Positions 1 to 64,000 of a stretch of DNA of 64,000 nt are shown here, piece after piece (within the stretch, counting starts at the first letter, position 1; the number at the start of each line of letters is the position of its first letter). The notes under the pieces are model-generated. The model saw only the letters and a program-made list of their open reading frames with translations. It did no database searches and was not told the origin of the DNA. The DNA is taken from contig WSXW01000008.1 in assembly GCA_009773495.1 (NCBI GenBank), positions 64,050-128,049 of the forward strand. The letters are read 5' to 3'. Made by a program: the position numbers and the translations under genes. Source of the stretch: Bacillota bacterium (GTDB lineage: Bacteria > Bacillota > UBA994).

Positions 1-906
1 AAGGCCAGTATTGTAGACGACAAACTATGGTCTCTACCGACCACCGTGCGCACGCTCGCGCTCCTGTGGAACAAAGACCATTTCACCGCAGCTGGACTCG
101 ACCCTGAAAAACCACCCACAACCTGGGCAGAGCTCGTCGAAATGTCCAAGCAGCTTACCAAGCGCGAGGCTAACGGGCAATTGACTCAAGCTGGCTTTGC
201 CTATAACACCGCTGGTCAAGGCCATAACTGGCTAAGAGAAGTACTCCTGCCCCAAGCCGGCGTGCAACTTCTCAGCAACGACGGACGTACCGTTACCTGG
301 AACTCTACCCCTGCAGCCTATGACGCGCTGCAATGGTTTGTAGACCTTGCCAAGAAAGAAAAGGTCGGCGAAATCGGTTTCTTTGACAACGATTCTAACG
401 CCTTTATAAATGGCAAAGCCTCAATTACAGTTGACGGTTCATTCCGTTTAGGCACACTGAGGAAGAATGCCCCTGATCTCAAGTTTGGCGTGGCCGAGCT
501 ACCAGTTAAAGAAGCTGGCGACGACAAGCTGACTTTCGCTTCTTACTGGACCCACGCTATCACCAAGAGCGCCTCTGGTGCCAAGCTCGAGGCAGCAGCT
601 AAGTTCCTGCAGTTTATTACCAGCGAAGCCTCGATGGAGCTCTACATGAAAGAGACAGGTGAATTGGCAGCTCGTAAATCCTTTGCAGCGCGTAAAGACC
701 TGTCCGAAGATCCTAAGCTCGGCGGCTTTGTACGTGGCTTGGCTTATGCCGAAACCACCTTTATGCCAGACGAGTCTATCATTCGTACGGCTATGATCGA
801 CGCTGTAGACAGGATGCTGCTGCAAGGCGCCTCCGCCAAAGACTCCCTAGACCAAGCCGCCAAAGACGCCCAAGCAGCCTACGACGAATTCTACAAGGGC
901 AAATAA
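1..906 (+). CDS. ABC transporter extracellular solute-binding protein (carbohydrate family), 5'-partial (continues upstream of window)
   Basis: Open frame runs from nt 1 with no start in the window and ends at 906. Sequence resembles family-1 sugar SBPs. Two ABC permease genes follow immediately. Confidence 0.75.
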   Translation, partial: KASIVDDKLWSLPTTVRTLALLWNKDHFTAAGLDPEKPPTTWAELVEMSKQLTKREANGQLTQAGFAYNTAGQGHNWLREVLLPQAGVQLLSNDGRTVTWNSTPAAYDALQWFVDLAKKEKVGEIGFFDNDSNAFINGKASITVDGSFRLGTLRKNAPDLKFGVAELPVKEAGDDKLTFASYWTHAITKSASGAKLEAAAKFLQFITSEASMELYMKETGELAARKSFAARKDLSEDPKLGGFVRGLAYAETTFMPDESIIRTAMIDAVDRMLLQGASAKDSLDQAAKDAQAAYDEFYKGK

Positions 907-1139
907 ACGACGAGAACAGGTAACTGTACCACTGATTTGTACTGATTATGGGGGCGGATTGACACTGATTCAACTTAAGGACCTAGGTCGCCTAGGGATG
1001 TCACAATTCCATATCCACAGCAAAACACCTACCCTCTCAGTGCCCTCAGAGTAATCAGGTCTCGTTCAGTGGTGCCGTATCCTCCCTCCCCACGTAATCG
1101 AAGGAGCTGGCTCTCGCGAGTCAGCTCCACTCTAGAAGG

Positions 1140-2069
1140 GTGGCGATAGCAGTGAAACCAGAGCTTAAACCCAGGCACAAAGGACTGACACTGCGTCAAC
1201 AAAACAACCTATGGGCGTATGCCTTCATTGCTGTGCCCGTTATCTACTTCTTTTTAGTCCGGGTATGGCCCACTTTATCTTCATTTAACGTCAGCTTGCG
1301 CAGCTGGAACATCGTCTCTACCAATCGCCCCTTTGTAGGGCTAGACAACTATAAGCAGATGTATGCTGACCCCATATTCCGTAAAGCTTTGTATAACACA
1401 CTGCGATATGTCCTAATCGGTGTGCCAGCACAAATGGTTATAGCCCTAGGCATAGCGCTCTTGATCCAGCGCGTAGTCAAGTTTGCCGGGGTATTTAGAA
1501 CAGCCTATTTTATACCCTTTATTACCTCAGCTGTCGCCGTCAGCTGGGTATGGCGATTTATGTTTATGCGCCACTCCGGCTTGATTAATGGTATACTGCT
1601 TAAACTCGGATTCCCTCAGCAAGGCTTTCTCAACGACCCCCAACAGGCCCTGTGGGTTATTGCCGCCTCGATCATTTGGCAAGGGCTCGGTTTTCAGATT
1701 GTTATCTTCCTCGCAGGGTTATTGACCATCCCCCAGATGTATTATGAAGCTGCACAAATTGATGGGGCCAGCGAATGGCAGATCTTTAAGAACATTACCA
1801 TCCCCCTGCTTAACCCCACCATTGTCTTTTCATCTGTATTGGCGACCATCCGTTTCTTGCAGACCTTTACCCAGATAGTTAACATGAGCAGCCAAGGTCG
1901 CGGTGGGCCCCTCAACAGTACCTTGAGCGTGGTGCTGCATATCTATCAGACCGCCTTTGAGCGCTTTAATATGGGCTATGCCTCGGCCATGACCGTAGTG
2001 CTCTTCCTGATTATTATGGCCATAACTATCTTTCAGCTTAAAGTGCTGACTAAGAAATTTGAGTATTAG
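1140..2069 (+). CDS. carbohydrate ABC transporter permease (MalF/UgpA-like)
   Basis: 309 aa multi-TM protein with an EAA-loop-like region (AAQIDGASEWQIFKNITIPLL). It follows the SBP. Confidence 0.85.
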   Translation: MAIAVKPELKPRHKGLTLRQQNNLWAYAFIAVPVIYFFLVRVWPTLSSFNVSLRSWNIVSTNRPFVGLDNYKQMYADPIFRKALYNTLRYVLIGVPAQMVIALGIALLIQRVVKFAGVFRTAYFIPFITSAVAVSWVWRFMFMRHSGLINGILLKLGFPQQGFLNDPQQALWVIAASIIWQGLGFQIVIFLAGLLTIPQMYYEAAQIDGASEWQIFKNITIPLLNPTIVFSSVLATIRFLQTFTQIVNMSSQGRGGPLNSTLSVVLHIYQTAFERFNMGYASAMTVVLFLIIMAITIFQLKVLTKKFEY

Positions 2070-2910
2070 GGGGGTAGAGATGAACGAGAGCATCTCCAGA
2101 CGCAAGATTGTCCAGGCTGTAATCTACGCCCTCTTGATCATAGGGTCGATAGTAATGCTGTTCCCATTTGTATGGATGTTATCTACTTCGTTTAAGCTCC
2201 CATCCGAGGTTTACGATCTCAATATTGTGCCAAAGACCTTTACCCTTGACAATTACCGCACCGTACTTACCAGCAACATGTTTGGCCGCTGGTTCGTTAA
2301 TAGTCTCTTGATTGCAGTTATCAGCACCGTCACTACAGTCTTTTTTGCCTCCATGGTCGGATACGCCTTCGCCAAGAAGAAATTCCCCGGCCAGAACTTC
2401 TTCTTCCTAATGATCTTGAGTTCTCTCATGGTGCCGGTAGAAATGCTGATTATTCCCTGGTACATCACAGCTGTAAAGTACGGCTGGACAGACAGCTACT
2501 GGGGCATTATGTTCCCCGGGCTGATCACGGCCTTTGGCGTGTTCTTAATGAAGCAATTTATGGAGGGCGTGCCTACAGATATGCTCGATGCCGCCCGTAT
2601 CGATGGTATGAGCGAGCTTGGCATCTGGTGGCACATCGCCATGCCGCAGGTGCGCTCAGCTCTAGCGGCACTCGGCATCTTCACCTTTTTGGGCACGTGG
2701 AATGCCTTTCTCTGGCCAGTGATAATTATAGACAGCCCGCATATGCGTACGCTGCCGGTAGGCATCTCGCTCTTTGCTACGGAGAATGCCGCCAACTGGC
2801 ACCTCTCTATGACGGCAGCGGCGATTGCCTTAATCCCCGTGCTGGTCGTCTTTGCTATCTTCCAGAAGCACATTATCGAGGGTATAACCATTACGGGGAT
2901 GAAGGGGTAG
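2059..2910 (+). CDS. carbohydrate ABC transporter permease (MalG/UgpE-like)
   Basis: 283 aa with 6 predicted TM segments and an ARIDGMSELGIWWHIAMP EAA motif. Its start overlaps the stop of the upstream permease. Confidence 0.85.
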   Translation: MSIRGVEMNESISRRKIVQAVIYALLIIGSIVMLFPFVWMLSTSFKLPSEVYDLNIVPKTFTLDNYRTVLTSNMFGRWFVNSLLIAVISTVTTVFFASMVGYAFAKKKFPGQNFFFLMILSSLMVPVEMLIIPWYITAVKYGWTDSYWGIMFPGLITAFGVFLMKQFMEGVPTDMLDAARIDGMSELGIWWHIAMPQVRSALAALGIFTFLGTWNAFLWPVIIIDSPHMRTLPVGISLFATENAANWHLSMTAAAIALIPVLVVFAIFQKHIIEGITITGMKG

Positions 2911-3095
2911 TATTGTTGCTACTACCTACCAAAACGGCATAGGCATTGCCGGTGCAATTATCATGTTTCTGGTATCCTTCAACCCCTTCATAAAATTCAG
3001 TCCCTTCTGTTACCCGACAGCCAGCCTGCGAAAAGGGTGGCGATAGGGCGTGTCAACAAGAAGAATTAGCATCTTTTTTTGAAACGACTAAAGAT

Positions 3096-3973
3096 GTGAA
3101 AAGAATTTTACAAAACTTAACGATGGTGAACGGCTCGCCAATTTTACCGGAAAAAACTTTAATTATATTTGATGAAATACAGGAGTGCAACAAGGCGCTC
3201 AATACACTAAAGTATTTCTGCGAGAAGGCACCGGAATATCATCTAGCTTGCGCAGGTTTGCTTTTAGGGATTGCCCTGTCTAAGCCCTCATCATTTCCTG
3301 TAGGTAAAGTTGACTTTATTACTATCAATCCAATGAGCTTTACTGAATTTTTAATTGCCAATGGTGATGAGAATTTAGTGGACTATCTGAAAAGTATTGA
3401 TGTAATTGAACTAGTGCAGTAAAAGATGGCGCAAGGGCAAGGGAGTATGAAGATGCTGTTACCTGGCTGTGCAATGCCGGTATGGCCTATAAGATATATA
3501 GAAGTACAAAACCCGGACTACCCATGTCTGCTTATGATGATTTGACAGCTTTCAAATTATATGCCGTGGATACTGGATTGTTACGTAGATTGGCGCATCT
3601 TGATCCTATTGCTTTTAATGAAGGTATCCGTCTGTTTACTGAATTTAAAAGTGCATTGGCCGAAAACTTTATATTACAAGGTTTAGCGGACAAATATGAA
3701 GCAATACCGAGATATTGGACATCGGGAGGGCAGGCGGAAGTCGACTTTATCATCCAACGCGGTAATGATATTATCCCAATCGAAGTAAAAGCTGAGCAAA
3801 ATATTAATAGTAGAAGTCTCACGTTATATAGACAAAAATATCAAGCTGAAACAAAAATACGCTTAAGGTTTTCACTTAGGAATCTGAAACAAGACGGAAA
3901 CTTATTAAATATCCCGCTTTTCATGATCGATTATGTAGATAAGCTTATAGAGCTGGGATTAAAAAATAGCTGA
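3096..3973 (+). pseudogene. AAA-ATPase/DUF4143 family gene, 5'-truncated and frameshifted (two ORF pieces 3096-3422 and 3482-3973)
   Basis: LIIFDEIQ (Walker B-like) is present but there is no Walker A. The region 3422-3482 reads as DUF4143 in a third frame. The C-terminal piece matches the end of the intact paralog at 54427-55890. Local GC is about 35% against about 50% in the flanks. Confidence 0.6.
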
Positions 3974-4027
3974 GCCCCCTATTATCTATAGGGCGGCTGG
4001 AACCGTGACATTTAGCTCTTCAAGCTC

Positions 4028-4200
4028 TTAGCCTAGGTTCTCGGACGACTTCGCCTCTAGTGGGATAATGTTGCCTTGCCTGTCCTGGAACACGAAGTCT
4101 AGCTCAGCCTTACCCTCAGAGGACCAGTAGTACGTTCCATAAAGTGTAGTCACCTCACATTTATTATAACTATAATGTGATCGCAGCAATATCCCCATTT
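4028..4200 (-). pseudogene. DUF4143 C-terminal remnant (inverted relative to 3096-3973 fragment)
   Basis: The tail of minus ORF 4028-4450 (YYWSSEGKAELDFVFQDRQGNIIPLEAKSSENLG) parallels YWTSGGQAEVDFIIQRGNDIIPIEVKAEQN of the plus-strand fragment. The rest of that ORF is antisense read-through. Confidence 0.4.
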
Positions 4201-4242
4201 TGAGCCCCTTTCCTTGCAGAAGTAGCCAACGCTTTATGAGGA

Positions 4243-4410
4243 TGTCCAGGCTGTAATCTACGCCCTCTTGATCATAGGGTCGATAGTGCCGGTAGAGATG
4301 CTGATTATTCCCTGGTACATCACAGCTGTAAAGTACGGCTGGACAGACAGCTACTGGGGCATTATGTTCCCCGGGCTGCTCACGGCCTTTGGCGTGTTCT
4401 TTGATGAAGG
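4243..4410 (+). repeat. degraded partial duplicate of the ABC permease gene (copy of about 2106-2152 joined to about 2434-2560, with internal deletion of about 280 bp and point differences)
   Basis: Near-identical strings to the 2059-2910 permease: attgtccaggctgtaatctacgccctcttgatcatagggtcgatagt, then gtgccggtaga[g/a]atgctgattattccctggtacatcacagctgtaaagtacggctggacagacagctactggggcattatgttccccgggctg. Confidence 0.8.
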
Positions 4411-4430
4411 GATAACACACTAGTATAAAA

Positions 4431-5273
4431 TCAGCTATGTCCGAACACATCTGCCAGTGTGCAGGTCAAAGACCCAGAGGCTGCGGAGTCCAATACACGG
4501 GATTCAGCTTTGAATAGTGGCATGATTCCCAATAGCGAGTTCGTCAGAAAGGCTTCGTCCGCTTGTTTGAAGTCCTGTGGAGTCAGAACTGTCTCCCTGA
4601 CGGCTAGGCCCTTCTCTTTACAGAGTTCCAGCACTTTGCCGCGGATAATTCCCGGCAGGGCCCCGTCTGCAATGCGGGGGGTGAGGATTTCACCATCTTT
4701 GATCAGAAACAAGTTGGAGACAGAACCTTCCGCGAGGTGGCCCTTGGTATTTAGGAGGATAGCTTCGTCCGCGTTCCGGGATCGCGCCTCTTTTCTGGCG
4801 AGAATACTGTCCATGAAGTTGGTTGTTTTATGACGGGATAGGGGAGATTGTTCATTGCGGCGGGTGGTTTGGGCAATAAGGGCGGTGAGGCCCCGCTCGT
4901 AGAGACTTTGTGTGTACTGTTCACCACGGCGGAAGGTAATCAGGATGTTTAAAGTGCTGTCCGGAGCGCATAGGAGACCTTCGCTCTCTTGGGGGGAGAT
5001 TGTGAGACGAAGTGCTGCGGCCTCTAAGGCGTTGGCTTCAATGACTTCCCGGACGGAATCAGTAAGCTTATCCTGAGAAGGTGCGTTGTAGTCGAACGCG
5101 ACACAGGAGGTAAGGAGCCGCTGCAGATGCTCAGCAAAGTAGACCGGTTTTCCCCGGCGAACGAGCATGGTCTCAAAGAGGCCGTCGCCCAGTAGGTAGG
5201 AACGGTCTGTAACGCCAAGGCGGCAGTCGGTTGTGGGCAATAGAGCGCCGTTAAGATAGTAGCAGTCAGTCAC
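4431..5273 (-). CDS. pabC: aminodeoxychorismate lyase / class IV aminotransferase
   Basis: 280 aa with a class-IV aminotransferase fold pattern. It lies immediately downstream of pabB-pabA in the folate operon with overlapping stop/start. Confidence 0.65.
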   Translation of the reverse strand: MTDCYYLNGALLPTTDCRLGVTDRSYLLGDGLFETMLVRRGKPVYFAEHLQRLLTSCVAFDYNAPSQDKLTDSVREVIEANALEAAALRLTISPQESEGLLCAPDSTLNILITFRRGEQYTQSLYERGLTALIAQTTRRNEQSPLSRHKTTNFMDSILARKEARSRNADEAILLNTKGHLAEGSVSNLFLIKDGEILTPRIADGALPGIIRGKVLELCKEKGLAVRETVLTPQDFKQADEAFLTNSLLGIMPLFKAESRVLDSAASGSLTCTLADVFGHS

Positions 5274-6706
5274 AGGTTCACCTCCGGGAATTGGGAGACG
5301 CCCAGACTCTTCAGCAGCGCTTTAGCTTTATGGAGAGTCTCTTCGTATTCCAGGCTGGCCTCTGAATCGAAAACAATGCCGCCGCCAACCTGCAGATGTA
5401 CATTTTCCCCTTTGTTAATGAGGGTACGGATAACAATATTTAAATCGGCGTGGCCGTCAAATCCAATATAGCCGATGGAGCCGGTGTAGATGCCTCGGCG
5501 GACTGGTTCTAGCTCTTCGATGATTTCCATGGCCCGGATTTTTGGGGTGCCGGTAATGGAACCGCCGGGGAAGGACGCTTTTAACAGGTCTATGGCGTCT
5601 TTGCCGGGGGCCAGTTCACCGCGGATGGTGGACACCAGGTGGAACACGGTGGCATACTCTTCCAGAACGATCAGTTCCGGAACGCGGACGGTGCTGTAAG
5701 AGCAGACCCGCCCCAGGTCGTTTCTTTGCAGGTCAATAATCATGACCAGCTCGGCGCGGTCTTTTTCACTGACAAGGAGTTCCTCGCGGTTGGCTTTGTC
5801 TTCTTCCGGCGTTTTGCCGCGGGGGCGTGTACCTTTGATGGGGCGTGACTCCACCACATTGTTTTCCAAGCGGAGAAAGCGCTCCGGTGAAGAACTGAGG
5901 ACACGGAGATTATCGCCGCAGTCCAGGTAAGCGGCAAAAGGTGCCGGATTGGCCTGGCGGAGCCGCCGGTAGAGCTGATAAGGTGGCATGCGCAGAGGCG
6001 CGTCCAAGCGCTGCGTCATATTTGCCTGGTAGATATCACCGGCTACGATATAATCCTTAATAGTCTCCACGGCCCTGCAGTAGTCAGCATAGCTGAAGTG
6101 TGTGCGGATATCTGCGGTGTCGATAGCGGGCTCTGACCATGGATCGGATAGCTTGGGTGCGGGTTGTGTTAGTTTTTCTTTAAATAGGGCCAAGTCAGCT
6201 ACTGCCTTGGCAGCAGCCTTTTCGCCCTCTGCGGGGAGGCCGGAGGCGATAATGTAGGCCCGGTTTTCCAGGTGTTCAACAGCAAGGATGGTATGATAGA
6301 AACCGAGAGAGATATCGGGGACGTTCAAATCGTTTGTAGTCCGGTCCGGTATGCGCTCCGCCATGCGGCCGAGGTCATATGAAAAAAAGCCCACAGCGCC
6401 GCCGAGGAAAGGGATGTTCAGGTCCCCCCGCTCCAGAGGGAAGCGGTTAAGCTGTGTGCGCAGAACAGTAAAGGGATTGGCCGTAGTTTGAAGGGTTACG
6501 CCCTTTTCTTCGATACGGATGTCCCGGCCAAATGTTTTCAGAACCAAGAAAGGGTCGCTGCCTATAAAGGACCAGCGGCCCATTTTACCGCCTGGAAGGC
6601 TGCTGTCGAGCCAAAACGGATACGGGTCGTCTGTAAATAAGGAAAATATTTCTTCAAGGGGACGATCCAACACCAATTCCTCAACAATAGGTCTTAGCCG
6701 ACTCAC
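5270..6706 (-). CDS. pabB: aminodeoxychorismate synthase component I (chorismate-binding enzyme)
   Basis: 478 aa with chorismate-utilising enzyme motifs ([18 protein letters not shown]). Sits between pabA and pabC. Confidence 0.8.
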
Positions 6707-7296
6707 TGGCTCCCCCCCTTTTCGTGCGCCTGGCAGCGCAGGAAATTAGCAAGCAGTTCCATGCCGTGCTCTGTGAGGATTGCTTCCGGGTGGAACTGGA
6801 TCCCTTCCAGGAAGGGAAGATGTTTGTGACGGAGCCCCATAATATCTCCCTGCTCTGTTACGGCGGTAATTTCCAGGCAGTCCGGGAGGGTCTCCCGCTC
6901 CACCAAGAGGGAATGATAGCGTGTAGCCCAAAAAGGCGTGGGGAGGCCGGAGAAAACTCCTTTACTGCAGTGTTTGATGAGCGATGTTTTGCCGTGGACC
7001 GGCACTCCTGCGCGGATGATACGGCCGCCAAAAACCTGTCCCAGGCACTGGTGCCCGAGGCAGATGCCCAAGATAGGAATTTCTCCGGCGAAACGGCGGA
7101 TTACATCCATGGAGATGCCGGCTTCGCTTGGTGTACAGGGGCCGGGTGAAATGACAATGCGGTCGGGATTCAGCCCGGCGATACCTTCCAAGGTAATGCA
7201 ATTGTTGCGAAAGACGCGAATTTCAGCGCCGAGTTCGCCCAGGAACTGTACCAGATTGTATGTGAAGGAATCGTAGTTGTCGATCATCACAAGCAT
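6703..7296 (-). CDS. pabA: aminodeoxychorismate/anthranilate synthase component II (class I glutamine amidotransferase)
   Basis: 197 aa GATase1 with a GICLGHQ catalytic Cys motif and a translationally coupled stop/start. Confidence 0.8.
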
Positions 7297-7300
7297 AAGC

Positions 7301-7768
7301 TCACCTGCTTTGGCGGTAATTGTTTAAAAGCTCTCGTATAGTCAAATTGTCGGGCGGGACAGGCACGTCCGGCCCGATTTCAGTCAGAGGCAGCAGGACA
7401 AATTCCCGTTCCTTCATACGCGGATGAGGGATAGTAAGATTGGGTTCATCCATTACCCAGTCGTCATATAAAAGTATATCGATATCTAGGGTGCGCGGCC
7501 CCCAGCGGATAGTGCGGATACGACCCGCCTCCTCTTCGATGGTCTGCAACACCCAGAGGAGTGTATACGGGTCTAGTATTGTCCGGATTTCTACAACCGT
7601 ATTTATAAATTTACCCTGTTCCAGATAACCAACAGGGTCGGTTTCCAGGTATGGGGCGACCTGAATCAGTTCGATACCCGGGTGCTGACGCAGGCGGCAT
7701 ACGGCAAAATCCAGCTCATTTTTTCGCTCGCCCAAGTTGCTGCCAAGTCCCAGGAAGACTCGTGGCAT
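7301..7768 (-). CDS. folK: 2-amino-4-hydroxy-6-hydroxymethyldihydropteridine diphosphokinase
   Basis: 155 aa HPPK-like protein ([14 protein letters not shown]) in the folate operon. Confidence 0.85.
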
Positions 7769-8124
7769 CAGGTGCGGCTCCTTTCAATCTCCACCGCGGC
7801 ATAATCCATTTGTCCGGGGATGGGGGGGTGGAGTTTTTTTACTCTGACGCGCACCCACAGCGCACCCATATCGAGGACATTGTCAGCGATGGTTTCCGCC
7901 AGCCTCTCCAGGAGTTTCACAGGAGTTCCTGCCATGATTTTTTTCACCGCGTCATAAACCTCGGCGTAGTTTAATGACAGGGCTAGGTCGTCGCTTAGGC
8001 CGGCGGCGCTAGTGTTCGTGCCGATAACCAGGCTGACGGCGAAGCGCTGGCCGAGGCGGTTTTCTTCCGCCAGAACACCGTGGTAACCGTAAAACAGCAT
8101 GTTCTCCAGGATAATTTTATCCAA
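7768..8124 (-). CDS. folB: dihydroneopterin aldolase
   Basis: 118 aa with an N-terminus (MDKIILENMLFYGYHGVLAEE) typical of FolB. Located between folP and folK. Confidence 0.8.
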   Translation of the reverse strand: MDKIILENMLFYGYHGVLAEENRLGQRFAVSLVIGTNTSAAGLSDDLALSLNYAEVYDAVKKIMAGTPVKLLERLAETIADNVLDMGALWVRVRVKKLHPPIPGQMDYAAVEIERSRT

Positions 8125-8949
8125 TTAAAATCCTCCTCGCATCATGGCGTCTGTCATACGCGCCACCCTGCTCATCGCTTGGACGTCGTGGACGCGGACA
8201 ATACTGGCTCCGAGGGCAATACCAAATGCAACAGTCGCGGCCGTCCCCTCCAGCCGCTGGTCAACCGGCAGGTTGAGAACCTTGCCGATCACCGATTTGC
8301 GGGATGTGCCCAGCAGGACGGGGTAGCCCAGTGATGCAACCTCATTTAAACGCTTCATTACAATAAGGTTGTGGGCCGGTGTCTTGCCAAAGCCAATCCC
8401 CGGGTCAAGAATAATATTTTCCTCGCGGACGCCGCTGGCGCTGGCCAGGGCGGCACTGGCCAAAAGATCGGCCCTGATTTCCGACATCAAGTCATGGTAG
8501 ACGGCCTCCGCGCGGTTGTGCATCAGACAGATGGGCACACCGGCGGAGGCGGCCAGCTTCAGCATGTTATGGTCCCTGCGGCCGCCCCAGACATCGTTAA
8601 GCATAGCGGCTCCGGCGGCCAGAGCTTGTCGGGCCACCGAGACTTTGTAGGTGTCGATGGAGACCGGAGTATCAGTGGCGGCACAGATAGCGCGGATTAC
8701 AGGGATAACACGCGCCGCTTCCTCTTCCGCACCAAGCGGTTTGTGATCAGGGCGGGTGGATTCACCGCCGATGTCGATGATGTCGGCTCCTTCGTCTACC
8801 ATGCGGAGGGCGTGCTCTACCGCTTTCTTGGGGTCATAAAAAAGCCCGCCGTCGGAAAACGAATCGGGCGTCACATTGAGAATCCCCATAATCAAGGTGT
8901 TGTTTTTCAGGTTGTATTCTTTCCCCTTGATAATCATTTTCCTCGTCAT
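8125..8949 (-). CDS. folP: dihydropteroate synthase
   Basis: 274 aa with pterin-binding DHPS motifs (ILNVTPDSFSDGG, DIIDIGGESTRP). Confidence 0.85.
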   Translation of the reverse strand: MTRKMIIKGKEYNLKNNTLIMGILNVTPDSFSDGGLFYDPKKAVEHALRMVDEGADIIDIGGESTRPDHKPLGAEEEAARVIPVIRAICAATDTPVSIDTYKVSVARQALAAGAAMLNDVWGGRRDHNMLKLAASAGVPICLMHNRAEAVYHDLMSEIRADLLASAALASASGVREENIILDPGIGFGKTPAHNLIVMKRLNEVASLGYPVLLGTSRKSVIGKVLNLPVDQRLEGTAATVAFGIALGASIVRVHDVQAMSRVARMTDAMMRGGF

Positions 8950-8959
8950 AAGGCCTCCA

Positions 8960-9529
8960 TTACCGGCCGCCCTTTAAGAGGGAGAACGCCTCCGCCCTTG
9001 TCAGATGGTTGGTGCGGAAGATGCCCCTGACGGCTGAAGTCACGGTAGTGGAGCCGGGCTTGTTCACGCCGCGCATAGTCATACAGAGATGTTCCGCTTC
9101 AATGACCACCAGTACGCCTTTGGCATCGAGCTTCTTGGTAATAGTTTCGGCAATTTCGGTGGTTAACCGTTCCTGTAGCTGCGGACGGCGGGCCAGTGTC
9201 TCCACAACACGGACCAGTTTGCTTAAGCCGGCGATTTTATCCGGGTTTGGGATGTAAGCCACATGGGCCCTCCCGTAGAAAGGCAACAAATGGTGTTCGC
9301 ACATGGAATAGATGCTGATATCCTTAACCATAACCATTTCATCATGCTTTTCCTCATAGAAACAGGTCGCCAGATGATCGCCGGGGTCGCAGTGCAATCC
9401 CGAAAAAACTTCGGAATACATTTTAGCCACCCGGGACGGCGTGTCCTGCAGGCCCTCCCGGTCGGGGTCCTCACCAATCGCTTCCAGAATCATACGTACG
9501 GCCTTCTGGATTTTTTGCTGATCTATCAT
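8960..9529 (-). CDS. folE: GTP cyclohydrolase I
   Basis: 189 aa with FolE motifs ([23 protein letters not shown]). First gene of the operon, with a divergent promoter region at 9530-9756. Confidence 0.9.
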
Positions 9530-9756
9530 AATGCCTCCAGATAAAAGTATTTTTTACTGTAATTCTTCATCGCTCCCTCTTTCCCTGCCGTGTTGGACTG
9601 TTTTTTAAGGTCCCGGCAAGAGACTGGCTAGGTACAAGGTATTGTCGGCTCTATTACAAATGTTTTGCCATGGTGCTTGTAATAGGAGAATTGGTGTTCC
9701 GCGTCGAAAGCTATAGGGAGAATGCGTACAACGAACAGAATCAGGAGGGAATTAAT

Positions 9757-11041
9757 TGTGCATGACGAAGCAGAAATCTCCTTGCGTGAAATTATCGAGG
9801 TACTACTAAAGTTTAAAGGGCTAATTGCCTTAGTCACAGCATCGGCAGTTTTAGCCGCCAGCATCGCTGTGTTCTGGGTAATAGAGCCCAAGTATGAGGC
9901 AGAAGCCAAATTGATCGTTGCAGACTTTAAGCCCAGCACTGAAGCCATTAGTACCGATTTAGTAGGCGGGCTTCCCATCTATCCTGATTTCACTATAGAT
10001 AGCTACCGAGAGCAGTTAAAGAACCCAGAGGTCATGGAGAAAGTCCTAGCGGAACTTAATCTTAGTGAATTAGGTTATACCGTCTCCTCACTATCTAGGG
10101 CCGTCTCAGTCGAAGCGATTAGGGGCACCAATCTTATTAAGATCAAAGTAAGAGATGGCTCCCCAGAGCTAGCCGCCCAAATAGCCAATGCCCTTGCCTT
10201 AAACTTTACGGAGTTCATTACTACGCTAACCCAAGAACAGGCCAGCAAGACCTTGGACCTTCTAGAAGAGGCGTTGCTCATCCAAGATGCCAATCTTAAT
10301 GCAGCTCAGTTAGCATATTCCAACTTCCTAAAACAACCTAATGGAGTAGCAGAGCTTGGGAGCGAGATATCGTCCAAAATTTCACAAATAACCTCCTTCA
10401 AGAGCATTCTTGCTCAGCTTGAGATTGACATAGCGGTCGAAACAGCCGCTCAGCTTTCCACCCAGGCACAGTTGGCGCAAACCGAGCGATACTTATATAC
10501 TACAAAGACCATTGTAGACGATCCCGTGCTTTACAACCTGGTGCAAGGTCAAGAAACCACTGGTGGAACAGCCCTGCTTGAGGTCAAGAGCCAAGAGCAC
10601 AATCCATTATATTTAAGCTTACAAGCAGGTCTCAGCACGAGAGTAACAACTCTAGCTCGTTTACGTGCACAAAACAAAGATACGATAGCTAGATTAACGC
10701 AACTCCAAGTCCGTCTGGAAACACTTCAGGTCGATCTAGCAGATAAAACCTATCAGGCGGAGTTACTACAGAGGAACGTAGCCGTGGCTCAGAAGAGCTT
10801 TAATACATACATAGATAGGCGCGAAGAAGTTCGTATCGCCCAATCTGCCAAGCTAGGCGAGGCGGCAGTAGTCATTTCATCGCGTGCTGTGGCACCCATA
10901 GTGCCAGTGTCGCCAAAGAAACTGCTAACGTTGGTCGTCGCAGCATTCGCAGGTATGATGATAGGTGTCTTTTCCGCTTTTCTCAAGGGTTACTGGGATG
11001 CCACGACTCCCGCTGGCCGTTCTCGCCCAGTGGTTGGCTAG
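9757..11041 (+). CDS. Wzz-like polysaccharide chain-length determinant protein (no kinase domain seen)
   Basis: About 428 aa with N- and C-terminal TM helices and a long coiled periplasmic region. The N-terminus EISLREIIEVLLKFKG resembles the Wzz consensus. A strong RBS (aggagg) precedes the GTG at 9757; the ORF track starts at 9722. Confidence 0.7.
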
Positions 11042-11124
11042 CTGTTTCCATGTCCACTTTTTATCGCTAAGAAAAGCCCCCAGCTGTAAATGCCGCGAAG
11101 CAAACAAATTGAATGGAGTAGAAG

Positions 11125-11721
11125 TTGAGTATGGCTGATGAAGTTACCATAAGGAGAACAGTTAGAGACTACTTAAAAGTTAAGCGAATTATAGATATGG
11201 TTCTCTCACTGATAGGGTTAATAGTCTTGTCACCGCTATTTTTAATTACCATACTTGCTATAAAGCTTGACTCCACAGGACCTATACTGTTCACACAAAA
11301 GCGCATCGGGATACATAAGTGTCATTTTAATATATTAAAGTTCCGTACCATGAGGATAGATACACCTAAAGACACACCAACTCATCTACTTGAAAATCCA
11401 GAACAGTACATCACAACTGTGGGTAAATTTCTGCGAAAGACGAGCCTTGATGAGTTGCCCCAGATTATTAATATACTGTGTGGAACTATGTCAATAATCG
11501 GTCCCCGCCCCGCTCTATGGAATCAGTATGATTTAATTGCGGAACGAGACAAATATAGTGCTAATGATGTGCCACCAGGGCTCACAGGTTGGGCGCAGAT
11601 AAATGGTCGAGATGAACTTCCTATTGAGGTTAAGGCCAAGCTTGATGGGGAGTATGTTGCGAGAATGAGCTTTATATTGAAGGTGGGACTGGAACGACAG
11701 GGAAGACGGATGTCTGCATGA
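11125..11721 (+). CDS. sugar phosphotransferase (PglC/WbaP C-terminal-type, initiating undecaprenyl-phosphate glycosyl-1-phosphate transferase)
   Basis: 198 aa with a single N-terminal TM helix and the bacterial sugar-transferase core (KRIIDMVLSLIGLIVLSPLFL, PGLTGWAQING). Confidence 0.8.
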   Translation: MSMADEVTIRRTVRDYLKVKRIIDMVLSLIGLIVLSPLFLITILAIKLDSTGPILFTQKRIGIHKCHFNILKFRTMRIDTPKDTPTHLLENPEQYITTVGKFLRKTSLDELPQIINILCGTMSIIGPRPALWNQYDLIAERDKYSANDVPPGLTGWAQINGRDELPIEVKAKLDGEYVARMSFILKVGLERQGRRMSA

Positions 11722-11740
11722 CGAAGGAGACTACGTCAGG

Positions 11741-12553
11741 ATGAAGAAGATACTTGTGACGGGAGCAGATAGTTACGTAGGGACGGCTTTTGAGAGATGG
11801 CTTTCACAGTATCCTGATGAGTATTCTGTCGATACCATTGATATGAGGGATAATGTTTGGCAAGACAAGCCCTTTGAAGCGTATGATGTGGTACTTCATG
11901 TAGCTGCAGTTGTTCATAAAAAGGAAAGCCCTAAAATAGAAAGTATATATTTAAAAGTGAATGTAGATTTGCCAGTTGCCGTCGCTAAGAAAGCTAGGGC
12001 GGCAGGGGTAAGACAGTTCATTTTCATGAGTACGATGGCTGTTTACGGCGAAGAAGGTGAGATCGGTCATGAGGTAATTATCACTAGAGACACTACACCC
12101 AATCCTAAGACGTATTACGGGAAGAGCAAACTTGCAGCTGAATATGAGCTGAACAAGTTGGCTAATGAAAACTTCAAAATTCTGGTCTTAAGACCCCCTA
12201 TGATTTATGGGTCAAATTGTCCTAGCAATTACGCTAAACTGGTGAAGCTAGCAAAATTAACGCCTATTTTTCCTATGATTGAAAATAAGAGAAGCATGTT
12301 GTATATTGATAAACTATGTCAACACCTCAAGGGGCACATCGATAAGGAATCTAAAGGATTGTTTTTTCCACAAGACAACGAGTACTGGAACACAAGCTTG
12401 CTGGTGAAGAAGCTTGCTGAGCAAAGTGGCAAGAAGATTTACTTGTCTGAATCAATGGGGTGGTTGATAAGGCTCATTGGTGCCCGATCAGGGGTAATAA
12501 AAAAAGTTTTTGGTAATTTGGTGTACGAGCGCGAAGAGGCGGAAAATGGCTAA
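11741..12553 (+). CDS. NAD-dependent epimerase/dehydratase family protein (sugar-nucleotide reductase; substrate unknown)
   Basis: 270 aa with a Rossmann N-terminus (VTGADSYVG). Sits in the glycan locus; AT-rich. Confidence 0.6.
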   Translation: MKKILVTGADSYVGTAFERWLSQYPDEYSVDTIDMRDNVWQDKPFEAYDVVLHVAAVVHKKESPKIESIYLKVNVDLPVAVAKKARAAGVRQFIFMSTMAVYGEEGEIGHEVIITRDTTPNPKTYYGKSKLAAEYELNKLANENFKILVLRPPMIYGSNCPSNYAKLVKLAKLTPIFPMIENKRSMLYIDKLCQHLKGHIDKESKGLFFPQDNEYWNTSLLVKKLAEQSGKKIYLSESMGWLIRLIGARSGVIKKVFGNLVYEREEAENG

Positions 12554-12572
12554 TAAAATGGCTCACTGTTAT

Positions 12573-12710
12573 GACCATAGACCCTAGCCTTACAGGTTGC
12601 ACTCCGCTAGACTTGATTAAGTCCCTAGAGAAACACAACATCGAATCCCGCCCAGTGTGGAAGCCCATGCATTTACAACCGGCTTGTGCCTACCTTCCGG
12701 GTCCAGTCTG
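12573..12710 (+). pseudogene. DegT/DnrJ/EryC1/StrS aminotransferase C-terminal remnant (about last 45 codons only)
   Basis: Translation LDLIKSLEKHNIESRPVWKPMHLQPACAYLPGPV* matches the conserved C-terminal ...R..Y.P.HLQPAY motif of sugar aminotransferases. No upstream body is present. Confidence 0.55.
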
Positions 12711-12899
12711 ACCATTGCCTACCCAGAGGGTCAAACGAATATCCTATACCGACCTAATGGAGGAGTTTCGTGACCGCGGTCATAAGGTGTGCGTAGTATG
12801 CTCGAGGGATAGGCGCTACAAAAATGCTACCCTGTTTGAAGTAGGGTGGTAGGGACTGGCGCGTGAGCACTCTACCACCAATAGCAGAGGAGGACCCAC

Positions 12900-13670
12900 A
12901 TGAAAGTAGTTATTCTAGCTGGTGGATTCGGAACTCGGATTTCTGAAGAAACGCACCTCAAACCAAAGCCCATGATTGAGATAGGTGAAAAACCGATCTT
13001 ATGGCACATCATGAAGATTTATAGTTATTATGGTTTCAACGAATTCGTCATATGCCTAGGGTTTAAGGGGTATGTCGTCAAAGAGTATTTTTATAACTAT
13101 TTTTTGCATAACTGCGACGTCACTTTCGACGTTCGAACACAGGGGATGGAGATACACCAAAACTCGGCCGAGCCCTGGCGGGTAACGCTAGTCGATACAG
13201 GTCCAGCTACCATGACGGGTGGACGTGTGAAACGGATTAAGCCATACGTCAAAAATGAGACTTTCATGCTCACTTATGGAGATGGGGTTGCTGATATAAC
13301 TATCCCTGCCCTGCTAGAGTTTCATCGCCGCCATGGCAAGATGGCCAGCGTAACGGCTGTGCAGCCATCAGGCCGTTTCGGAGCGATGCATATAAGTGAA
13401 GACCAAATGGTGCAGGCATTTCAAGAAAAGCCTGAGGGAGATGGCGGCTGGGTTAACGGGGGTTTTTTCGTGTTCGAACCTGGCGTTTTCAACTATATCG
13501 ATGGAGATCAGACCATCCTTGAAAGAGACCCACTTGAGAAGTTAGCTACTGACGGACAGCTTCAAGCTTATAAGCACGCGGGGTTTTGGCAGCCGATGGA
13601 CACTCTGCGCGATAAAACTCGCTTGGAGGAATTATGGCAAAACAATAAAGCCCCTTGGAAGGTGTGGTGA
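12900..13670 (+). CDS. rfbF: glucose-1-phosphate cytidylyltransferase
   Basis: 256 aa with the N-terminus MKVVILAGGFGTRISEETHLKPKPMIEIGEKPILWHIM characteristic of RfbF/DdhA. RBS gaggagg. Confidence 0.85.
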   Translation: MKVVILAGGFGTRISEETHLKPKPMIEIGEKPILWHIMKIYSYYGFNEFVICLGFKGYVVKEYFYNYFLHNCDVTFDVRTQGMEIHQNSAEPWRVTLVDTGPATMTGGRVKRIKPYVKNETFMLTYGDGVADITIPALLEFHRRHGKMASVTAVQPSGRFGAMHISEDQMVQAFQEKPEGDGGWVNGGFFVFEPGVFNYIDGDQTILERDPLEKLATDGQLQAYKHAGFWQPMDTLRDKTRLEELWQNNKAPWKVW

Positions 13671-14800
13671 GCAAGATGGTATCACACGCAAGGCGACAAC
13701 TTTTTGATGACATCTACCGGGGCAAGACGGTCTTAGTCACGGGGCATACCGGCTTCAAAGGCTCGTGGCTAGCATTGTGGCTGCATTCGCTGGGTGCCAA
13801 AGTGGTTGGGTATGCATTGGAGCCGCTCACGGACCCAAGCATGTTCAACGCCATAGACCTACCCACGAAGATTACTCACATAATCGGAGATGTGCGTGAT
13901 TTTGGTCACCTTTCTGCGGTCATGGAAACCCACCAGCCGCAGATTGTGTTCCATCTGGCAGCACAGCCACTGGTACGCTTGTCCTACCGTGAGCCTCAGC
14001 TAACATACGAGACTAACGTGATGGGCACAGTCAACCTCTTGGAAGCTGTCCGCCGCACATCCAGTGTGCGAGTCGTCGTGAATGTCACCAGCGACAAGTG
14101 TTACGAAAATAAGGAATGGGATTACAGCTATAGGGAAAATGATCCCCTGGGCGGCTTCGACCCCTATAGCTCCAGCAAGGGTTGCGCCGAGTTAGTGTCA
14201 GCGTCCTATCACAGGTCTTTTTTTAACAATCCAGATAGTGTACACATGGCCTCGGCGCGGGCCGGAAATGTGGTTGGCGGTGGAGACTGGGCCTCAGATC
14301 GCATCGTTCCGGATTGCATACGTTCGTTGCAGAGCAGCGCGCGAGTTGTTTTGAGAAACCCTCAGGCGATTCGCCCTTGGCAACACGTTTTGGAGTCACT
14401 TTCAGGGTATCTTTGGTTGGGGAATCTGCTCTGGGTGAAAGGGCATGCGTACAGCGGTCCGTGGAATTTCGGCCCCGAACCAGGAGGCAACATCACAGTC
14501 CAAGAAGTGGTGGAGAAGATTATCAAGCACTGGGGAGAAGGCGCCTGGGGTGGAGACGCGGACACGAGTCAACAACTTCATGAGGCCAAGTTTTTAAAGC
14601 TCGACTGTACGAGGGCCAATAATCTCTTAAAGTGGTTTTCGGTTTATGATATCGAACAGACTTTACGGGTGACAACCGCCTGGTACCGAGCATACTACTG
14701 CAGCCACGGTAAGATGTGGGAACACTCACTCAGGGACATCGAGGAGTATGTGGAAGCGGCATCAGTGAAGAAACTGGCTTGGGTTGGTAAAACACTTTGA
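13655..14800 (+). CDS. rfbG: CDP-glucose 4,6-dehydratase
   Basis: 381 aa SDR-family protein (LVTGHTGFKGSWL, YSSSK) located directly after rfbF. Confidence 0.85.
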   Translation: MEGVVSKMVSHARRQLFDDIYRGKTVLVTGHTGFKGSWLALWLHSLGAKVVGYALEPLTDPSMFNAIDLPTKITHIIGDVRDFGHLSAVMETHQPQIVFHLAAQPLVRLSYREPQLTYETNVMGTVNLLEAVRRTSSVRVVVNVTSDKCYENKEWDYSYRENDPLGGFDPYSSSKGCAELVSASYHRSFFNNPDSVHMASARAGNVVGGGDWASDRIVPDCIRSLQSSARVVLRNPQAIRPWQHVLESLSGYLWLGNLLWVKGHAYSGPWNFGPEPGGNITVQEVVEKIIKHWGEGAWGGDADTSQQLHEAKFLKLDCTRANNLLKWFSVYDIEQTLRVTTAWYRAYYCSHGKMWEHSLRDIEEYVEAASVKKLAWVGKTL

Positions 14801-14824
14801 TAAGAATTTCAGGGAGGAAGACGA

Positions 14825-16207
14825 TTGCAACGACTAAATAACGAACAACCGAACAGCCAGCATATGAGCCGAGAACAATTAAACGTGGCACAACTAAGGC
14901 AAGAGATTCTTGACAAAGTGGCGCACTATTACGACTTGGCGTATGCTACGAAAAACTTCTTCGTTCCCGGGCAATCCCGCATTCCTTACGCAGGTCGGGT
15001 TTTCGATGCGACCGAGATGGTCAATCTCGTTGATTCAGCCCTTGAGTTTTGGTTGACACATGGCCGTTTTGCCCAAGAGTTTGAAGCCAAACTAGCCACT
15101 TTTCTGGACGTAAAATACTGCTGCTTGGTCAATTCCGGATCATCGGCTAACCTGCTGGCTTTTATGGCTTTGACGGCCGACAATCTAGGGCGAAGAAAGA
15201 TCGAGCGCGGAGATGAAGTAATCACCGTCGCGGCCGGTTTTCCCACCACAGTGACCCCCATTATTCAATATGGTGCCATTCCTGTATTTGTCGACATCGA
15301 ACTTGCTACGGCAAATATCGATGTTACCCAACTGGAGTCGGCCTTGAGCAAAAAGACCAAGGCTGTGATGATCGCCCACACTTTGGGCAACCCCTTCGAT
15401 ACTCGGGCGGTAGTGGATTTTTGCCGGAAACATGATTTGTGGCTGATCGAAGACAATTGCGATGCCTTGGGGTCGACATACGAGGGTAAGTACACCGGTA
15501 CATTCGGCGACATCGGAACCAGCAGCTTCTATCCTCCCCACCATATGACGATGGGAGAAGGGGGAGCGGTCTACACCAAAAACCCGCTACTTGCCAAGAT
15601 AATCTTGTCCATGCGAGATTGGGGAAGAGACTGCGTCTGCCCGTCAGGCGTTGATAACATGTGCGGTCATCGCTTTGATCGGAAGCTTGGGGAACTCCCC
15701 CTCGGCTATGACCACAAGTACGTGTACTCACACTTGGGCTACAACTTAAAGGCGACGGACATGCAGGCGGCTGTGGGTTGTGCGCAGTTGGATAAATTGC
15801 CGTCTTTCATATCCGCCCGTCGAAGAAACTGGAGGTTATTGCGAGACGCTCTGACCGACTTGTCTGATGTGTTCATCCTTCCAGAAGCTACCAGGGGTTC
15901 AGACCCAAGTTGGTTTGGCTTCTTACTCACGGTGAGAGAAAATGCGGGTTTTACGAGAGACCAAATTGTGAAGCATCTTGAATCACGAGGGGTACAAACC
16001 CGAATGCTGTTTGCCGGCAACCTCATTAAGCACCCGTGCTTTGATGGGCTGAGATCCAGGGGTGAGGGATATAGGGTGGCAAGCGAACTCCGCAACACCG
16101 ACGCAATAATGAATCAGGCGTTTTGGGTAGGGGTTTATCCGGGGATGACGGAAGAGATGGTCCAGTATATAGCTAAGAGTATTAGAGATCTTGCTTGGGG
16201 TGATTAA
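14825..16207 (+). CDS. ddhC: CDP-6-deoxy-D-xylo-4-hexulose-3-dehydrase (E1; PMP-dependent DegT-fold with [2Fe-2S] motif)
   Basis: DegT-fold protein in which His replaces the PLP lysine ([14 protein letters not shown]). Exact C-X57-C-X1-C-X7-C spacing (DNCDAL...[14 protein letters not shown]), counted by hand. TTG start with RBS gggagga. Confidence 0.85.
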
Positions 16208-16212
16208 ATGAC

Positions 16213-16776
16213 ATGCGCATCGAGAGTACAGTGATCCCTGACTGCTACGAAATGCATCCCGTGATCCACACAGATAAGCGCGGCGTTTTTGTAAAGACAT
16301 TTTACGAAGACTTCTTCGCCAAGAACGGGCTGAAAACGAGCTTTGCGGAGGAATACTATTCGTGTTCATGGCGAGGCGTTCTCAGGGGGTTGCACTTTCA
16401 GGCCCCCCCCCACGATCATACCAAGTTGGTTTTCTGCGTATTAGGTGAAGTTCTTGATGCCGTTGTTGACCTCAGGGTTGGTTCTCCCACATACGGTAAG
16501 TTTGAAACGTTCAGGCTAAGTGCCCAGAAGGCAAACATGATCTACGTTCCTCAAGGGTTAGCGCACGGCTTTTACGTACTGAGCGAAAGTGCGATACTTA
16601 TGTATAAAGTAACGACCATACATTCGCCCGAGCATGACACAGGCATCCTCTGGAGTTCAGCCGGAATACCTTGGCCGTGCCTAAACCCCATAATGTCAGC
16701 CCGAGACAGCATGTTTCCACCATTAGCAAGTTTCGTTAGCCCGTTCAAATATTACTTCGGTTCCGGAGGTGAGTAG
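16213..16776 (+). CDS. dTDP-4-dehydrorhamnose 3,5-epimerase-like cupin (AscE-like sugar-nucleotide epimerase)
   Basis: 187 aa RmlC-fold protein (GVLRGLHFQAPPH, QGLAHGFYVLSE). Confidence 0.75.
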   Translation: MRIESTVIPDCYEMHPVIHTDKRGVFVKTFYEDFFAKNGLKTSFAEEYYSCSWRGVLRGLHFQAPPHDHTKLVFCVLGEVLDAVVDLRVGSPTYGKFETFRLSAQKANMIYVPQGLAHGFYVLSESAILMYKVTTIHSPEHDTGILWSSAGIPWPCLNPIMSARDSMFPPLASFVSPFKYYFGSGGE

Positions 16777-16779
16777 CAC

Positions 16780-17679
16780 ATGAATCCAAGAAAGGCCCTC
16801 ATTACGGGTGGCACGGGGTTTATTGGGTCTGCTTTATGTAGGCGCCTAGTGACCGATGGCTGGGATGTCCATCTGGTTGTGAGAAACGAATCTGCCTTAT
16901 CTCAACTTGATGGTATACTCGATCGGGTAACCTTGGGTGTTCACGATGGATCGACAGAAGGGATACAGGCCATTCTCCGGAAGGCGAAGCCGACAACGGT
17001 CTTCCACCTGGCATCCTTGTTTCTCGTCGAGCATAAACCAGCAGATATTGAAGCTCTTATTAAAAGTAACATTGTTTTTGGCACTCAGTTAGTGGAGGCA
17101 ATGGCGGCCAATGGTGTCTATGAACTGGTGAATACTGGGACATCTTGGCAGCATTTTGAGAGTCACGAATATGATCCAGTCTCCCTCTATGCTGCCACGA
17201 AACAAGCTTTCGAGAGCATTCTAACCTTTTATGTTAAAGTAACGCCTCTGCGTGTGATAACCCTAAAGCTGTTTGACACTTATGGACCTAACGACCCGCG
17301 CAATAAGCTCTTTAGCCTGCTACGACGCGCGGCGAAAACTCAAGTTCCTCTAGCTATGTCCCCTGGGGAACAGCTTGTGGATCTAGTGTATTTGGACGAC
17401 GTAATTGAAGCCTATCTTGAAGCGGCCCGTAGACTGAGCGACCCAGAGGTGCAGCAGGAAGCTTACGCGGTCTCCTCGGGGTGTCTTATTAGGCTAAAGG
17501 AGCTAGTGCAAATTTATGGCAGGGTAACAGGGATCCCGGTACCTGTTGAGTGGGGTTCTCGTCCTTATCGATTTCGTGAAGTGATGATTCCGTGGCACAA
17601 GGGGCTACCCTTGCCGGGATGGTTACCGAGAACCAACATCGAAGAGGGAATCAGAAGAATGGAGGGGATTTGTCGGTGA
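16780..17679 (+). CDS. NAD-dependent epimerase/dehydratase (candidate CDP-4-keto-3,6-dideoxyhexose 4-reductase, AscF/RfbS-like)
   Basis: 299 aa SDR-family protein (ITGGTGFIGSAL, YAATK) located directly after the E1 and epimerase genes. Confidence 0.65.
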   Translation: MNPRKALITGGTGFIGSALCRRLVTDGWDVHLVVRNESALSQLDGILDRVTLGVHDGSTEGIQAILRKAKPTTVFHLASLFLVEHKPADIEALIKSNIVFGTQLVEAMAANGVYELVNTGTSWQHFESHEYDPVSLYAATKQAFESILTFYVKVTPLRVITLKLFDTYGPNDPRNKLFSLLRRAAKTQVPLAMSPGEQLVDLVYLDDVIEAYLEAARRLSDPEVQQEAYAVSSGCLIRLKELVQIYGRVTGIPVPVEWGSRPYRFREVMIPWHKGLPLPGWLPRTNIEEGIRRMEGICR

Positions 17680-17784
17680 AGTGCCTCAAACCGTTAGTTA
17701 CAGTGGCCATTCCCACCCGCAATCGGGCTAACTACTTGCGGGAGGAACTCTGTCTTGGCCACCGTTCCCCGCAAAAGTGAAGCG
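17678..17784 (+). pseudogene. GT2 glycosyltransferase N-terminal remnant (about 34 codons)
   Basis: VKCLKPLVTVAIPTRNRANYLRE is a typical GT2 N-terminus, followed by a stop. The body is missing and an IS remnant follows. Confidence 0.4.
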
Positions 17785-17930
17785 GCACCCTTCTTTTTGA
17801 AGTATTTATGGCGGCACTACGATCAAAATTAGCACATTTTTGCTAAGGGGGCTCATTGCGCTGAAAAACAAAGACATTTGTCCACCCCAAAAATGGGGTT
17901 TGACAGACCCTAGAAACTCCTGTAAACCAT

Positions 17931-18611
17931 AAAATGGTTATCCATTTTACTCAGGTTGAGAAAACCCTTATAATTAGAGCATGAGAGAATATCCAATGAC
18001 ATTTGGTGAGTCTATCAAGCAATTTATGACAGAAGAACAATGCCGGGACTATCTTTACAGTTTAAGATGGCCAGATGGGTTTGTCTGTCCAAAATGTGGA
18101 CTGCATACAACGGCGTGGCCTGTGAGAAAAGTCTTGTATGAGTGTTCTGCCTGTGGTCATCAGGCATCTGTAATAGCTGGCACGGTTTTTCAAGATACCA
18201 GAAAGCCTTTGAGAGAGTGGTTTATAGCCATATGGTGTGTGTCCACGCAAAATAATGGGACAAGTGCAAATGGCTTACAGCAGGTTCTGGGTCTTAGGAG
18301 TTATCAAACGGTGTGGACTTGGTTGCACAAAATCAGAACAGCTATGGTCAATCCGAATCGTGCAAAATTAGCGGGTGATGTTGAAGTTGATGAAACCTAT
18401 ATTGGCGGGCTAGAAACTGATGGCAAACGCGGCAGAGGAACTGAAAACAAGGTTCTTGTTGCTATAGCTGTTGAACTCGTGACCAAAAACCTAGGGAAAA
18501 AGGAAAGAAGGACTATTACTGGAAAACGCTATGCAGATTTCTCCGACAACCTACAAAGACCTGATAAATCATGATTTTTAGCACTTACCTGAGTGAAGTG
18601 GATAACCATTT
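17931..18611 (+). mobile_element. internally deleted IS1595-family insertion sequence remnant (about 681 bp) with 26-bp terminal inverted repeats
   Basis: Left IR aaaatggttatccattttactcaggt (17931-17956) matches the reverse complement of the right IR (18586-18611; 23/26). Carries a truncated transposase ORF. Confidence 0.6.
17981..18574 (+). pseudogene. IS1595-family (ISXO2-like) transposase, C-terminally truncated (197 aa)
   Basis: Has an N-terminal zinc-finger (CPKCG...CSACGH) and conserved FQDTRKPLREWF / VEVDETYIGG motifs. The ORF is too short to contain the complete DDE domain expected of the family. Confidence 0.65.
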
Positions 18612-18998
18612 TAGCTATAATTAGCAAAAGGGGTATCCGCTTAGCTCCACCTCACGGACAACCGTGCCACCAAAAGGCGACTATTGCGGTCAAAACTGGT
18701 TCAATCTCCCACTTTCGGTGGGGTAGTCGCGTTTTTAGGAACACACGCTCCACAGGAGGAACTAAACGGATGATCCCCTATTATTGCTATTGGGGCTGTC
18801 TTTAAGGTTCATCAACTATTTTGTTGTTGGCTAGCGGCGTACTGCTTACGGGCTTTATCCTTGAATTCTTACAGGTACGACCTACGGTCCGAAAATGCTT
18901 TTCGGTGATATTTCCCTGGGTATGCAGAGATTGCGGGTTATCGGGCTTTTTTTGCCTGGTTTTCGTGGAGGAATATTCTGGATGCTTCAGACAGAGAG

Positions 18999-19892
18999 AT
19001 GGTCTCCAAAGTGGTGCAATTTATGGCAATAGCCGAGGGAGCGCAGGTTAAAGTGCCTAAAGTAAGCGTGTGTATACCAGTCTATAATGGTGAGCTATTC
19101 ATTGGCGAGGCGATTGATTCAGTTCTCAAGCAGGATTATGATGCTATTGAAATCATAGTGAATGACAATGCCTCCACGGATAAGACAACAGATATTGTGC
19201 GTTCTTATATTTTACTTCAGCCGGATAAGATTCGGCTATACGAAAATGAGAGCAATATTGGGATGGCCAATAATTGGAATAAAGTTATAAATAAATCGAC
19301 CGGTGATTACTTTGTCCTACTTAGTGCCGATGACACACTTAGACTAGGCATGATCCGCAGATGCATGGCTGTGATGGACGCATCGGTTGATGCTGTCAGC
19401 GTAGACCATTTTATTCAGGAAAGCCATGGTCTCAGGCTGCGGCGAGTTAAAATAAAGTCCGGCGAATATACAAACTGTGCCTCACTTATCATGATGAAAA
19501 ACCCATTCTCTATCAACTTTACGATATTTAACCGCTCCCGTGTGTGTGAAAAAATTGATTGCAGAAACTTTTTTTCTGTTACTTATCAAACATGTGATTA
19601 TGATTTATGGCTGCGGTTGGCATTAAGCGGTGCTACCATAAAATATATAGATGAACCCTTAGGAGTATATCGCGTACACGACACAAATCTGTCACACGAT
19701 AGACGAAAAATGAGACGGCAAACCTCGCTTGTTATTTTCAGGCACAGCGCTATTTTGCGTGAAAAAGCATGTCTGCCGTATAAGCTGACACTCTTTCGTT
19801 TTTTGATAAGAGTGATATATGATACAATATTGGTGAGGGGATTTGATAGTCGTCATTTCAAGATATTATTGCAAAGGCTGATATGGAGATAG
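18999..19892 (+). CDS. glycosyltransferase family 2
   Basis: VSVCIPVYNGELFIGEAIDSVLKQ...IVNDNASTD. The true start is possibly the ATG at 19023. AT-rich. Confidence 0.8.
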   Translation: MVSKVVQFMAIAEGAQVKVPKVSVCIPVYNGELFIGEAIDSVLKQDYDAIEIIVNDNASTDKTTDIVRSYILLQPDKIRLYENESNIGMANNWNKVINKSTGDYFVLLSADDTLRLGMIRRCMAVMDASVDAVSVDHFIQESHGLRLRRVKIKSGEYTNCASLIMMKNPFSINFTIFNRSRVCEKIDCRNFFSVTYQTCDYDLWLRLALSGATIKYIDEPLGVYRVHDTNLSHDRRKMRRQTSLVIFRHSAILREKACLPYKLTLFRFLIRVIYDTILVRGFDSRHFKILLQRLIWR

Positions 19893-19916
19893 TATGATAC
19901 CGGAGGGGTCTGAAAA

Positions 19917-20954
19917 ATGAGCATTAAGCTTTCTATTTGTATTCCTACTTACAACAGGTCGTCTTTTCTTACGTTTGCAGTAAATACAATAGGGCCGCAA
20001 TTGACAGACGGTGTTGAGATAGTGATTTCCGATAACGCTTCGTCTGATGACACTCAGGCTGTGGTCGGGGAACTGATGCAGCGATGGCCGGCGATCAGGT
20101 ATGTAAGGCAGGATCAAAATGTTGGCCTTGACCGTAATCTGCTTTATCTTGTAGAACAGGCCAGAGGCGAGTATTGCTGGTTTGTCAGTGATGACGATGG
20201 TTTTTGTGAGGGTGCTATCAGCACAATGCTTGGCGCTCTAGGCGATGGTTGTGATGTCTATATTTGCGGGACTAAAGGGCATTCCAGAGAAATGGCGTAT
20301 ATAGAAGACGACTTCCCTTTAAACGGCGATGGCAAGACTTTTGATCTTTCTGACCGGCGCCAGATGCTTGATTTTCTCAAATCTGCCAGAAGGCCTCCAT
20401 TTTCTTTCATTAGTGTGCTGTGTTTCAAGCGAGAAAAGTGGCTGTCGGTTCTGGACAAAAATGCTATGGTCGGGACTGTGTTTAATCATGTTTATTGTGT
20501 ATTTGCCATGGTTCAGAGCGGTCTTCTATTAAGATATGTCAATAAACCTTTGGTTATATTCAGAGCCGGCAACTGTGGATTTGGCAAAACTGGAATGGTC
20601 GAAAGATTTCTTGCTGATATAGGGGCATATATTCAAGTTGCAGAAAGATGTTTTGCACAAAAAAAAGATGTTCAAGAACTTCTCGTTTCCTTAGTTGCCC
20701 GTCAACATCCCATTTATAAATTGGCGTTTATGTTTTACCTTGCTAACTCCAAGCAAAAAGCACGGCTTAAGCAGGTTGTTAAGCGTGTTTATGGAAAGCG
20801 TGTGTATTACAGTAGCAGGTTTATGTCGCAGTTAGGCTCATTCTGGGTTATAATGTATTTTATAAGACAATGCGTTGTGTTGAAAAATGATGTTGAATTT
20901 GTTGAACTCTGGCGATCAGTTCGCGGCACTGCAAATAATCAAGGGTGGCATTGA
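19917..20954 (+). CDS. glycosyltransferase family 2
   Basis: LSICIPTYNRSSFL...IVISDNASSDDT. Confidence 0.8.
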   Translation: MSIKLSICIPTYNRSSFLTFAVNTIGPQLTDGVEIVISDNASSDDTQAVVGELMQRWPAIRYVRQDQNVGLDRNLLYLVEQARGEYCWFVSDDDGFCEGAISTMLGALGDGCDVYICGTKGHSREMAYIEDDFPLNGDGKTFDLSDRRQMLDFLKSARRPPFSFISVLCFKREKWLSVLDKNAMVGTVFNHVYCVFAMVQSGLLLRYVNKPLVIFRAGNCGFGKTGMVERFLADIGAYIQVAERCFAQKKDVQELLVSLVARQHPIYKLAFMFYLANSKQKARLKQVVKRVYGKRVYYSSRFMSQLGSFWVIMYFIRQCVVLKNDVEFVELWRSVRGTANNQGWH

Positions 20955-20978
20955 ACATAAAGAAAGAGGATAGGCAAT

Positions 20979-22367
20979 ATGGAGATTACATTAATTGGAT
21001 TTATTTTAATGCCTTTTGGTGTCCTGTTGTTTTTATTTAAACCGGGCTGGCTATTTTATTCATTTATATTTTTTATACCGTTTTTTGCCACTGCTGTCCT
21101 TAATGTGCAGAGCATTTCCTTTGGCGTTACTCCCGCACATTTTTTTGCCTTGCTCTGGGTTACAAGAAGGATTATTGATAATTTAACGGGGAAAGCTTTT
21201 TATCTCCATAAGAAAAGCAACGTTGTCCTTGGCTCATTGCTGTTGTTTCTGTTTGTTATTTCTCTGTCCCTGATAATGCCGGTTGTAATCGCAGGCGAAA
21301 CAGAGGTTTATAAAGGTAATCCTTTAATGCTTGCTCCTGTTGCTCATGAATTTACTTTTAGCAATGTTTCCGTATTTTTGTTTCTGGCGTTTGCTGTTCT
21401 GATGACGATATTTGTTTCTTTGGAAATAAATAGTCCAGAAAAATTTAAACGCTCCATAAAAGTCTTTTTAATATCAGCATTTACAGTAAGCATCTGGGGT
21501 TTCTTGCAATTGCTGACTCACTATGCCGGCCTACCTTATCCTGCTTTTCTGTTTAACAACAGCATCAGCGATGCTATTGTGTCAGGACCGATTGCTGAAG
21601 CGGAAGGAGCATCAAGGATCTTTTCCGTTACTCCGGAGCCCTCGGTGTTTGCCCGTTACTTGCTGGCGGGTTTACCTTTGGCTTTAATTCTGATGATAAA
21701 AAAGATAAAGGTTTTTAGCAGCGCTTTTATTTTACCTTGTTTTGTTTTTGCTTATATCTTGGCATTAATCCTCACCGTTTCTACCTCGGCCTACTTTGGT
21801 CTGGGTTTTATGGCCATAGCAGCATTTTTCTTTTTAAGAAGATATAAGGATTTAAGCCCTTTTTTAAGAATAGCTGCGATGTTTCTATTGGCTTTAGGGG
21901 CGGTTGTTTCTGTTAATCCGGAGATGTTTGATAATACTTTGCAAATGACTGTTTTTAAAGCACTGACTTTTTCAGGAATGGAAAGAATCTTTGCTTTCCA
22001 GGAGGCGTTAGGACTGTTTTCAGCATATCCTTTGCTTGGCGTTGGCTGGGGCAGCAATGCTTCATTTGACCTGATAAGTTATCTATTAGCAAATAGCGGC
22101 CTATTTGGCGCTCTTTGTTTTGCTTTGTTTGTGTTGTCAGCCTATAAGCACTTTCGTTGGTTACAAAAAAATAACAATATAGGATTTGAAACCAAAGCAT
22201 ATACAGACGGCATAGGTTTGAGTTTATTGACAGGTATATTTTTAAACTTAACAGGAGGACTTGACTTAGTGTTCTTACATCTTTGGTTTTTATTGGGGTT
22301 GATGCTTTCTTTGTCTAAAATTATAAGTCTGCAAACTACTAAAGATAGAGGTTACAATGAAATATAA
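20979..22367 (+). CDS. Wzy-like O-antigen polymerase/ligase-family integral membrane protein
   Basis: 462 aa with at least 10 TM helices and a central periplasmic loop, positioned between GT genes. Confidence 0.6.
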   Translation: MEITLIGFILMPFGVLLFLFKPGWLFYSFIFFIPFFATAVLNVQSISFGVTPAHFFALLWVTRRIIDNLTGKAFYLHKKSNVVLGSLLLFLFVISLSLIMPVVIAGETEVYKGNPLMLAPVAHEFTFSNVSVFLFLAFAVLMTIFVSLEINSPEKFKRSIKVFLISAFTVSIWGFLQLLTHYAGLPYPAFLFNNSISDAIVSGPIAEAEGASRIFSVTPEPSVFARYLLAGLPLALILMIKKIKVFSSAFILPCFVFAYILALILTVSTSAYFGLGFMAIAAFFFLRRYKDLSPFLRIAAMFLLALGAVVSVNPEMFDNTLQMTVFKALTFSGMERIFAFQEALGLFSAYPLLGVGWGSNASFDLISYLLANSGLFGALCFALFVLSAYKHFRWLQKNNNIGFETKAYTDGIGLSLLTGIFLNLTGGLDLVFLHLWFLLGLMLSLSKIISLQTTKDRGYNEI

Positions 22368-23376
22368 GGTTGTTCTCATAACCGGGTCATATCCGCCTGA
22401 TACCTGTGGAGTAGGTGATTATACCGCATCACTTGTGGCCGCCTTGCAAAAATGTGGGACCAATGTTGAAGTTCTGCACAATCATAAATGGCATCTATCC
22501 TGTTTAAATCAGATTATTAAACATTTAAATTCTCTCAAACCTGATATTGTGCATATTCAATATCCAACAGTAGGTTATGGAAATAGTTTAACACCCCATA
22601 TATTAAGCCTTTTTAAAAACAAGGTAATTACGATACATGAAATCAGCCAAGCACATATTCTGCGCAGATTGTCGTTGTATTTTTTTTCCATGCGATCGGA
22701 ACACTTAATATTCACCAATCAGTTTGAACTTGATTATGCAAAAAGATGGGCGCCATGGATATCAAGACGCGCAAGTGTTATACCCGTTGGAAGCAGTATA
22801 CCAGCCGGTCACGCATCTAAACGAGATATTAAAGATATTATTTACTTTGGCTTGATAGGTCCCAAAAAAGGTCTCGATGATTTTTTGAGCCTAGCTACAT
22901 TAATTAAAAAGGAAAATCTGAATCTGCAGCTTCGCATCATAGGCTTGCCAAATCCAAAGTGGCCTGACTATCTTGAGTACATTTATAAGAAAGCCGGCAA
23001 TCTGCCTATATCACTGGAAATCGGTTTGCCAGAAAGAGATGTTGCTCAGTTACTATCACGTGCACAAATTGCTTATATGCCATTTCCTGACGGAGCGTCC
23101 GAGCGTCGGACATCATTAATGGCACTTTTGATTAATGGTGTAGCGACTATTACGACTTATGGGAAGCACACCCCTGAGAATTTTAAGAAGGCAGTTGCTT
23201 TTGCCCAATCTCCGGAGGATGCACTGGCGATAATTAAAAAACTCACTACTGATGCCCAGGAACGAGAAACCTTATCTATTAATGGAAAGCGGTGTGCTGA
23301 AAGTTATAGTTGGGATAATATTGCTCAGAAGCATATACAAATTTACGAAATATTTTTCTCGAAAAGTCTGAGATGA
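22357..23376 (+). CDS. glycosyltransferase (GT4/GT1-like)
   Basis: 339 aa with a GT-B pattern (Rossmann-like halves; FPDGASE). Confidence 0.65.
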   Translation: MKYKVVLITGSYPPDTCGVGDYTASLVAALQKCGTNVEVLHNHKWHLSCLNQIIKHLNSLKPDIVHIQYPTVGYGNSLTPHILSLFKNKVITIHEISQAHILRRLSLYFFSMRSEHLIFTNQFELDYAKRWAPWISRRASVIPVGSSIPAGHASKRDIKDIIYFGLIGPKKGLDDFLSLATLIKKENLNLQLRIIGLPNPKWPDYLEYIYKKAGNLPISLEIGLPERDVAQLLSRAQIAYMPFPDGASERRTSLMALLINGVATITTYGKHTPENFKKAVAFAQSPEDALAIIKKLTTDAQERETLSINGKRCAESYSWDNIAQKHIQIYEIFFSKSLR

Positions 23377-23411
23377 TTCATAATTAACATGTGAAAGGAT
23401 AGTCATAATAT

Positions 23412-24536
23412 ATGAAAGTTCTTCAGATATCCAAACTATATTTCCCTCATATCGGCGGCGTGGAGAAGGTTGTGCAGGACATCGCTGAAGGCTTGGCGAA
23501 TAAAGTCGATATGAATGCCCTTGTTTGTCAACCAAAAGGGAAAGGAAAAAGGGAAATTACTAATGGCATCAGGGTTATACGAGCAGGCAGCTTTGGAATT
23601 TATTTTTCTATGCCTGTTTCTTTAAGCTTTCCGTTCATATTAAAAAAAATAGGCAAAGAATTTGACATATTACATTTTCATATGCCGTTTCCTTTAGCCG
23701 ATTTATCTTATTTGTGGGCAAAGCCACAAGGGAAGGTCGTTGTTTGGTGGCATAGCGATATTGTGAAGCAAAGGAATTTGTTGAGAGTCTATAAGCCATT
23801 CATGATGCGATTCTTAAATAAAGCGCACAAAATCATTGTTGCTACACCTCGGCATATAGAAAGCTCCCCTTTCTTAAAAAATTTCAGAGATAAATGCGTA
23901 GTAATCCCTTTCGGAATAGATTTAACCCGATTCAGATTGAACGATAAGAACAGAGAAAAAATCATGAGTATTGGTGATATGTATGGCTCAAAAATAATCT
24001 TATTTGTTGGAAGGCTTATTTACTATAAGGGCGTGGAGTACCTTGTTGAGGCAATGAAGAAAGTTGACGCCAAATTGCTATTAGTTGGTGAGGGGCATTT
24101 AAAAGAGAGTTTAATCAACTTAGCAGATAAGATTGGGATTAGAGACAAGATTGTTTTTATAGGCAGGATTGATGACGAAGACCTCATTCATTATTATCAT
24201 GCCTGCAGTGTTTTTGTACTGCCTTCTATTGCCAACAGTGAGGCATTTGGGATTGTTCAGCTTGAAGCAATGGCATGTGGAAAGCCTGTAGTAAACACTG
24301 AGCTTCCTACCGGTGTTCCGTGGGTTAGTGTTCATGGAGAAACTGGTATCACGGTTCCTCCAAGAGACTCATCGGCATTGGCTGACGCTCTAAACGTTTT
24401 GCTCAACGATGCAGATTTGTGTGAGAAATATGGCCAAAATGCCCGAAAAAGAGTGGAAGAAGAATTTACGATGGAATTGATGATGGATAGAATTTTATCA
24501 GTTTATAAGCAGGTGACAGATAATAAAACTAAGTGA
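23412..24536 (+). CDS. glycosyltransferase family 4
   Basis: 374 aa GT4 protein (LFVGRLIYYKGVEYL, LPSIANSEAFGIVQLEAMACGKPVV). Confidence 0.8.
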   Translation: MKVLQISKLYFPHIGGVEKVVQDIAEGLANKVDMNALVCQPKGKGKREITNGIRVIRAGSFGIYFSMPVSLSFPFILKKIGKEFDILHFHMPFPLADLSYLWAKPQGKVVVWWHSDIVKQRNLLRVYKPFMMRFLNKAHKIIVATPRHIESSPFLKNFRDKCVVIPFGIDLTRFRLNDKNREKIMSIGDMYGSKIILFVGRLIYYKGVEYLVEAMKKVDAKLLLVGEGHLKESLINLADKIGIRDKIVFIGRIDDEDLIHYYHACSVFVLPSIANSEAFGIVQLEAMACGKPVVNTELPTGVPWVSVHGETGITVPPRDSSALADALNVLLNDADLCEKYGQNARKRVEEEFTMELMMDRILSVYKQVTDNKTK

Positions 24537-24547
24537 GGTGTTATATC

Positions 24548-25606
24548 ATGAAAAAGGCATTAATCACAGGCATCAGGGGTCAGGACGGAGCATATCTGGC
24601 TCAATTATTGCTTGAGAAGGGCTGCGAGGTTTACGGTGCTGACAGAAGAAGCGGGGATTCTGGCAACTGGAGATTGAAGGAACTTGGCATCGAAAAAGAT
24701 GTAAAGATTGTTTACATGGATTTATTAGAGCTTACTAATATTATGCGGGTAATTGAAAAAATAAAGCCGGATGAGGTCTATAACCTTGCAGCTCAGAGCT
24801 TTGTGCAGACAGCCTTTGAACAGCCGATCCTCACATCCGATATTGATGCAATCGGGGTTTTAAGACTCCTTGAGACAATAAGGACAATAAAACCTGACGC
24901 TAAATTTTATCAGGCTTCTTCAAGCGAAATGTTTGGAAGGGTTCAGGAAACACCTCAAACTGAAAAAACACCATTTTATCCAAGAAGTCCTTATGGAGTA
25001 TCTAAGCTTTTCGGGCATTGGATAACCGTCAATTACAGAGAATCTTATAATATGTTTGCATGTTCTGGAATTTTATTTAATCACGAGTCCCCATTAAGAG
25101 GCTTAGAGTTTGTAACGAGAAAGATTACATATGGTATAGCAAGGATAAAATATGGTCTTCGTGACAAAATTGTTCTTGGCAATTTAGATTCTAAAAGGGA
25201 CTGGGGATTTGCAAAGGAATATGTAGAAGGAATGTGGCTGATGCTACAGCAGGAAGGGCCAGATGATTATGTTTTAGCAACGAACGAAGCGCACAGTGTA
25301 AAAGAGTTTGTTGAGAATGCCTTCAAAGCTGCTGAATACAGTATTGCATGGGAAGGTGAAGGCGTAAATACAAAATGTATAGATAAAAAAACAGGAAAGA
25401 TTTTAGTAGAGATTTCACCTGAATTTTACAGACCAGCAGAGGTGGATATACTAATCGGCGACCCATCAAAGGCAAAAGAAAAGCTCGGTTGGAAGCCTGT
25501 AACTAAATTTGCGGATTTAGTAGGAATTATGGTTGAGGCTGACTTGGAAAAAGTTGGTATGGAAAAAAGGACAGGCTATTTTAATGAAACTGGTGGGAAT
25601 AGATAG
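24548..25606 (+). CDS. gmd: GDP-mannose 4,6-dehydratase
   Basis: MKKALITGIRGQDGAYLAQLLLEKG and ASSSEMFG motifs. RBS gaggtg. The ORF track starts 15 nt earlier. Confidence 0.9.
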   Translation: MKKALITGIRGQDGAYLAQLLLEKGCEVYGADRRSGDSGNWRLKELGIEKDVKIVYMDLLELTNIMRVIEKIKPDEVYNLAAQSFVQTAFEQPILTSDIDAIGVLRLLETIRTIKPDAKFYQASSSEMFGRVQETPQTEKTPFYPRSPYGVSKLFGHWITVNYRESYNMFACSGILFNHESPLRGLEFVTRKITYGIARIKYGLRDKIVLGNLDSKRDWGFAKEYVEGMWLMLQQEGPDDYVLATNEAHSVKEFVENAFKAAEYSIAWEGEGVNTKCIDKKTGKILVEISPEFYRPAEVDILIGDPSKAKEKLGWKPVTKFADLVGIMVEADLEKVGMEKRTGYFNETGGNR

Positions 25607-25700
25607 GGATTGCACAGTCCGGCCGGGGGAAGCGCACTCCTAGGCTTAGTGCGGAGGGCGGTAATGAAACGAAGGCTGGCAGCAAGTTAGGAGGCAAAAA

Positions 25701-27146
25701 ATGACGATCATAGCCGTGATCATGGCCGGTGGGCGGGGAGAACGCCTGTGGCCGAAGAGTACAGCCAACAGGCCTAAACAATTCCAGAGCTTTGCAGGGG
25801 GGAAAACTCTCCTGCAGGAAGCGGCTGAGCGTATCAGCCACTTGGTGCCTTGGAGCCAAGTCTACGTTGTTACCGGGCGGCAGTACTCGGCAACGGTTTA
25901 CAGCCAGCTCCCTAGCGTCCCAAAGGAAAATGTAATCTTGGAGCCAGTAGGTCGTGATACCGCTCCTTGCATCGGTTATGCCGCGCTTCACGTAGAAAAG
26001 AAGTTTCCTGGGGCTACGATGTTAGTCTTGCCCGCCGACCACTATGTTGGTGATGACGAAGAATTTGTAGATATCCTCAAAGCAGCCACAGAAGCGGCCC
26101 AAAGGGATCACGCCCTTGTCACCGTAGGGCTTAAGCCCACTCGACCGGAAACAGGTTACGGATATATTCAAGTGGGTCTGGAGACATGCCGTTTTGGACA
26201 TCGACTGCTGCATCGGGTTAGCCGCTTTGTCGAGAAGCCGCCTTTCGAACGGGCAGTGCGGCTGTACCAGGACGGGCAACACCTTTGGAATAGTGGGATG
26301 TTTATCTGGCGTGTGGAGGTGATCCGTTCAGCGATTGCCCTGTACCTGCCGGAACTTCACCAAGGGCTTGAGGAGATTAAAGTTGCAGTCGGTACACCAG
26401 CTGAACAGGCTGTGGTGGAACAGCTCTTTCCCCGTTTGCCCAAGGTCTCTATCGACTTCGGGGTAATGGAGAAGGCGGACCGGGTGCTTGTGGTTCCGGC
26501 ATCGTTCCCCTGGGACGATCTAGGCAACTGGGTCGCCCTTGACCGCGCCTCTTCCCGGGGTGATGCTGGCAATAACCTGTCGGGCCAAGTCGGCACCATT
26601 GATACCCATAACTCTATCATCCATGATGACGACGGAATTACTGTGACGGTCGGTGTTAAGGATTTAATTATTGTGCGTTCGGGTGGGTCTCTGCTGGTCT
26701 GTGACAAGGCTCGGGCGCAGGATGTGAAGAAGGCTGCGGCCTTGGCCGACGAACTGGGAGGAGACCCAGACTACCCGGTGGACTACCGGATAGTCGAGAA
26801 ACCATGGGGCCGGGAAATTTGGTGGGGCGTCACCGAGGCCTACGTTGGCAAGATTCTGGAGGTCAGGGCCGGGCACAGCCTCAGCCTCCAATACCATCGC
26901 CAGAAGCTGGAGACTATGTTTTTTCAGAAGGGCCGAGGTACGCTCATCCTTGACGAAAAGGAGCTGACGATTCAGCCAGGGATGGCGGTGACGATCCGGC
27001 CCGGGACTGTACACAAGATTGTTGCCGAGAGCGATCTTACCATCCTAGAGGTATCGACTACGGAGCTGGATGATGTGGTGAGGTTGCAGGATACGTATGG
27101 ACGGGCGCAGACCGAAGTGCCGGTAACGCCCGAACCGCAAAAATAA
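25701..27146 (+). CDS. manC: mannose-1-phosphate guanylyltransferase / mannose-6-phosphate isomerase (bifunctional, C-terminal cupin)
   Basis: 481 aa with an N-terminal nucleotidyltransferase (IMAGGRGERLWP) and a C-terminal cupin. RBS taggagg. Confidence 0.85.
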   Translation: MTIIAVIMAGGRGERLWPKSTANRPKQFQSFAGGKTLLQEAAERISHLVPWSQVYVVTGRQYSATVYSQLPSVPKENVILEPVGRDTAPCIGYAALHVEKKFPGATMLVLPADHYVGDDEEFVDILKAATEAAQRDHALVTVGLKPTRPETGYGYIQVGLETCRFGHRLLHRVSRFVEKPPFERAVRLYQDGQHLWNSGMFIWRVEVIRSAIALYLPELHQGLEEIKVAVGTPAEQAVVEQLFPRLPKVSIDFGVMEKADRVLVVPASFPWDDLGNWVALDRASSRGDAGNNLSGQVGTIDTHNSIIHDDDGITVTVGVKDLIIVRSGGSLLVCDKARAQDVKKAAALADELGGDPDYPVDYRIVEKPWGREIWWGVTEAYVGKILEVRAGHSLSLQYHRQKLETMFFQKGRGTLILDEKELTIQPGMAVTIRPGTVHKIVAESDLTILEVSTTELDDVVRLQDTYGRAQTEVPVTPEPQK

Positions 27147-27285
27147 GCAGTGAAGCAAAGCGGTGGGGACGGAGCCTATTGCTTTCAGGGCGGTCGCTAA
27201 TCTGTTATATGAAATGCAGTTCGTTTTAGCCTAACAAGCATTTATAACATACATGTTCAATTATGATATTCCTCAAATACTTTCA

Positions 27286-28533
27286 TCAAGCAGTCTCCAT
27301 TTTCACGTTTGGCAAGACGAGAAGAGCAACAAGAAAAGCACACACGATACCAGCAGCTCCCACAATAAATACTAGTCTATGCGATTGTAGCCATAAGAAT
27401 CCGACCAAAATTGGTACAAGAGTCGCATTTATCCCGTCAATAGATGAAAGCAAACCCAAGACAAACTGAGCGTTGCTTTCAGGGAAACAATCAAAGAAAT
27501 ATGAGAATGATATAGGGGCAAATACATCCTTTAATCCAGTAATAAGATAAGCTATAACAAAGAATACAGTGCTGCCCGTGAACGCAAAAGTCAAGGCAGG
27601 TATTAAGTCTATGAAAATATCAATAAGATATATCAGTTTCCTACTCCTCATATCAAAGAAGTACCCCAGTACCAGGCCCAAGATAGCGTTCACAATCGTT
27701 GTAAATCCCACCAAAGTCAACAGTCTTGAAACGTCAAATCCAAGCTGAAGGCCGAGTAACGGTAAGAAACGTACCGAGATGTTATAAATAGAGGTAAAAA
27801 CGTTTATGAGAACAAACGCCCAGAATACTCTCTTCTTCAAAACAGCACTCAGTGTAAGCTCATCGCTTCCATTTTTCTTAACGTCATCTGACATAGTCTT
27901 GTCTGAATGAGTAGCATTATTATTTTCAGTTATCTGATCGGATAAAATGCTCTTTGTTCTCATAATAAAAATGACTAAGCAAGTTAGAACGAAGAGGGAA
28001 GAAAAAATGAAGTACAACTTCAAAATACTAAATCTCGTAGTCAAGAATCCACCAGCTAATAGACCAACCGAAATAGCACCAAAAAGAAAAAAATCACGCA
28101 GTGCAAAATATTTGCTCCGATTCCCACTTTCTATTACTGTGTTAATTTTATTTCCTATTGAGTAATTAAAGATTACCCTTGATAGTAAGATCATATAACA
28201 AAACACAAAAACAAGCCAAGCAGGTAGCAAATCCAAACGTAGCATTATCGCACCTAAGAATCCTATGAGTGAACCTAATGTTCCAAGTGCATATGCGCCG
28301 AACTTTTTTATTGAAAGGTAAGCAATTATCGTAGGAGCAAAAATAAAAGTAAATGAAACGATTGATAAAAAGATCCCGTAGGTCGCTTCAGACAATCCGT
28401 GATAGGCAATAACTAGAGGAACTGCTTTTTCGAGAGGCCCGCTTGCTAGGAAGAATAGCGCATACAACAAAAAGAAGTACTTATATCTTTTGCCTGCAAA
28501 TACTTTGTATGAATTTATGAAGTTTGTTAACAC
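27286..28533 (-). CDS. MFS transporter
   Basis: 415 aa with 12 predicted TM helices. Strongly AT-rich (about 33% GC) relative to flanks. Confidence 0.7.
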   Translation of the reverse strand: MLTNFINSYKVFAGKRYKYFFLLYALFFLASGPLEKAVPLVIAYHGLSEATYGIFLSIVSFTFIFAPTIIAYLSIKKFGAYALGTLGSLIGFLGAIMLRLDLLPAWLVFVFCYMILLSRVIFNYSIGNKINTVIESGNRSKYFALRDFFLFGAISVGLLAGGFLTTRFSILKLYFIFSSLFVLTCLVIFIMRTKSILSDQITENNNATHSDKTMSDDVKKNGSDELTLSAVLKKRVFWAFVLINVFTSIYNISVRFLPLLGLQLGFDVSRLLTLVGFTTIVNAILGLVLGYFFDMRSRKLIYLIDIFIDLIPALTFAFTGSTVFFVIAYLITGLKDVFAPISFSYFFDCFPESNAQFVLGLLSSIDGINATLVPILVGFLWLQSHRLVFIVGAAGIVCAFLVALLVLPNVKMETA

Positions 28534-28649
28534 ATTTCCCCCTGCCTTTTTTACAGTATATTACAATAGCTCGTCAAAGTTTCTGTTCTGTGCTCTGGCA
28601 ATGTTCCTGAGCCTAGCTCTAACAGAGGCTGCCATATTCTTGGGGTTGT

Positions 28650-29252
28650 TCATAATAGCACCTCGAAGTAGGTTTTTACTGGGCCGTAAATACGCATCTT
28701 CTTAGCATATTCAGTGAGGAGCTTGATGTTTATCTGTGGTTTGCCAACGTAATTGCCCAGAATCTCCTTCACTAGATCGAGTCCTATCCTATTTCTATGA
28801 ACAATCGCGTCGCAGACGGTTTTCTCAAGGTCGTATACCATGACCACTGAGTTTCCTTCTTGAGCGGATGTAATACCCGTGTTGTAGCGCACATCATTAT
28901 ATTTCACGACCTTGATTTTGGGATAGGGTGGAAGGGATGGTATTCGCATATGTCGAGGGACTGCAAGGGTATGTTGCTTCGGAATATAGGTGCTGAGCTC
29001 CCAATAAGCAAACGCTGAGTAGAGGCAGAAGACACCGGCTGGGACAATCTGAGCTACTTCTGCCATTTCGCTATATTCGATACTGCTTTCTACCCATCGA
29101 TAGAGGCCTCGCTTAATACGTTGTATTTCACCATCAATGATTAGATTACTTATGTCATAGTCGCTAAGTCCGCATTCTTTGAGAGCGCTGGTGGGCAAAT
29201 GAACTATTTTATTCCTAAGGGCTCTGATTGCACGTAGTTTCTCGTCGTTCAC
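28650..29252 (-). CDS. AbiEi-like antitoxin/transcriptional regulator (COG5340 family), orphan (no AbiEii partner)
   Basis: 200 aa. GVFCLYSAFAYWELSTYIPKQHTLAVPR matches the AbiEi consensus. An AbiEii gene would be expected at lower coordinates, where the MFS gene lies instead. Confidence 0.6.
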   Translation of the reverse strand: MNDEKLRAIRALRNKIVHLPTSALKECGLSDYDISNLIIDGEIQRIKRGLYRWVESSIEYSEMAEVAQIVPAGVFCLYSAFAYWELSTYIPKQHTLAVPRHMRIPSLPPYPKIKVVKYNDVRYNTGITSAQEGNSVVMVYDLEKTVCDAIVHRNRIGLDLVKEILGNYVGKPQINIKLLTEYAKKMRIYGPVKTYFEVLL

Positions 29253-29649
29253 TAGCCATCTTTCCTTTCTATTGATACGGTCATTATATCCGTCAATCTG
29301 CGGTCAGGCAATACAGTCAGCATTTGGCCACTTTGGGGGAGCGGAAACAATCAATGACCGCTGTGATCGAGAATTAAGGTGTCAAACAAGGTGTCAAGCT
29401 CTCTTCCAAAAACGTCGGCGGCACGGATGCTATTGACAGCTATCCACTCTATATGGCGATGTTTCTATAGGTCAGAGGCGTATGGTCATGTAGCACGAGG
29501 TTTCTGGGCGTGTACAACCTTGACTAAGCGTGCCCACGGATGTTAGTGTAAAGGTAATAATTGGTGAGCCCGAGAGGAGGAAAGTCGATGAGATTACGTG
29601 AGTTGCTCACCGTGGCGAGGACTCCTTTCGCAACGATGAGCTTATCTAG

Positions 29650-29901
29650 GTGTATGTAGTCCACAACCTGCAAATATTGGGCGAGGCAGCATACAAGCTC
29701 CCCTTGGAATACAAGGAGGCTAATCCAGACATACCGTGGCATAGTTTGGTGGGTATGCGGCACATCTTGGTACACAATTATTTCCATGTTGACCTAGATA
29801 TTGTTTGGGCTGTGGTAACCAACGAACTACCAAGCCTAAAGGCTCAGGTCCAACGTTTGCTTAATCATTTGAAGAGCAGACTGGCAGACGTGTCTCAGTA
29901 A
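29650..29901 (+). pseudogene. HepT/DUF86 nucleotidyltransferase-substrate-binding toxin fragment (N-terminally truncated)
   Basis: MRHILVHNYFHVDLDIVWAVV matches the HepT R-x4-H-x-Y motif region. Begins directly after an in-frame stop; no MntA partner recognised. Confidence 0.5.
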
Positions 29902-30132
29902 GTTTGTGGGAGAAGGCAAATGGCAACCTACACTGCAAGCCTGTGCGCGTGGGAATGTATCTGACATAATAGTGACAACCCCGACAAAATGTCGGGGTTG
30001 TCGACATATTTCGACTATTTTCGCGGAATATGTCTTGTATAATTGGTGATACCGCTTGCCCCTAGGGGGCTGAGCAGGATTTTTGGGCTTTGTCGGAGAA
30101 TATTTCGGATATTAAGATTAGGAGGCGTCGAG

Positions 30133-30921
30133 ATGCTTGAGCTTGAGCGACTGGCTTTCTTAGATGTGAATTTGGCCAGCGGACGAGTACAGTTTGGCAG
30201 TGGGTTACCTCAGGTTAACCCAGCCTGCCGGTACTTGCGGGAGGCACGGTATGCCTTTAGCGATGAGGGAGTGGAGGGCTTGGAGGAGCTCTACTATATG
30301 TATCGCGATGTGGCTAGGTGCGAAGACAGGCCGATTATCGCACAGCACGGCCTTCGTTTTGATATTACCCTCATCCCCGCGGGGTTGATTGGCCAAGAGT
30401 ATAATAAGACTGTGGGGCATTACCACCCAGTTAAGCTGGGGACTGTATATACCTATCCGGAAGTATACGAGGTACTGCATGGAGAGGCTACATACCTGCT
30501 GCAGCGCCCTAGTGTATCTAGGGGTGAGGTGGATGATGTGGCGGTAGTTGTGGCGAGGGCGGGAGACAAGGTCGTTATCCCCCCTGGGTACGGCCATATT
30601 ACTATCAATGCGGGGGTCGAACCGCTACTCATGGCCAACTGGGTAGCCTCGGAGTTTGATTCGATATATGGTGAGATTAAAGAGCTAAAGGGTGGGGCCC
30701 ACTACCTAGTAGGCAGTGGTAGGGAACCCGAGTGGATTAACAACCACAGATACATAAAGGCACCTGACATAAGGAGGGTGGAGACAAGGGACTACCCGGA
30801 GTTGGGACTATTTAGCGGGCAGCCCATGTACAAGCTAATTATTGAAGCACCGGAGAAGTTGAGGTTTTTGACCCATCCTGAAGAATATCAATGGGTTAAG
30901 CTATGTCACCTGCACAACTAG
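30133..30921 (+). CDS. cupin-type glucose-6-phosphate isomerase-like protein (archaeal-type cPGI family)
   Basis: GHYHP...EVYEVLHGEA and IPPGYGHITINAG metal-binding cupin motifs. Strong RBS aggagg 7 nt before the ATG at 30133; the ORF track starts at 30043. Confidence 0.6.
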   Translation: MLELERLAFLDVNLASGRVQFGSGLPQVNPACRYLREARYAFSDEGVEGLEELYYMYRDVARCEDRPIIAQHGLRFDITLIPAGLIGQEYNKTVGHYHPVKLGTVYTYPEVYEVLHGEATYLLQRPSVSRGEVDDVAVVVARAGDKVVIPPGYGHITINAGVEPLLMANWVASEFDSIYGEIKELKGGAHYLVGSGREPEWINNHRYIKAPDIRRVETRDYPELGLFSGQPMYKLIIEAPEKLRFLTHPEEYQWVKLCHLHN

Positions 30922-30933
30922 GGGGAGTCATAA

Positions 30934-32787
30934 ATGAAGAAGGCAAACCGCATGGTCTTTCTAGCGGCGGTAGACGGGATTTCAATATATGCTGCTGGAT
31001 TGCTGGGGAGCACCATTATTCTTAATGGGGGTTTCTCTTTAGAGTACATAACCGTATGGACCAAACTAGCGCTGCTTATTTTGCCTATGCAGATTATGCT
31101 CAACTACTACGTAGGCCTATACTCCAAGGTGTGGACTTATGCTAGCATAGGTGAGCTTGTGAGTGTGCTAAAGGCATCTACTCTAGGTAGTGGGGCTTTG
31201 TTTGTTGTGTTGAGGTTCAATCCTAACCTAGGAATGGGGTCCCTGCGAACTTCTACGCTGTACTGGCTCTTAGCCACGGCGGTGATAGGGGCCTTGCGCT
31301 TTGCGATGCGAATACGGCGTGAAATTGTGGTAGACGCATCTGCTAAGGGCGTGAGAGCACTGATTGTGGGTGCGGGGGATGCCGGGCATATGCTGCTGCG
31401 TGAGATACAGAAGCACCCGGAGCTCAAGATTAAGGCGGTGGTGCTGGTGGATGACGAGCCCTCTAAACAAGGCATGAGCATTTGTAACGTGCCGGTGGTG
31501 GGGCCGCTAGCAGATTTAGAGATAGCCATAGACGAGCACGATATTAAACAGGTAATCCTAGCGATGCCTACGGCCAAGCCTGAGGTGGTGCGCCGGGTGG
31601 TACAGAGCTGCACTAAGCTTGGGGTGGATGTGCGGACCATGCCTGGACTGTATGAGGTTATTAATGGCTACTATACTCCTACTCGTCTGCGTGAGGTGCA
31701 GATTGAGGATCTCTTGCGTAGAGAAGTGACTAAAGTTGACTTCGCGGCGATAGGTTCGTACATAACCGGTAAGAGAGTGTTAGTTACGGGGGCAGGTGGC
31801 TCGATAGGCTCGGAGCTCTGCCGCCAAATCATGGGGTGCGGTCCAGCAGAGATAATACTACTAGGTCACGGGGAGAATAGCATCTTTAACATTCATCGTG
31901 AGTTGCTAGGCAAAGCGGGCGGTATTGCGGTGGTGCCGATTATAGCCGATGTGCAGAGCCCGCAGCGTATGAAGGGTGTGTTTGGCAAGCATAGGCCGCA
32001 AGTGGTTTTCCATGCAGCGGCGCATAAGCATGTGCCGTTGATGGAGAGCAATGCAGTTGAGGCTATTAAGAATAACGTGTGGGGAACGAGTAATGTAGCG
32101 GAGGCGGCCTCAGAATATGGGGTGGAGCGGTTTGTGCTTATCTCATCGGATAAGGCAGTAAACCCGACCAACGTTATGGGCGCTACAAAGCGCGCGGCGG
32201 AAATGGTAATACAAAAAATCAGCCTCGGTTCAGGTACTAAATTTATGGCGGTGCGTTTTGGCAATGTGCTGGGCAGTAGGGGGAGCGTTGTCCCCATATT
32301 TAAGGAGCAAATTGCCGAGGGTGGGCCGGTTACGGTAACCCATCCAGATATGGAGCGCTATTTTATGACTATACCTGAGGCCGTGTCGCTGGTGCTGCAG
32401 GCGGGTTCCATGGGGCAAGGCGGTGAAGTTTTTGTGCTCGATATGGGCAGCCCGGTTAAAATTACGGATATGGTTAGAGATCTAATAGCGTTATCGGGGC
32501 TACGGCCCGATGTGGACATTAAGATTGTGTATACAGGTATAAGACCTGGCGAAAAGATGTATGAGGAGCTGCTTACTGCCGAAGAAGGCACGGCGGCTAC
32601 CAAGCATAAGAAGATCCTGGTGGCCAAACAAGCGGCGGTGGTAGTCGAGGCGGTCAATGAAATGCTGGCGAGTCTGTCGCAGATGGTGCACGGCGACTGC
32701 GCCAATAATGCAGAAGTGATAAAACTGACTCAGCTAGCGTTGCAAAGTAAGTCGTTTGAGCAGGTGGCGGCAGCTGAGACTCAGTGA
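30934..32787 (+). CDS. polysaccharide biosynthesis protein CapD/PglF/WbpM-like (membrane-anchored NDP-sugar 4,6-dehydratase)
   Basis: 617 aa with N-terminal TM helices and two Rossmann domains (VTGAGGSIGSEL). Confidence 0.8.
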   Translation: MKKANRMVFLAAVDGISIYAAGLLGSTIILNGGFSLEYITVWTKLALLILPMQIMLNYYVGLYSKVWTYASIGELVSVLKASTLGSGALFVVLRFNPNLGMGSLRTSTLYWLLATAVIGALRFAMRIRREIVVDASAKGVRALIVGAGDAGHMLLREIQKHPELKIKAVVLVDDEPSKQGMSICNVPVVGPLADLEIAIDEHDIKQVILAMPTAKPEVVRRVVQSCTKLGVDVRTMPGLYEVINGYYTPTRLREVQIEDLLRREVTKVDFAAIGSYITGKRVLVTGAGGSIGSELCRQIMGCGPAEIILLGHGENSIFNIHRELLGKAGGIAVVPIIADVQSPQRMKGVFGKHRPQVVFHAAAHKHVPLMESNAVEAIKNNVWGTSNVAEAASEYGVERFVLISSDKAVNPTNVMGATKRAAEMVIQKISLGSGTKFMAVRFGNVLGSRGSVVPIFKEQIAEGGPVTVTHPDMERYFMTIPEAVSLVLQAGSMGQGGEVFVLDMGSPVKITDMVRDLIALSGLRPDVDIKIVYTGIRPGEKMYEELLTAEEGTAATKHKKILVAKQAAVVVEAVNEMLASLSQMVHGDCANNAEVIKLTQLALQSKSFEQVAAAETQ

Positions 32788-32816
32788 GCAGCTCGGATTG
32801 GCAAGGGGGGAGAACT

Positions 32817-35411
32817 ATGAAAAACAAAGTTCGTCCGGTTGTGGCAAAGAAAGCGGGTTGGAGCTTAAACCGTTATATAGACTACGTATGGTTTGCGGTG
32901 GTGTTTCTATTAGCTAGTGCATTACCGTGGCTTAGGGGCTTGTACTGGCCGCTGCATCGGCTGGGGGTGCAAGCGCTGCTGCTTGTTTTTATTGCATTCT
33001 GGGTGGTGGCTAAAACGGGCAAGGGACCCATAAAGGTTACACTGCTCGATGCCTTGGCGGTTGTGCTGGCCATGCTTTATGTACTGGGTATAATAACTCC
33101 GGCATCGATGAATGGGGCTATTCAGGGGGCTATTACTTGGGTTTCGCTTATGGCCCTCTTTTTGTGGGTGCGTTCGCTAAGGTTAGGGGATAAGGGCCGG
33201 GGTATTGTTGTGGGAGGCATTGCGGCGGCCGGGGTATTGTGGGCGTTGCTAGGAATGGCTGCGCATAACAGTCTGATTAAGTTTCCGATCTGGTTTCAGG
33301 GGGCTCGTCTAGCGGCAGGCTTTGAGTATCCTAATGCAGCAGCGGGCTTTTACCTTATGGCCCTAGTGCTGTGCCTGTACTCGGGCTTTGTGTCGGAGAG
33401 TAAAAGAGTCAAGTGGGGGTATGCTGCGGGGGCGGTTGTGCTCCTTGTTGCTTTGCTGCTTACACAGTCGCGTGGGGCGTGGCTGGGGCTCGCCATAACC
33501 TTGTTGCTCTCATTGTGGTGGTTGAGAGCAAGGGCAGTAGATTTTGCGGTGCAGGCAGGCCTGATTCTCGCTGTGGGGTTAGCTACAGCAGGGTTAGTAA
33601 TGGCTAGGCCGAGTGTTCTGAGTATGGGCCTGTCCCTGTTAGCGGCGGTAATTTGCGGTGGATTGGTTTCATTGATAAGACCGCTGGGTGTACGCAAGAG
33701 TGTGGCTGTTATTGGCGGTATCTGCATATTGCTGCTAGCTGGGGTGCTGTGGCTAACGATGAGTCCAAACGTTTATACATTGAAAAATATTACAAAGGAT
33801 GTAGTATGGCAAACAATTACATACGGTGCGGGCCAGCTACCTGCCGGGGATTATAGGTTTGAAGGAACGTTTAAATTGGCAGCACAGGGTGATCAGCCCG
33901 CCACCGGGCATGTTGCAGTGCAGGTTATAGGTGCAGATAACAAGGGCACCGCGGTTGGCTATGGAAGCTTCGCTGAGAGCGGTTCGTCAAGAGCGGTGAA
34001 TTTTACTGTTCCTCCCGGGGTTAAGCGAGTAGAAGCTGTTTTTTCTTCAGGGCAGCCCCAGACTACAGTCACACTTGAAAATCCACGGATAGTCGGCGCA
34101 AGAAGTGTCACGTTAAAACACTACTTGCATAAAGCCCTTCCGCACTCAATTGCGGCGAGGCTTTCGCAGATGAGCTGGAGGAGCTTGGCTGCAGACGGAC
34201 GCCTCGTGTTCATTGAGGATGGTCTTAAGGCCGTCAGGCAAAAGCCGGTCTTTGGCTTTGGCGGGGGTGCGTGGAATGCAGTTTATCATGGCGTTCAGAG
34301 CTACTTCTATGGCTCAGGGCGAGCCCACGCTGACTGGTTGGACATAACCCTAGAGGTTGGAATAGTGGGGCTTTTGATCTATTTGGCTATAGTTATCGGG
34401 TCGCTGATGCCGTTTGTTAGACGGGAGCAAGTGAATTCCAAGCTTGGGCTTGGCATGGCTTCGCTCGCGATTTTTGTACATTCTTTTGGCGAGGCCCTGC
34501 TGGCGTTTCCGTCTAGCTACTATTTTCTGACAATCTTGCTGGGGGTCTTATCGTCACGGGAGACAGAACGCCAGATAGTGTTTTTACCTAAGATTAAGGG
34601 CCTGAAAGCATCGACCCTCGTAGCAATCATGTTGTGCGCATGTGTTACAGTCGGATTTTGGCTAGCTGAGGTCGAACTACAGGCCTTGTTTAGCGAGAAA
34701 AAAGAGATGGAGAGTGTGAGCGCACTAAAGTCCATAGATAGAGTGCTCCTTTTTAACCCATACAGTTTTAACGCAATGATGACTAAGCTAGACTTTTTAA
34801 GCCAGTTGCCAAACAATCGCAACGAATACGGAGCAATACTGAAGCGTGCGCAATACTTAGAGCCGCACGATCCTAGGGTCCCAAACATGCTCGGATGGCA
34901 TTACTTGCTGACCGCGCACTTTAGTGACGCATTAGTTCAATTTCAAAGAGGAAAGAGTCTGCAGCCCTACAATGTGCAAGGCTATGAGATGCTGGCTATA
35001 GCGGGGGCCCGCGCTGCTTTTAGCTCTGCCGCGAGTGGAGACGGTGCGTGGCAGGGCTTTGCGGAGACGGTTATTGATGTAGAGCAGGAGTTTTTAGAGA
35101 CGCGTAATGCCGCTCGGCAGGCACTGCTTCCGCTTAGCATAGTGCCTTTTGAGCAGGGGCAACCGTTTATGTTTGCTGTTGGCGCGGCACACGCTTTGCT
35201 TGGCAACTTCGATGCCGCACGGACTTCATTTAGTAAGGCCTTGGAGGGTTCCGACCAAACCTTGCGGGATAGGTCGACATTGTGGCTTGCCTGGGGCCTG
35301 CTCAGGCAGGGTGACAATGTACAGCCTCTAACAATGATTGAGCGGTTGTTGTCGCAGGAGGCATATCTGGAGGAGTGGAATGCATTGCTTAAGATAAGCG
35401 GCGGAAAATAA
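32817..35411 (+). CDS. O-antigen ligase-family (Wzy_C) membrane protein with C-terminal TPR-like domain; candidate oligosaccharyl:protein transferase (WsaB/WsfB-like)
   Basis: About 12 TM helices with a QSRGAWLGL ligase motif, then a soluble C-terminal helical repeat region. RBS gggggag before the ATG at 32817. Directly upstream of the surface protein gene. Confidence 0.55.
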   Translation: MKNKVRPVVAKKAGWSLNRYIDYVWFAVVFLLASALPWLRGLYWPLHRLGVQALLLVFIAFWVVAKTGKGPIKVTLLDALAVVLAMLYVLGIITPASMNGAIQGAITWVSLMALFLWVRSLRLGDKGRGIVVGGIAAAGVLWALLGMAAHNSLIKFPIWFQGARLAAGFEYPNAAAGFYLMALVLCLYSGFVSESKRVKWGYAAGAVVLLVALLLTQSRGAWLGLAITLLLSLWWLRARAVDFAVQAGLILAVGLATAGLVMARPSVLSMGLSLLAAVICGGLVSLIRPLGVRKSVAVIGGICILLLAGVLWLTMSPNVYTLKNITKDVVWQTITYGAGQLPAGDYRFEGTFKLAAQGDQPATGHVAVQVIGADNKGTAVGYGSFAESGSSRAVNFTVPPGVKRVEAVFSSGQPQTTVTLENPRIVGARSVTLKHYLHKALPHSIAARLSQMSWRSLAADGRLVFIEDGLKAVRQKPVFGFGGGAWNAVYHGVQSYFYGSGRAHADWLDITLEVGIVGLLIYLAIVIGSLMPFVRREQVNSKLGLGMASLAIFVHSFGEALLAFPSSYYFLTILLGVLSSRETERQIVFLPKIKGLKASTLVAIMLCACVTVGFWLAEVELQALFSEKKEMESVSALKSIDRVLLFNPYSFNAMMTKLDFLSQLPNNRNEYGAILKRAQYLEPHDPRVPNMLGWHYLLTAHFSDALVQFQRGKSLQPYNVQGYEMLAIAGARAAFSSAASGDGAWQGFAETVIDVEQEFLETRNAARQALLPLSIVPFEQGQPFMFAVGAAHALLGNFDAARTSFSKALEGSDQTLRDRSTLWLAWGLLRQGDNVQPLTMIERLLSQEAYLEEWNALLKISGGK

Positions 35412-35688
35412 CGCTACAAGTCAAAATTTCTTTTGTTACGGTATCCTTACAAGAACAATTGAAAAATTGTTTGAGAGTTTTGGGCATAATATACTAATCA
35501 TAGTCCAAGGAAAACAGGGAGTTGCTTTTGTTTGTACTAGGTAAGTTCCCTGTGCCTCTTGTGAATCAAGCTTTCTCCCGAGTGCCCTAACGAGGGGTGC
35601 GAGGTCGATCATCAGGGTTGAAGCTACGGGCGCAGGTTGTATCCGGGACGCGAACTGATAAACAATTCAAAGGAGGGAAACTTTACTA

Positions 35689-38600
35689 ATGAAGAAGATA
35701 TTTGCTCTTCTATTAAGCGTAGCGATGGTTGCTAGCTTGTTTGTAGGCGTAGCTTTTGCGGCTGGCGGCACTTACACCGTAGCCTACAAAACTGGCGCAT
35801 CTACTGCGGCTGGCGCTAACTCTACTCTAGTATTTACTGTAACTCCGCCCGTAAGTGGCACAGCCACAACAGTCAAAGTCGACTTTGCGGCTAGCGGTTT
35901 CGTGCCCATCGGCGCTGCTACCTGGGCCGGCAGTACCAACGTTACCTCGAATATTGTAGGCAACGTTATCACCATCGCTCGCACCGAAAATATAACTACA
36001 GGCACTGTTGAAATCCCTGTTCGCAACCCGCTGACTGCTAAGGTAGTCAACCAAGCGGTTTCTGCCGATGCTTTTGTAGTTACCACTGGCACCCCACCTA
36101 CTGCCCTCGTAGTTGCTACTTCTGTTAGCGTTCTTAATGTTAACTACACAGTTACCCCTAGCATAACCACACCCGTTATCGGTGGAACATCTACTGTTTC
36201 TTTCAATGTTACCCAAGGCGGGGCTGCTGTAACTGACGCCTTAGTTTACAATTTTTACAGAGGATTGACCCTGTTGACTCACGGCTCTACCTCTACTGGC
36301 AACTTCAGTGCAGCTATTTCCTTCACTGCTGAACCCGGTGCTTTTTCTCAAGAGTACACCGTTAACGTTGCAAAGGCTACTGACACTACTGTCACTGGCA
36401 GTACAAAGCTTACAGCTCTTTACAACCTCACTGTTGACGGCATTACCACAGTTAAGTATCTCGACGCTCGCACTCTCACCGGCAGGCTTACCAATGCTGC
36501 TGGCACGGGCATTGCTAACGCTCCCATAACTCTTCGCAACAAGACAAACGCTTCTGATGTAGCTAATGCTACCACAGCTGCTGACGGCTCCTTCGCTATG
36601 ACCGCAGTGTTCGCTGATGCTGCTGTTTATGCATTCAACGTCGGGACTGTTGAGTATTCTACATTTACCGTTGCTGGACTTGACCTCACAGTAGCAGCAG
36701 CGCCTACCTCCATCGTGAAGACTCTCGGCACAACTGCTATGACCTTCACTGTGAGGCTTCCTGGCACCACAACCACTCCTACAAATGCAAATCCTGAGAT
36801 CCGCATCCTCAATCCAGACGGCACTGTCCGTCTAGATTGGACCTCTACTTTGGTATGGTCCGCTCCAGCTGACCTAGCTACCGGTACCTACAAGGTAGAA
36901 GCTCGCTGGGAAGATACTGCTAACGGTAACACCCCTACGGTTTCTGACCGTACCGGTTCTACCACCTTTGCAGTAACGAATCCTTCCAAGCTCAACGTAT
37001 CCTATGCTCCTACTGTCGCTGTCGACGGCGTACTCACCGTTGGTGCTAATGGCGTAGCCATCACCATCCGTGACGTTGCTGGCGCTGGTTTCGTGGGCGC
37101 TACTGCCACCGCAGCTCAAATTAAGCAGGTTCTTATCACTGTTACTGGCCCTCTCACATCGGCAGTAACTATTAATACCGCTGTTACTGCTCCTGGTGCG
37201 GCGGCTCCTTGGAATGGCTCCCTAATTACTGTAACCCCCACGTTCAACATCGAACAAGCTGGCAACATCGTTGTTACTGGTACAGTGACCTTCGGTGACA
37301 ACTCCACGGAGACCTTCACCAGGACCTATACCAACAACGGCTGGATTGTTACAACTGAGAAGGTTCTCGGCACTGTTGGCGACGTAGTAACCCTCCGCGC
37401 AGTAGTTACTACCGCTGCTGGAGTACCAGTTAACAATGCTATCGTTACTTGGACTGGCGTAGCCAACGCCTTCTTGACCGCGAAGGACGCTGCCGGCGTC
37501 TGGATTACCCCAGCTGCCGCAGTACCTGTTGATGGGTCCATTACAAACATCAACAACGGCGTATACGAAAAGGAAGTTAAGCTCAATACGAACGGTGATG
37601 TAACAGTTGGTGTGACCACCACTGCCCTTGCCGCTCGCGCTTCTCTTGTAGCTAATATTACCGGCCAAAACGTTTACACCGTAACTCCTAGCGTCTCTTC
37701 CGTAATTGCAACGCTTGCTACCCAGACCGTCAGGGTTGCTGTTACTAACGCTTCCGGCGCTGCTATGACCAACCTCCAGGCTCTTGATGTAACTGGTTCT
37801 ACCGGCGTTCTAGCGGCTCCTCTCGCTATCACTGATGCTACCATGTACGATGCAAATGCCGACGGCATTGTGGATGGCTACCAGTTCAGCGTTTCTCCGC
37901 TGGCTAGCGGTACCCTCACCATTACTGCTAAGACCGATAACGGCAACAAAATTGGCGTTGGGACCGTAGCTGTAGTAGCTCCTGGCGTTACCGTAACTGC
38001 TGCTGCTAAGGCTACTCAGAACGTAACTGAAAAGCTCAATGTTAAGGTTAACGACATGACCGGTACCCCTGCAGCAGCTCGCCCGATCTCCGTTAGGGTT
38101 ACTGCAGTCGGCGCATTCATGGAGCTCAAGACTGACGTTGCCACACCTGTTATACTCACAAATGGTACAGTTGAGAACCAAGCCCACCTAGTAGCTGCAG
38201 CTGCCGCTGAGCACAAGCTTCTAGTTACCGCTTGGGACTTTGTAGAAGCTACCCCCGTTGCTCCTCTTGTACGCGTAGAAGTCAGCTACAATGGCACAAA
38301 CTGGGTCAAGGCTGCTGACCTCGCTGTAACTCCTCTTGACATCACACTCAATAGCGACACCATTTTCGTAGGTGGCGTTAACAAGATCGATGCTACCGTT
38401 ACCGACGCTCACGGCGTAGCTTACGCTGGCAAGGCTGTTGCTGTTGCTGGTTCTACCGGCACAACCGATGCTAATGGTAAGGTCAGCCTGTTTGTTAACC
38501 CAAGCAGCACTGGCACCGCTACTCTTACCGTCGCAACCAGCCGCACTGGTGTAACCGCTAACAAGACGATCACCATCACTGCTGACAGCGTGAAGCCTGC

Positions 38601-39516
38601 TGTGGCTATCACCTCGGCTCCTGTTTCCGAAAAGGCTACCTATCTGCTGACGGGTACTTTCTCTGATAACCTCGGCGTAGCCAATATCTACGTAAACGGC
38701 GCCCCAATTCCGTTTATCGCAGCTCTTGGTACATTTGAGAGGACAGTTACCCTCGTAGATGGCGCCAATGTGTTCACAGTATTCGCCTTTGATGCAGCAG
38801 GCAATGGTGCCACGACCTCAATTACCGTTTCTTATGCTGCACCAATTACTCCTGCTCCAGTAAAAGATACTACCCTGCCGACCATTGTGATCGCCGCTCC
38901 AGCTACCGTTGCCACCGACTTTACGGTTGTTACCGTGACGGCTACCGACGCTGGCGGACTCGCACAAGTTGTTATCAACAATGTGCCGAAGTTCTTCATC
39001 CCTGGCAACACTGCAGTTGTAACCGAGCGGATCTCCCTCAATGAAGGTCCAAACGTAGTGACTGTAAATGTTGCCGACGTGGCTGGCAACTGGGCTACTT
39101 CGACGAGGACTATCACTTATACTAAGCCTACACCTCCTCCTGCTCCAGTTCCTGTAACGCACGTTATCACCATCGGCAAGGCTGATCCTGCCTTCGGTCT
39201 TGACGTACCTGCAGTAGCTAAGAATGGCCGCCTCATGGTTCCCTTCCGTTGGTTCGGCGAACGCATCCTCGGCGCTACAGTTGACTATAAGGTAGTTGCC
39301 GGTGTTGAGATCGTAACCCTCCATAAGGGTGGCACCCATGTTGAGCTAACCCTCAACAGCGCTATCGCTAAGGTTAACGGAGTTGCTGTTGCTCTTGATG
39401 TAGCTGCTTACGCTGAAGCTGGCCGTACACTCGTTCCGGCTCGCTTCCTAGCTGAAGCATTCGGCTACAAGATTGAGTGGCATCCCGCTACCAACAACGT
39501 TACCATCACCAAGTAG
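35689..39516 (+). CDS. large secreted Thr/Val/Ala-rich surface protein with Ig-like repeats and C-terminal copper-amine-oxidase-N-terminal-like (cell-wall-associated) domain
   Basis: Signal peptide MKKIFALLLSVAMVASLFVGVAFA. 1275 aa, low-complexity beta-rich. C-terminus RTLVPARFLAEAFGYKIEWHPATNNVTI matches Cu_amine_oxidN1. Strong RBS and a rho-independent terminator. Confidence 0.7.
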   Translation: MKKIFALLLSVAMVASLFVGVAFAAGGTYTVAYKTGASTAAGANSTLVFTVTPPVSGTATTVKVDFAASGFVPIGAATWAGSTNVTSNIVGNVITIARTENITTGTVEIPVRNPLTAKVVNQAVSADAFVVTTGTPPTALVVATSVSVLNVNYTVTPSITTPVIGGTSTVSFNVTQGGAAVTDALVYNFYRGLTLLTHGSTSTGNFSAAISFTAEPGAFSQEYTVNVAKATDTTVTGSTKLTALYNLTVDGITTVKYLDARTLTGRLTNAAGTGIANAPITLRNKTNASDVANATTAADGSFAMTAVFADAAVYAFNVGTVEYSTFTVAGLDLTVAAAPTSIVKTLGTTAMTFTVRLPGTTTTPTNANPEIRILNPDGTVRLDWTSTLVWSAPADLATGTYKVEARWEDTANGNTPTVSDRTGSTTFAVTNPSKLNVSYAPTVAVDGVLTVGANGVAITIRDVAGAGFVGATATAAQIKQVLITVTGPLTSAVTINTAVTAPGAAAPWNGSLITVTPTFNIEQAGNIVVTGTVTFGDNSTETFTRTYTNNGWIVTTEKVLGTVGDVVTLRAVVTTAAGVPVNNAIVTWTGVANAFLTAKDAAGVWITPAAAVPVDGSITNINNGVYEKEVKLNTNGDVTVGVTTTALAARASLVANITGQNVYTVTPSVSSVIATLATQTVRVAVTNASGAAMTNLQALDVTGSTGVLAAPLAITDATMYDANADGIVDGYQFSVSPLASGTLTITAKTDNGNKIGVGTVAVVAPGVTVTAAAKATQNVTEKLNVKVNDMTGTPAAARPISVRVTAVGAFMELKTDVATPVILTNGTVENQAHLVAAAAAEHKLLVTAWDFVEATPVAPLVRVEVSYNGTNWVKAADLAVTPLDITLNSDTIFVGGVNKIDATVTDAHGVAYAGKAVAVAGSTGTTDANGKVSLFVNPSSTGTATLTVATSRTGVTANKTITITADSVKPAVAITSAPVSEKATYLLTGTFSDNLGVANIYVNGAPIPFIAALGTFERTVTLVDGANVFTVFAFDAAGNGATTSITVSYAAPITPAPVKDTTLPTIVIAAPATVATDFTVVTVTATDAGGLAQVVINNVPKFFIPGNTAVVTERISLNEGPNVVTVNVADVAGNWATSTRTITYTKPTPPPAPVPVTHVITIGKADPAFGLDVPAVAKNGRLMVPFRWFGERILGATVDYKVVAGVEIVTLHKGGTHVELTLNSAIAKVNGVAVALDVAAYAEAGRTLVPARFLAEAFGYKIEWHPATNNVTITK

Positions 39517-39531
39517 ACCCTCCTCGGCATA

Positions 39532-39564
39532 GCAAAGACCCCCGCAAGGGGGTCTTTGCTTTTA
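39532..39564 (+). terminator. rho-independent terminator after surface protein gene
   Basis: gcaaagaccccc-gcaa-gggggtctttgc followed by tttt. Confidence 0.75.
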
Positions 39565-39686
39565 AGGACAGGGACTGGACAAAGGGGATGGTTCTTTTTG
39601 TTTGCTCTGTTGCTATTTAGAAGGAAAGAGCAGGGCTGAGGTAGAATAGGTAATGCTAGACAAGTATCGGGAGGTGCTCATATATA

Positions 39687-40082
39687 ATGAAAGCAATGAT
39701 TAGACTGCGCATAAGTTTGCACGAGGCCCACTATGGGGGAGGCCTTGTGGATGGGGCCAGAATCTTAGCCCTGTTCGGCGATGTGGCTACCGAGCTGCTG
39801 ATCCGTCACGACGGCGACGAAGGCCTCTTTGTCGCCTACGATATGGTAGAGTTTAAGGCCCCGACCTTCGCCGGCGATTATATCGAAGTCCACGGGGAGA
39901 TCACCAAAGTAGGGAATACCTCGCGGAAAATGGAGTTTGCGGCGTACAAGGTGATTAGGGCGCTTAACGACCCCGAGAATCCCTCCGCAGCGGAAGTCCT
40001 GGATGAGCCGATGCTGGTGTGTAGGGCGAGTGGGACGTGTGTGGTTCCGGCTGCGAAGCAGCGAATTAAACATGAATCATGA
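39687..40082 (+). CDS. kal: hotdog-fold protein, candidate 3-aminobutyryl-CoA ammonia-lyase (Kal)
   Basis: 131 aa hotdog-fold protein directly upstream of kce, the usual partner in lysine-fermentation clusters. RBS gggagg. Confidence 0.5.
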
Positions 40083-40091
40083 AACATGACC
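40068..40091 (+). repeat. left inverted repeat of IVS-like cassette 1 (aaacatgaatcatgaaacatgacc)
   Basis: 23/24 match to the reverse complement of 40516-40539. Overlaps the last codons of kal. Confidence 0.65.
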
Positions 40092-40127
40092 TTCACGGGG
40101 GAGTGGGTGCCCCATGCATACTCGAGC

Positions 40128-40497
40128 ATGCCACTTGTGAGGCAGGCCCACAAACGCGCTAGCAGTCTATAAGTCTTCACTAAACTTCCCTAGGGAAGAG
40201 TTATATGGCATTACCAGTCAGCTTAGGCGTGCTGTTGTATCTGTGCCTACGAACATCTGCGAAGGTAAGGGCCATCGGAACGACCGCGAGCTGCATCGCT
40301 ACCTTGGTATCGCAAGGGCGTCTTTATCTGAAGTAGTCTATCTAATGTTCTTAGCACAGGATTTAGGTTTTTTGCCGGAAGACCAATATAGATGCCTTTT
40401 TACGCAAGCAGATGAGATTAGCAGGATGATAGTGGGTCTACAGGGCTACATCAGGAAAAATGTTGCTAGACGCAAAGGCTCTGCCAAAGCTCCCTAG
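40128..40497 (+). pseudogene. four-helix-bundle protein (Avd / 23S rRNA intervening-sequence protein family, PF05635-like), frameshifted
   Basis: ELYGITSQLRRAVVSVPTNICEGKGH...ASLSEV core in one frame; MPLVRQAHKRASSL N-terminus in another frame, with a stop at 40138. Confidence 0.6.
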
Positions 40498-40515
40498 GCG
40501 GGTCTTAGGGCTTTT

Positions 40516-40539
40516 GGTCATGTTTCACGATTCATGTTT
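40516..40539 (+). repeat. right inverted repeat of IVS-like cassette 1
   Basis: ggtcatgtttcacgattcatgttt is the reverse-complement match of 40068-40091. Confidence 0.65.
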
Positions 40540-40565
40540 CATGATTACTAAAGGGAGGTGCCCCC

Positions 40566-41381
40566 ATGTCCAAACTCATCATAACCGCCGCACTCGTTGG
40601 TGCAGAGGTTACGCGTGAGCAGACGCCTTATATTCCGTTAACGCCCGCAGAGATTGCCGACGCAGCGTTCGACTGCTACCAAGCTGGCGCAAGTATCGTA
40701 CATATTCATGTGCGGGATAAAGATGGAAAAGCAACACAAGACAAGGCCGTTTTTGCAGAGACTATTAGGCTCATTAAAGAGAAGTGCGATATTATCGTGC
40801 AGATATCTACCGGTGGGGCTGTAACCGCAAGGATAGAGGAGAGGATTGCGCCTATAGGTCTTAAGCCTGAAATGGCCACCCTCAGCACCGGAACGGTTAA
40901 CTTCGGGGCAGATATTTTCCTTAACACCCAAGAGTATATGGAGAAGATTGCCCGGGCCATACAAGAGAACGGTGTAAAGGCTGAGGTAGAGGTCTTTGAA
41001 GTGGGAATGATACAGAATGCTCTCAATCTAGTTAAGAAGGGCTTACTGTCTGAGCCGGTCCACTTTGACTTTGTGATGGGCGTGCCGGGGGCCTTACCTG
41101 GTACACCAAAGAACTTGATGCATTTAATCGAGAGTATCCCCCAGAATGCTACGTGGACGGTGGCTGGTATAGGCCGGGCTGAGCTGCCCTTGGCAGTGAT
41201 GTCCATTGTCCTTGGCGGCCACGTGCGGGTGGGGTTTGAGGATAACATTTTCTACTCACGCGGAGTTCTAGCTAAGAGCAATGCGGAATTGGTAGCTCGC
41301 ATTGTGCGGATAGCAAAGGAGTGCGGCCGCGAGGTCGCCACCCCCAACGAAACCCGCAGAATGCTTGGGATAAAGCAGTAA
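40566..41381 (+). CDS. kce: 3-keto-5-aminohexanoate cleavage enzyme (BKACE/DUF849 family)
   Basis: 271 aa. The N-terminus MSKLIITAALVGAEVTREQTPYIPLTPAEIA is typical of Kce. RBS gggagg. Confidence 0.75.
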   Translation: MSKLIITAALVGAEVTREQTPYIPLTPAEIADAAFDCYQAGASIVHIHVRDKDGKATQDKAVFAETIRLIKEKCDIIVQISTGGAVTARIEERIAPIGLKPEMATLSTGTVNFGADIFLNTQEYMEKIARAIQENGVKAEVEVFEVGMIQNALNLVKKGLLSEPVHFDFVMGVPGALPGTPKNLMHLIESIPQNATWTVAGIGRAELPLAVMSIVLGGHVRVGFEDNIFYSRGVLAKSNAELVARIVRIAKECGREVATPNETRRMLGIKQ

Positions 41382-41406
41382 AGCAGTAGGGACGGAGCCT
41401 ACTGCT
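41382..41406 (+). repeat. conserved hairpin (9-bp stem, GACGGAG loop) immediately after kce stop; second copy at 27159-27183
   Basis: agcagtagg-gacggag-cctactgct. The copy after manC differs at three stem positions; all three changes are G·U wobble-compatible in RNA. Confidence 0.5.
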
Positions 41407-41551
41407 TCCTAGGGCTCAGTGTTTTATCGGGCGCAGGTGTCTTTTTGCTTGTCCGATGTACAGGCATAAATTTGACATTAGGGCAGTATAGTCTATCAAC
41501 AGCAAGAATTGGAGCAGCATAGCAGTTGAACTAAATAAGGAGGTTTGTTCA

Positions 41552-44176
41552 GTGAGAAAGAAGCTTGCCATCTTCGTAGTTCTGATGTTGCTGGTATCCG
41601 TAACTGCTGGTGCAGGAAACTACCCCACATTGCAGCCGCTGACTCCCGCACCGATCATGTGGTCCGGTACTATGATTGACGAAACCCCTGTAGCGTGGTT
41701 TGTTGAACTCTCCGGCTCGCCGTTAGTAGAGGGCGGAAATTATACAGCTCTTTGTAAAGAAAAAGATGCTTTCCGCTCTCAGGTGAAAGACGCTAAGCTA
41801 AAGGTCAAAGAACGATTTGCCTTTGATAGCCTATGGAACGGGTTTTCTGTGAGTGTTGCTCCCGAGGATGTTGACAAGCTCTCCCTGATTCCAGGGGTCA
41901 AGGCCCTATACCCTGTGGTCTTGTTCTCTCTTCCTCCGGTTTATCCTACCGAAACCCCAGAGCTTTTTACGGCCCTTGCTATGACTGGAGCGGACTATGC
42001 ACAGAATGAACTAGGGTTTACCGGCAAGGGAATTAAGGTCGGCGTAATTGACACCGGTATTGACTATACTCACCCGGATTTAGGCGGCGGCTTCGGCCCA
42101 GGGTACCGCGTGTACACAGGGTATGACTTTGTGGGGGATGCCTTCGATGCAAACCCTGCCAATGCTACGTTTAATCCCATCGCCGCACCGAAACTAGACC
42201 CCATGGATAAGGCCGGCCATGGCACCCATGTGGCCGGAATTGTGGGGGCGAAGGGTAGAGTAAAGGGGGTAGCTCCAGAAGTAACCTTTGGTGCCTACAA
42301 GGTATTTGGCACCGTGGGTTCGACCACGGCTGACGTAATATTGGCAGCCATGGAGCGGGCTCTTGCTGATGATATGGATGTAATTAACATGAGTATCGGT
42401 GCTGCATTCCAGTGGCCGCAATATCCCACCGCTGTGGCCAGCGACCGCTTAGTTAGAAAGGGTGTAGTAGTGGTTGCCTCTATCGGCAATAGCGGCACTA
42501 GCGGCTTGTATGCTGTGGGTGCTCCTGGCGTTGGCAAAGACGTTATTGGTGTAGCTTCCTTTGATAACAGCCATGTATACTTGCCGTCTTTCACGGTTTC
42601 TCCTGGTGGGAACGCCGTGGGTTACACAGCTGCTACAGCCGCTCCAGCCCCACCAAAGTCGGGCACTTTCGCTATGGCCCGTACTGGTACAAAAACCTCA
42701 CTGGCTGACGCAGCGAATCCTCTCCCTGCCGGCAGCTTAATCGACAAAGTCGCGCTGATACGGCGCGGTTCAGTAAGTTTTTATCAAAAGGCTCTCAATG
42801 CCCAAAACGCAGGGGCCAGAGGGGTGGTGCTGTACAATAACGCTCCAGGCAGTGTAAGCCCGACTGTGGCAGGTGCTGTTCCTATCACTATCCCCGTAGT
42901 GATGATTTCTCAGGTTGAAGGTGAACAAATCGACGATCTGTTTACTGCAGGCCATACTGTAGGAATTACCTGGACCGAAAATATGGTCAGTTCACCCAAT
43001 GCTACAGGCGGTCGCATTTCTTCCTTCAGCTCCTATGGTTTAGCACCTGATCTCAGCCTGAAACCCGACCTAGGTGCCCCCGGCGGCCAAATTTACTCCG
43101 CTTACCCCATGGCTCTTGGCGGCTATGCTACTCTGAGTGGCACTTCAATGTCTTCCCCTCATGTAGCAGGTGCGGCAGCACTGTTATTGCAGGCCAGACC
43201 CGAAATTTCGGCCAAGGCTGTCCGCACGATTTTGCAGAATGCTGCCCAGCCTAAAAACTGGCAAGGAAATCCTGGCCTAGGGTATCTTGATCAGGTTCAC
43301 CGCCAGGGTGCCGGCATGATTAATATTACAGACGCAATCTTAGCTACCACCAAGATAGAGCCATCCAAACTGGCTCTGGGGGAAAGCGAGTTTGGTCCGT
43401 CGGTAAGTACAATTAGCATTGAGAACGATGGCCCTTCAGCCGTCACCTATACCTTATCACACACACCCGCGCTCGCTACCGGTCCAAACTCCTTCTTAGT
43501 TAGCGCCCAAGCGGGCTTTGCCACTGTAGAATTCAGTGTGCCCAGTATTACTATTGCGGCTGGTGCAACGGCAACTGTACAAGCAACTGTTACGGCCCCT
43601 GGACTGGCGGAGGGTGCGTTATACGGTGGGTACCTAGTGTTCACTGGTAGCGACGAGAGGATCCTACGCGTACCTTACGCTGGCTATAAGGGCGACTACC
43701 AAAAGAGAATAGTACTTACCCCCACTGCTAATATCTTTCCGTGGTTGGCAAGCCTAGAAGGTGGTTCGTACTATAAGCAGGGTGATGCCACCTTCACTTT
43801 CACAAATGGAGACATCCCTTACTTCCTAGTACACTTTGACCATCACCCTCAACTGTTCAAGGCCGAAGTCTATGAGACAGGAACAGGCAAATACATGCAT
43901 CAGGCCTTTGAATACAAATACCTACCCCGCAACTCTACCGCAGGTGGCTTCTTTGCATTTGCCTGGAATGGAGTTGTTACCAAGGGCAACAAAGAATCGA
44001 TGATACCCAATGGTTCTTACGTGGTAAAATTGTCGGTACTAAAGGCGCTTGGTGACGCTTCTAATCCAGAGCATTGGGAAATGTGGACGTCACCTGTGAT
44101 AAAAGTTGAAAATGGAGAGAACCCTGTGGATAAGCCCATAGGAAACGACAAGGCCGAGGCTCCTAAAGACAAGTAG
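41552..44176 (+). CDS. S8 family serine peptidase (subtilisin-like, cell-envelope type) with signal peptide, PA-domain insert and C-terminal beta domains
   Basis: VGVIDTGID, HGTHVAG and GTSMSSPHVAG catalytic triad motifs. 874 aa. RBS aaggagg. A terminator follows. Confidence 0.85.
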   Translation: MRKKLAIFVVLMLLVSVTAGAGNYPTLQPLTPAPIMWSGTMIDETPVAWFVELSGSPLVEGGNYTALCKEKDAFRSQVKDAKLKVKERFAFDSLWNGFSVSVAPEDVDKLSLIPGVKALYPVVLFSLPPVYPTETPELFTALAMTGADYAQNELGFTGKGIKVGVIDTGIDYTHPDLGGGFGPGYRVYTGYDFVGDAFDANPANATFNPIAAPKLDPMDKAGHGTHVAGIVGAKGRVKGVAPEVTFGAYKVFGTVGSTTADVILAAMERALADDMDVINMSIGAAFQWPQYPTAVASDRLVRKGVVVVASIGNSGTSGLYAVGAPGVGKDVIGVASFDNSHVYLPSFTVSPGGNAVGYTAATAAPAPPKSGTFAMARTGTKTSLADAANPLPAGSLIDKVALIRRGSVSFYQKALNAQNAGARGVVLYNNAPGSVSPTVAGAVPITIPVVMISQVEGEQIDDLFTAGHTVGITWTENMVSSPNATGGRISSFSSYGLAPDLSLKPDLGAPGGQIYSAYPMALGGYATLSGTSMSSPHVAGAAALLLQARPEISAKAVRTILQNAAQPKNWQGNPGLGYLDQVHRQGAGMINITDAILATTKIEPSKLALGESEFGPSVSTISIENDGPSAVTYTLSHTPALATGPNSFLVSAQAGFATVEFSVPSITIAAGATATVQATVTAPGLAEGALYGGYLVFTGSDERILRVPYAGYKGDYQKRIVLTPTANIFPWLASLEGGSYYKQGDATFTFTNGDIPYFLVHFDHHPQLFKAEVYETGTGKYMHQAFEYKYLPRNSTAGGFFAFAWNGVVTKGNKESMIPNGSYVVKLSVLKALGDASNPEHWEMWTSPVIKVENGENPVDKPIGNDKAEAPKDK

Positions 44177-44205
44177 AAGATACGAACTGAACAAGAGTAA
44201 CTACT

Positions 44206-44238
44206 AGAGGCCCGGGCAATCCGGGCCTCTACTTCTTT
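44206..44238 (+). terminator. rho-independent terminator after S8 peptidase
   Basis: agaggcccgg-gcaat-ccgggcctct followed by acttcttt. Confidence 0.7.
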
Positions 44239-44367
44239 GGCGCTACCATTAGGTTGGCTTTCACTTACTTTTGCGTAGCCTTACAAGGAATGCGCTCCTT
44301 AACATAGAATAGGTAATAGCTAGACATGCCATGATATTTCTAGAGTTGTCAGAAGGGAGATGGAATA

Positions 44368-45036
44368 GTGAAGGGTAAAATAAGGATAGCACAGGAAGCT
44401 CTCGCCGGACTCAAAGACGGAATGACTGTTATGATCGGTGGGTTCTTGGGGGTAGGTGCGCCAGAGGGGCTAGTGACAGAGGTGTTGGAGAAGGGCACTA
44501 CGGATCTCACCGTAATCGGAAATGATACTGGCTTCCCGGATAAGGGTATCGGCCGTTTAATCGTCGCCAAGAAGATTAAAAAGGTCATTGCCTCGCACGT
44601 CGGCACTAACCCCGAGACGGGGCGGCAGATGAATGCTGGGGAGACAGAGGTAGTCTTGGCACCACAGGGTACGTTGGCGGAGCAGGTTCGCGCTGCTGGT
44701 GCCGGCCTTGGGGGGATACTCACGCCAACCGGCGTAGGCACAGTAATAGAAGAGGGAAAACAGAAGATTACTGTAGACGGTAAGGAATACTTACTAGAAC
44801 TACCTATACATGCGGACTATGCACTTATTAGGGCTTATAAGGCTGACGAAAAAGGCAACCTGGTATATCGCCGTTCCGCACGCAATTTTAACCCTCTTAT
44901 GGCTATGGCCGCTAAGGTAGTTGTGGCTGAGGTGGAGCAAATTGTAGCGGTAGGAGAGATAGATCCTGACGAAGTCGTAACCCCAGGGCTTTTTGTGACC
45001 TACCTCGTGAAAAAGGGGGGCTCTGGCTGTGAGTAA
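44368..45036 (+). CDS. 3-oxoacid CoA-transferase subunit A (AtoD/ScoA-like)
   Basis: 222 aa family-I CoA-transferase alpha subunit with typical glycine-rich N-terminal region. Confidence 0.8.
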
Positions 45037-45688
45037 GGATATTAAGCGCGAGCGCATCGCCAGGCGCGTGGCCATGGAGCTAAGCGATGGCATGGTCGTC
45101 AACCTCGGTATTGGTATACCGACCTTTGTGGCTAATTTTGTGCCTGAGGGTATCGATGTAATGTTCCAGTCGGAGAACGGTTTTGTGGGCTTAGGCCCGG
45201 CCCCGAGCCCGGATAACATTGACCCAGATATCACTAACGCCGGAGCCCAACCGGTAACCATACTCCCGGGCGGAGCCTGTTTTGACTCCGCTACTTCGTT
45301 TGCAATTATCCGCGGTGGGCACGTGGATTTAACGGTATTAGGGGCACTAGAGGTAGACGAAAAGGGTAACCTCGCTAACTGGATGGTGCCAGGCAAGATT
45401 GTCCCAGGTATGGGCGGAGCAATGGATTTGACCGTAGGAGCCAAGCGGGTAATCATTGCTATGGAACACACTGCTAAAGGTAACCCTAAAATCCTGCCGT
45501 TGTGCACGCTGCCCCTCACAGCGAAGGAGCAAGTGGATCTGATTGTTACGGATATGGCGGTGATTGAGGTGATTCCGGCGGGATTGGTCTTGAAAGAGAT
45601 TGCTCCGGATACCACGGTGGAAGAGGTTGTCGCTGCCACAGCTGCGAAGCTGATAGTGTCGGCTCATGTAGCTGTCATGGCTGTTTAG
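45029..45688 (+). CDS. 3-oxoacid CoA-transferase subunit B (AtoA/ScoB-like)
   Basis: 219 aa beta subunit with the catalytic-Glu region motif ENG ([11 protein letters not shown]). Overlaps the subunit A stop. Confidence 0.8.
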
Positions 45689-45694
45689 GGGTAG

Positions 45695-45726
45695 CCAAAG
45701 CAGTTCCCCTTTGGTTGGTTTTTTTG
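45695..45726 (+). terminator. putative terminator after CoA-transferase genes
   Basis: ccaaag-cagttccc-ctttgg followed by ttggttttttt. Confidence 0.5.
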
Positions 45727-45755
45727 ATTTTATTAACTTCGAGGAGGTCCCCCAC

Positions 45756-46400
45756 ATGAAATTCTTCTTAGACACTGCTAACGTCGACGAGATCCGCAAA
45801 GCAGTAAAGCTCGGCGTTATAGCCGGCGTTACCACCAACCCCACCCTCATAGCCAAGGAGGGCAAGGAGTTTCATCCTACCGTAAAGGAAATCTGCGCCA
45901 CCACACCCGGACCTGTGAGCGCAGAAGCGATCAGCCTAGACGTGGAGGGCCTGCTGCGCGAAGCCCGCGAGCTAGCCGCGCTTGCTCCTAATGTTGTCGT
46001 TAAAATACCCATGACCGAAGCTGGGCTCGAAGCTGTTGCTACCCTCACTAAAGAAGGCATTAAGACCAACGTGACTTTAATTTTCTCTGCCAACCAAGCC
46101 CTCCTCGCTGCCCGCGCTGGCGCTAGCTACGTATCTCCCTTTGTCGGGCGCTTAGACGATATCTCCAGCCCCGGCATGAAGGTAGTCGAAGACATTGCTG
46201 ATATCTTCGCCATCCACGACCTCCCTACTGAGATAATTGCCGCCTCCATCCGCCACCCACAACACGTGCACGAAGCAGCCCTCGCTGGCGCGCATATCGC
46301 TACGGTGCCGTACAAGGTAGTGCAGCAGATGATAAGTCATCCGTTGACGACGAGTGGGATAGAGAGATTTATGGATGATTGGAAGAAAGTGAGTAAGTAG
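45756..46400 (+). CDS. tal: fructose-6-phosphate aldolase / short transaldolase family protein
   Basis: [16 protein letters not shown]...VTTNPTL with Schiff-base Lys context (VVVKIP). RBS gaggagg. The ORF track starts at 45711. Confidence 0.8.
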
Positions 46401-46406
46401 ACTTTA

Positions 46407-46428
46407 GTTCTCAGTTCTCAGTGCCCAG
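46407..46428 (+). repeat. left inverted repeat of IVS-like cassette 2 (gttctcagttctcagtgcccag)
   Basis: 19/22 match to the reverse complement of 46851-46873. Contains an internal tandem agttctc repeat. Confidence 0.6.
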
Positions 46429-46447
46429 AAAAGGGGTGTGATCTCAT

Positions 46448-46801
46448 ATGCCCAAAGGATTTGTGCAGTTGAAGGTGTGGCAGCAGGTCAGGATAATGGC
46501 TAAGGAAGTATATAACTTGACAGAACAGTTCCCCAATAGGGAACAGTACTCTTTGGCATAGCAGATGCGTAGAGCCGCTGTATCAGTGATGTCAAACATC
46601 GCTGAAGGGCAAGGTAGGTTTACACGGAAGGACTTCCGCCACTTTCTTTTTATGTCCCGAGGTTCTCTACTGGAGTTGCACAGTTGTCTTATTCTTTCTA
46701 TCGACTTGGGTTATCTTGACCGAGACCCTGTATTCGCTTGTTACAAACACTGCAACCAGATTGGGCGTATGCTAAACGGCCTTATTGCATCATTAGTATA
46801 G
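46448..46801 (+). pseudogene. four-helix-bundle protein (Avd / 23S rRNA IVS protein family) interrupted by in-frame TAG at 46559-46561
   Basis: MPKGFVQLKVWQQV...EQYSLA*QMRRAAVSVMSNIAEGQGR...GSLLEL. The stop replaces the conserved Ser of the ...G L T/S S Q... motif. Confidence 0.6.
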
Positions 46802-46850
46802 AACGAAAGACGGGGATGCAGCAGAAGCCTAGGACTACGAGTGCTGGGAT

Positions 46851-46873
46851 CCGAGCACCGAGAACTGAGAACC
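46851..46873 (+). repeat. right inverted repeat of IVS-like cassette 2
   Basis: ccgagcaccgagaactgagaacc. Preceded by a small palindrome gtgctgggatccgagcac. Confidence 0.6.
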
Positions 46874-46894
46874 AACCAGATAAGGGGTGAGATT

Positions 46895-47863
46895 ATGGAA
46901 AGAGAATTGGCTTTAGAGTTTGTGAGAGTAACGGAAGCCGCCGCCATCGCCTCCGGCCGCCTGATGGGTCGGGGGCAGAAGGAAGCGGCAGATGCCGCTG
47001 CGGTTGACGCCATGCGGGCGATGTTGGATACGGTGCAAATTAAGGGTACCGTTGTTATTGGCGAAGGGGAGATGGATGAGGCCCCGATGCTCTATATTGG
47101 TGAGCGCGTGGGTGGAGCAGATTTTCCGGAGGTAGACATTGCGGTTGACCCGCTAGAAGGTACTAGTCTTGTAGCCAAAGGATTGCCCAATGCCATCGCT
47201 GTATTGGCAGTGGCAGAAAAGGGGGGGCTACTACACGCACCCGATATGTATATGGATAAAATAGCTGTAGGTCCTGAGGCCAGGGGTTGTATTGATTTCG
47301 ACGCCCCGATTAAAGACAACTTGGCGCGTGTAGCGCGGGCTAAGGGGCGCCGTATTGAGGACCTGACGGTGGTAATTTTAGACCGCGACCGCCACGCCAG
47401 AATCATCCGTGAAGTACGGGAAGCCGGTGCGCGCATTAAACTTATCACCGATGGTGATGTGGCACCTGCTGTGGCTACTGCCTTTGGCGAGAGCGGTGTT
47501 GATATGCTGCTCGGCATTGGCGGTGCGCCGGAGGGTGTGCTGGCAGCAGCTGCGCTCAAATGCCTAGGCGGCGAAATGCAGGCCAGGTTAGTACCAGGTT
47601 CGCCTCTGGAGGCAGAACGCGCCCTAGCTATGGGCTTAAAGGATATAGGCTTAGTGCTTACCCTCAACGATTTGGTAAGTAGTAACGACGTTATTTTCGC
47701 TGCCACAGGTATTACTGATGGAGATCTCCTGCGTGGAGTGCGCTACTTTGGCGGAAAAGCCTCAACCCATTCCATTGTCATGCGCAGCAAAACCGGCACC
47801 ATCCGCCTCGTCGAAGCCACGCATATGCTCGATAGGAAGACGTTTGTAAAGCGGGGGTGCTAG
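46895..47863 (+). CDS. glpX: fructose-1,6-bisphosphatase class II
   Basis: [41 protein letters not shown] is the canonical GlpX N-terminus. RBS aaggggtg. The ORF track starts upstream at a GTG at 46841. Confidence 0.85.
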
Positions 47864-48015
47864 TAGGGCCGGTACGTGGCACATGGCACTTAGCAGGCGG
47901 CTATTTCACACTTTTTTCACACTCCTCTCCCACTCTTGCGATAGCTTGCGGGTAAACTAAGAGTAGCAGGGGAGCAGAATCCAAAATAGTCTTCCCTTCG
48001 AAAAGGAGTGGTTCA

Positions 48016-48537
48016 ATGTTTAAGAAGATTCTTGTTTTTACAGTGTTGTTCTGTCTGATAGCGCAGGGTGCGCTAGCTTCATCCGGGCAGGCTCTGACAG
48101 AAGAAGGCCTCGCAACCCTCAAGGCTAAACTCCTCGAACGCCACGAGGCCCTAGTAGCCAAGGCAGAAGAGGTCCTTGCTAATAAGGACAACCTGCTAGA
48201 GTACATTAAGACTAAGGCTGATGAGTCGCAGGCTAAGGCTCTGGAGCTAGCGCAACAAAGGGCGGCTGAGGCTACAGATCAGGAACTCGCGGCCAAGTGG
48301 CTCAACAAGGCCAACGCTAAGCAAGAGTATAGGACAGCTCACATTGAGAAGAACGCCGACAAGATGGCGGAGAACATGCTTAAGCGCGCCGAAGCAGTTT
48401 TAGAAAATGCGGCCGAGATTCGTACTAAAATCGAAGCGGCAGAGAATTTAGAGGAGCTCCGCGAATTGCGCCCTGACCGTGGTATTAAACGCCCCATGAT
48501 GCGTCTTAAGGGTATCCTAAAGAGGTTCGGGAGATAA
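48016..48537 (+). CDS. secreted alpha-helical/coiled-coil hypothetical protein
   Basis: Signal peptide MFKKILVFTVLFCLIAQGALA followed by A/E/K-rich heptad-like sequence. RBS aaaggag. Confidence 0.5.
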   Translation: MFKKILVFTVLFCLIAQGALASSGQALTEEGLATLKAKLLERHEALVAKAEEVLANKDNLLEYIKTKADESQAKALELAQQRAAEATDQELAAKWLNKANAKQEYRTAHIEKNADKMAENMLKRAEAVLENAAEIRTKIEAAENLEELRELRPDRGIKRPMMRLKGILKRFGR

Positions 48538-48543
48538 AGAGTA

Positions 48544-48700
48544 GCCCGATTGTAGGGGCATCATGCGCCCGATTGTAGGGGCACAACATGTTGTGCCCGC
48601 CAGGCGTTGTAGGGTTGCGCCCAGGGCACGATGCCGTGCCCCTACACCAAACCCCGATTGTAGGGGCACAACATGTTGTGCCCTGGGTCGAACTCCCACC
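48544..48700 (+). repeat. array of palindromic repeat elements (unit about CCCGATTGTAGGGGCACAACATGTTGTGCCC; 2 full + 1 truncated + degenerate/inverted partial copies)
   Basis: Copies at 48544-48560, 48567-48598 and 48652-48690. The perfect 20-bp palindrome gggcacaacatgttgtgccc occurs twice. An inverted partial copy gtgcccctacaccaa lies at about 48635. Confidence 0.75.
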
Positions 48701-48719
48701 CCTAGAGAGAGGGATTATA

Positions 48720-49396
48720 TGCGTAGTATTCACGTGGTGGAGGATGAGCAAAACGTACGCGAGCTTTTGGGCCGTTACCTTGAGCACGAGGGCTACAAGG
48801 TCTATTTGCATGCCAGCGGCGAAGGCGTGCTTGAAGCCTTGCAGGTCAATGGTGCTGACTTAATAGTCTTAGATATTATGCTGCCGGGTATTGATGGCCT
48901 AGAGCTATGCAAACGCATCCGGGCCAAATACGAGACGCCGATTATTTTTGTTTCTGCTCGCAGCGAGGAATTTGACCGAATCCTAGGGATTGAGCTGGGC
49001 GGCGATGATTACTTGGTCAAACCCTTTAGCCCCCGCGAGCTCTTGGCGCGCATACGGGCTATCTTTCGCCGCGTAGACCAACAGCAGTCAGTGGCGGTGA
49101 GCGGGCTCAAACCCTTTAAGGATCTCACTATTGATTCAGCCGCAAGGCTAGTGCGCTGTGGACAGTATACTCTAGATTTCACAAACAAAGAGTTTGAACT
49201 CCTGCTCTACCTGATAGATAATGTCGGCCGCGCTTTTACACGTGAGCAAATGGTTACTGCGGTGTGGGGCTATGCCTATGTAGGCGATAGCCGTTCGGTA
49301 GATGATCTAATTCGCCGCATCCGCAAGAAATTAGACGGCGTATCGACTATCGAGATTAAGACTGTATGGGGCTATGGGTATCGGATTGATGGGTGA
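48720..49396 (+). CDS. OmpR-family response regulator (receiver + winged-helix)
   Basis: MRSIHVVEDEQNVRELL...LDIMLPGIDGLELC...winged-helix C-terminus. RBS gagagaggg. The ORF track extension from 48563 reads through the repeats. Confidence 0.85.
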
Positions 49397-50729
49397 TTTT
49401 AAGCTCGCTCGTCGCATCTCCTGGTACAATACGGTATTTGCCCTGTTTGCTTGCTTGTTGCTGGCCTTTAGCTCTAACTACTTGCTCAAGCACCACGTCA
49501 TTCGTACCACACAAGATGAGCTCTACGAGGCGGCTACGTTGCTGGCGCAAACCATCGATATGTCCGACCCAATACAAAACGCCATTAGGATCCGCACTGC
49601 TAGTAGGTCTGTGGGCATGGATATAGTGCTGCTCAATACATCCGGACGGGTAGTAGCCAGCACCTTGCGCCATTTTCAGCCCGGGGGACTGCTTGATGTC
49701 CCTCTGAAAGACTCCTCGCGTTTGAGCCGTAGTGAACGTTCGCGTTTACAGGATAGCCAGCACGTGTTTGCCCTTGCCGCGGTACAGCGGGGGGGGACCA
49801 AGGCGGGGTATATACTAGCCGTAACGCAGCTGCAGGACCTTGCTGCCATCACTCGCGGCATCATGTCTATTTTGGTGCCTGTTTCGGTAGTAGTAGCGCT
49901 CATTAGCTCGATGCTTGGAGGCATTTGGACTAGGAAGATTTCGTTACCGCTGCAGCAGCTTAACCAGGCGGCACATGGTATTGCGGCCGGAGATTTTCAG
50001 GCTGTACCTACAATCTCGGGTGACGACGAAATAGCTGAGCTCAGCGCCTCGTTGCGTTCCATGGCTGGGCAGCTGCAGGCCGGTGAGCAAGCTCAGCGAC
50101 AATTTGTGCAGAATGCTTCGCATGAGCTTAAGACACCGCTCATGAATATCCAGGGTTACGCCGAAGCTCTGCGCGACGGCGTCTATGTAGGCAATGAAGC
50201 TACCCACTGCTTAGAGGTAATTGGGCGAGAGACAGTGCGCATGCGCAAATTAGTCGATGACATGATTTACCTCTCCAAACTGACCTCTAAGGCCGAGGCC
50301 TTCAACGAAGAAAGTATTAGGGTGGGTGACTTAGTTCAGGCTATGGAGGAGTCAACGCGTGGCATACTGCTGGATGCAAATCTTGTGCTAGAGTGCGGGC
50401 AGATGCCAGACATTACAATCACAGGCGACTTTGACAAGCTGGTGCGTTCGTTTACTAACTTGATCGCTAATGGCGCAAGATACGCTAAGTCCACAATCCG
50501 TCTAGCTGTGGCGAGGGAAGCAAACGCACTTTTGTTCGAAGTGCGTGATGACGGCCCAGGAATCGAACCGCAGTTAATGGAAAAAGTCTTTGATCGCTTT
50601 ACTAAAGGTAGCAGCGGCCAAACAGGCCTAGGTCTGGCTATCGTCAAGGCCATTGTTGAACGCCACGGCGGCAGCGTGAGTGTGCGTAATGAAAACGGTG
50701 CGGTGTTCGAAGTAAGGCTACCAACCTAA
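49374..50729 (+). CDS. sensor histidine kinase (2 TM, HAMP, HisKA, HATPase_c)
   Basis: H-box (ASHELKTPL) and G-boxes (DDGPGI, GLGLAIVK). Overlaps the response regulator stop. Confidence 0.8.
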   Translation: MGIGLMGDFKLARRISWYNTVFALFACLLLAFSSNYLLKHHVIRTTQDELYEAATLLAQTIDMSDPIQNAIRIRTASRSVGMDIVLLNTSGRVVASTLRHFQPGGLLDVPLKDSSRLSRSERSRLQDSQHVFALAAVQRGGTKAGYILAVTQLQDLAAITRGIMSILVPVSVVVALISSMLGGIWTRKISLPLQQLNQAAHGIAAGDFQAVPTISGDDEIAELSASLRSMAGQLQAGEQAQRQFVQNASHELKTPLMNIQGYAEALRDGVYVGNEATHCLEVIGRETVRMRKLVDDMIYLSKLTSKAEAFNEESIRVGDLVQAMEESTRGILLDANLVLECGQMPDITITGDFDKLVRSFTNLIANGARYAKSTIRLAVAREANALLFEVRDDGPGIEPQLMEKVFDRFTKGSSGQTGLGLAIVKAIVERHGGSVSVRNENGAVFEVRLPT

Positions 50730-50785
50730 GAAGAGCTACGGTTGGGCTACGGTGCCACTGATTTTGACTCGGTCAGTGATACCGT

Positions 50786-51778
50786 TTACCTCCTCGTTCC
50801 TCTCCTCCTTACCTCCACATCCCCCAACACCTGCTCCCACCGCTGAACCCAGGTGTGGTCGCGCAGGAGCCGCGCCCGCGCATTTTCTGCTAAGGTAGTT
50901 AGCTTACTAGGATGAGGCAGGTAATTCTTCAGCTTATGCACTAGCTCTTCGAGCGAACTGTAACCAACTATCTCCGTACCGTACTCAAAGTACTTCTCCA
51001 TCTCCGGGAATTCCTCCGTAAACACCGCGGTTCCGCAAGCCACAGCCTCAAACAGCCCAACCTTCACATTTATAAATCCAGCCACAGTCTTAGAGAACGA
51101 AATATAGGCCCTGCCGGTGTTCAGCGCCTTTACATGCTCCACTCCGTTTACCTGTCTACTGCGGGGAATGAGGCCCCACCGTTTCCACCCCTTGCCGTAT
51201 AGGCCTACGTTAAAATGCTTATCTAACTCCTTTACAGCCGCCAGTCTATCTGCGCGGGGGTGGCCGACAATAATCACGTCATAAATCTTCTTCACACTAG
51301 GCATAGGTCTATGAAACTCGGGCGAGGCCGCAAATGGCAGCAGCCGTGCTTTCACGCCGATGGCTTCATACTGGGCTATCGACACCTCAGCGTTGGTATA
51401 ATAGAGGTCAAAAAGACTAGCGTAATGCTGGCCTTGCGCAGCAAAGACGTCTGGGTCAGATAGAGCAATCCCGACGGTAACAATTCCACGCCTGCGTAAC
51501 TCTCTATGCATATCGGGTGTTAGACTCATGCCGCCGGCGTTACACACTACGGCGTCAGGCGTATAGTTCGCCATTAATTCCAGCATCTTATCGTCGTTTA
51601 TCCAGTTTACCGCCTGGTGCTCGGGATCACTATCTTTGTGTAACCAGGGCGATGGTCTACCGGTATAAAGCTCTGTATCAACAATCTTTGCCTCCGTTAC
51701 GCCCTTCAAATCCTTGGCCATCAAGGCCACAATATCGTTGCCACCCATCCAATAGCTGCCAAAGTGTAGAACTTTCAT
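50786..51778 (-). CDS. CgeB-family (spore maturation-like) glycosyltransferase, DUF3880/GT1-like
   Basis: Start MKVLHFGSYWMGG... with RBS aggtg at the ATG on the minus strand at 51778-51776. The 38-codon ORF-track N-terminal extension is unsupported. Confidence 0.55.
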   Translation of the reverse strand: MKVLHFGSYWMGGNDIVALMAKDLKGVTEAKIVDTELYTGRPSPWLHKDSDPEHQAVNWINDDKMLELMANYTPDAVVCNAGGMSLTPDMHRELRRRGIVTVGIALSDPDVFAAQGQHYASLFDLYYTNAEVSIAQYEAIGVKARLLPFAASPEFHRPMPSVKKIYDVIIVGHPRADRLAAVKELDKHFNVGLYGKGWKRWGLIPRSRQVNGVEHVKALNTGRAYISFSKTVAGFINVKVGLFEAVACGTAVFTEEFPEMEKYFEYGTEIVGYSSLEELVHKLKNYLPHPSKLTTLAENARARLLRDHTWVQRWEQVLGDVEVRRRGTRR

Positions 51779-52021
51779 TAAATAACACCTCATATCATGT
51801 CGCTTGTCGCTTGGGGATTGCCGCCCGTTAGCCGCCAGCCGCCAGCTTCTAGGCTTGTGCATCGTGGTAAACCACGATGTCTTCGGGGGCACAGCAGTCT
51901 TCTGCTACAGCATAGCACTTCTCATAAAACACGAAAAGAAAAAAGCTGTTTGCATAGACCTCGTTTAATGCGGCAAGAATACAAGAGAACTTGCCCGTAA
52001 CAAAAGGCGAGGTGAAAATCT

Positions 52022-53044
52022 GTGTCAACATTCATTTCATATCTGCGTAAGGCCCTAGCCTTCTCCATCTTCGTGGCCGCCATGAGCACCCTACCCATCG
52101 GCGCCATAGCCCCCGAATACCGCATAGCCTACCTAGTCGCAGACCAACTATCCCTCGGTGGAAAGCCACCGCAGCAAGAACCACTCGTGGTGCCCAAAGC
52201 AGCTCCTGTTAAAGATAACCCTGCAGCTAGTATGCCCGAGATGCCCAAGTTAGTGGTTGCGTCAGCGGGCACTGCCGTACAGCCTGCAGCCACAACTACG
52301 CCAGCTCCCACGGCAGTGGGCGGACCTACGCTAACGCATGTGGTCACTTCCGGAGAGACGCTCTCCGGCATCGCTAATAAGTACAAGCTTACTGTGGCAC
52401 AGTTATCGGCCTTGAACGGGATTACTAATCTGGACATGATCCGTCCCGGGCAGAAACTGCTTCTCGCCGCAGAACCACCTTTACCAGTAAGCCACACGGT
52501 ACGCAACGGCGAGAATCTTTCTTACATCGCCGCAAAGTATGGAGTAACTGTTTCGGCGATAATCCAATCAAACGACCTACCGGACATCAACAGGTTGAAA
52601 ATCGGGCAAGTGCTTAACATTCCTTCGGCATCCACCGGGGCACTGGCTTCACGCAGTGCGGTGAGCTCCGCTGGCTATATATGGCCACTCACAGGGTCAA
52701 TCAGCTCTTTCTTTGGTGAACTTCGGGGGGCCTCACGTCATAGCGGGCTTGACATAGCTGCCCCGACTGGTAAGGACATAAAGGCAGCCAGAGCAGGTAG
52801 AGTAGATTCAGCAGGTTGGATGGGCGGTTATGGGTATGCGGTTATTATCGATCATGGTGAAGGTTACAAGACCCTCTACGCACATGCCTCGAAACTCCTC
52901 GCTAAGGCAGGTGATCGCGTGGTGCAGGGGCAGGTCATAGCTAGGGTCGGTAGCACCGGGAATTCCACCGGGCCGCATGTGCACCTTGAGGTGCGGATGA
53001 ATAGCAAGTTCATGGACCCCCTCAAGTATCTTCCCAGGCGATAG
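52022..53044 (+). CDS. LysM-domain M23 family metallopeptidase (peptidoglycan endopeptidase)
   Basis: Signal/TM N-terminus, two LysM repeats (HVVTSGETLSGIANKY, HTVRNGENLSYIAAKY), and an M23 core (HSGLDIAAPTG, GNSTGPHVHLEV). A terminator follows. Confidence 0.8.
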   Translation: MSTFISYLRKALAFSIFVAAMSTLPIGAIAPEYRIAYLVADQLSLGGKPPQQEPLVVPKAAPVKDNPAASMPEMPKLVVASAGTAVQPAATTTPAPTAVGGPTLTHVVTSGETLSGIANKYKLTVAQLSALNGITNLDMIRPGQKLLLAAEPPLPVSHTVRNGENLSYIAAKYGVTVSAIIQSNDLPDINRLKIGQVLNIPSASTGALASRSAVSSAGYIWPLTGSISSFFGELRGASRHSGLDIAAPTGKDIKAARAGRVDSAGWMGGYGYAVIIDHGEGYKTLYAHASKLLAKAGDRVVQGQVIARVGSTGNSTGPHVHLEVRMNSKFMDPLKYLPRR

Positions 53045-53049
53045 CCAGA

Positions 53050-53071
53050 GCGGCCTCCGGGCCGCTTTTTT
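53050..53071 (+). terminator. rho-independent terminator
   Basis: gcggcc-tccg-ggccgc followed by tttttt. Confidence 0.8.
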
Positions 53072-53210
53072 GTGCTATACTTTTAAAGAAAGTTACTGCA
53101 AATTGTAACCAAAACTTAAAAAGCTAATCCAATGGCATGTGGACCTAGGGCTATTATTGGCCCGGTTTTCTTATTGGGTTTTTGATTTTAGTTTCAAAGG
53201 AGGTCTCTCG

Positions 53211-54425
53211 ATGTTCACCCTCGTCTACGCCGACAAAAACGGTCTCGTCTACGACGATCCGCAGTACGGCGCCGTCAGCCGCACGGGATCTCTCCTGATC
53301 GAGCCCACGGCCGAAGAATTTATACCAATGCCAAAGGGTTCTAGCCTGGTAGTACTGCCGGGGCGCGCTCCGGTTGCTCTCGATGATCAAGGCAACATCG
53401 TGCTCTACCCTCGCAGCGGCGCGCAGACAGTAGCTGCCCTGCTGCCGCAGGGATATCTTCGCACTTTGCTCCCCGCCTACAAGCGGGTCCAAGAGGTCCT
53501 GCCCCTGTTCGGCTACGCTTCTGTAGCTTGGCGCGAGGGGCAATTTTGGGTTGCGGCTAGTGCTGTGGCTGACACCGCAGACCTGTACCGCTGGGATCCA
53601 GCGCTCTTTAATACATATAACCTAGAGTCCTTAGTAGAGGAGCGCAAGAATGAGTTTGCGGGCAATAGGGTATTAGCCCAGTTGGCCCATTGTTCGCTGG
53701 AATATGGTTGCTTTACAGCGCAAAACATAATATACCGCCGTTTCGAAGCAGGACTACCCCTATCCCCCGTGTGTAATGCCAACTGCGTGGGGTGCATTTC
53801 CCTTCAGCCCTCCGAGTGCTGTCCGTCCCCGCAGAACCGCATCGACTTTCTGCCGACAGTTGAAGAGGTAGCAACTCTCGCTGTCAAGCATCTCACTGGC
53901 GGTGGCGATATGGTGAGTTTTGGTCAGGGCTGCGAAGGCGAGCCGCTAGTACAAGGGGAGCTGGCCGCAGAAATCATTGGTACTGTGCGCTCCTCAACCA
54001 AACAGGGCCGCATCAACGCCAATACCAACGCCGGTAATTTTGCTGGTGTTAAGGCTGTGGTGGATGCAGGCATAGACTCGCTGCGGGTAAGTCTTAACAC
54101 GCCACGCCAGGAGGGATATAACACGTATTACCGCCAGCAGGGGTATAGCTTCGCCGATGTCGTTCGCTCAGTAAAATACGCTCGCGAGCAGGGTGTATTC
54201 GTATCTATTAACCTCTTAGTCTTACCCGGGGTATCAGATCGGGAGGAAGAAGTAGAGGCGCTGCTCAAGTTTATTGAAGAGACTAACGTCAACCAGGTAC
54301 AGTTTAGAAATCTCAACATAGATCCGGATGTGTATCTAAACCTTATGCCCAAAGCCCAGGGCGAAATACTCGGCATGCTCACCCTGGTCGAGGCTGTGCG
54401 CAAGGCTGGCGTGCTTGTTAGGTAA
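53211..54425 (+). CDS. radical SAM domain protein with about 190-aa N-terminal extension, function unknown
   Basis: Canonical C-x3-C-x2-C (CNANCVGC) located about 190 aa from the N-terminus. RBS aaaggagg before the ATG at 53211; the ORF track starts at 53139. Confidence 0.6.
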   Translation: MFTLVYADKNGLVYDDPQYGAVSRTGSLLIEPTAEEFIPMPKGSSLVVLPGRAPVALDDQGNIVLYPRSGAQTVAALLPQGYLRTLLPAYKRVQEVLPLFGYASVAWREGQFWVAASAVADTADLYRWDPALFNTYNLESLVEERKNEFAGNRVLAQLAHCSLEYGCFTAQNIIYRRFEAGLPLSPVCNANCVGCISLQPSECCPSPQNRIDFLPTVEEVATLAVKHLTGGGDMVSFGQGCEGEPLVQGELAAEIIGTVRSSTKQGRINANTNAGNFAGVKAVVDAGIDSLRVSLNTPRQEGYNTYYRQQGYSFADVVRSVKYAREQGVFVSINLLVLPGVSDREEEVEALLKFIEETNVNQVQFRNLNIDPDVYLNLMPKAQGEILGMLTLVEAVRKAGVLVR

Positions 54426-54426
54426 C

Positions 54427-55890
54427 TTATCCCAGCAAATAAAGGAACATAAACGCTGGGATTCTGAACATCCTGCTCGAATTAGCAAAAGGCCCATAGT
54501 CTCGGCTAGACTTAGTAACAAAGAACCCTTGGCATTCGGGCCGCAGCTCTAAAAACTCTAGCAGCGGGTCGCTGCCGAGTATATCTGGCCTGTCGCGGTA
54601 TTTCACCTGGGCGGCCACTAGTGCTCTGCCGGGTACAAAGGCCACGGTACTTAGCTCGCGGCTCGTCCTGATTGACTTCCAGTGCCCTAGGGTAGGCCGC
54701 AGTCTCTCGAAATGCCCTGCAAGGTGAGAAAGCACCGCTGCTTCTACTAGGCTCTCTAGATAGCTGGCATCAGTAAGGGCATCTTCCCATTTAAGCAATA
54801 CGGCATTGCGTAAGGCTGCATCGGCAACGTAAACCTTGGCCCTAGATTTCGGGATGCGGTTGCCCTTATGGTCAAGAGGGGGTGAGGTAAGGGTGAGGTA
54901 GGCGCGTTCTAAGCTCTGAAGGTGGCTATTAAGCGTGATGCGAGAGATATTAAGCTCGCGCGCCACGCTATCTTGCCCAATGAGTTGCCCGGAGTTGAGG
55001 CTGAGATATACAAAGACCTTCTCGAGGTCTAGTACGTTTCGTACTCCAAAGAGTGTCGCCATATCGCGCTTGAGGACTCTGTCTAGGCAGTCTTCGCGTA
55101 GGAGCTGCTGGGCTAGCTGCGTATCGTTGAGTGTAGCTGTCTCGGGGAAGCCGCCTACTAGTAGGTAACGCGAAAAGAAGGGTTCAAGCGCCGAAAAAAG
55201 GGCTAGGGCTTGTTGTTGCTGCTCTCGCGGCAGGCTAGGTAGGGTAGACAAACTAATCCCGCCGGGCAGGGGTAGGGGCCCCTGCCCGCGCACCCCCAAG
55301 TACTCGTAGAAAGAGAGGGTGGGTACGACTATCTCTACCCTGCGCCCTGTGCCCGTGTCTCCCTCCCCCGAGCCAACCGTAGCCGCTACGGAGCCTGTCG
55401 CCACCACTTTGTATTGGGGTGAGTAATCAGTGAGGTACTTGAGCCAGGTGCTCCAGTCTTCAGCATGATTTATCTCATCCAGCAATAGCAGCGCTGACTC
55501 GCTGCCGCCGAGGATGTTGGCACGGTAGATCTCCATAATGCGATTCATGGGTAGCATCTTGAGCATAGGATGATCGAAGGATATGTATAGTACTTGGTGG
55601 GCTTGCAGACTTGTCTGTATTGTCTCCTGAGCGAGCTGATACAGGATGGTGGTCTTACCCACCCGGCGTGCACCGGTTAGTAGCACTGTCCGGCGAATAG
55701 AATCGTTGTTAAGCCATGTGAAGGCCCTAACAAAGGCGGAGCGACGGAAGGACCTGGCGCATTCGGTGCTCACAACGCCTGTCTGCCACCAAGGGTTAAA
55801 CCCGCGCAGCACCTGCAGTACTTGAGTGTCTTCAAGAAAACTCATGGAAATAACCCTCCTATACAACATTTTAAGATTATTGTATACCAT
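54427..55890 (-). CDS. AAA-family ATPase with DUF4143 C-terminal domain (intact paralog of the 3096-3973 pseudogene)
   Basis: Walker A (GARRVGKTT) and Walker B (LLLDEIN), with the DUF4143 tail. Convergent with the radical SAM gene; their stops are 1 nt apart. Confidence 0.7.
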   Translation of the reverse strand: MVYNNLKMLYRRVISMSFLEDTQVLQVLRGFNPWWQTGVVSTECARSFRRSAFVRAFTWLNNDSIRRTVLLTGARRVGKTTILYQLAQETIQTSLQAHQVLYISFDHPMLKMLPMNRIMEIYRANILGGSESALLLLDEINHAEDWSTWLKYLTDYSPQYKVVATGSVAATVGSGEGDTGTGRRVEIVVPTLSFYEYLGVRGQGPLPLPGGISLSTLPSLPREQQQQALALFSALEPFFSRYLLVGGFPETATLNDTQLAQQLLREDCLDRVLKRDMATLFGVRNVLDLEKVFVYLSLNSGQLIGQDSVARELNISRITLNSHLQSLERAYLTLTSPPLDHKGNRIPKSRAKVYVADAALRNAVLLKWEDALTDASYLESLVEAAVLSHLAGHFERLRPTLGHWKSIRTSRELSTVAFVPGRALVAAQVKYRDRPDILGSDPLLEFLELRPECQGFFVTKSSRDYGPFANSSRMFRIPAFMFLYLLG

Positions 55891-56148
55891 AGTATACTAG
55901 TTAGTAAATAGGAGGGCTGTTTAGATGTAGGCGGCCTGGCGGGGAGGGGTGCAGTTGCGCTTAAATGCAAAAGTAAAGGGGATTTTGACAACATTCAGCA
56001 TAAACTTGCATAGTATGCTGACTTTCGTGCGTGGGTAATATAAATTTCCCGGGAAAATGTCGAATGGAAGGTAACGAACCGAAAAGGGGAACGGTACGTA
56101 GAAGCCGGATAATCAGGCTTGCCGTGCTGTCCTAGTCGGCGCTACAAC

Positions 56149-56180
56149 AAGAAGGCGTGGGGTTATCCCCACGCCTTCTT
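56149..56180 (-). terminator. hairpin terminator downstream of DAACS transporter gene (perfect 14-bp stem)
   Basis: aagaaggcgtgggg-ttat-ccccacgccttctt. The U-tract is weak on the minus strand. Confidence 0.5.
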
Positions 56181-56210
56181 GACCCGAAGCAATCTTTCTA
56201 CTGGCTCGCC

Positions 56211-57473
56211 TTACGCCGGCCTGCCCTTAGAATGGATGGCGATTGTTGTGGGGTAATCTATGGCATTCTCGCCTCTGGCGATAGCTAGGGTGCAAGCGAG
56301 GTCGCCGGTAACGTTCATGCAGGTACGGCCCATATCGATGAGACGGTCTACGCCCATGATGATGCCGATAGCCGATACCGGTAATCCTACGGACTCAAGC
56401 ACCATGGCTAGCATGATCATGCCAGCGCCCGGAACACCAGCGGTACCAATTGAGGCCAAAGTAGCTGAAAGAACGATGGTTACCATTTGACCAATTGATA
56501 GGTCCACGCCGAGTAGCTGGGCTAAGAACAGGGCAGAAACACCATGATAGAGCGCTGTGCCATCCATGTTGATGGTGGCGCCGAGCGGTAGGGTAAAGGC
56601 ACAGACCTCGCGTTTAATGCCGAGGTTTTTCTCGCCGCATTCAATGGTGAGTGGCAGGGTGGCAGCGGAAGAAGCACTGCTGTAAGCGAGGAGCATGGCT
56701 GGGGATACTCTCTTAAAGAAGTCTATGGGGCTGACCTTGCCAAAGATCTTGGCAATACCACCGTATACAACTATGGCGTGAATGATTAAGCCCACATAAA
56801 TGATTATGATGTATTTGGCCAGAGGCATTAGTATAGCAGCACCTTGGTTTGTGACAGTTCTAGTCATTAAGCAGAAGACTGCATATGGAGCTGCTTCCAT
56901 TACGAACATGGTCAGTTTCATCATGGCTTCGTTGAGGCCTTCGATTACTTTGAGAAGCGCCTTAGCGGGCTCTCCTACTAAGGATATCGCGATGCCCAAG
57001 AGGATGGCGAAGACGATGATTTGCAGCATATCTGCACGAGCGAGGGCATCGACAGGGTTAACGGGTATCATATTAAGGATGGTAGTCATAAATGGGGGCG
57101 CTTTGGCGGCGGTGTAAGTGACGCCCTCTGTCTTGATAGTGGTGCCGACGCCAGGGGTGAAGACGCTGGCAAGTAATAGCCCGAGTATTACTGCCATGGC
57201 AGTGGTGATGAGATAGAAGGCGATGGTTTTGCCACCAATGCGGCCTACCTTTCGAATGTCACCAAGGCTAGCAGTACCAACTACGATGCTGGCCAAGACC
57301 AGCGGTACGACGATCATACGAATTGCACGAATGAAGGCATCGCCCACAGGAGAGATAAGATAGGTGAGTAGGTTTTTGACTAAACCAGTTTCCGCGCCCA
57401 CAGCCAGATTAAAGATTAGACCGACAACAATACCTAAAATGAGACCAATAAAAATACGCGTCGCCAGCTTCAC
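56211..57473 (-). CDS. dicarboxylate/amino acid:cation symporter (DAACS/GltP family)
   Basis: 420 aa with about 8-10 TM helices and reentrant-loop motifs typical of the family. Confidence 0.8.
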   Translation of the reverse strand: MKLATRIFIGLILGIVVGLIFNLAVGAETGLVKNLLTYLISPVGDAFIRAIRMIVVPLVLASIVVGTASLGDIRKVGRIGGKTIAFYLITTAMAVILGLLLASVFTPGVGTTIKTEGVTYTAAKAPPFMTTILNMIPVNPVDALARADMLQIIVFAILLGIAISLVGEPAKALLKVIEGLNEAMMKLTMFVMEAAPYAVFCLMTRTVTNQGAAILMPLAKYIIIIYVGLIIHAIVVYGGIAKIFGKVSPIDFFKRVSPAMLLAYSSASSAATLPLTIECGEKNLGIKREVCAFTLPLGATINMDGTALYHGVSALFLAQLLGVDLSIGQMVTIVLSATLASIGTAGVPGAGMIMLAMVLESVGLPVSAIGIIMGVDRLIDMGRTCMNVTGDLACTLAIARGENAIDYPTTIAIHSKGRPA

Positions 57474-57749
57474 AGAATCGTTCCTCCTTTTTTTGCTCCT
57501 AAGTAATCATATTATAATAAGCGCCCTACAATATCCTACAGAAAAATACTAAAAAATACTTTATAATTCAGAATATTATGTCATAGTGAGTGATAGAACA
57601 AATGAGCACATAGCACATGGCGCATGGAACATAGTGTGCGGGGCGCTCTTAGAAAGCGGCAAGCGGAAGGCGGAAAGCGCTAACGGCTGACGGCCACTCT
57701 ACAAGAGACAAGGGACAAGCGACAAAATCCCACTCAATTCAAATCTTAC

Positions 57750-57779
57750 TTGCCCACACCAATTTCCACATGATATAAT
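57750..57779 (+). promoter_or_regulatory. putative sigma-A promoter for rpmE (TTGCCC -35, 18-nt spacer, extended TGaTATAAT -10)
   Basis: ttgcccacaccaatttccacatgatataat lies 34 nt upstream of the rpmE GTG. Confidence 0.5.
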
Positions 57780-57812
57780 AGCTGAGTAGTGCCAGAAAAG
57801 AGGTGAACCAGC

Positions 57813-58022
57813 GTGAAGGAGAAAATACATCCAAATTATAATACGTCGCTAGCAACCTGCCAGTGCGGCGAGACCTTCGAGACAGGTTCTGTCAAGAAAC
57901 AACTCCGCGTTGAGCTTTGTTCCAAATGCCATCCTTTCTATACCGGTAAGCAAAAGTTTGCTGAGATAGGCGGACGTGTAGATCGTTTCAAGAAGAAATA
58001 CGGTCTGGCTGAGACTAAATAG
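57813..58022 (+). CDS. rpmE: 50S ribosomal protein L31
   Basis: 69 aa [10 protein letters not shown]...[11 protein letters not shown]...[10 protein letters not shown], the zinc-ribbon form. Confidence 0.9.
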
Positions 58023-58077
58023 GGACACGGTGAAGCAGAGCAAGCGCTCTGCTTCTTGTGCGTAAGGAGGTTGCAGG

Positions 58078-58974
58078 ATGGCAGATAAGACTGTGGGTGG
58101 ACAGGCTATTATGGAAGGCGTAATGATGCGTGGCCCCAAAGGTCTGTGCATGGCAGTAAGGAAGCCCGACGGAACTATTAGCATCTGCAAGAAGCGACCA
58201 GCAACTTTATCATCGCGCTGGAAGATCCTAAAATGGCCAGTTCTGCGCGGAACCGCGGCCTTTGTCGATACATTAGTTATAGGGCTAGATGCCCTTATGT
58301 ACTCGGCTAATGAGTCGGGTGACGAGGATATGCAACTTAGTAAGGGCACACTAGGTTTAACGATGTTCGCAGGACTTGCCATAGCGGTGGGCTTATTTAT
58401 GATTCTACCAACGGTGTTAATTCGCCTCTTAGGGGTAGTTAACGTTGCGCCTATCGTGAAAAATCTACTTGAGGGTGCCGTCCGATTGACTATCTTCCTT
58501 ATATATATTGTTGCCATCTCGGCCATGCCGGATATGCGGCGCTTATATCAGTACCACGGTGCAGAACACAAGGCGATCTTTAGTTATGAGGCCGATCAAG
58601 AGCTGCTGGTAGAAAACGTGCGCAGCAATTCGTGTTTGCACCCGCGCTGCGGTACAGCATTTCTGCTGATAGTAATGATCACCAGCATCCTCGTGTTTTC
58701 GCTGTTTGGTTGGCCTAACATGGTAGTACGCATTATAACGCGCTTGCTACTGCTGCCAATTGTCGCGGGTATAGCATATGAGGTGATTAAGGCGGCAGCT
58801 AGAGGCAAGAGCCCTTTGTGGGGAATTATAATCTGGCCGGGTTTATTGTTGCAAACGGCTACAACCCGCGAACCGGATGATGGACAGATCGAAGTGGCGA
58901 TTGCTGCGCTTAAAGGGGTGCGAGAGCTTGAGGACGAGGCAGAGGAACTAGGGCTGAGAAATCGGCACCACTGA
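58078..58974 (+). CDS. DUF1385 domain membrane-associated protein (conserved upstream of prfA in Firmicutes)
   Basis: N-terminus GGQAIMEGVMMRGPKG is typical of DUF1385. Confidence 0.7.
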   Translation: MADKTVGGQAIMEGVMMRGPKGLCMAVRKPDGTISICKKRPATLSSRWKILKWPVLRGTAAFVDTLVIGLDALMYSANESGDEDMQLSKGTLGLTMFAGLAIAVGLFMILPTVLIRLLGVVNVAPIVKNLLEGAVRLTIFLIYIVAISAMPDMRRLYQYHGAEHKAIFSYEADQELLVENVRSNSCLHPRCGTAFLLIVMITSILVFSLFGWPNMVVRIITRLLLLPIVAGIAYEVIKAAARGKSPLWGIIIWPGLLLQTATTREPDDGQIEVAIAALKGVRELEDEAEELGLRNRHH

Positions 58975-59083
58975 GAGTCACTGATCAGAGCCCCGATTTA
59001 CACTGATAAGTGGTCTATCATACAAGGGGCACAACTGCGTTGCCCTCCATTCATATCCACATTTCTAACTGAGGTGTTTACCA

Positions 59084-60148
59084 ATGCTTGAAAAATTAAG
59101 ATTAATTAAAAACCGTTACGAGCTGCTTACAGATCTCGTCAGTGACCCTAACGTAATTGCCAGACAAAACGAATGGCGTGCTTACATTAAAGAGCAGGCC
59201 AGCTTAACTACCCTTGTTAATGCTTTTAACAGGTACGAGAAGACTCTGCAGGAGCATGAACAGTCTAAGCAGGCCCTATCGGGGCAGAATGACCCCGATT
59301 ATAGGGAGATGCTAGAGCTTGAGGTAGATGAACTGGAAGAACAAATCGAGAAGATAGAAGAAGAGATAAAGGTTCTGCTGCTCCCCAAAGATCCTAAAGA
59401 CGACAAGAACGTGATCTTAGAAGTGCGTGCCGGCACAGGCGGCAACGAAGCCGCTTTGTTTGCTGCGGATTTATTCCGCATGTACACCCGTTACGCGGAG
59501 CGCCAAGGTTGGAAGACCGAGGTTATGTCCGCATCACCTAGCGACTTGGGTGGCTATAGAGAAGTAATCTTTATGGTTGAGGGCAAGGGCGCCTATAGCA
59601 AGCTAAAGTTTGAGAGTGGCGCTCACCGCGTGCAACGCGTTCCGCTGACTGAAGCTAGCGGGCGTATTCATACTTCTACCGCCACTGTGGCGGTTCTGCC
59701 CGAAGCCGAAGAGGTAGACATCGAGATCGATCAAAATGACCTCCGTATCGATACTTTCTGCTCCAGTGGCCCAGGTGGGCAGTCTGTAAATACAACTTAC
59801 TCCGCTGTACGTCTGACACACATACCCTCGGGTGTAGTGGTGAATATGCAGGATGAAAAGTCGCAGATAAAGAATCGTGAGAAGGCCATGCGCGTACTCC
59901 GTGCTAGGCTGTTCGACTTGGAGCAAGCCAAGCGCGATGCCGAGATGTCCGAAAACCGCCGCGGACAAGTGGGTACTGGTGATCGCAGTGAGCGTATTCG
60001 TACTTTTAATTTTTCGCAGAGTCGTGTATCGGATCATCGCATTAGCTTTACTACTCACCGATTAGAGGCGATTCTTGACGGTGACCTCAACGAACTTATT
60101 GATGCTCTGACGACTGCTGACCAGATGGATAAACTGCAACGGGCGTGA
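59084..60148 (+). CDS. prfA: peptide chain release factor 1
   Basis: PxT-region and GGQ motif ([11 protein letters not shown]). 354 aa. Confidence 0.9.
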
Positions 60149-60227
60149 TATGCATTATTTGGGGAGATACGTTCCTTGTTCCTCGTAACGAAGAGCTAGG
60201 AACGAGGAGCTAGGAACGAGGTTTACC

Positions 60228-61163
60228 ATGTCCCTTCATTCTTTATGGCAGTGGGGTACTGCGGAGCTTGCAGCTGCGGGCCTTGAGGACTCCCGGTGGC
60301 AAGCAGAGCTACTCCTGCGGGGTATTGTCGAGGTGACTCGGGCTAAGTTTATGACCTACCCGGAGTTACAAGTAACGCATCTCGACACTGAGCGCTTTCG
60401 GGACGCAATCCGTAGGCGCTCTTTAGGTATGCCCGTGCAGTATATCCTTGGCAAGCAGGAGTTTTATGGGCGGGAGTTTATAGTGACCCCCGATGTATTA
60501 ATCCCCAGACCTGAGACGGAGGTGCTGGTGGAGGAAGTGTTGAGTAAGATGTTGCCTTTGTGTAGGGGCACGACACTGTCGTGCCCCTACACAAAGGCAA
60601 GCGGTTCTCAGTTTCCAGATCGCTTACGCCTCCTCGACCTGTGCACAGGTTCTGGTTGCATCGGTCTAACCCTGGCTGCAGAACTACCGCAGGCTAGGGT
60701 GGTGGCGACGGATATTTCGCTGCAGGCGTTAGGGGTAGCTAAACAGAATGCACATAAAGTAGGTGTGGCCAACCGGGTGGAGTTTAAGCAAGGGGACTTG
60801 TGCTCTGCTCTACAAGGTGACATTTTTGATGTTATAGTCTCTAATCCGCCGTATATCGAAACGGCTGCTATACCTACACTAAGTAGGGATGTCCAGAATG
60901 AACCTATTGGAGCCTTAGACGGCGGGGCAGATGGGTTAGAGTTTTATAGGCGTATTGCAGATGGGCTCGGGCAACACCTGGCCCCTGGGGGTCTCGTGGC
61001 GGTAGAAATCGGCCACGGACAGGGCCAAGATGTAATGCAGTTATTCGCCCAGGCTGGGCTTATCGACATAACCCTAATCCTCGACCTAGCAGGCAAAGAA
61101 CGCGTCGTGATGGGGAAAATGCCGAAGGCAGAAGGAGCTTGTACTTTCCCCGTATCAGTGTAA
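60228..61163 (+). CDS. prmC: release factor glutamine N5-methyltransferase PrmC/HemK, with in-frame palindromic-element insertion in the inter-domain linker
   Basis: NPPY motif (VSNPPYIE) and SAM motif LDLCTGSGCIG. The linker is about 17 aa longer than in typical orthologs. Confidence 0.85.
   Translation: MSLHSLWQWGTAELAAAGLEDSRWQAELLLRGIVEVTRAKFMTYPELQVTHLDTERFRDAIRRRSLGMPVQYILGKQEFYGREFIVTPDVLIPRPETEVLVEEVLSKMLPLCRGTTLSCPYTKASGSQFPDRLRLLDLCTGSGCIGLTLAAELPQARVVATDISLQALGVAKQNAHKVGVANRVEFKQGDLCSALQGDIFDVIVSNPPYIETAAIPTLSRDVQNEPIGALDGGADGLEFYRRIADGLGQHLAPGGLVAVEIGHGQGQDVMQLFAQAGLIDITLILDLAGKERVVMGKMPKAEGACTFPVSV
60555..60597 (+). repeat. perfect 43-bp palindrome (two 21-nt arms around a central C) of the TGTAGGGGCAC...GTGCCCCTACA family, in-frame inside prmC
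   Basis: cctttgtgtaggggcacgaca-c-tgtcgtgcccctacacaaagg encodes ...LPLCRGTTLSCPYTKA... Related copies occur at 48544-48700. Confidence 0.8.
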
Positions 61164-61364
61164 ATCAGCTTTAAATCAGGTCTCGTTCAGTGGTACCGTT
61201 TCCCTCCCTCGTCCTCCCGGATGCCCGCTAATTTTCCCCTACATTTTCCCCCCAATATACGTTGACATATTAGACCGGTGGGCGTACAATTAACCCGAGG
61301 AAAATACTCGGCTTTTTTATAATCTTAATACTGAGTAATTTAGTCGGATATAAGGGGGTATTTT

Positions 61365-61781
61365 ATGAGACTTTCAACAAAAGGCCAATACGCGGTCCGA
61401 GCTATGGTTGTGGTAGCATTACACGACAGCACGGGTCCGGTGCCGTTACGCTATATAGCTGAGATCGAGGACATCTCAGAACAGTACTTAGAACAGATTT
61501 TTATGGATTTGCGCAAAGATGATTTGGTTACCGGTCTGAGAGGTGCGCGGGGGGGCTACGTTCTGAATAGGCCTGCTGAGGAGATCACTTCTGGTGACAT
61601 TGTCCGTGCTGTAGAGGGTCCGATTGTACTAGTCGATTGCGACCATGATGGCGCCTGTCAAAGGGCCCATGTGTGCGCTACTAGGGCGCTGTGGGCGAGG
61701 GTATCCGAGAGTATGAGTCAAGTGTTAGATGGAACTACCTTGGCTGATTTAGCTAATTGGGCTCGAGAGAAGAGCCGCTAA
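61365..61781 (+). CDS. Rrf2-family transcriptional regulator (IscR/CymR-like, Cys-cluster ligands present)
   Basis: MRLSTKGQYAVRAMV with a winged-helix and a C-terminal CDHDGACQRAHVC cysteine set. Confidence 0.8.
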   Translation: MRLSTKGQYAVRAMVVVALHDSTGPVPLRYIAEIEDISEQYLEQIFMDLRKDDLVTGLRGARGGYVLNRPAEEITSGDIVRAVEGPIVLVDCDHDGACQRAHVCATRALWARVSESMSQVLDGTTLADLANWAREKSR

Positions 61782-61796
61782 AGGAGGTTGATTTTA

Positions 61797-62978
61797 ATGC
61801 GTAGGATTTATTTAGATCACGCAGCTACTACCCCGGTTAACCCCGAAGTAATTGCTGCCATGCTGCCATACTTTCATAATAACTTTGGCAACCCCTCTAG
61901 TGTTCATGGTTTTGGTCGCGAAGCCCGCAAGGCTGTAGATGAGGCCCGCGAAAAAGTAGCCAAGGCCATAGGGGCTGACGTGCGGGAGATAGTGTTTACC
62001 TCTGGGGGTACAGAAGCTGATAATCTTGCTATTCAAGGAATAGTGCTGGCTAAGCAAGACAAAGGTAAGCACATCGTTACCAGTGCCATTGAGCATCATG
62101 CTGTCATTGATACCTGTGGGTTTTTAGGGACCCAGGGGTTTGAAGTTACTTATCTACCGGTGGATGAGTACGGCCTAGTTACACCAGCGGACGTTCTAGC
62201 TGCCATCCGTCCGGACACCATTCTTATAACTATAATGCATGCGAACAACGAGATGGGCACGGTTCAGCCTATTGCGGAGATTGGTAAGATCGCTAGAGCC
62301 CATGGTATTACTTTTCATACCGATGCAGTACAGTCCATCGGGAGTATCCCAGTTGATGTCAATGAGCTTAACGTCGATTTGCTATCACTCTCGGCTCATA
62401 AATTTTATGGTCCTAAGGGTATCGGCGTCCTGTATATACGCAAGGGCACTAAAATTAAACCCGTAACTCACGGGGGCGGCCAGGAGAGAAAGTATAGGCC
62501 GGGTACCGAAAACCATGCTAGCATCGTCGGTCTGGGTAAGGCCATTGAGCTAGCCACGACCAACTTGGTAGAGAAGCAAAGCAAAATCCGGATGCTGCGC
62601 CATAGACTGATAGCCGGACTGCTTGCTATACCTGAGGTTAAGCTAAACGGGCATCCGGAGCAGCGCTTGTCCGGCAATGTTAACGTCAGCATTCGCTATG
62701 TAGAAGGGGAGTCTCTGATTCTTAGCCTGGACATGAAGGGTGTAGCCGTCTCTAGCGGATCGGCCTGCACATCGGGATCGCTCGATCCCTCTCATGTACT
62801 GTTAGCAATGGGGCTCAGTCATGAGGAAGCCCATGGCAGCCTGAGGTTAACTCTAGGACATGACAATACAGAAGAAGAAGTTGATTACGTGTTGAGCGTA
62901 TTGCCGGAGATAATAGAGCGGCTGAGAAAAATGTCACCGCTGTACAGCCAGAGGTACAGTATCCCCGTCAGGACATAA
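61797..62978 (+). CDS. nifS: cysteine desulfurase (NifS/IscS class V aminotransferase)
   Basis: MRRIYLDHAATT with a PLP-Lys context (SLSAHKFYGPKG) and active-site Cys (SSGSAC). RBS aaaggagg. The ORF track starts 9 nt earlier. Confidence 0.85.
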   Translation: MRRIYLDHAATTPVNPEVIAAMLPYFHNNFGNPSSVHGFGREARKAVDEAREKVAKAIGADVREIVFTSGGTEADNLAIQGIVLAKQDKGKHIVTSAIEHHAVIDTCGFLGTQGFEVTYLPVDEYGLVTPADVLAAIRPDTILITIMHANNEMGTVQPIAEIGKIARAHGITFHTDAVQSIGSIPVDVNELNVDLLSLSAHKFYGPKGIGVLYIRKGTKIKPVTHGGGQERKYRPGTENHASIVGLGKAIELATTNLVEKQSKIRMLRHRLIAGLLAIPEVKLNGHPEQRLSGNVNVSIRYVEGESLILSLDMKGVAVSSGSACTSGSLDPSHVLLAMGLSHEEAHGSLRLTLGHDNTEEEVDYVLSVLPEIIERLRKMSPLYSQRYSIPVRT

Positions 62979-63016
62979 CAGCGGAGAGCGGAAAGTGCTA
63001 AAAGGAGGACTTAATA

Positions 63017-63406
63017 ATGAGTGTATATAACGAGAAGGTTTTGGAGCATTTTCAGAACCCCCGCAACGTAGGCACGATGGAAAATGCCGACGGGGTGGGC
63101 GAAGTAGGTAACATTAACTGCGGTGATATTATGCGCATCTATATTAAGGTAGATGGTGACGAGCGCATTACGGATATTAAGTTCCAGACCTTTGGGTGTG
63201 GAGCGGCAGTCGCTACTAGTAGCATGGTTACGGAGTTAGCCATAGGTAAGACGGTTGATGAGGCTTTAATCATGAACAACAAAGATGTAGCTGAGTCCTT
63301 GGGTGGGCTTCCGCCTATCAAAATGCACTGTAGCAACTTAGCTGCAGATGCTCTCCACGCTGCAGTAAAGAATTATCGGGAGAAAAGGGCATTACATCAA
63401 CGGTAG
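63017..63406 (+). CDS. nifU: Fe-S cluster assembly scaffold protein NifU/IscU
   Basis: 129 aa with GCGDIMRIY, FQTFGCGAA and MHCSNLA conserved Cys motifs. RBS aaaggagg. Confidence 0.85.
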   Translation: MSVYNEKVLEHFQNPRNVGTMENADGVGEVGNINCGDIMRIYIKVDGDERITDIKFQTFGCGAAVATSSMVTELAIGKTVDEALIMNNKDVAESLGGLPPIKMHCSNLAADALHAAVKNYREKRALHQR

Positions 63407-64000
63407 TACACTAGCTTCCCTAATGTTCTTCAATCCTAACAACTGCATGGTAAGCCTCTCGGCGCCGATGGCGAAACCGCCATGTGGTGGCATGCCGTAT
63501 CTAAACACCTGTAGGTAGAATTCATATTTCTCTGGGGTCAGGCCTCGCTCGCGCATACTATCGAGCAACAAATTTAGCTGGTGCTGTCTGAGCCCGCCTG
63601 TGGTAATCTCTTGGCCCCGGAATATTAGGTCAAATGACTCCGTTAGGCCTGCGTTTTTAACCCCAGGCAAGGCATAAAAGGGGCGAATATGCCGGGGGTA
63701 GCTATGCAAGAAGGCCGCCGGCACGCCATGCTCCCGCTCTGCCCACTGACAGATAAGCCGCTCTCCCTCAGGGTCGATGTTGCCGTCCTCGCTGACTTTA
63801 CCATGCTCCCTATGTATTATTCCTAGGGCTTCACCTAGGGGGAGACGCGGAATTGTAGGTAGCTCTGGCGCTATTGTTATTGTACTAAAGCGCTCATGGA
63901 GATCTTGGAGAAGTGAACGCAGAAAGCTTTCTTCTAGGTCCATGAGGACGTTAACATCCTCTACAAAGCCCATTTCGATGTCTAGGCTAATAAATTCGTT
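63392..64000 (-). CDS. class II aminoacyl-tRNA synthetase catalytic-core protein of the Asp/Asn type (archaeal-type AspRS or AsnA-like paralog), 3' part only (N-terminus beyond window end)
   Basis: Motif 3 region YGMPPHGGFAIGAERLTMQLLGLKNIRE. Overlaps the nifU 3' end by 15 nt on the opposite strand. Confidence 0.55.
   Translation of the reverse strand, partial: NEFISLDIEMGFVEDVNVLMDLEESFLRSLLQDLHERFSTITIAPELPTIPRLPLGEALGIIHREHGKVSEDGNIDPEGERLICQWAEREHGVPAAFLHSYPRHIRPFYALPGVKNAGLTESFDLIFRGQEITTGGLRQHQLNLLLDSMRERGLTPEKYEFYLQVFRYGMPPHGGFAIGAERLTMQLLGLKNIREASVLPLM

Follow-up and report, generated by a model that had tools for sequence, protein, structure and literature searches.

Positions 12900-17679 of the DNA analysed here (64,000 nt of a Bacillota genome, referred to as the window) hold an intact five-gene cassette for a CDP-linked 3,6-dideoxy sugar, whose genes are already in public annotation. 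With a probability of roughly 55%, we read it as one operon for a CDP-activated 3,6-dideoxy-L-hexose that has no dedicated E3 reductase and takes its electrons from housekeeping low-potential carriers. All five genes lie on the forward strand. The first two, immediately upstream of E1, are rfbF/ddhA (glucose-1-phosphate cytidylyltransferase, 12900..13670), which scores 448 bits against the TIGR02623 equivalog (cut-off 300) and is 62% identical to Salmonella RfbF, and rfbG/ddhB (CDP-glucose 4,6-dehydratase, 13655..14800), with 485 bits against the TIGR02622 equivalog (cut-off 278) and 50% identity with Salmonella RfbG; together they place E1 in the context of CDP-glucose enzymes. Public gene calls start rfbG at 13667 (377 aa). 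The predicted E1 gene (RfbH/DdhC, a PMP- and [2Fe-2S]-dependent CDP-4-keto-6-deoxyglucose 3-dehydrase, 14825..16207) is followed after 5 nt (16208-16212) by an RmlC-fold (cupin) CDP-sugar epimerase (16213..16776; PF00908, 188 bits; TIGR01221, 165 bits) and, after another 3 nt, by an extended-SDR NAD(P)H-dependent oxidoreductase (16780..17679; PF01370, 125 bits). The gene identities and the tight operon described in the original prediction are confirmed by the TIGR02623, TIGR02622 and NF011936 profile matches and by these short spacers. An Rfam scan of the window gave no matches, and a promoter and terminator scan returned sites no more numerous than in shuffled sequence.

Within the window we found no E3. 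Pfam scans and precomputed annotation, covering essentially all ORFs of at least 150 aa in the 64 kb, returned no Fer2, FAD_binding_6 or NAD_binding_1 domain, and tblastn and phmmer searches with Salmonella RfbI (taken from a plasmid-collection record), Sphingomonas E3 and E. coli Fre gave no match there. As controls, RfbI and the Sphingomonas E3 found each other at ~1e-60, and Fre found RfbI at 3e-24. A regex scan detected no ferredoxin-type Cys motif in any credible ORF of the window, and no gene for a Fer2/FNR-type E3, a ferredoxin or a flavodoxin lies anywhere in the 64 kb. We also considered whether a second SDR (11741-12553) or any of the remaining genes could substitute for E3 and rejected them all, as none has a flavin or Fe-S electron-transfer domain. 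The E3 gene that is encoded with E1 in the canonical two-component system (EC 1.17.1.1) is thus absent from the whole 64-kb window, in agreement with the earlier claim that none lies in or near the cluster.

That absence had been presented as remarkable, a view that comparison with other loci does not sustain. E3 homologues were absent from the available flanks (1.57 Mb) in 92 of 94 distinct E1 loci, 65 of them with flanks of 5 kb or more to the left and to the right, and the only matches were in Salmonella and Sphingomonas; 80 genome loci were fetched by peptide patterns from the window E1, which biases the sample to its own clade and away from enterobacterial-type E1. Beyond Salmonella RfbI and the Sphingomonas E3, the E3 probes matched nothing in 100 loci totalling 1.74 Mb, and a regex for plant-type ferredoxin and FNR motifs over all loci, run before a positive control existed, found nothing. 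On plasmids, the 30 best records with E1 include 27 in which tblastn (E <= 1e-35) finds nothing like E3 on the whole replicon. Because so many comparable loci are also without a nearby E3, a missing linked E3 is ordinary, and these data suggest that most E1 gene clusters outside Enterobacterales have none. In addition, SpnQ, a homologue of E1, reportedly dispenses with E3 and draws on ferredoxin or flavodoxin, each paired with its reductase (PMC8987622). The second option of the original prediction, that another reductase substitutes, is supported and is the one we consider most likely.

Of the 80 species-representative genomes whose E1 is nearest to that of the window, about 60 belong to Clostridia/Lachnospiraceae, and the gene set is therefore common in Firmicutes, rather than being of a Gram-negative type and unusual in such a host as first proposed. 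An identical five-gene module without E3 is present in Moorella naiadis and Fodinisporobacter ferrooxydans (CP089291.1), and the E3-less module also occurs on two JGI metagenome contigs, in Sulfuriferula sp. AH1 (CP021138.1) and on a Qipengyuania plasmid, with E1 retained together with the epimerase and the SDR in every copy seen, across four phyla. The module appears to move between phyla without E3, a pattern expected if the cassette can function as soon as it enters another host. A search of the open literature found no paper on 3,6-dideoxyhexoses in Firmicutes or on a CDP-type E1 working without E3. An alternative is that the genome encodes a dedicated DdhD/AscD-type Fer2-FNR reductase at some other site, away from the cluster. 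Our search covered the window, which is a small part of the genome, and E3-type proteins do exist outside Enterobacterales, as on a Sphingomonas plasmid (37% identity with RfbI). However, E3 is the first gene of the same operon in both E3-bearing loci examined (Salmonella and Sphingomonas), the same is reported for Yersinia (review PMC5399914), and the flank and plasmid counts, together with the apparent travel of the module without E3, argue against an unlinked partner, which we consider unlikely.

The E1 protein matches NF011936 (RfbH) as a full-length equivalog (742 bits, cut-off 423, residues 20-455 covered), shares 55.7% identity with Yersinia E1 (3BCX) and 53.9% with Salmonella RfbH, and is 100% identical to a MAG protein that NCBI lists under the name CDP-6-deoxy-D-xylo-4-hexulose-3-dehydrase. 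Its start codon is TTG, preceded by a GGGAGG Shine-Dalgarno sequence, and an in-frame ATG lies at 14864. The segment with the cluster ligands and the active site (15458..15664, forward strand) contains, by script, C212 (nt 15458-15460), C270, C272 and C280 (nt 15662-15664), spaced C-X57-C-X1-C-X7-C, and SFYPPHH at residues 234-240, with H239 (nt 15539-15541) in the place of the Lys. Against the Yersinia structures 3BCX (wild type) and 3BB8 (H220K) the alignment needs no gap: the four cysteines coincide with C193, C251, C253 and C261, and H239 stands opposite H220 in the former and K220 in the mutant, so that both the Cys pattern and the His-for-Lys substitution had been read correctly. Since the four Cys and both His are conserved in every one of the 88 homologues aligned, the motif reflects conserved homology and not chance. 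The exact X57 spacing, previously taken as diagnostic, was rejected as the mark of a special subclass: depending on the homologue, C1 and C2 are 57, 58 or 61 residues apart, through an indel of 1 or 4 residues located after C1 and before the His, and only the ligands themselves are invariant. From its sequence, E1 is predicted to bind PMP and a [2Fe-2S] cluster and to deoxygenate C3; a His occupies the PLP-Lys position of DegT-type aminotransferases. Comparison with the JGI orthologue gave a dN/dS of 0.125, indicating purifying selection; against Moorella, pN is 0.11 and synonymous sites are saturated. The invariant Cys and His residues and the purifying selection therefore indicate that a cluster-dependent function is maintained without a linked E3.

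For the window epimerase, the best solved match is WbcA (6.6e-46), and all dTDP-specific RmlC enzymes rank below it, which fits a CDP-sugar substrate; judged by eye against what we take to be the RmlC motifs, it has the His of RGLHFQ, a Lys, the Tyr of YK and an Asp. The SDR is 24% identical to Salmonella abequose synthase, its PDB matches are weak and GalE-like, and its orthologues, found at ~60% identity in many phyla, all carry generic names. We infer that the epimerase acts as an AscE-like 5-epimerase of CDP-4-keto-3,6-dideoxyglucose and the SDR as an AscF-like C4 ketoreductase. Of the earlier description of these genes as AscE/AscF-like, the folds stand by HMM (PF00908/TIGR01221 and PF01370), and the specific labels are to be read as tentative, no close characterised relative of the SDR having been found. 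The product of the cassette could be ascarylose or its C4 epimer.

Both sides of the module bear signs of decay. Downstream, where a family-2 glycosyltransferase gene usually comes after the SDR, a relic of it (17676..17780, forward strand) retains ~25 homologous N-terminal codons before the ORF stops at 17780; over 25 aa it is 84% identical to the GT2 of a JGI contig, whose gene overlaps the stop of the SDR there, and it also matches the Moorella and Sulfuriferula GT2. Beyond it lies a degenerate IS1595-family element (17930..18613, forward strand; NF033547, PF12760 and partial PF12762) with 27-nt inverted repeats at 17930-17956 and 18587-18613 and a truncated 197-aa transposase ORF (17981-18574). 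At the 5' junction, a relic of a DegT-type aminotransferase C-terminus (12556..12700, forward strand) was recognised by eye from its translation, ...LDLIKSLEKHNIESRPVWKPMHLQP..., with no upstream ORF. The phosphoglycosyl transferase gene has a 58-nt deletion relative to a sister assembly. Given the truncated GT2, the IS remnant and this deletion, the sugar may no longer be displayed in this strain.

Such decay would also suit an idle E1 or a locus falling apart, in which the epimerase and the SDR act on CDP-4-keto-6-deoxyglucose to give a CDP-6-deoxyhexose, on the model of the WbcA/WbcB (6-deoxygulose) or AltA/AltB (6-deoxy-L-altrose) routes. WbcA, the closest solved relative of the epimerase, acts on CDP-6-deoxy-D-xylo-4-hexulose, and a ddhA-ddhB-altA-altB route bypassing E1 is described in the Yersinia review (PMC5399914). 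Against this, E1 has an undamaged ORF that lacks none of the catalytic or ligand residues, it is under purifying selection, and it is kept with the epimerase and the SDR in all module copies; we judge an idle E1 improbable. Similarly improbable is a ColD-like reaction, in which dehydration would be followed by enamine hydrolysis with PMP regenerated from glutamate and no external reductant, because although ColD is homologous, has the same His-for-Lys change, needs no reductase (PMC8987622) and provides the next-best PDB matches after E1, it has no [2Fe-2S] cluster (PMC8987622), whereas the four ligand Cys are present here and invariant in the 88 E3-less homologues, the window protein scores 529 bits against E1 and 200 bits against ColD, and E1 had no transaminase activity under conditions where SpnQ did (PMC8987622).

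Under the reading that we favour, with E1 active and reduced by general carriers, RfbF would form CDP-glucose and RfbG would convert it to CDP-4-keto-6-deoxyglucose. E1 would then bind this sugar as a PMP Schiff base, and proton abstraction by H239 would expel the 3-OH, leaving a delta-3,4-glucoseen-PMP adduct to be reduced by two single electrons passing through the predicted [2Fe-2S] cluster of E1 (C212/C270/C272/C280). The cupin epimerase would invert C5 and the SDR would reduce the 4-keto group, yielding a 3,6-dideoxy-L-hexose of the ascarylose type or its C4 epimer. By analogy with SpnQ, a housekeeping ferredoxin or flavodoxin, with its own reductases, most likely reduces the E1 cluster. 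We infer rather than show what donates the electrons, in which order and with which stereochemistry the last two steps run, and which sugar results. We know of no CDP-specific E1 orthologue shown experimentally to work with generic donors, and Chen, Ploux and Liu reportedly described in 1996 a specific interaction between Yersinia E1 and E3, which counts against such donors. The sugar would probably be destined for a Wzy-dependent surface polysaccharide, because the operon is surrounded by Wzz, phosphoglycosyl transferase, GT, Wzy and O-antigen-ligase-like genes.

In textbooks and pathway databases, E1 is described as needing E3 as a second protein to deoxygenate C3. If most E1 clusters are without E3, rule-based annotation would falsely flag a pathway hole. 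We see an even chance that E3 is a lineage-specific add-on of Enterobacterales and a few Proteobacteria, and that most CDP-type E1 enzymes, including that of the window in its probably anaerobic Bacillota host, take electrons from housekeeping ferredoxin or flavodoxin. If so, the rfbF-rfbG-E1-epimerase-SDR(-GT2) cassette would be exchangeable across phyla with no partner needed, and 3,6-dideoxy-L-hexoses would be common yet chemically undocumented in the surface glycans of Clostridia. The 3,6-dideoxyhexoses are regarded as rare Gram-negative antigens; the survey implies that many gut Clostridia probably make them. For the window itself little changes: its genes are recognisable and already in public databases as annotated entries.

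Among known systems, the Yersinia pseudotuberculosis asc/ddh genes (DdhA-DdhB-DdhC(E1)-DdhD(E3) with AscE/AscF) and Salmonella rfbFGHI have the same rfbF-rfbG-E1 order, and their E1 enzymes have cluster ligands and a catalytic His identical to those of the window. The RmlC-fold epimerase and the SDR after E1 are as expected for an L-series 3,6-dideoxyhexose and give the CDP-ascarylose gene order. In contrast to Yersinia and Salmonella, where the Salmonella E3 gene directly precedes rfbF, the window has no ddhD/rfbI/ascD and its host belongs to the Bacillota. The Sphingomonas hengshuiensis plasmid NZ_CP010837.1 has the same rfbF-rfbG-rfbH-epimerase-SDR order with 44-62% protein identity to the window but, unlike it, carries a Fer2-FNR E3 gene just ahead of rfbF; on the related plasmid of Qipengyuania spongiae the module comes without one. 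The WbcA pathway (6-deoxygulose) runs without E1, whereas the substrate of the window epimerase would be expected to be already 3-deoxygenated, with only C5 epimerisable. SpnQ (TDP-4-keto-2,6-dideoxyglucose 3-dehydrase of the spinosyn pathway in Saccharopolyspora spinosa), likened here by description, also combines PMP, a [2Fe-2S] cluster and the His substitution with no dedicated E3; it acts on a TDP-2,6-dideoxy sugar within a secondary-metabolite cluster of an aerobic actinomycete, whereas the window enzyme is found with CDP-glucose enzymes in a surface-polysaccharide locus. Finally, ColD (GDP-4-keto-6-deoxymannose 3-dehydratase of the colitose pathway) shares the fold, the His in place of the PLP Lys and C3 deoxygenation without E3, but it works in a GDP-mannose-derived context without an Fe-S cluster and with PMP from glutamate (PMC8987622), whereas the window E1 has all four ligand Cys and lies in an rfbF/rfbG (CDP) operon.

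The 3-dehydrase gene (E1/RfbH, 14825-16207; NF011936, 742 bits against a cut-off of 423) is the third of five genes on the + strand, following rfbF (12900-13670; TIGR02623, 448 bits) and rfbG (13655-14800; TIGR02622, 485 bits) and preceding genes for an RmlC-fold epimerase (16213-16776; PF00908, 188 bits) and an extended SDR (16780-17679; PF01370, 125 bits). Because neighboring genes overlap or are at most 24 nt apart, with only 5 nt after E1 and 3 nt after the epimerase, the five form one operon. By script, the window E1 (numbered from its TTG start) contains C212-X57-C270-X1-C272-X7-C280 and SFYPPHH at residues 234-240, so the cysteine motif counted by hand in the original prediction was right. 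Identity to Yersinia pseudotuberculosis E1 is 55.7%, and the motif segment aligns without gaps to 3BCX (wild type) and 3BB8 (H220K mutant), placing the four cysteines on Yersinia C193/C251/C253/C261 and H239 on H220. All four cysteines and both histidines are invariant in 88 of 88 aligned E1 homologues, taken from the fetched loci, while the spacing between the first two cysteines is 57, 58 or 61 through a small indel, and thus the exact X57 is not diagnostic in itself. Judged from these alignments, the motif is conserved homology, not chance; a 100% identical NCBI MAG protein already bears the name CDP-6-deoxy-D-xylo-4-hexulose-3-dehydrase.

The E3 reductase was sought with Salmonella RfbI and a Sphingomonas E3 (phmmer and tblastn) and with E. 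coli Fre (phmmer), which itself matches RfbI at 3e-24. Among 100 fetched loci (1.74 Mb, including the entire window), these probes match only the Salmonella and Sphingomonas loci. No Fer2, FAD_binding_6 or NAD_binding_1 domain was found by Pfam scans of essentially all window ORFs of at least 150 aa or in precomputed Pfam annotations of sister contigs, and the window holds no ferredoxin or flavodoxin gene. The predicted lack of E3 is therefore borne out within the 64-kb window. The second true E3, 37% identical to RfbI over its whole length, comes from a plasmid of Sphingomonas hengshuiensis (NZ_CP010837.1), where it lies upstream of the same five genes. This plasmid and one from Qipengyuania spongiae (NZ_CP092472.1) share an rfbF-rfbG-rfbH-epimerase-SDR-wzx-GT2 block with 36-74% protein identity over the seven genes; E3 is directly upstream of the block in the former and absent in the latter, making them a natural pair for asking whether E3 is dispensable.

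E1 homologues are abundant, with at least 8000 in a database search (the 120th best match still 69% identical) and at least 595 relatives when one genome per species was scanned. In the best 80 of the latter, about 60 of which are Clostridia, mostly Lachnospiraceae, and the others Geobacter/Desulfuromonadales, Nitrospira, Cetobacterium, Actinobacteria and others, the rfbF-rfbG-E1 core is kept in every locus (80/80) and none (0/80) has E3 in its flanks. These loci were selected by peptide patterns from the window E1, a choice that favors its own clade; a plasmid tblastn sample is free of this bias, and 27 of its 30 best E1-bearing records have no E3-like gene (E <= 1e-35) anywhere on the replicon. 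Overall, E3 is present in 2 of 94 distinct E1 loci, 65 of which are flanked by 5 kb or more on each side. The exact module without E3 occurs in Moorella naiadis (80% identity for E1, about 64-65% for the epimerase and SDR), two JGI contigs (89%, 96% and 94% for E1, epimerase and SDR), Sulfuriferula sp. AH1 (Betaproteobacteria; gene order shared up to and including the GT2 that comes next), Fodinisporobacter ferrooxydans (Bacillota) and the Qipengyuania plasmid (Alphaproteobacteria). The absence of E3 is thus real, but it is not remarkable as originally thought, being the normal state in the clade and having a published precedent in SpnQ; nor, with some 60 of the best 80 relatives in Clostridia, is the 3,6-dideoxyhexose gene set unusual for a Firmicute. 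More generally, most CDP-type E1 enzymes may work with no E3 of their own, and 3,6-dideoxyhexoses may be widespread products of Clostridia; the remaining interest lies in this generality, if true.

Since the potential of the E1 cluster is near -210 mV, ferredoxins of the clostridial type should be able to supply it with electrons, and unrelated reductases could partly stand in for E3 in vitro. An idle or ColD-like E1 is argued against by cluster ligands that are invariant in E3-less homologues, a dN/dS of 0.125 against the JGI orthologue and a pN of only 0.11 against Moorella, where synonymous sites are saturated; ColD has no cluster (PMC8987622). For SpnQ, ferredoxin/ferredoxin reductase or flavodoxin/flavodoxin reductase pairs serve in place of E3, and transaminase activity, seen with SpnQ, was not observed for E1 under the conditions tried (PMC8987622). 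Given the retained ligands, the selection on E1 and the SpnQ precedent, the best-supported mechanism would be ordinary E1 chemistry with electrons supplied by housekeeping carriers.

The surrounding surface-polysaccharide locus (+ strand, 9.7-27 kb of the window) has Wzz (9722-11041), a Bac_transf phosphoglycosyl transferase (11125-11721) and a 270-aa RmlD-like SDR (11741-12553) upstream of the module, all on the + strand, and an IS1595 remnant, two GT2 genes, Wzy, two GT4 genes, GDP-mannose 4,6-dehydratase and ManC downstream. The RmlD-like SDR may be the 4-reductase that goes with the last two (24533-27146), and the glycan probably also has a GDP-derived 6-deoxyhexose. Downstream of the locus are genes for a 1275-aa protein (35689-39516), in which Glucodextran_B and Cu_amine_oxidN1 domains occur, and for an 874-aa S8 peptidase (41552-44176); both are probably cell-surface proteins of the host Bacillota.

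The module has the look of a cassette inserted into a mosaic locus that is decaying. The 347-nt 'intergenic' region upstream of rfbF, at the module's 5' edge, holds an ORF fragment typical of a DegT-family sugar aminotransferase C-terminus (12556-12700, +; ...LDLIKSLEKHNIESRPVWKPMHLQP...), followed by a second fragment resembling a glycosyltransferase N-terminus, and both look like relics at the insertion junction. At the 3' edge are about 25 N-terminal codons of a GT2 (17676-17780, +), which follows the SDR in related modules, and, starting about 180 nt past this relic, a 684-bp IS1595-family remnant (17930-18613, +) with 27-nt inverted repeats around a truncated 197-aa transposase ORF. Uneven dS against one JGI contig (L085; about 0.9 for rfbF and rfbG, 0.49 for E1, 0.06 for the epimerase and 0.15 for the SDR) points to recombination inside the module. 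Relative to an otherwise 100% identical sister assembly, 58 nt are missing from the phosphoglycosyl transferase gene (junction about 11675). The loss shifts the reading frame at the C-terminus, leaving 198 aa instead of 223 aa, and reflects either strain variation, a possible inactivation, or a difference between the assemblies. GC is 0.38-0.43 over the GT2/GT2/Wzy/GT4 genes (18000-24000) versus about 0.5 elsewhere in the window, as is typical of serotype-specific regions that are exchanged horizontally.

Many Clostridia loci have other genes after E1 in place of the epimerase and SDR, including a thiamine-pyrophosphate enzyme, acetolactate synthase-like by eye (26 loci), an ORF cluster taken by eye as LicD-like (23 loci) and GT2 (45 loci). 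In Desulfobaculum and Methylovirgula the genes after E1 are transketolase-like. These arrangements hint that the 3,6-dideoxy intermediate may give rise to branched-chain (yersiniose-like) sugars or other derivatives. For the window epimerase, the match to WbcA, its closest solved relative, outranks all dTDP RmlC enzymes, which fits a CDP substrate, and, judged by eye, it appears to have the His, Lys, Tyr and Asp of RmlC enzymes. Since only C5 is epimerizable once the sugar is 3-deoxygenated, the enzyme can reasonably be given a putative AscE-like role. For the SDR, no characterized protein is a close relative; it has 24% identity to abequose synthase, weak GalE-like PDB matches and orthologues about 60% identical in many phyla, all with generic names. 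With an AscE-like epimerase and such an SDR, the predicted product is a CDP-3,6-dideoxy-L-hexose of either C4 configuration, and the AscE/AscF label is a functional analogy with the Yersinia ascarylose pair.

Follow-up and report, generated by a model that had tools for sequence, protein, structure and literature searches.

Where a gene for a membrane glycan ligase lies directly upstream of a gene for a large secreted protein, the question is on which acceptor the ligase places its sugar chain: on that protein, or on another component of the cell envelope. The 64-kb stretch of DNA analysed here (the window), from an uncultured Gram-positive bacterium, holds such a pair, and a sequence-only reading had proposed that it forms a surface-protein O-glycosylation module. 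Architecture, topology and the conserved gene pair speak for this proposal; another type of ligase in the same slot of close relatives and a capsule-like context in the wider family speak against it. We give an even chance to the 864-aa protein being a WsfB-type protein O-oligosaccharyltransferase that acts on the neighbouring S-layer-like protein, the main rival being that it ligates or polymerises a cell-wall polysaccharide.

Fold and topology of the ligase

Both open reading frames are present, the ligase frame (ATG start, with an alternative GTG start at 32784) directly upstream of the 1275-aa one.

32817..35411, + strand: Wzy_C/WaaL-superfamily glycan ligase with C-terminal TPR domain, 864 aa (Pfam, AlphaFold, homologues)
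33771..34106, + strand: eight-stranded beta-sandwich insert, residues ~319-430 (DSSP of models, Foldseek)
34695..35408, + strand: extracytoplasmic TPR domain, residues ~627-864 (profile and fold matches, positive-inside count)

The proposed combination of Wzy_C with a soluble C-terminal TPR domain held up. Wzy_C was found at 3.7e-10 (40.2 bits; gathering score 31.7, Pfam). TPR_2 reached 22.5 bits in the single sequence, under its threshold of 27, but at the family level the assignment is unambiguous: a profile of 90 relatives matched solved TPR proteins (best E 1e-140), and the AlphaFold model (pLDDT 93.5, pTM 0.92) matched TPR structures in Foldseek. No solved WaaL structure was among the Foldseek matches, and hhalign aligned the ligase only weakly with E. 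coli WaaL (probability 40 %, E 3e-4); both were counted against the proposal. The family comprises 2189 cluster representatives related at E<=1e-3. R219, R462, D468, the GxGG(x)W motif at 480-486, H504 and H555 are nearly invariant. Its architecture matches that described for WsfB, the S-layer O-oligosaccharyltransferase of Paenibacillus alvei, namely Wzy_C plus a C-terminal TPR domain (PMC2943079, review), a likeness of described architecture and not of aligned sequence. WsaB, which had also been suggested for comparison, carries no TPR itself, but its gene directly follows that of WsaA, a TPR protein (PMC2943079).

The predicted topology of 32817-35411 has 15 membrane helices and an inside N-terminus, and places a 190-aa loop and the ~240-aa TPR tail on the outer side; Lys and Arg in the short loops number 26 on the inner side and 5 on the outer. 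It is the 15th helix (residues 596-626), an extra helix behind the WaaL-like core, that puts the TPR domain outside and thus where secreted proteins are. TPR domains are protein-binding modules, and neither such a helix nor an external one of these domains is known to us from WaaL enzymes. The large outer loop begins with the beta-sandwich insert, whose PDB matches in Foldseek were CBM16, CBM4, CBM61 and EclA (E 5e-4 to 2e-2) and which, judging from the models, resembles a carbohydrate-binding module. The insert is absent in the relatives P0002-P0006, while P0007, P0009, P0011 and P0013 align through it as a single stretch. Its likeness points to carbohydrate contacts, not protein, and was counted against a protein acceptor.

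Glycan genes upstream of the ligase

The ligase had been described as the last gene of a locus with a PglC-like initiating transferase, a Wzz-like protein, a Wzy-like polymerase, glycosyltransferases and nucleotide-sugar genes. All of these components were found by Pfam or NCBIfam:

9722..11041, + strand: Wzz/CpsC-type chain-length determinant, left end of the glycan locus (Wzz 1.3e-9, GNVR 6.4e-10; Pfam)
11125..12553, + strand: small PglC-like phosphoglycosyltransferase (198 aa; Bac_transf 6.5e-56) and SDR epimerase/reductase (270 aa; Epimerase 2.9e-22)
12900..17679, + strand: CDP-3,6-dideoxyhexose pathway: RfbF, RfbG, RfbH, RmlC-like epimerase, SDR reductase (NCBIfam)
17981..18574, + strand: IS1595-family transposase fragment within the glycan locus (Zn_ribbon_IS1595 1.7e-15)
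18999..27146, + strand: low-G+C island: GT2, GT2, Wzy_C, GT4, GT4, GDP-mannose 4,6-dehydratase, ManC (Pfam, gmd equivalog)
20979-22367, + strand: 462-aa Wzy_C protein with 11 hydrophobic segments (Pfam, transmembrane count)
27286..29467, - strand: interruption between glycan cluster and ligase unit: MFS transporter, AbiEi (Pfam)
29342-29467, + strand (match): 42-aa remnant of an AAA_14/DUF4143 gene (tblastn)
30133..32787, + strand: cupin-type sugar-phosphate isomerase (GPI family; PF06560 4.9e-41) and PglF/WbpM-like membrane UDP-GlcNAc 4,6-dehydratase (617 aa; Polysacc_synt_2 6e-122) (Pfam)

The position of the ligase was only partly as described. The co-directional glycan cluster spans 9722 to 27146 and is followed by the interruption, beyond which the ligase closes a unit of its own: the GPI, PglF-like and ligase genes, separated by 12 and 29 bp and of backbone G+C (52 %), apparently form one operon separate from the cluster. 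The gene call at 30133..32787 is also backed by locus L001. The AAA_14 remnant is 90 % identical over 42 aa to the AAA_14 protein of locus L086 (tblastn), and the IS1595 fragment retains just the start of the DDE domain. G+C is 41 % in the PglC-like/SDR pair and 37.6-42.6 % in the island, ManC excepted; the ligase gene, placed at the edge of this variable island, has 51.7 %, as in the backbone. NCBIfam equivalogs over cut-off at 12900..17679 were the G1P cytidylyltransferase, CDP-glucose 4,6-dehydratase, RfbH and RmlC, and the chain-length determinant fell under the cut-off of the NCBIfam polysaccharide chain-length families. The 462-aa Wzy_C protein, of which no relative was found among 80 fetched loci, is probably the repeat-unit polymerase. 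No flippase gene was found in the 64-kb window, which was also counted against the protein-glycosylation reading.

The surface-protein gene and its pairing with the ligase

35434..35688, + strand: promoter and leader of the surface-protein gene (sequence, conservation in relatives)
35434-35452, + strand: conserved box TGTTACGGTATCCTTACAA 5' of the gene (sequence)
35467-35472, + strand: -35 element TTGTTT (sequence)
35490-35495, + strand: -10 element TATACT (sequence)
35670-35677, + strand: SD AAGGAGGG (sequence)
35689..39516, + strand: S-layer-like secreted protein, 1275 aa (Pfam, composition)
39532..39563, + strand: terminator-like hairpin 3' of the gene (sequence; core also found by scan)
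41552..44176, + strand: secreted S8 subtilase, 874 aa (Peptidase_S8 9.5e-54, PA, fn3_5)

The 1275-aa protein carries the anticipated signal peptide (AXA-type, residues 1-24) and C-terminal Cu_amine_oxidN1 domain (residues 1171-1273, DNA 39199-39507; 4e-26, Pfam). The expected Ig-like repeats amount to two C-proximal Glucodextran_B matches (~970-1140), and Pfam found no recognisable domain in the N-terminal ~960 aa. The protein is rich in Thr (16.5 %) and Val (13.8 %), as had been noted, and in Ala (15.1 %), but not in Ser (4.7 % vs 5.9 % in the window's other genes). A search of 5.8e9 clusters with its N-terminal part brought up a single homologue, with 58-80 % identity in that part and 84-91 % in the C-terminal part; the protein thus consists of a conserved anchor and a hypervariable N-terminal ~960 aa. 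The leader of ~187 nt, which had no match in Rfam, contains a conserved GGGGTGCGAGGTCGA at 35594-35608, and the same promoter and leader elements precede the orthologous genes in L086, L089, L083, L081 and L091. The 3' hairpin has a perfect 12-bp stem (GCAAAGACCCCC / GGGGGTCTTTGC) with a GCAA loop and is followed by TTTT. Because of its signal peptide, the absence of Cys, a pI of 5.4, its high Thr, Val and Ala content, the conserved anchor with a hypervariable remainder, and a gene with its own promoter, long leader, strong SD and terminator, the product is probably an S-layer or S-layer-like protein. A precedent is Swol_0133, the predicted S-layer protein of S. wolfei and the most abundant protein of its membrane fraction, which likewise ends in a Cu_amine_oxidN1 domain (PMC3582634).

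Envelope proteins near the ligase carry wall-binding domains, Cu_amine_oxidN1 and LysM. S8 genes adjoin ligase/S-layer-like gene pairs in L002, L083 and L091, and the subtilase is a possible processing protease.

Relatives do pair the two genes. In all six subclade members examined (the window, L089, L081, L083, L091 and L002; 29-35 % ligase identity), an S-layer-like Cu_amine_oxidN1 gene either follows the ligase gene directly or lies two genes away. The ligase start in L089 overlaps the pglF stop and is preceded by genes for a PglC-like transferase, PglD and a DegT aminotransferase, so that in this member the ligase is coupled to a complete PglC/D/E/F set, which recalls the bacillosamine-type sugar pathway that feeds the protein glycosylation systems of Neisseria and Campylobacter. 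In the wider family, SLH or Cu_amine_oxidN1 genes are enriched beside the ligase (22/129 at positions +-1 vs 9/305 at +-5 to 9; Fisher p = 1e-6), and the usual context is capsule-like: CpsB, a membrane- and wall-anchored partner, the ligase, Wzz and CpsD. Relatives come almost wholly from Bacillota (Syntrophomonadaceae, Peptococcaceae, Desulfofundulus, Desulforudis, Moorellales, Symbiobacterium, Paenibacillus, Cohnella).

Candidate acceptors and a possible pathway

A first rival, somewhat unlikely in our estimate, is that the Und-PP-linked chain goes not to a protein but to some other acceptor on the outside of the membrane, such as a secondary cell-wall polymer, a murein linkage unit or an anchoring glycolipid. 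The S-layer-like neighbour would then reflect clustering of cell-envelope genes, and the Cu_amine_oxidN1 domain might even have this polysaccharide as its ligand in the wall. LCP enzymes as a rule link polymers to peptidoglycan, and in L086/L088, whose flanking proteins are 83-92 % and surface protein 75 % identical to those of the window, genes for a LytR_cpsA_psr (LCP) ligase and a small Cu_amine_oxidN1 protein stand where the window has its ligase, with pglF on one side and the surface-protein orthologue on the other, and no Wzy_C-TPR gene occurs there; the surface-protein gene thus keeps a "glycan ligase slot" as neighbour whatever the ligase type. Together with the Wzz/CpsD/CpsB module and wall-anchored partner of the family, this swap keeps a cell-wall-polysaccharide ligase or polymerase a serious alternative, and the CBM-like insert on the outer loop fits it as well. 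The S-layer genes of B. anthracis adjoin the csaAB wall-polymer genes, and such synteny therefore does not require protein glycosylation. Moreover, WpaA and WpaB of that species, proposed polymerases or ligases of the secondary cell-wall polysaccharide whose depletion disturbs S-layer assembly (PMC6030368), fall with the ligase in Pfam clan CL0499. Against a non-protein acceptor stand the outward-facing TPR domain, the pair kept in 6/6 members, and the nature of the donor locus, a variable, low-G+C, O-antigen-like island unlike the conserved wall polymer that an anchoring domain must recognise. Nor do we know of a WaaL-type enzyme that has peptidoglycan or a secondary cell-wall polymer as its acceptor.

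It is improbable that the 864-aa protein instead polymerises a capsule or exopolysaccharide in the manner of Wzy, with the TPR domain as its dock for Wzz or the wall-anchored partner and with the 462-aa protein redundant or serving another glycan. Its GenBank entry, identical in sequence, does read "MAG: O-antigen polymerase [Bacillota bacterium]" (KAF0196348.1), and most family loci have Wzz and a CpsD-like ATPase directly 3' of the gene and no other polytopic Wzy candidate visible within 10 kb. However, the window has a separate, highly divergent, island-embedded Wzy as well as Wzz, so the 864-aa protein is not needed as polymerase. Its backbone G+C, and the identical P0002 protein standing beside differing upstream glycan sets (L002/L003 vs L004), are the behaviour of a ligase; the Paenibacillus orthologues, found genus-wide, are 34-71 % identical and of constant length, unlike serotype-specific polymerases, and the replacement in the close relative is an LCP ligase, not a polymerase.

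That the protein is a conventional WaaL of a diderm Firmicute, joining O-antigen to the lipid A-core, is very improbable. Membership of the Wzy_C superfamily, the O-antigen-like donor locus and the submitter's label "Selenomonadales bacterium" on the MAG with P0002 could be cited for it. Yet we take the groups that hold the relatives to be monoderm (the P0013 cluster is labelled Peptococcaceae), genes for lipid A, its core or an outer membrane are absent from the 64-kb window, the 15th helix and external TPR domain are foreign to the WaaL enzymes known to us, and nearby envelope proteins use wall-binding domains.

For the protein O-oligosaccharyltransferase reading, the gene content suggests the following pathway. 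The small PglC-like transferase would start an undecaprenyl-pyrophosphate-linked repeat unit, probably with a 6-deoxy-HexNAc that the PglF-like dehydratase helps to make, and the GT2 and GT4 enzymes would extend it from a CDP-3,6-dideoxyhexose and GDP-mannose-derived sugars. An exporter encoded outside the window would flip the unit, and the 462-aa Wzy would polymerise it under the control of Wzz. While the adjacent S-layer-like protein emerges from the Sec channel, the ligase would transfer the chain en bloc onto Thr, Ser or Tyr residues of that protein, with conserved outer-loop Arg and His residues (R219, R462, H504) in catalysis, the TPR domain holding the acceptor and the CBM-like insert contacting the glycan. 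Finally, the glycoprotein would bind the cell wall by its Cu_amine_oxidN1 domain. Given the type of ligase, its outward protein-binding domain and a pairing kept in relatives, the sugar chain is probably put on the surface protein, a cell-wall polymer being the less likely acceptor.

Architecture of the ligase and of its neighbour

The ligase (window 32817-35411, 864 aa) and the surface protein (window 35689-39516, 1275 aa) are both encoded where the sequence-only reading had placed them. The ligase has the same sequence as KAF0196348.1, a GenBank entry from a Bacillota MAG, and the surface protein is KAF0196349.1. Its proposed membership of the Wzy_C / O-antigen ligase superfamily (PF04932, clan CL0499) was borne out by a match (E 3.7e-10; best stretch, residues 453-523) that scores 40.2 bits, above the Pfam gathering threshold of 31.7; Pfam PglL_A and Wzy_C_2 gave no match to the ligase at E<=1. 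The TPR-like C-terminus also proved well founded. Its match is sub-threshold in a single-sequence Pfam search, but a profile of 90 ligase relatives matched TPR proteins of solved structure (E down to 1e-140), and the AlphaFold model (pLDDT 93.5, pTM 0.92) resembles the OGT TPR domain and PilW/PilF, among other TPR structures. The fused domain occupies C-terminal residues ~627-864.

Two independent AlphaFold models (pLDDT 93.5 and 91.5) agree on fifteen helices. The short loops carry 26 K+R on the proposed inner side versus 5 on the outer side, from which we infer that the N-terminus lies inside and a 190-aa loop (316-505) outside; in this model topology helix 15 (596-626), past three post-loop helices, would place the TPR domain outside. 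Residues R219, R462, D468, H504 and H555 and a G480-x-G-G-x-x-W486 motif are nearly invariant in the 90 relatives. The ligase thereby resembles the superfamily in being a polytopic protein with a large extracytoplasmic loop, R219, R462, D468 and H504 being invariant or nearly so. Foldseek returned no solved WaaL structure for it. In an hhalign comparison the TQSR219G stretch pairs with TQTR in E. coli K-12 WaaL, where the Arg is the essential R215, but the match is weak (probability 40 %, E 3e-4). The catalytic outer loop begins with an inserted domain:

33771-34106, + strand, CBM-like eight-stranded beta-sandwich (ligase residues ~319-430)

Its best structural matches are the carbohydrate-binding modules CBM16, CBM4 and CBM61, and EclA (E 5e-4 to 2e-2). 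Among the related ligases, P0007, P0009, P0011 and P0013 have the insert; several others lack it, including P0002 and P0008, which still adjoin an S-layer-like gene. Relatives of about 1000 aa carry larger inserts, and in P0006 an insert sits within the TPR tail.

The surface protein has an AXA-type signal peptide, no Cys and a pI of 5.4. It had been described as rich in Thr, Ser and Val, which holds for Thr (16.5 %) and Val (13.8 %) but not for Ser (4.7 %); Ala makes up 15.1 % (T+V+A 45 %). The C-terminus is a Cu_amine_oxidN1 domain (E 4e-26). The Ig-like repeats also claimed for the protein are represented by two Glucodextran_B matches. The first ~960 residues matched no Pfam family, and no solved structural relatives of the 1275-aa protein were found. 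The Bacteroidetes-type sequon D(S/T)(A/I/L/V/M/T) occurs five times in the 1275 aa, an uninformative number. A search of 5.8e9 clusters with the N-terminal 936 aa returned one homologue (72 % identity), to which identity is 58-80 % over the N-terminal part and 84-91 % over the anchor; flanking housekeeping proteins in the close relative L086 are 83-92 % identical to those of the window. Such a conserved anchor and fast-evolving exposed part fits an S-layer protein, as does the make-up of this Cys-free, weakly acidic, hydrophobic and Thr-rich polypeptide with its predicted secretion. The sole precedent for an abundant, Cu_amine_oxidN1-anchored candidate S-layer protein is Swol_0133 of S. wolfei, which carries this domain at its C-terminus, is the most abundant protein of the membrane fraction and is a predicted S-layer protein (PMC3582634).

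The two genes are separated by a 277-bp spacer, and the following elements were recognized from the sequence in and around the surface-protein transcription unit:

277-bp spacer, + strand, upstream box TGTTACGGTATCCTTACAA
277-bp spacer, + strand, promoter TTGTTT-17-TATACT
277-bp spacer, + strand, leader of ~187 nt with GGGGTGCGAGGTCGA block
277-bp spacer, + strand, strong Shine-Dalgarno sequence AAGGAGGG
after the surface-protein stop codon, + strand, 12-bp GC-rich hairpin followed by TTTT (terminator)

Box, promoter and leader block, at 35434-35688 in the window, recur upstream of the orthologous genes in five loci of relatives (L086:7560-7883; L089:10578-10981; L083:12503-12722; L081:3840-4320; L091:2458-2700). 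Across these S-layer-like genes the box takes the form TGTTACGGNATNCTTACAA and the promoter the form ATTGTT-17-TATACT, and the leader, 150-190 nt long, contains a GGTGCRAGGTCGA block. This recurrence indicates that the surface-protein gene has its own conserved expression signals. In this, and in being predicted to be monocistronic and strongly expressed, it resembles known S-layer genes, which are transcribed by themselves and in Geobacillus lie close to the slg cluster (PMC2943079). The box and leader may represent a regulator site and an mRNA-stabilising or translation-controlling leader. The conserved leader matched no Rfam family, and folding five leaders together gave a weak consensus (-5.6 kcal/mol); a CUCC-rich stretch in it is predicted to pair with the Shine-Dalgarno sequence.

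Glycan genes and the ligase slot

Window 9722-27146 is a co-directional glycan cluster composed as follows:

part 1, Wzz; 198-aa PglC-like phosphoglycosyltransferase; SDR
part 2, RfbF, RfbG and RfbH with an epimerase and a reductase (CDP-3,6-dideoxyhexose pathway)
part 3, IS1595 fragment; GT2, GT2, 462-aa Wzy_C protein, GT4, GT4
part 4, GDP-mannose dehydratase (GMD), ManC

It is followed by two opposite-strand genes (MFS and AbiEi) and by a 42-aa AAA_14 gene remnant, beyond which lies the unit formed by a cupin-type sugar-phosphate isomerase (GPI), the membrane UDP-GlcNAc 4,6-dehydratase PglF and the ligase, with intergenic gaps of 12 and 29 bp. As in slg loci, the genes near the ligase include those for an initiating transferase, for glycosyltransferases and for nucleotide sugars, and the centre of the locus is low in G+C. 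The glycosyltransferase, Wzy and GMD genes have a G+C of 37.6-42.6 %, whereas the GPI, PglF, ligase and surface-protein genes stand at 52 %. Being at the island edge with backbone G+C, the ligase gene does not look like that of a serotype-specific Wzy polymerase; the 462-aa Wzy_C protein, of low G+C and set among the glycosyltransferases, fits that profile instead.

No flippase, ABC exporter (wzm/wzt), LCP, CpsB or CpsD gene was found within the 64-kb window. In or near the glycan locus itself (9722-35411) there is no Wzx/MurJ-like flippase or Wzm/Wzt exporter despite the presence of Wzy and Wzz, and the only polytopic transporter in that interval is the opposite-strand MFS gene (27286-28533); in relatives, MurJ-like flippases occur nearby (L083:2359-3885, L028:14496-16067). 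Signs of a mobile or variable island are the IS1595 transposase fragment (17981-18574), the low G+C of the GT, Wzy and GMD genes (18999-25606) and the 42-aa remnant (29342-29467) of an AAA_14/DUF4143 gene, the intact form of which precedes GPI in L086. The AbiEi antitoxin-like gene (28650-29252, - strand) between the glycan cluster and the ligase unit has the MFS gene next to it and no AbiEii; an AbiEii partner is seen in L002 (L002:737-2217).

The suggestion that relatives might keep the two genes together held in the subclade formed by the window ligase and its closest relatives (29-35 % identity), in which the ligase is found beside an S-layer-like protein in 6/6 members examined, window included.

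Gene order around the ligase in the subclade
Window (864-aa ligase): ligase, 277 bp, 1275-aa protein
L089 (P0009): PglC-like PGT, PglD, DegT, PglF, ligase, 405 bp, surface-protein gene start
L081 (P0007): ligase, 481 bp, protein of at least 775 aa
L083-85 (P0013): S8 peptidase, ligase, 220 bp, 1006-aa protein
L091 (P0008): ligase, 243 bp, 1109-aa protein, S8 peptidase
L002 (P0002): ligase, small Cu_amine_oxidN1 protein, S8 peptidase, 1015-aa protein

At L089 the ligase start overlaps the pglF stop, and the downstream gene, cut by the contig end after 46 codons, encodes a signal peptide (first 25 residues) identical to that of the window protein. The subclade surface proteins have a mutual identity of 42-50 %, and all contain 14-16 % Thr and no Cys. 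Most share with the window protein mainly the signal peptide and an anchor region of ~220 aa, weak further alignment being seen for L091 (35 % over about 870 aa) and L081 (30 % over about 300 aa). An identical P0002 ligase stands beside differing upstream gene sets (L002/L003 versus L004), an arrangement that fits relaxed donor specificity.

In a close relative (GCA_030696355.1) represented by L086 and L088, the genes on both sides are conserved (identity to the window: GPI 83 %, PglF 86 %, 4HBT 87.5 %, BKACE 90 %, CoA-transferases 89-92 %, surface protein 75 %), and the slot between pglF and the surface-protein gene (L086:4942-6856 and L088:322-2236, versus window 32817-35411) is occupied by a LytR_cpsA_psr (LCP) ligase, a 313-aa Cu_amine_oxidN1 protein and a spacer of about 1 kb. 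No trace of a Wzy_C-TPR gene was found in this slot in L086/L088, and no LCP gene in the window. This exchange speaks for the window protein as a transferase that uses an exported Und-PP-glycan, and against a polymerase. It also means that the surface-protein gene stays beside the ligase slot whichever ligase is present, which keeps a wall-polymer acceptor in play.

Downstream of the surface protein, window 39687-46400 encodes a 4HBT thioesterase, BKACE and CoA-transferase A/B, together with small 23S-rRNA-IVP-like proteins at 40243-40497 and about 46463-46795; these genes look like a lysine-fermentation set, and their order is conserved in L086, which adds a thiolase. A large secreted S8 subtilase recurs by the ligase/S-layer-like pairs (window 41552-44176, L091:6350-9454, L083:5931-9884, L002:13585-18534), that of L083 carrying cohesin/dockerin-like matches, and might serve to process the surface protein.

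The wider Wzy_C-TPR family

An exhaustive HMMER search returned 2189 cluster representatives at E<=1e-3, of which 814 reach <=1e-10 and 28 reach <=1e-30; the proteins are 700-1040 aa long. Scanning GTDB species genomes yielded 74 ligase-family loci, almost all in Bacillota (among them Syntrophomonadaceae, Peptococcaceae, Desulfofundulus, Desulforudis, Moorellales, Symbiobacterium, Dethiobacter, Paenibacillus and Cohnella), groups that we take to be monoderm. The Paenibacillus/Cohnella Wzy_C-TPR family is homologous to that of the window over its full length, TPR included (hhalign E 1e-94). As counted from our own ORF calls and iterated HMMs, genes encoding SLH or Cu_amine_oxidN1 domains are enriched immediately beside the ligase gene, making up 22/129 neighbours at +-1 against 9/305 at +-5 to 9 (Fisher p = 1e-6).

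Many Clostridia loci share the order CpsB, ~580-aa partner, ligase, Wzz, CpsD-like ATPase, and PGT or PglF. In most Clostridia loci the gene for this partner (~570-610 aa), which is absent from the subclade relatives, lies immediately upstream of that for the Wzy_C-TPR protein (L065:7961-9727, L028:7044-8747, L035:7621-8775, L055:12034-13542 and about 25 further loci). The partner has a conserved membrane anchor (MGKLYxNRTLxGNIxLVVFLAFL) at its N-terminus, a ~400-aa domain that matches no Pfam family and a wall anchor. It could serve as carrier or acceptor, or else as a scaffold for the polysaccharide machinery. Within this single orthologous family the wall anchor is either three SLH domains or one Cu_amine_oxidN1 domain, and the interchange supports the earlier view of Cu_amine_oxidN1 as a wall-association module. 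Two full-length Wzy_C-TPR copies are found in L026 and L069, and a second, more distant copy in L044 and L068; each paralogue of L026 has its own adjacent Wzz, which suggests duplicated modules.

Candidate functions and known systems

The most likely function of the ligase, to which we give about an even chance, is that of a protein O-oligosaccharyltransferase like WsfB, with the adjacent S-layer-like protein as its acceptor. This assignment is drawn from the combination of Wzy_C with an outward TPR domain, the presence of a distinct Wzy and Wzz, the ligase's core-gene behaviour, the 6/6 gene pairing, the PglCDEF coupling in L089 and the Bacillota taxonomy of groups presumed to be monoderm. 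The main competing explanation, appreciably less probable, is transfer of the glycan to a non-protein envelope acceptor; that the ligase is a polymerase we regard as improbable. The ligase exchange in L086/L088, the capsule-like context across the wider family, the WpaA/WpaB precedent of B. anthracis (PMC6030368) and the CBM-like insert lend weight to one or other of these alternatives, but the same exchange, the backbone G+C and the identical P0002 beside different glycan genes count against a polymerase. A classical LPS WaaL is very improbable, as no lipid A-core is expected in this lineage and no LPS or outer-membrane genes were found in the 64-kb window; a diderm WaaL was rejected on gene context and on taxonomy, the relatives belonging almost entirely to Bacillota groups taken as monoderm.

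The closest known counterparts are the predicted S-layer protein O-transferases of slg loci, WsfB of Paenibacillus alvei CCM 2051T and WsaB with WsaA of Geobacillus stearothermophilus NRS 2004/3a (PMC2943079). WsfB and WsaB are compared here by description, homology having been computed only to the Paenibacillus/Cohnella Wzy_C-TPR family; a profile built from seven of its members gave 744 matches, and no WsfB-named protein was among the 120 listed. A literature search for Wzy_C plus TPR O-oligosaccharyltransferases in Firmicutes found nothing relevant apart from the 2010 review. Like the window ligase, WsfB unites Wzy_C and a C-terminal TPR in one protein, whereas in Geobacillus the TPR is on the separate WsaA (PMC2943079). 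In both the slg loci and the window the ligase lies in or near a glycan locus with an initiating phosphoglycosyltransferase, nucleotide-sugar genes and central glycosyltransferases of low G+C, the lowest G+C of slg clusters likewise falling in strain-specific central genes (PMC2943079). Four differences separate the window from these loci: a donor pathway with Wzy (462 aa) and Wzz in place of ABC-transporter genes (wzm/wzt), which are a feature of the known slg examples and not of the enzyme; an acceptor candidate anchored by Cu_amine_oxidN1 instead of SLH; the CBM-like beta-sandwich in the catalytic loop, which sets the ligase apart from WsfB/WsaB; and the lineage, an uncultured Clostridia (Peptococcaceae-like) MAG rather than Paenibacillus or Geobacillus.

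PglL of Neisseria and PilO/TfpO of Pseudomonas belong to the same superfamily and transfer Und-PP-glycans en bloc to Ser/Thr outside the cytoplasm. The Neisseria pgl system likewise uses a PglC/PglD/DegT/PglF bacillosamine-type set, to which the L089 ligase is coupled. PglL/PilO are proteins of about 400-600 aa from diderm Proteobacteria, to which the window ligase, with 15 helices, adds a ~110-aa beta-sandwich insert and a ~240-aa TPR. In common with the ligase, WaaL (E. coli K-12 b3622) has Wzy_C and a large outer loop in which Arg and His are conserved, but it is not known to have the extra C-terminal helix, the TPR domain or the beta-sandwich insert. LCP ligases, as proposed for the window ligase, act on Und-PP-linked glycopolymers on the membrane's outer face, with an unrelated fold and chemistry (phosphotransfer to the MurNAc C6-OH); LcpA of Actinomyces oris glycosylates a wall-anchored protein. 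WpaA/WpaB of Bacillus anthracis are not known to carry a TPR domain. These are polytopic Wzy/WaaL-clan proteins of a monoderm Firmicute, as is the ligase, of another Pfam family (PF13425, clan CL0499), and are tied to S-layer assembly by way of a wall polysaccharide (PMC6030368); they are proposed to act on the conserved secondary cell-wall polysaccharide, the ligase on a variable O-antigen-like glycan.

A broader and distinctly tentative proposal, which we hold to be rather unlikely, is that the Wzy_C-TPR family is the monoderm counterpart of WaaL and covalently attaches Wzy/Wzz-made polysaccharides to wall-anchored proteins dedicated to carrying them. In the subclade the S-layer protein would play this part, and elsewhere the conserved ~580-aa partner, anchored in the membrane and by SLH or Cu_amine_oxidN1. 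Within this proposal, the exchange of LCP and Wzy_C-TPR between the window and L086 suggests that attachment by the latter is interchangeable in evolution with LCP-mediated attachment to peptidoglycan. If true, this would be a third way to fix capsule- or O-antigen-like polymers on the Gram-positive envelope.

Gram-positive S-layer O-glycosylation has been worked out in a handful of Bacillales only, and the WsaB/WsfB transferase step has been defined mostly by prediction. If the ligase/surface-protein pair is functional, it would extend S-layer O-glycosylation to uncultured Peptococcaceae-like Clostridia, to Cu_amine_oxidN1-anchored S-layers and to a Wzy/Wzz-dependent donor pathway, and would provide a compact two-gene module of ligase and acceptor, testable in a heterologous host. 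The family synteny and the natural LCP/Wzy_C-TPR swap make it testable whether Wzy-dependent polysaccharides of monoderms are fixed to peptidoglycan or to protein.

Follow-up and report, generated by a model that had tools for sequence, protein, structure and literature searches.

In the 64,000-nucleotide stretch of DNA analyzed here (the window), the genes kal and kce are separated by a small cassette, W1, in which a broken gene of the PF05635 four-helix-bundle (4HB) family is enclosed by two inverted arms. At a distance of 6 kb, the spacer between the transaldolase (TAL) gene and glpX holds a second cassette, W2, of the same anatomy with other heptamers; a further PF05635 gene with flanking inverted repeats, which the initial annotation had proposed to look for, was thus found within the window itself. 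The features of both loci are as follows:

39687..40082, + strand: kal (3-aminobutyryl-CoA ammonia-lyase); NCBIfam NF052388 KAL equivalog, 196 bits versus a cut-off of 160
40065..40091, + strand: IR-L, 5′ arm of W1; tandem heptamers ATTAAA CATGAAT CATGAAA CATGACC
40086..40497, + strand: 4HB (PF05635/TIGR02436) pseudogene of W1, placed by profile matches and alignment with intact orthologues
40492..40510, + strand: inner hairpin CCCTAGG-CGGGT-CTTAGGG, overlapping the 4HB stop codon of W1, just inside IR-R
40516..40546, + strand: IR-R, 3′ arm of W1; tandem heptamers GG TCATGTT TCACGAT TCATGTT TCATGAT T
40551-59, + strand: Shine-Dalgarno sequence of kce, AAAGGGAGG
40566-41381, + strand: kce (3-keto-5-aminohexanoate cleavage enzyme); NCBIfam NF052387 KCE equivalog, 438 bits versus 382; PF05853
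46404..46429, + strand: 5′ arm of W2; TTA GTTCTCA GTTCTCA GTGCCCA GA; begins 3 nt past the stop of the transaldolase gene (45756-46400)
46448..46801, + strand: 4HB gene of W2; PF05635, 127.2 bits; 37% identity with the 4HB of W1
46850..46875, + strand: 3′ arm of W2; TCCGAGC ACCGAGA ACTGAGA ACCAA; directly followed by the Shine-Dalgarno sequence and start of glpX (ATG 46895)

The 24-nt inverted repeats with 23 of 24 complementary positions described in the initial annotation were found as placed: the IR-L core AAACATGAATCATGAAACATGACC (40068-40091) recurs as its reverse complement at 40516-40539 with one mismatch in 24, and 100 shuffles of the window gave 0.00 such matches. When extended, the arms reach 27 nt (40065-40091 / 40516-40542) at 93% complementarity, and these arms of 24–27 bp lie 424 nt apart with the PF05635 ORF inside. 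They are, however, not the plain repeats they had been taken for. Each arm is a tandem heptamer array, in W1 with three copies of the unit CATGAAN, and because of this tandem structure a second, perfect pairing register of 15 nt exists (40075-89 / 40532-46). The close fit of the arms between the two genes was also as described: the kal TGA stop (40080-82) and the last six kal codons lie within IR-L, and IR-R is followed after 5–9 nt by the kce Shine-Dalgarno sequence. The NF052388 profile stops at residue 121 of the 131 residues of kal. Among the GTDB species representatives, which do not include the source organism of the window, the protein most similar to kce shows 80% identity and comes from candidate division NPL-UPA2 bacterium GPS119. 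Inside the cassette, the hairpin next to IR-R resembles a weak terminator.

The gene within W1 is indeed frameshifted and PF05635-like, scoring 98.2 bits with TIGR02436 (cut-off 24) and 99.7 bits with PF05635 (cut-off 33.8). Its start is probably ATG 40086, inside IR-L, or GTG 40107. Compared with the intact orthologues P0122, P0123 and P0125, 2 bp are deleted after 40165, which leads to a premature TAA at 40170-72; the rest of the frame is open from 40141 to TAG 40495-97. This deletion was found in four of four same-species metagenome contigs. The 4HB gene of W2 is broken by a CAG-to-TAG change at 46559-61, which is polymorphic within the species (L002 intact, L001 mutated). Both copies in the window are therefore pseudogenes without the intact ORF of about 110–130 aa of PF05635/TIGR02436, which the orthologues retain, yet the arms of both are intact. 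The conserved 4HB core Q-x-RRA-x-x-S-x-x-x-NI-x-EG is present in W1 (SQLRRAVVSVPTNICEG) and W2 (QMRRAAVSVMSNIAEG). The two elements have lengths of 478 nt (W1) and 472 nt (W2), and their arm units (CATGAAN and GTTCTCA) are unrelated.

A ribosome-binding site and start just inside IR-L, mimicking those of kce, had been proposed as well. This part of the initial annotation did not hold: ATG 40114 is not in frame and lacks conservation among orthologues, and likewise GTGCCCCATGCA, which in W1 encodes V-P-H-A of the 4HB N-terminus, is not conserved. Mimicry at W2 was also discarded, both sites simply matching the extended Shine-Dalgarno consensus AAGGAGGTGATC. On the + strand of the W1 cassette, no sigma-70-like promoter was found, and an Rfam search of 39000-42000 (E up to 1) gave no match. 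A foreign origin on the basis of base composition was rejected, since the GC contents of both cassettes (47.7% and 47.0%) are not distinctive against the window mean of 49.4% (sd 5.3). Scanning the window for more doublets of the W1 or W2 unit revealed none. Orphan heptamer arrays of period 7 occur in the window at 57605-57725, including one at 57701-57725.

At least six related metagenomic lineages (L005/6/7, L139-142) have an intact orthologous cassette between kal and kce, and L002 and L056-58 have one between TAL and glpX. In the closest two cassette-free relatives, L008 and L009, the spacers of both loci measure ~40 bp and contain no repeats. These empty sites, which the initial annotation had suggested looking for, support its notion of an inserted element; given the orthologues in at least six lineages, the insertion into this genome is not a recent one. 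The 4HB gene of the TAL|glpX cassette shows pS values of 0.55 and 0.81 versus 0.49 and 0.74 for the adjacent glpX, and intact orthologues in the same spacer together with this host-like synonymous divergence argue against a recent insertion. Among relatives, a pN/pS of 0.14–0.21 points to purifying selection on the 4HB protein. Vertical stability of the cassettes extends over synonymous saturation, and nothing points to recent copies. By this comparison, the cassette is an old, vertically inherited element of the intervening sequence (IVS) type riding on operon transcripts and not a fresh insertion.

The two arms of a cassette change together. The IR-L unit of W1 has its orthologous counterpart in the AATCATG arrays of L139 and L140. 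In the TAL|glpX arms, the unit pairs shift jointly from GTTCTCA/TGAGAAC to GTTCCCA/TGGGAAC and then to GTGCCCA/TGGGCAC. In the arm alignment of the TAL|glpX cassettes (A2), 86.9% of the cells were paired, versus 25–50% with the partner slid; the corresponding values for the alignment of orthologues (A3) were 82.7% versus 23–39%. Both alignments contain 8 two-sided pair changes. As far as aligned sequences can tell, arm complementarity is actively maintained, and it is complementarity, not arm sequence, that is conserved.

The layout is not restricted to the two loci of the window. A flanking inverted repeat scoring at least 12 was found at 63 of 66 non-redundant 4HB genes sampled elsewhere, a narrow sample drawn from one Firmicutes clade, one metagenome-derived subfamily (two peptide motifs) and Xanthomonadaceae. 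As a control, the upstream flank of one locus was paired with the downstream flank of another under stricter mismatch scoring, which resulted in a mean of 8.2 and a 95th percentile of 10; under this scoring, 50 of 58 real loci reached at least 12. Arm self-identity at period 7 was 0.72 compared with 0.19–0.31 at other periods (63 loci). The median element length of the sampled loci is 477 bp, the heptamer unit varies by locus, and the upstream neighbour is co-oriented with the cassette in 32 loci and opposite in 4. In addition, the 5′-arm units show a polarity (AG in 50/63 units; AGT in 33 versus ACT in 6), which hints at a sequence-specific recognition that a simple stem-only model leaves unexplained. 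A profile of relatives matches PDB 2gsc (XCC0516) with 1.8e-37; this crystal structure, 2GSC, is that of the Xanthomonas member. The Xanthomonas orthologues of the crystallised XCC0516 lie in the accB|accC spacer between GGGAATC arms. On this comparative evidence, gene and repeats are one conserved unit inside operons, including accBC in Xanthomonas.

Among the closest known counterparts are the IVSs of 23S rRNA, which RNase III removes from the precursor, with no re-ligation afterwards. In Coxiella, the IVS is 444 nt long; RNase III cuts its terminal stem of 28 bp in the middle, and the loop contains an ORF of the PF05635 family (PMC4990558). With the 23S IVSs of Coxiella and Leptospira, W1 and W2 share the protein family in the loop and the size class (444 versus 478 and 472 nt; PMC4990558). 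Further common traits are terminal inverted repeats with a stem of about 24–28 bp, the placement within a host transcript, and an ORF prone to decay while the stem persists. W1 thus has the IVS anatomy, in which a stem of about two helical turns closes a loop several hundred nucleotides long that may contain a PF05635 ORF, but lies in an mRNA operon spacer, between kal and kce, and not inside the 23S rRNA gene (helix 9, 25 or 45). The IVS-like architecture in a protein-coding operon had been claimed before and was confirmed here: the element is co-oriented and ~480 nt long, and its stem of at least 24 bp encloses the PF05635 ORF in its loop. Two more differences concern processing and inheritance: excision by RNase III is demonstrated for IVSs, whereas we infer it for the cassette, and the cassettes are inherited vertically and their protein is under purifying selection, whereas for IVSs a sporadic occurrence and possible horizontal transfer have been described. 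None of 80 related metagenomic 4HB loci was located inside an rRNA gene; the link to true IVSs is therefore one of protein family and anatomy only.

Heptamer repeats are also found without the gene. The initial annotation had named repeats native to the kal|kce spacer without the gene as evidence against its reading, and more distant Clostridia (L010, L012, L014, L015) do carry gene-less heptamer inverted repeats there, but of different sequence. Several gene-less doublets on one contig can share a unit (GAGATRC at three loci in L015; two such loci in L012), and Rfam (E up to 0.1) gave no match for these mini-elements. The unit TTGTCSC occurs in cassettes downstream of kce (L057, L140, L006) and in the orphan array of the window at 57701-57725. 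Cyanobacterial STRR sequences, reportedly described by Mazel et al. in 1990, are tandem heptamers as well. In Xanthomonas, 186 GGGAATC arrays and 70–75 convergent pairs are distributed genome-wide (PMC4692102), and the arms of the Xanthomonas 4HB cassette consist of exactly this published unit. Paired tandem repeats of Geobacter metallireducens were termed ‘global regulator sites’ (PMC2700814), and Beggiatoaceae carry TAACTGA repeats (PMC4679880). According to Mrázek-type surveys, as quoted in two of these papers, no other long simple repeat is as over-represented in the intergenic regions of bacteria as tandem heptamers are (PMC4679880, PMC4692102).

Both arms of W1 and W2 as well as the orphan arrays at 57605-57725 belong to this kind of sequence, with at least two to three head-to-tail 7-nt units in intergenic position. 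Like the STRR, Xanthomonas, Geobacter and Beggiatoaceae repeats, the cassette arms have a period of 7 and lie close behind the upstream ORF, mostly between co-oriented genes; convergent (inverted) pairs are frequent, and unit length and sequence vary between close relatives. In contrast to the reported repeats, those described here are arms of a gene cassette in which complementarity rather than sequence is conserved, while the reports discuss G-quadruplexes, protein-binding sites or regulators, and none of those consulted names a PF05635 gene within the pairs. The initial annotation was aware of no description of its architecture for mRNA operons. Inverted heptamer-array pairs in operon spacers were already reported in Xanthomonas and Geobacter, without a link to 4HB genes (PMC4692102, PMC2700814); in the literature on PF05635, TIGR02436, S23 ribosomal protein, STRR and heptanucleotide repeats, we came across none that connects 4HB genes with arms made of heptamers.

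Folding of the kal-kce transcript predicted pairing of IR-L with IR-R, as had been anticipated: the MFE fold of 40040-40570 pairs the W1 arms. The calculated duplex energies are −33.7 kcal/mol for W1 and −32.5 kcal/mol for W2, with a mean pair probability of 0.94 each (for W1 in a 651-nt context). Considering duplex energy, pairing probability and the 32:4 co-orientation, cleavage of the stem at the RNA level is plausible. The cassettes would represent a conserved class of ~470–480 bp in which a promoterless PF05635 gene of ~120 codons lies in the loop of a long-range stem, the stem arms being inverted arrays of 2–8 tandem heptamers. Because W1 lies directly after the stop of the co-oriented kal and before the ribosome-binding site of kce, it would be transcribed by read-through in the operon mRNA. 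In the transcript, a duplex of at least 24 bp may form between the arms, and, by analogy with the equivalent stem of 23S IVSs, RNase III could process it. Such a cut would set the 4HB message free and separate the cistrons on either side while leaving them intact, and this would explain how essential operons such as accBC can harbour an insert. The tandem heptamers most likely offer a route for lengthening and homogenising the stem via replication slippage. Altogether, we consider it moderately likely that W1 is a decayed member of a conserved class of heptamer-stem 4HB cassettes, transcribed with its operon and with a stem processed by RNase III. An excess of G·U among the arm mismatches was absent (58 G·U-type versus 72 A·C-type; binomial p = 0.25); the wobble test therefore gives the RNA reading no support. 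This is not the usual pattern of a stem selected purely as sense RNA, and the arms could instead be kept complementary by a process acting on DNA or by one arm being copied from the other.

Several other explanations were weighed against this account. In REPIN/RAYT systems, a Y1 (IS200/IS605-like) transposase gene, the RAYT, lies between inverted REPs, and identical REP doublets are numerous across the genome. Such systems have in common with the cassette a gene between inverted short repeats, as well as gene-less, hairpin-forming doublets that lie between genes or at the end of genes in operons. In a DNA-level system of this type, which we regard as rather unlikely, the inverted heptamer arrays would function as hairpins of DNA, formed for instance while the DNA is single-stranded in replication. 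The doublets would be bound, maintained or spread by the 4HB protein as a trans-acting factor; the gene-bearing cassette would be ‘autonomous’ and the gene-less doublets non-autonomous, with complementarity arising from copying or repair between arms and not from RNA selection. The lack of G·U bias speaks for it, as do the gene-less doublets with a common unit at several loci of one contig (L015, L012), the recurrence of TTGTCSC in cassettes (L057, L140, L006) and the orphan window array (57701-57725), and the 5′-arm polarity (AGT 33 versus ACT 6), which suggests sequence recognition. The identity of the Xanthomonas cassette unit GGGAATC with a genome-wide array unit points in the same direction (PMC4692102). 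However, the flanked gene encodes a PF05635 helical bundle of ~120 aa without a match to nuclease or recombinase families, and not a Y1 transposase. The arms are tandem heptamers instead of palindromic REPs and differ within one genome (W1/W2; L006a/L006b), in contrast to REPs that depend on one RAYT; no further doublets of either unit are present in the window, and the vertically stable cassettes give no evidence of recent amplification in this lineage. Moreover, a mechanism acting on DNA alone has no need for the 32:4 co-orientation with the upstream gene.

Alternatively, the repeats might be a pre-existing intergenic device that serves the host, for example by stabilising or processing mRNA, by attenuation, or as a protein/DNA site of the IHF/HU or G-quadruplex type, with the 4HB gene as a passenger in the loop. 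Gene-less repeats in the kal|kce spacer of distant Clostridia (L010, L012, L014, L015), the intact window arms around two dead genes, and the published readings as regulator-binding sites or G4 elements (PMC2700814, PMC4692102) are compatible with this. We nevertheless find it improbable: arms at fixed geometry around 63 of 66 4HB genes imply that gene and arms travel together and did not meet by chance, the nearest cassette-free relatives have no repeats in either spacer, and arm sequences in the same spacer are wholly different between lineages, which a conserved protein-binding site would forbid. Terminal inverted repeats, small size and presence/absence among related genomes would also suit an ordinary DNA transposon or a MITE whose ends are recognised by a transposase with its gene at another place. 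This is very improbable, as the arms are not common to the copies of one genome, no direct repeats indicating a target-site duplication were seen beside the arms at W1 or W2, no transposase is among the neighbourhood gene calls, and orthologous copies are as diverged as host genes. We know of no description of Avd genes flanked by heptamer inverted repeats. PF05635 proteins and Avd do have homologous four-helix-bundle folds that form a pentamer (2GSC and 4DWL; PMC10053308), and the Avd models gave weak, sub-threshold matches. Still, it is extremely improbable that the locus is the remnant of a diversity-generating retroelement (DGR) with the 4HB gene as its Avd. The scores remain below the Avd cut-offs (NF033474, 20.1 bits versus 80; PF22296, 19.9 and 31 versus 40), no reverse transcriptase is present within the 15-kb and 12-kb contigs covering the locus, no TR/VR pair was found within 39600-41000, the stretch searched for direct repeats, and the PADLOC defence models gave no hit for the 4HB. 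Of the original label Avd/23S-IVS family, only the 23S-IVS-protein part (PF05635) can be kept.

The preferred reading, that of a transcribed heptamer-stem cassette, allows for a broader, more tentative proposal, which we consider possible but not probable: PF05635 4HB genes and inverted heptamer arrays may constitute one widespread, unrecognised class of elements, in which 23S IVSs are rare rRNA members, gene-less doublets are derivatives, and the pentameric 4HB protein acts on the heptamer stem. The Xanthomonas GGGAATC pairs, the Geobacter ‘regulator sites’, the cyanobacterial STRRs and the Clostridial mini-elements would then be such derivatives, and the protein might, for instance, guide stem processing or generate and maintain the arrays. 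If true, this would explain together the role of the abundant ‘four helix bundle / 23S IVS’ proteins, the origin of rRNA IVSs and the intergenic excess of heptamers. For genome annotation, such cassettes would account for recurrent ~480-bp ‘gaps’ and small pseudogenes within operons. Since cultured, genetically tractable hosts carry the unit, the idea of IVS-like excised segments in bacterial mRNAs is directly testable.

The ORF between kal (3-aminobutyryl-CoA ammonia-lyase) and kce (3-keto-5-aminohexanoate cleavage enzyme), which both score above the cut-off of their NCBIfam equivalog models as expected from the initial annotation, belongs to the 23S rRNA intervening sequence (IVS) protein family (TIGR02436, 3e-28; PF05635, 1.4e-28), confirming the proposed four-helix-bundle (4HB) gene. 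Its bracketing by inverted repeats was likewise borne out: the left arm (IR-L, 40068–40091) recurs once in the 64-kb window, reverse-complemented and with one mismatch, at 40516–40539 (IR-R), and 100 dinucleotide-preserving shuffles of the window contained no such pair. Extended, the arms are 27 nt long with 93% complementarity and 424 nt between them, so that the cassette measures 478 bp in total. As previously described, IR-L overlaps the end of kal, including its stop codon, and the kce Shine-Dalgarno sequence follows shortly after IR-R. Overlooked at that stage was that each arm consists of tandem heptamers (CATGAAT, CATGAAA and CATGACC, and their complement), and because of this array structure the arms can also pair perfectly over 15 nt in a second register. 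Over 21 nt, the AATCATG unit puts a TGA and an ATG into each of the three frames (window 40065–40091; IR-L of the orthologous loci L139 and L140), so that kal ends in the array, which also provides the 4HB ORF with a coupled start. This ORF probably begins within the array in the kal–kce lineage, and the peptide GE(W/L)VP-AY--MPLV is conserved downstream of it. The window copy is frameshifted by a 2-bp deletion, located by alignment with intact orthologues and fixed in the species (5/5 available sequences). In the window, kal and kce have no other lysine-fermentation genes beside them and are flanked by the genes of a 1275-aa S-layer-like protein and of an S8 protease (35689–44176). As an NCBIfam model for a fused KAL/KCE protein exists, the cassette-hosting spacer is absent in some lineages.

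In same-species contigs, a PF05635 gene is annotated between the transaldolase gene (TAL) and glpX. The window has its counterpart:

46404–46875, same orientation as the host genes: second 4HB cassette, between the transaldolase gene and glpX

The two 4HB genes are only 37% identical, and the 26-nt inverted arms of the second cassette use another heptamer (GTTCTCA, complement TGAGAAC). The geometry is alike (472 bp vs 478 bp): the left arm begins 3 nt past the stop codon of the preceding gene, and the right arm ends just 5' of the downstream Shine-Dalgarno sequence. This gene is inactivated by an in-frame TAG (46559–61), which reads CAG in the same-species contig L002 and is thus polymorphic within the species. 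Although both 4HB copies are inactivated, the arms are almost perfect in the window genome. Contig L002 also lacks two CoA-transferase genes between the S8 protease gene and TAL, which are present in the window (44368–45688) and in the same-species contig L001; this is a strain-level indel adjoining the cassettes.

For orthologues, GTDB species representatives were scanned with kce, followed by tblastn. In the closest relatives (NPL-UPA2 GPS119, Firmicutes UBA2296 and UBA994; kce 73–80% identical), the kal–kce spacer likewise houses a 4HB gene. The comparison also provided the empty sites that had been sought in related genomes: the equally distant Peptococcaceae CROMO_A_245 and Bacillota BS524 have spacers of ~40 bp without repeats at both loci, and short spacers were also found in most other genomes of the scan. 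Protein searches with both window 4HB proteins revealed closer, intact relatives, and all of those looked up occupy the orthologous site (L139–L142 in kal–kce, L056–L058 in TAL–glpX). Between lineages the heptamer drifts (GTTCTCA, GTTCCCA and GTGCCCA in TAL–glpX; AATCATG, AATCATT and AGCAYNC in kal–kce), and the orthologue alignments show the opposite arm changing in step.

Pairing between the cassette arms in the orthologue alignments
A2 (TAL–glpX): 29 pairs; 86.9% of cells paired; 25–50% with the partner slid; 8 pairs changed on both sides
A3 (kal–kce): 24 pairs; 82.7% of cells paired; 23–39% with the partner slid; 8 pairs changed on both sides

Both alignments demonstrate that arm complementarity is maintained. 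Compared with L056 and L057, the 4HB gene of the window species has a pS (0.55 and 0.81) close to that of the adjacent glpX (0.49 and 0.74), which, together with a 4HB pN/pS of 0.14–0.21, indicates long vertical inheritance with the operon and purifying selection on the protein in the relatives.

The same organization recurs in most of the 4HB genes sampled. Scanning metagenomes with an alignment built from 20 members of the family yielded 80 loci, none of them (0/80) in an rRNA gene. Of 66 non-redundant 4HB genes with enough flank, Firmicutes loci included, 63 showed an inverted repeat scoring at least 12 when 200 nt of upstream sequence were compared with 260 nt of downstream sequence. Under stricter mismatch scoring, 50/58 loci reached this threshold, while control pairs that combined the upstream flank from one locus with the downstream flank from a different one gave a mean of 8.2 and a 95th percentile of 10. 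Arms have a median length of 27 nt and elements of 477 bp, and arm self-identity reaches 0.72 at period 7 compared with 0.19–0.31 at the other periods from 3 to 11. The unit is locus-specific (AGGGACT, AGTTTCG, AGTACCY, AGTGGCT and others), yet the 5' arm is polar, with AG in 50/63 units and AGT in 33 vs ACT in 6. Neighbours are mostly co-oriented, both upstream (32 vs 4 loci) and downstream (28 vs 13). These data show that the arms belong with the gene as a single conserved unit. XCC0516 (PDB 2GSC), the family member with a crystal structure, has Xanthomonas orthologues that sit between accB and accC:

L143, 1925–2375: XCC0516 orthologue in the accB–accC spacer, GGGAATC-type inverted arrays
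L146, 1987–2426: XCC0516 orthologue in the accB–accC spacer, GGGAATC-type inverted arrays

In X. sacchari, the arms of this cassette are 30 nt long with 90% complementarity. GGGAATC arrays were the subject of Rehm et al. 2015, as G-quadruplex repeats. An exception to the period-7 rule is the family member L130 (4HB match 857–1204), whose 76-nt flanking inverted repeat is not heptameric. At another locus (L121, 627–1128), the 4HB gene lies directly upstream of a co-oriented tmRNA gene (RF00023, 64.6 bits).

Heptamer arrays also occur without the gene. In Clostridia that are more distantly related (kce 68% identical), inverted arrays in the kal–kce spacer surround a 36–100-nt core, which contains a conserved GGCTTCGAAGCC hairpin plus up to two further GC-rich hairpin modules (GTAGGGGCGnnCAnnGGnCGTCC), the latter with compensatory changes. 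The unit of such an element recurs elsewhere on its contig, with L015 having it at three loci:

L010, 3175–3345: gene-less doublet
L012, 1195–1325 and 2143–2239: gene-less doublets
L014, 2145–2255: gene-less doublet
L015, 4077–4213, 7857–7973 and 8811–8893: gene-less doublets

These doublets, which had no match in Rfam, give the impression of a small structured element that is present in several copies and akin to the cassette arms. The window itself contains unpaired arrays:

57605–57725, minus strand: three consecutive unpaired heptamer arrays (TTGTCNC x3, CTTNCCG x3, YATGYGC x3)

Mutually non-complementary, they lie in the spacer of two co-oriented minus-strand genes with neither a 4HB gene nor a partner arm. 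The first of them (TTGTCSC) has the same unit as the arms of the cassettes that L057, L140 and L006 carry downstream of kce, and the three arrays may be relics of lost cassettes. A GCCGCCA array (51825–51846) near the 5' end of a minus-strand ORF (50786–51892) has no partner in the window; GCCGCCA also builds the arms of the cassettes that follow kce in L142 and L005.

The cassette sits behind a co-oriented gene and has no promoter of its own. Folding, as the initial annotation had advised, gave an MFE structure in which the arms pair, with a predicted duplex of about −33 kcal/mol and a pair probability of 0.94. In the transcript, the arms are thus predicted to pair, and RNase III, by analogy with 23S IVSs, would cut the duplex. 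Such a cut would release the 4HB message and uncouple the cistrons, each of which would keep its own ribosome-binding site. A less likely alternative explains arm complementarity at the DNA level, through single-stranded-DNA hairpins, inter-arm copying or a protein acting on the repeats, loosely RAYT/REPIN-like. Room for it comes from the main caveat to the RNA reading: among the arm mismatches, G·U-compatible combinations (58) do not outnumber A·C ones (72). RNA cleavage at the stem, suggested by the IVS analogy, would be the likely mechanism.

Among described systems, the ORF-bearing 23S rRNA IVS comes closest; the cassettes share its anatomy and protein family but differ in location, and their excision is putative. 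Judged by the defining features of DGR Avd, TIR transposons and REPINs, the window cassette is none of these. Inverted tandem-heptamer pairs in operon spacers have been read as G-quadruplex elements in Xanthomonas (PMC4692102) and as IHF/HU sites in Geobacter metallireducens (PMC2700814), and heptamer repeats are an old puzzle in cyanobacteria and Beggiatoaceae (PMC4679880); a tie to PF05635 genes was not found in open-access text. Initially regarded as an insertion into one spacer, the window feature is neither a new insertion nor an isolated case. It represents, in decayed form, a class of IVS-like gene cassettes with heptamer-repeat arms that is widespread and conserved, and the phenomenon is real and broader than first supposed.

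Follow-up and report, generated by a model that had tools for sequence, protein, structure and literature searches.

A PF05635 gene between inverted heptamer arrays in the tal-glpX junction of an uncultured Bacillota lineage, probably an intervening-sequence-type element

The sequence analysed here (the window) is a 64,000-nt stretch of one contig from an uncultured Peptococcaceae-like Bacillota lineage; all features described below lie on its + strand. The locus under study is the junction between two co-directional host genes: upstream, tal (45756..46400), which encodes a transaldolase / fructose-6-phosphate aldolase (PF00923, E 1.3e-62), and downstream, glpX (46895..47863), which encodes a class II fructose-1,6-bisphosphatase (PF03320, E 1.4e-146). 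The spacer between them measures 494 nt and contains an ORF of the PF05635 / TIGR02436 four-helix-bundle family (46448..46801; 117 codons) that is interrupted in this strain by an in-frame TAG at codon 38 (46559..46561). Two complementary arms bracket this ORF. The left arm (46404..46429), delimited by repeat search, TRF and folds, starts right behind the tal stop codon (TAG, 46398-46400, 3 nt ahead of the arm) and is built from the heptamers GTTCTCA GTTCTCA GTGCCCA. The right arm (46850..46875), delimited by repeat search and folds, carries the heptamer complement (…GCACCGAGAACTGAGAAC). Degenerate inner heptamers of the right array form a local palindrome, GTGCTGGGATCCGAGCAC (46841..46858), recovered by both repeat search and fold. 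The ORF has its own Shine-Dalgarno context, CCAGAAAAGGGGTGTGAT (46425..46442), and the glpX Shine-Dalgarno context, CCAGATAAGGGGTGAGAT (46876..46893), follows the right arm, the glpX ATG being situated 19 nt past that arm. We call this unit cassette 2, cassette 1 being a similar unit in another spacer of the window. The presence of a second four-helix-bundle cassette in the tal-glpX spacer had been predicted from the DNA letters; family profiles and the inverted repeat confirm it, and the predicted order of inverted repeat, RBS and ATG, gene, inverted repeat and host RBS is borne out at cassette 2.

The cassette has a GC content of 45-48%, against 54-55% in the flanking genes. When 46404-46875 is excised in silico, a 22-nt spacer results that retains a Shine-Dalgarno sequence and is like the shortest natural tal-glpX spacers. 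No convincing terminator was found between tal and glpX, and a terminator-like hairpin is present upstream of tal. The 64-kb window yielded neither Rfam matches nor tRNA genes, and a PADLOC scan for anti-phage defence models gave no match.

The family assignment of the ORF is firm: its product matches PF05635 with E 2.5e-37 and 127.8 bits (cut-off 33.8) over residues 7-111 of 117, and TIGR02436 with 118.9 bits (cut-off 24). The nearest solved structure is that of Xanthomonas XCC0516 (PDB 2gsc_A, E 7.3e-18); the 2gsc structure has five chains, and this relative was described as a homopentamer (PMC4990558). In the searchable literature PF05635 is still called functionally uncharacterised. The original prediction placed the gene in the Avd family, which, if taken in the sense of the accessory protein of a diversity-generating retroelement (DGR), does not hold. 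Avd proteins belong to a distantly related four-helix-bundle fold family, and some weak similarity is found accordingly (bAvd PF22296, 30.5 bits; NF033474, 36 bits; phrog_3206 'Avd protein of DGR', E 7.9e-12), but both curated Avd cut-offs (40 bits for PF22296 and 80 bits for NF033474) are missed. Nor are the partners of a DGR present: the annotated genes of assembly L085 (window 39.6-56.9 kb minus 44364-45643) include no reverse-transcriptase family, and no direct repeats of at least 40 nt, the candidates for a TR/VR pair, occur in 36-57 kb. With sub-cut-off scores, no nearby reverse transcriptase and no TR/VR pair, a DGR Avd identity is refuted for this locus, and we regard it as extremely improbable that the gene serves as an Avd accessory protein.

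The predicted in-frame TAG is indeed found within an otherwise intact ORF. The domain ORF is broken in this strain and intact in five near-identical assemblies (L001, L002, L085, L166 and L169), all with CAG at codon 38, and in the diverged orthologs L083 and L084, which have CAG there as well; the TAG is shared by the window, L167 and L168. Contigs with the window's glpX protein occur in several independent assemblies, at 99.7-99.9% identity to the window. The TAG allele reads GCA TAG versus GCT CAG, thus with an adjacent T-to-A change at 46558, and a C at 46835 is linked to the TAG in the same three sequences. Because the allele occurs in three assemblies it is not a sequencing error, and the CAG in near-identical assemblies and diverged orthologs alike shows that the TAG is a real and recent nonsense allele (CAG to TAG), segregating in one sub-population, and that the ancestral residue at codon 38 was Gln. 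The Ser that the stop was said to replace is not the residue of this lineage and occupies the corresponding family column in only 18 of 37 sequences. Of the two origins first proposed for the TAG, a recent nonsense mutation or a read-through site, the former stands and the latter falls. The lineage is annotated by the sources as Peptococcaceae / Bacillota, a group with some pyrrolysine-using members, and an allele recovered three times over is no error, all of which would suit a TAG decoded by pyrrolysine insertion, an amber suppressor or programmed read-through, with the full-length protein still being made. We nevertheless judge such decoding very improbable and reject it on the allele data and on stop-codon usage: the stop is not conserved in the orthologs, and TAG is an ordinary terminator in the window, where 14 of 57 ORFs, among them tal, glpX and the cassette 2 ORF, stop at this codon. 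The absence of tRNA genes from the window and the likewise pseudogenised state of the sister cassette 1 in the same genome also speak against it.

The cassette is a lineage-specific insertion that has been passed on vertically at this site. Among 80 species with a glpX at 62-78% identity, none had a PF05635 gene in the fetched locus, and 23 of the 80 (other Bacillota species) have tal as the immediate upstream neighbour of glpX, separated from it by 10-387 nt without a cassette. The possibility that the sequence is merely an ancestral conserved spacer, which had been considered from the outset, is thus not borne out by the comparison of tal-glpX spacers. Orthologous cassettes do occupy the same spacer in L083 and L084, with aa identities of 85% and 73%, respectively. 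For the ORF, comparison of the window with L083 gives a dN/dS of 0.08 at a dS of about 1.1; the values for glpX and tal are 0.04 and 0.11. The cassette 2 protein has therefore long been under purifying selection, and its knockout in the window is recent.

The imperfect inverted repeats that had been predicted to flank the gene are present, and can be delimited as 46404-46429 / 46850-46875 (26 nt, 85% complementary, with a core of 17/18). What the original prediction missed is that the arms are tandem arrays of heptamers, a build that the arm pairs of both cassettes have: in the left arm of cassette 2, TRF reports a period of 7 (AGTTCTC x2.4, 46406-46422). In the scoring scheme of our family survey (see below) the cassette 2 arms reach 32, against a mean of 16 and a maximum of 30 for 328 ordinary genes. 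When only the arms are folded, with a short loop, the window gives -29.9 kcal/mol (z -5.2; 0 of 200 shuffles fold as well), L083 -51.2 kcal/mol (z -9.8) and L084 -63.4 kcal/mol (z -13.3), and in both the MFE and the centroid folds of the whole cassettes 1 and 2 it is the arms that close the structure. The stem of the window is the weakest of the three orthologs, with 13+4 bp and an A·C mismatch, and does not reach the length usual for a canonical RNase III site; in the arms-only fold of L084 the UAG stop itself is paired. The palindrome GTGCTGGGATCCGAGCAC allows an alternative pairing register shifted by 7 nt. An RNAalifold run on four sequences, one of which was incomplete, chose the inner pairing register, one heptamer off.

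The heptamer unit differs among the three orthologs and does so alike on both arms: GTTCTCA in the window, GTTCCCA in L083 and GTGCCCA in L084. Counted from the sequences, 29 of 30 arm positions are complementary in L084 and 26 of 30 in L083, although the synonymous divergence of the adjacent genes has reached saturation. Something therefore maintains this complementarity, and selection on the helix or conversion between the arms would each account for it.

The duplication of the RBS context had also been predicted, and here the outcome is divided. The direct repeat 46425-46442 (CCAGAAAAGGGGTGTGAT) versus 46876-46893 (CCAGATAAGGGGTGAGAT), situated on the inner side of the left arm but on the outer side of the right arm, matches at 16 of 18 positions and scores 26, whereas 325 RBS-versus-RBS window pairs reach at most 19; elsewhere in the window the pattern does not recur at up to 2 mismatches. 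The duplication is thus real in the window (p 0.005) and in L083, but neither L084 nor any of 52 other loci has it. It is therefore a lineage-specific event and does not belong to the general mechanism. At cassette 1, the resemblance is restricted to a shared 8-nt word, GGTGCCCC, with a score of 16 that lies within the background (maximum 19). Mimicry of an RBS at cassette 1 is probably due to chance, the GGTGCCCC stretch being coding sequence in intact orthologs.

Cassette 1 (about 40068-40546) occupies the spacer that follows a 4HBT thioesterase gene and precedes a BKACE gene; its existence and its different inverted repeats had been correctly predicted. The left arm (40068..40091; heptamers AAACATG / AATCATG, found by TRF and fold), in which TRF reads AAACATG AATCATG AAACATG, extends over the TGA (40080-40082) that terminates the 4HBT thioesterase gene upstream, and the right arm (40516..40546; heptamers TCATGTT / TCACGAT) is separated by 19 nt from the BKACE start at 40566. 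Its arms, of the AAACATG type, are unrelated in sequence to the GTTCTCA-type arms of cassette 2 and fold on their own with -31.8 kcal/mol (z -7.3). Between them lies a PF05635 pseudogene (40114..40497), which tblastn matched to cassette 2 at 38% identity. Its domain is not spanned by any open frame, and alignment with intact orthologs reveals a 2-nt gap and premature stops; an alternative account of the lesion, a TGA replacing an invariant Trp, was dropped after this alignment, which the gap and the premature stops fit better. The intact orthologs (L175-L178; 51-73% identity) occupy the same 4HBT-BKACE spacer. Among the orthologs of cassette 1 the unit shifts from AATCATG to AATCATT, on both arms. 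The copy in L085 is identical to that of the window. Cassette 1 is an element of the same kind as cassette 2, in a further state of decay.

For a family-wide survey we assembled 80 metagenomic loci with relatives at 42-52% identity, which represent one subfamily. Of these, 75 were scored for the best inverted repeat between the 150 nt upstream and the 150 nt downstream of the ORF. A score of at least 26 was obtained for 51 of the 75 PF05635 loci versus 4 of 328 control genes, and a score of at least 34 for 43 of the 75 versus none of the 328 controls (maximum 30). Flanking inverted repeats are therefore common among unrelated metagenomic members of the family, which supports the original claim that the recurrent layout reflects a mechanism and not coincidence. 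Period 7 (the strongest autocorrelation at lag 7) characterises 47 of the 51 arms, and the consensus unit of the left arm contains AGT in 48 of the 51, its general form being AGT-[T/G/A]-[G/C/T]-[C/T]-[mostly C]. The arms have a median length of 30 nt, or about 4-5 units. Their placement is tight: between the stop codon of a co-directional host gene and the left arm there are 1.5 nt in the median, and between the right arm and the start codon of a co-directional host gene 6.5 nt. In 17 loci the ORF points the same way as its two neighbours, and in 5 it runs against both. Similar arms accompany 3 of 5 relatives on 'viral' contigs. None of five short conserved words of 23S rRNA was detected in any locus, including the 80 metagenomic ones. 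The order host stop / (AGTNNNN)n / ORF / (NNNNACT)n / host start is the norm for the PF05635 family outside rRNA. L084 carries a second cassette with a CTTGTCG unit. Several unrelated cassettes were seen in neighbouring spacers.

The best explanation, which we hold to be probable though by no means certain, is that the segment at about 46404-46875 is an element of the intervening sequence (IVS) type, i.e. a PF05635 gene between inverted heptamer arrays, inserted in the tal-glpX junction and looped out or excised from the transcript. The element would be transcribed together with tal and glpX, and its arms would pair in the transcript, bringing the tal stop and the glpX initiation region to the base of the helix. 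From there two routes can be envisaged: the insert may simply be looped out, with the terminating ribosome melting the outer helix and so exposing the downstream start, or the paired arms may be a substrate for RNase III that leads to excision of the insert, by analogy with the IVS in the 23S rRNA of Coxiella. Arms made of tandem repeats would allow the stem to tolerate register shifts and to regrow quickly by slippage.

The IVS of the Coxiella burnetii 23S rRNA measures 428-444 nt and has a 28-bp terminal stem, a 5' region with tandem GACAGAT heptamers of strain-variable copy number, and a decaying S23p ORF; RNase III was shown experimentally to cut it at the start of the first repeat (PMC4990558). 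The cassettes share with such S23p IVS (Coxiella burnetii, Leptospira; PMC4990558) a size of about 430-470 nt, a PF05635 ORF in sense orientation, complementary termini that form a helix of about 20-30 bp, tandem heptamers in the 5' arm, decay of the ORF in some strains and a patchy, lineage-specific distribution. They differ in position, the S23p IVS being found in helix 25 or 45 of the 23S rRNA and cassette 2 between the protein-coding genes tal and glpX, and cassette 2 furthermore has strong Shine-Dalgarno sequences and an ORF under clear purifying selection. Excision by RNase III, experimentally shown for the Coxiella IVS, would be a putative step for the tal-glpX cassette. The RNA-only view proposed for Coxiella is incomplete at this locus, since the strong purifying selection on the ORF means that the protein matters.

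The mismatches of the arms comprise 32 that are G:U-compatible on the sense strand versus 37 of the A:C kind, hence no RNA-strand bias. Selection specific to sense-strand RNA pairing is not visible in these counts, by which a role of the RNA is neither proven nor excluded, and a process at the DNA level (gene conversion, hairpin DNA or a repeat-binding protein) would fit them equally well. The missing G:U excess is one of the points in favour of a mobile element that acts as DNA, with the arms as terminal inverted repeats or as a hairpin/cruciform for a recombinase supplied in trans, and with their complementarity stemming from recent transposition or gene conversion instead of RNA structure. 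The patchy, lineage-specific distribution, the lower GC content of the cassette relative to its flanking genes and the several unrelated cassettes in neighbouring spacers would also suit such an element. We nonetheless consider it unlikely. The cassettes are old vertical residents (dS about 1.1 or more) and yet retain 26-29 complementary positions out of 30, which calls for ongoing maintenance and not for recent insertion. Target-site duplications, as expected for a TIR transposon or MITE, were found in none of 52 loci (shared word 3.29 versus 3.14 ± 0.10 expected). The arms are not common to the copies within a genome, and their differing sequences make a single sequence-specific transposase unlikely; the precomputed Pfam annotation of L085, over the same part of the window as above, contains no transposase. 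Finally, the ORF is mostly co-oriented with the host operon (17 versus 5).

A purely structural role of the arms as RNA also falls short, as a bare dsRNA stem leaves the near-invariant AGT unexplained, which counts against an exclusively RNA-level constraint. There is a further proposal, compatible with the IVS-type explanation: the heptamer arrays may be binding sites, on RNA or DNA, for the cassette's own pentameric protein, with about one unit per subunit, so that the protein-array complex and not the helix would be the functional unit for maintenance, mobility or control of the neighbouring genes. The DGR protein Avd is a nucleic-acid-binding pentamer. The five chains of the solved relative 2gsc, described as a homopentamer (PMC4990558), would match arms of 4-5 units in the median, 48 of 51 left-arm units hold AGT constant, with free variation at the four remaining positions, and purifying selection acts on the ORF alongside the arms. 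On the other hand, our sample covers one subfamily (42-52% identity), so the AGT may be simply inherited, and more distant cassettes use quite other units, namely AATCATG (cassette 1), CTTGTCG (the second cassette of L084) and GACAGAT (Coxiella). The arms moreover persist in the window although both of its ORFs are broken. All in all, we rate this proposal as possible but somewhat unlikely. The tal-glpX locus itself houses an old resident, the gene of which one sub-population has only recently lost to the knockout.

Cyanobacterial STRR are intergenic tandem heptamer repeats. Arrays of TAACTGA in Beggiatoaceae mostly end a few nt upstream of start codons (PMC4679880). Both resemble the arms described here in being intergenic tandem arrays of period 7. 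The TAACTGA unit is complementary to an AGTTATC unit, and the Beggiatoaceae arrays (PMC4679880) end near start codons as the right arms do here, so that they look like solo right arms; any link to the cassettes is inferred. Unlike the cassettes, in which two inverted arrays bracket a PF05635 gene, STRR and the Beggiatoaceae repeats are mostly solo direct arrays without an enclosed ORF.

PF05635 / TIGR02436 genes were reported earlier from operons such as cas loci, where the gene was called 'associated' with cas operons and is found, for example, between cmr3 and cmr2 (PMC3936711). Those genes belong to the same family as cassette 2 and likewise lie between co-directional genes of unrelated function. 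They were regarded there as possible functional partners, and neither inverted heptamer arrays nor a stop-to-start placement were described in those reports (PMC3936711). Such an 'association' is the very pattern that an operon-inserting element would produce. For PF05635/S23p/TIGR02436 genes outside rRNA, we found no description of the inverted heptamer architecture in the searchable literature, which is largely without subscription journals, and a prior description is possible.

In its most general form, the idea is that PF05635 cassettes are widespread and so far undescribed 'intercistronic intervening sequences' that sit at the junction of a host stop and a host start (or at the tip of an rRNA helix), that are self-neutralised by inverted (AGTNNNN)n arrays, and whose pentameric protein reads the heptamers, each subunit taking about one unit, and in this way maintains the element or helps it to spread. 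In this full extent the idea is speculative and rather improbable. If true, it would turn orphan heptamer arrays, such as STRR and the Beggiatoaceae TAACTGA repeats, into solo arms, and would explain the spurious 'association' of PF05635 with CRISPR-Cas and other operons. Independently of this idea, the cassettes call for caution in guilt-by-association approaches: as they insert in operons of any function, they will be taken for partners falsely, the cas link (PMC3936711) being an example. The general architecture is a more interesting result than the tal-glpX locus itself. The function and the spread of the 23S rRNA IVS and of the ORF conserved in them are questions that have been standing since the early 1990s; with an architecture located in ordinary operons, with co-evolving arms and with an ORF under selection, the problem becomes approachable with simple reporter constructs instead of rRNA.

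In the cassette 1 family, the heptamer AATCATG, from the inverted arrays that bracket the PF05635 ORF, contains a cassette ORF start as well as the stop codon of the 4HBT gene that precedes the cassette (window 40080-40087; orthologs L175, 2001-2004, and L176, 569-576), and in L175 the two codons form an ATGA overlap. The family shares a conserved N-terminal extension, GE(L/W)VP.AY..MPLV, whose translation appears to begin inside the left arm. At the other end of the gene, the cassette 2 orthologs of two diverged relatives (L083 253-696; L084 3001-3390) encode proteins with a conserved C-terminal tail, ERKTG(M/L)xxKP. The ORF of L083 extends across the right arm and ends at a TGA within the Shine-Dalgarno sequence of glpX; in the window lineage the tail (region 46796-46890) lies behind a TAG (46799-46801) and is out of frame through a 1-nt deletion. 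Separately, assemblies 99.8% identical to the window differ structurally at 44364-45643 and 48599-48652: the first interval, holding two CoA-transferase genes, is missing from L085, while the second, 54 nt present in the window at the 5' end of ORF 48563-49396 (a response regulator in the L085/L001 gene calls), is missing from L001, L002, and L085.

L084 carries a third distinct PF05635 cassette (120-545) with heptamer arms CTTGTCG / CTTGTCC, sharing 37-43% identity with the two window cassettes. It sits in a BKACE / CoA-transferase spacer, and the equivalent spacer of the window is without a cassette. Heptamer arrays also occur in the window without an enclosed ORF. Upstream of an rpmE-like start (GTG 57814) there are solo arrays of three differing units (57605-57725): AGCACAT x4; GAAAGCG / GCAAGCG x4; and ACAAGAG / ACAAGGG / ACAAGCG x3.6. 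L084's second cassette has arms that match the ACAAGGG / ACAAGCG unit. In addition, a hairpin of GTTCCT[T/C] heptamers (60170-60218; 17-nt arms, 88% complementary; folding energy -31.2 kcal/mol, z -4.5) occupies the 79-nt spacer between the co-directional ORFs 59084-60148 and 60228-61163; it has no ORF inside and may be a heptamer-stem element that lacks one. Among the control genes used in inverted-repeat scoring, the two highest scores were those of tal and glpX in Clostridiaceae bacterium BRH_c20a (L024, ca. 1600-3500), where inverted arrays of the hexamer AGGTTA lie on either side of each gene.

Six of the metagenomic cassettes (L093, L114, L121, L122, L138, and L144) have in common a conserved leader, AAAACCGAACAT…GGTCACAG…CTGGAGG, located between the left arm and the ORF, with about 75 nt separating the arm from the start codon, and in all six the gene downstream of the cassette lies on the opposite strand. 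These cassettes may have their own promoter or regulatory leader. In other metagenomic loci (L109 1770-1912; also L118, L120, L145, and L149), the CTGAGAA right-arm array has expanded to at least 15 copies versus about four in the left array, which is evidence for slippage-driven change in arm length. Identical host junctions are filled by cassettes across several related metagenomic lineages while the arm units drift: in one set (L094, L098, L103, L156, and L086) the product of the downstream gene begins with MQITEIYKS, and in another (L129, L139, L146, L161, and L162) it begins with MKLGLIAG; judging by eye, we take these genes to be QueE-like and LpxI-like, respectively. Such shared occupied junctions with drifting arm units in related lineages suggest that cassettes persist vertically at particular operon junctions over the long term.
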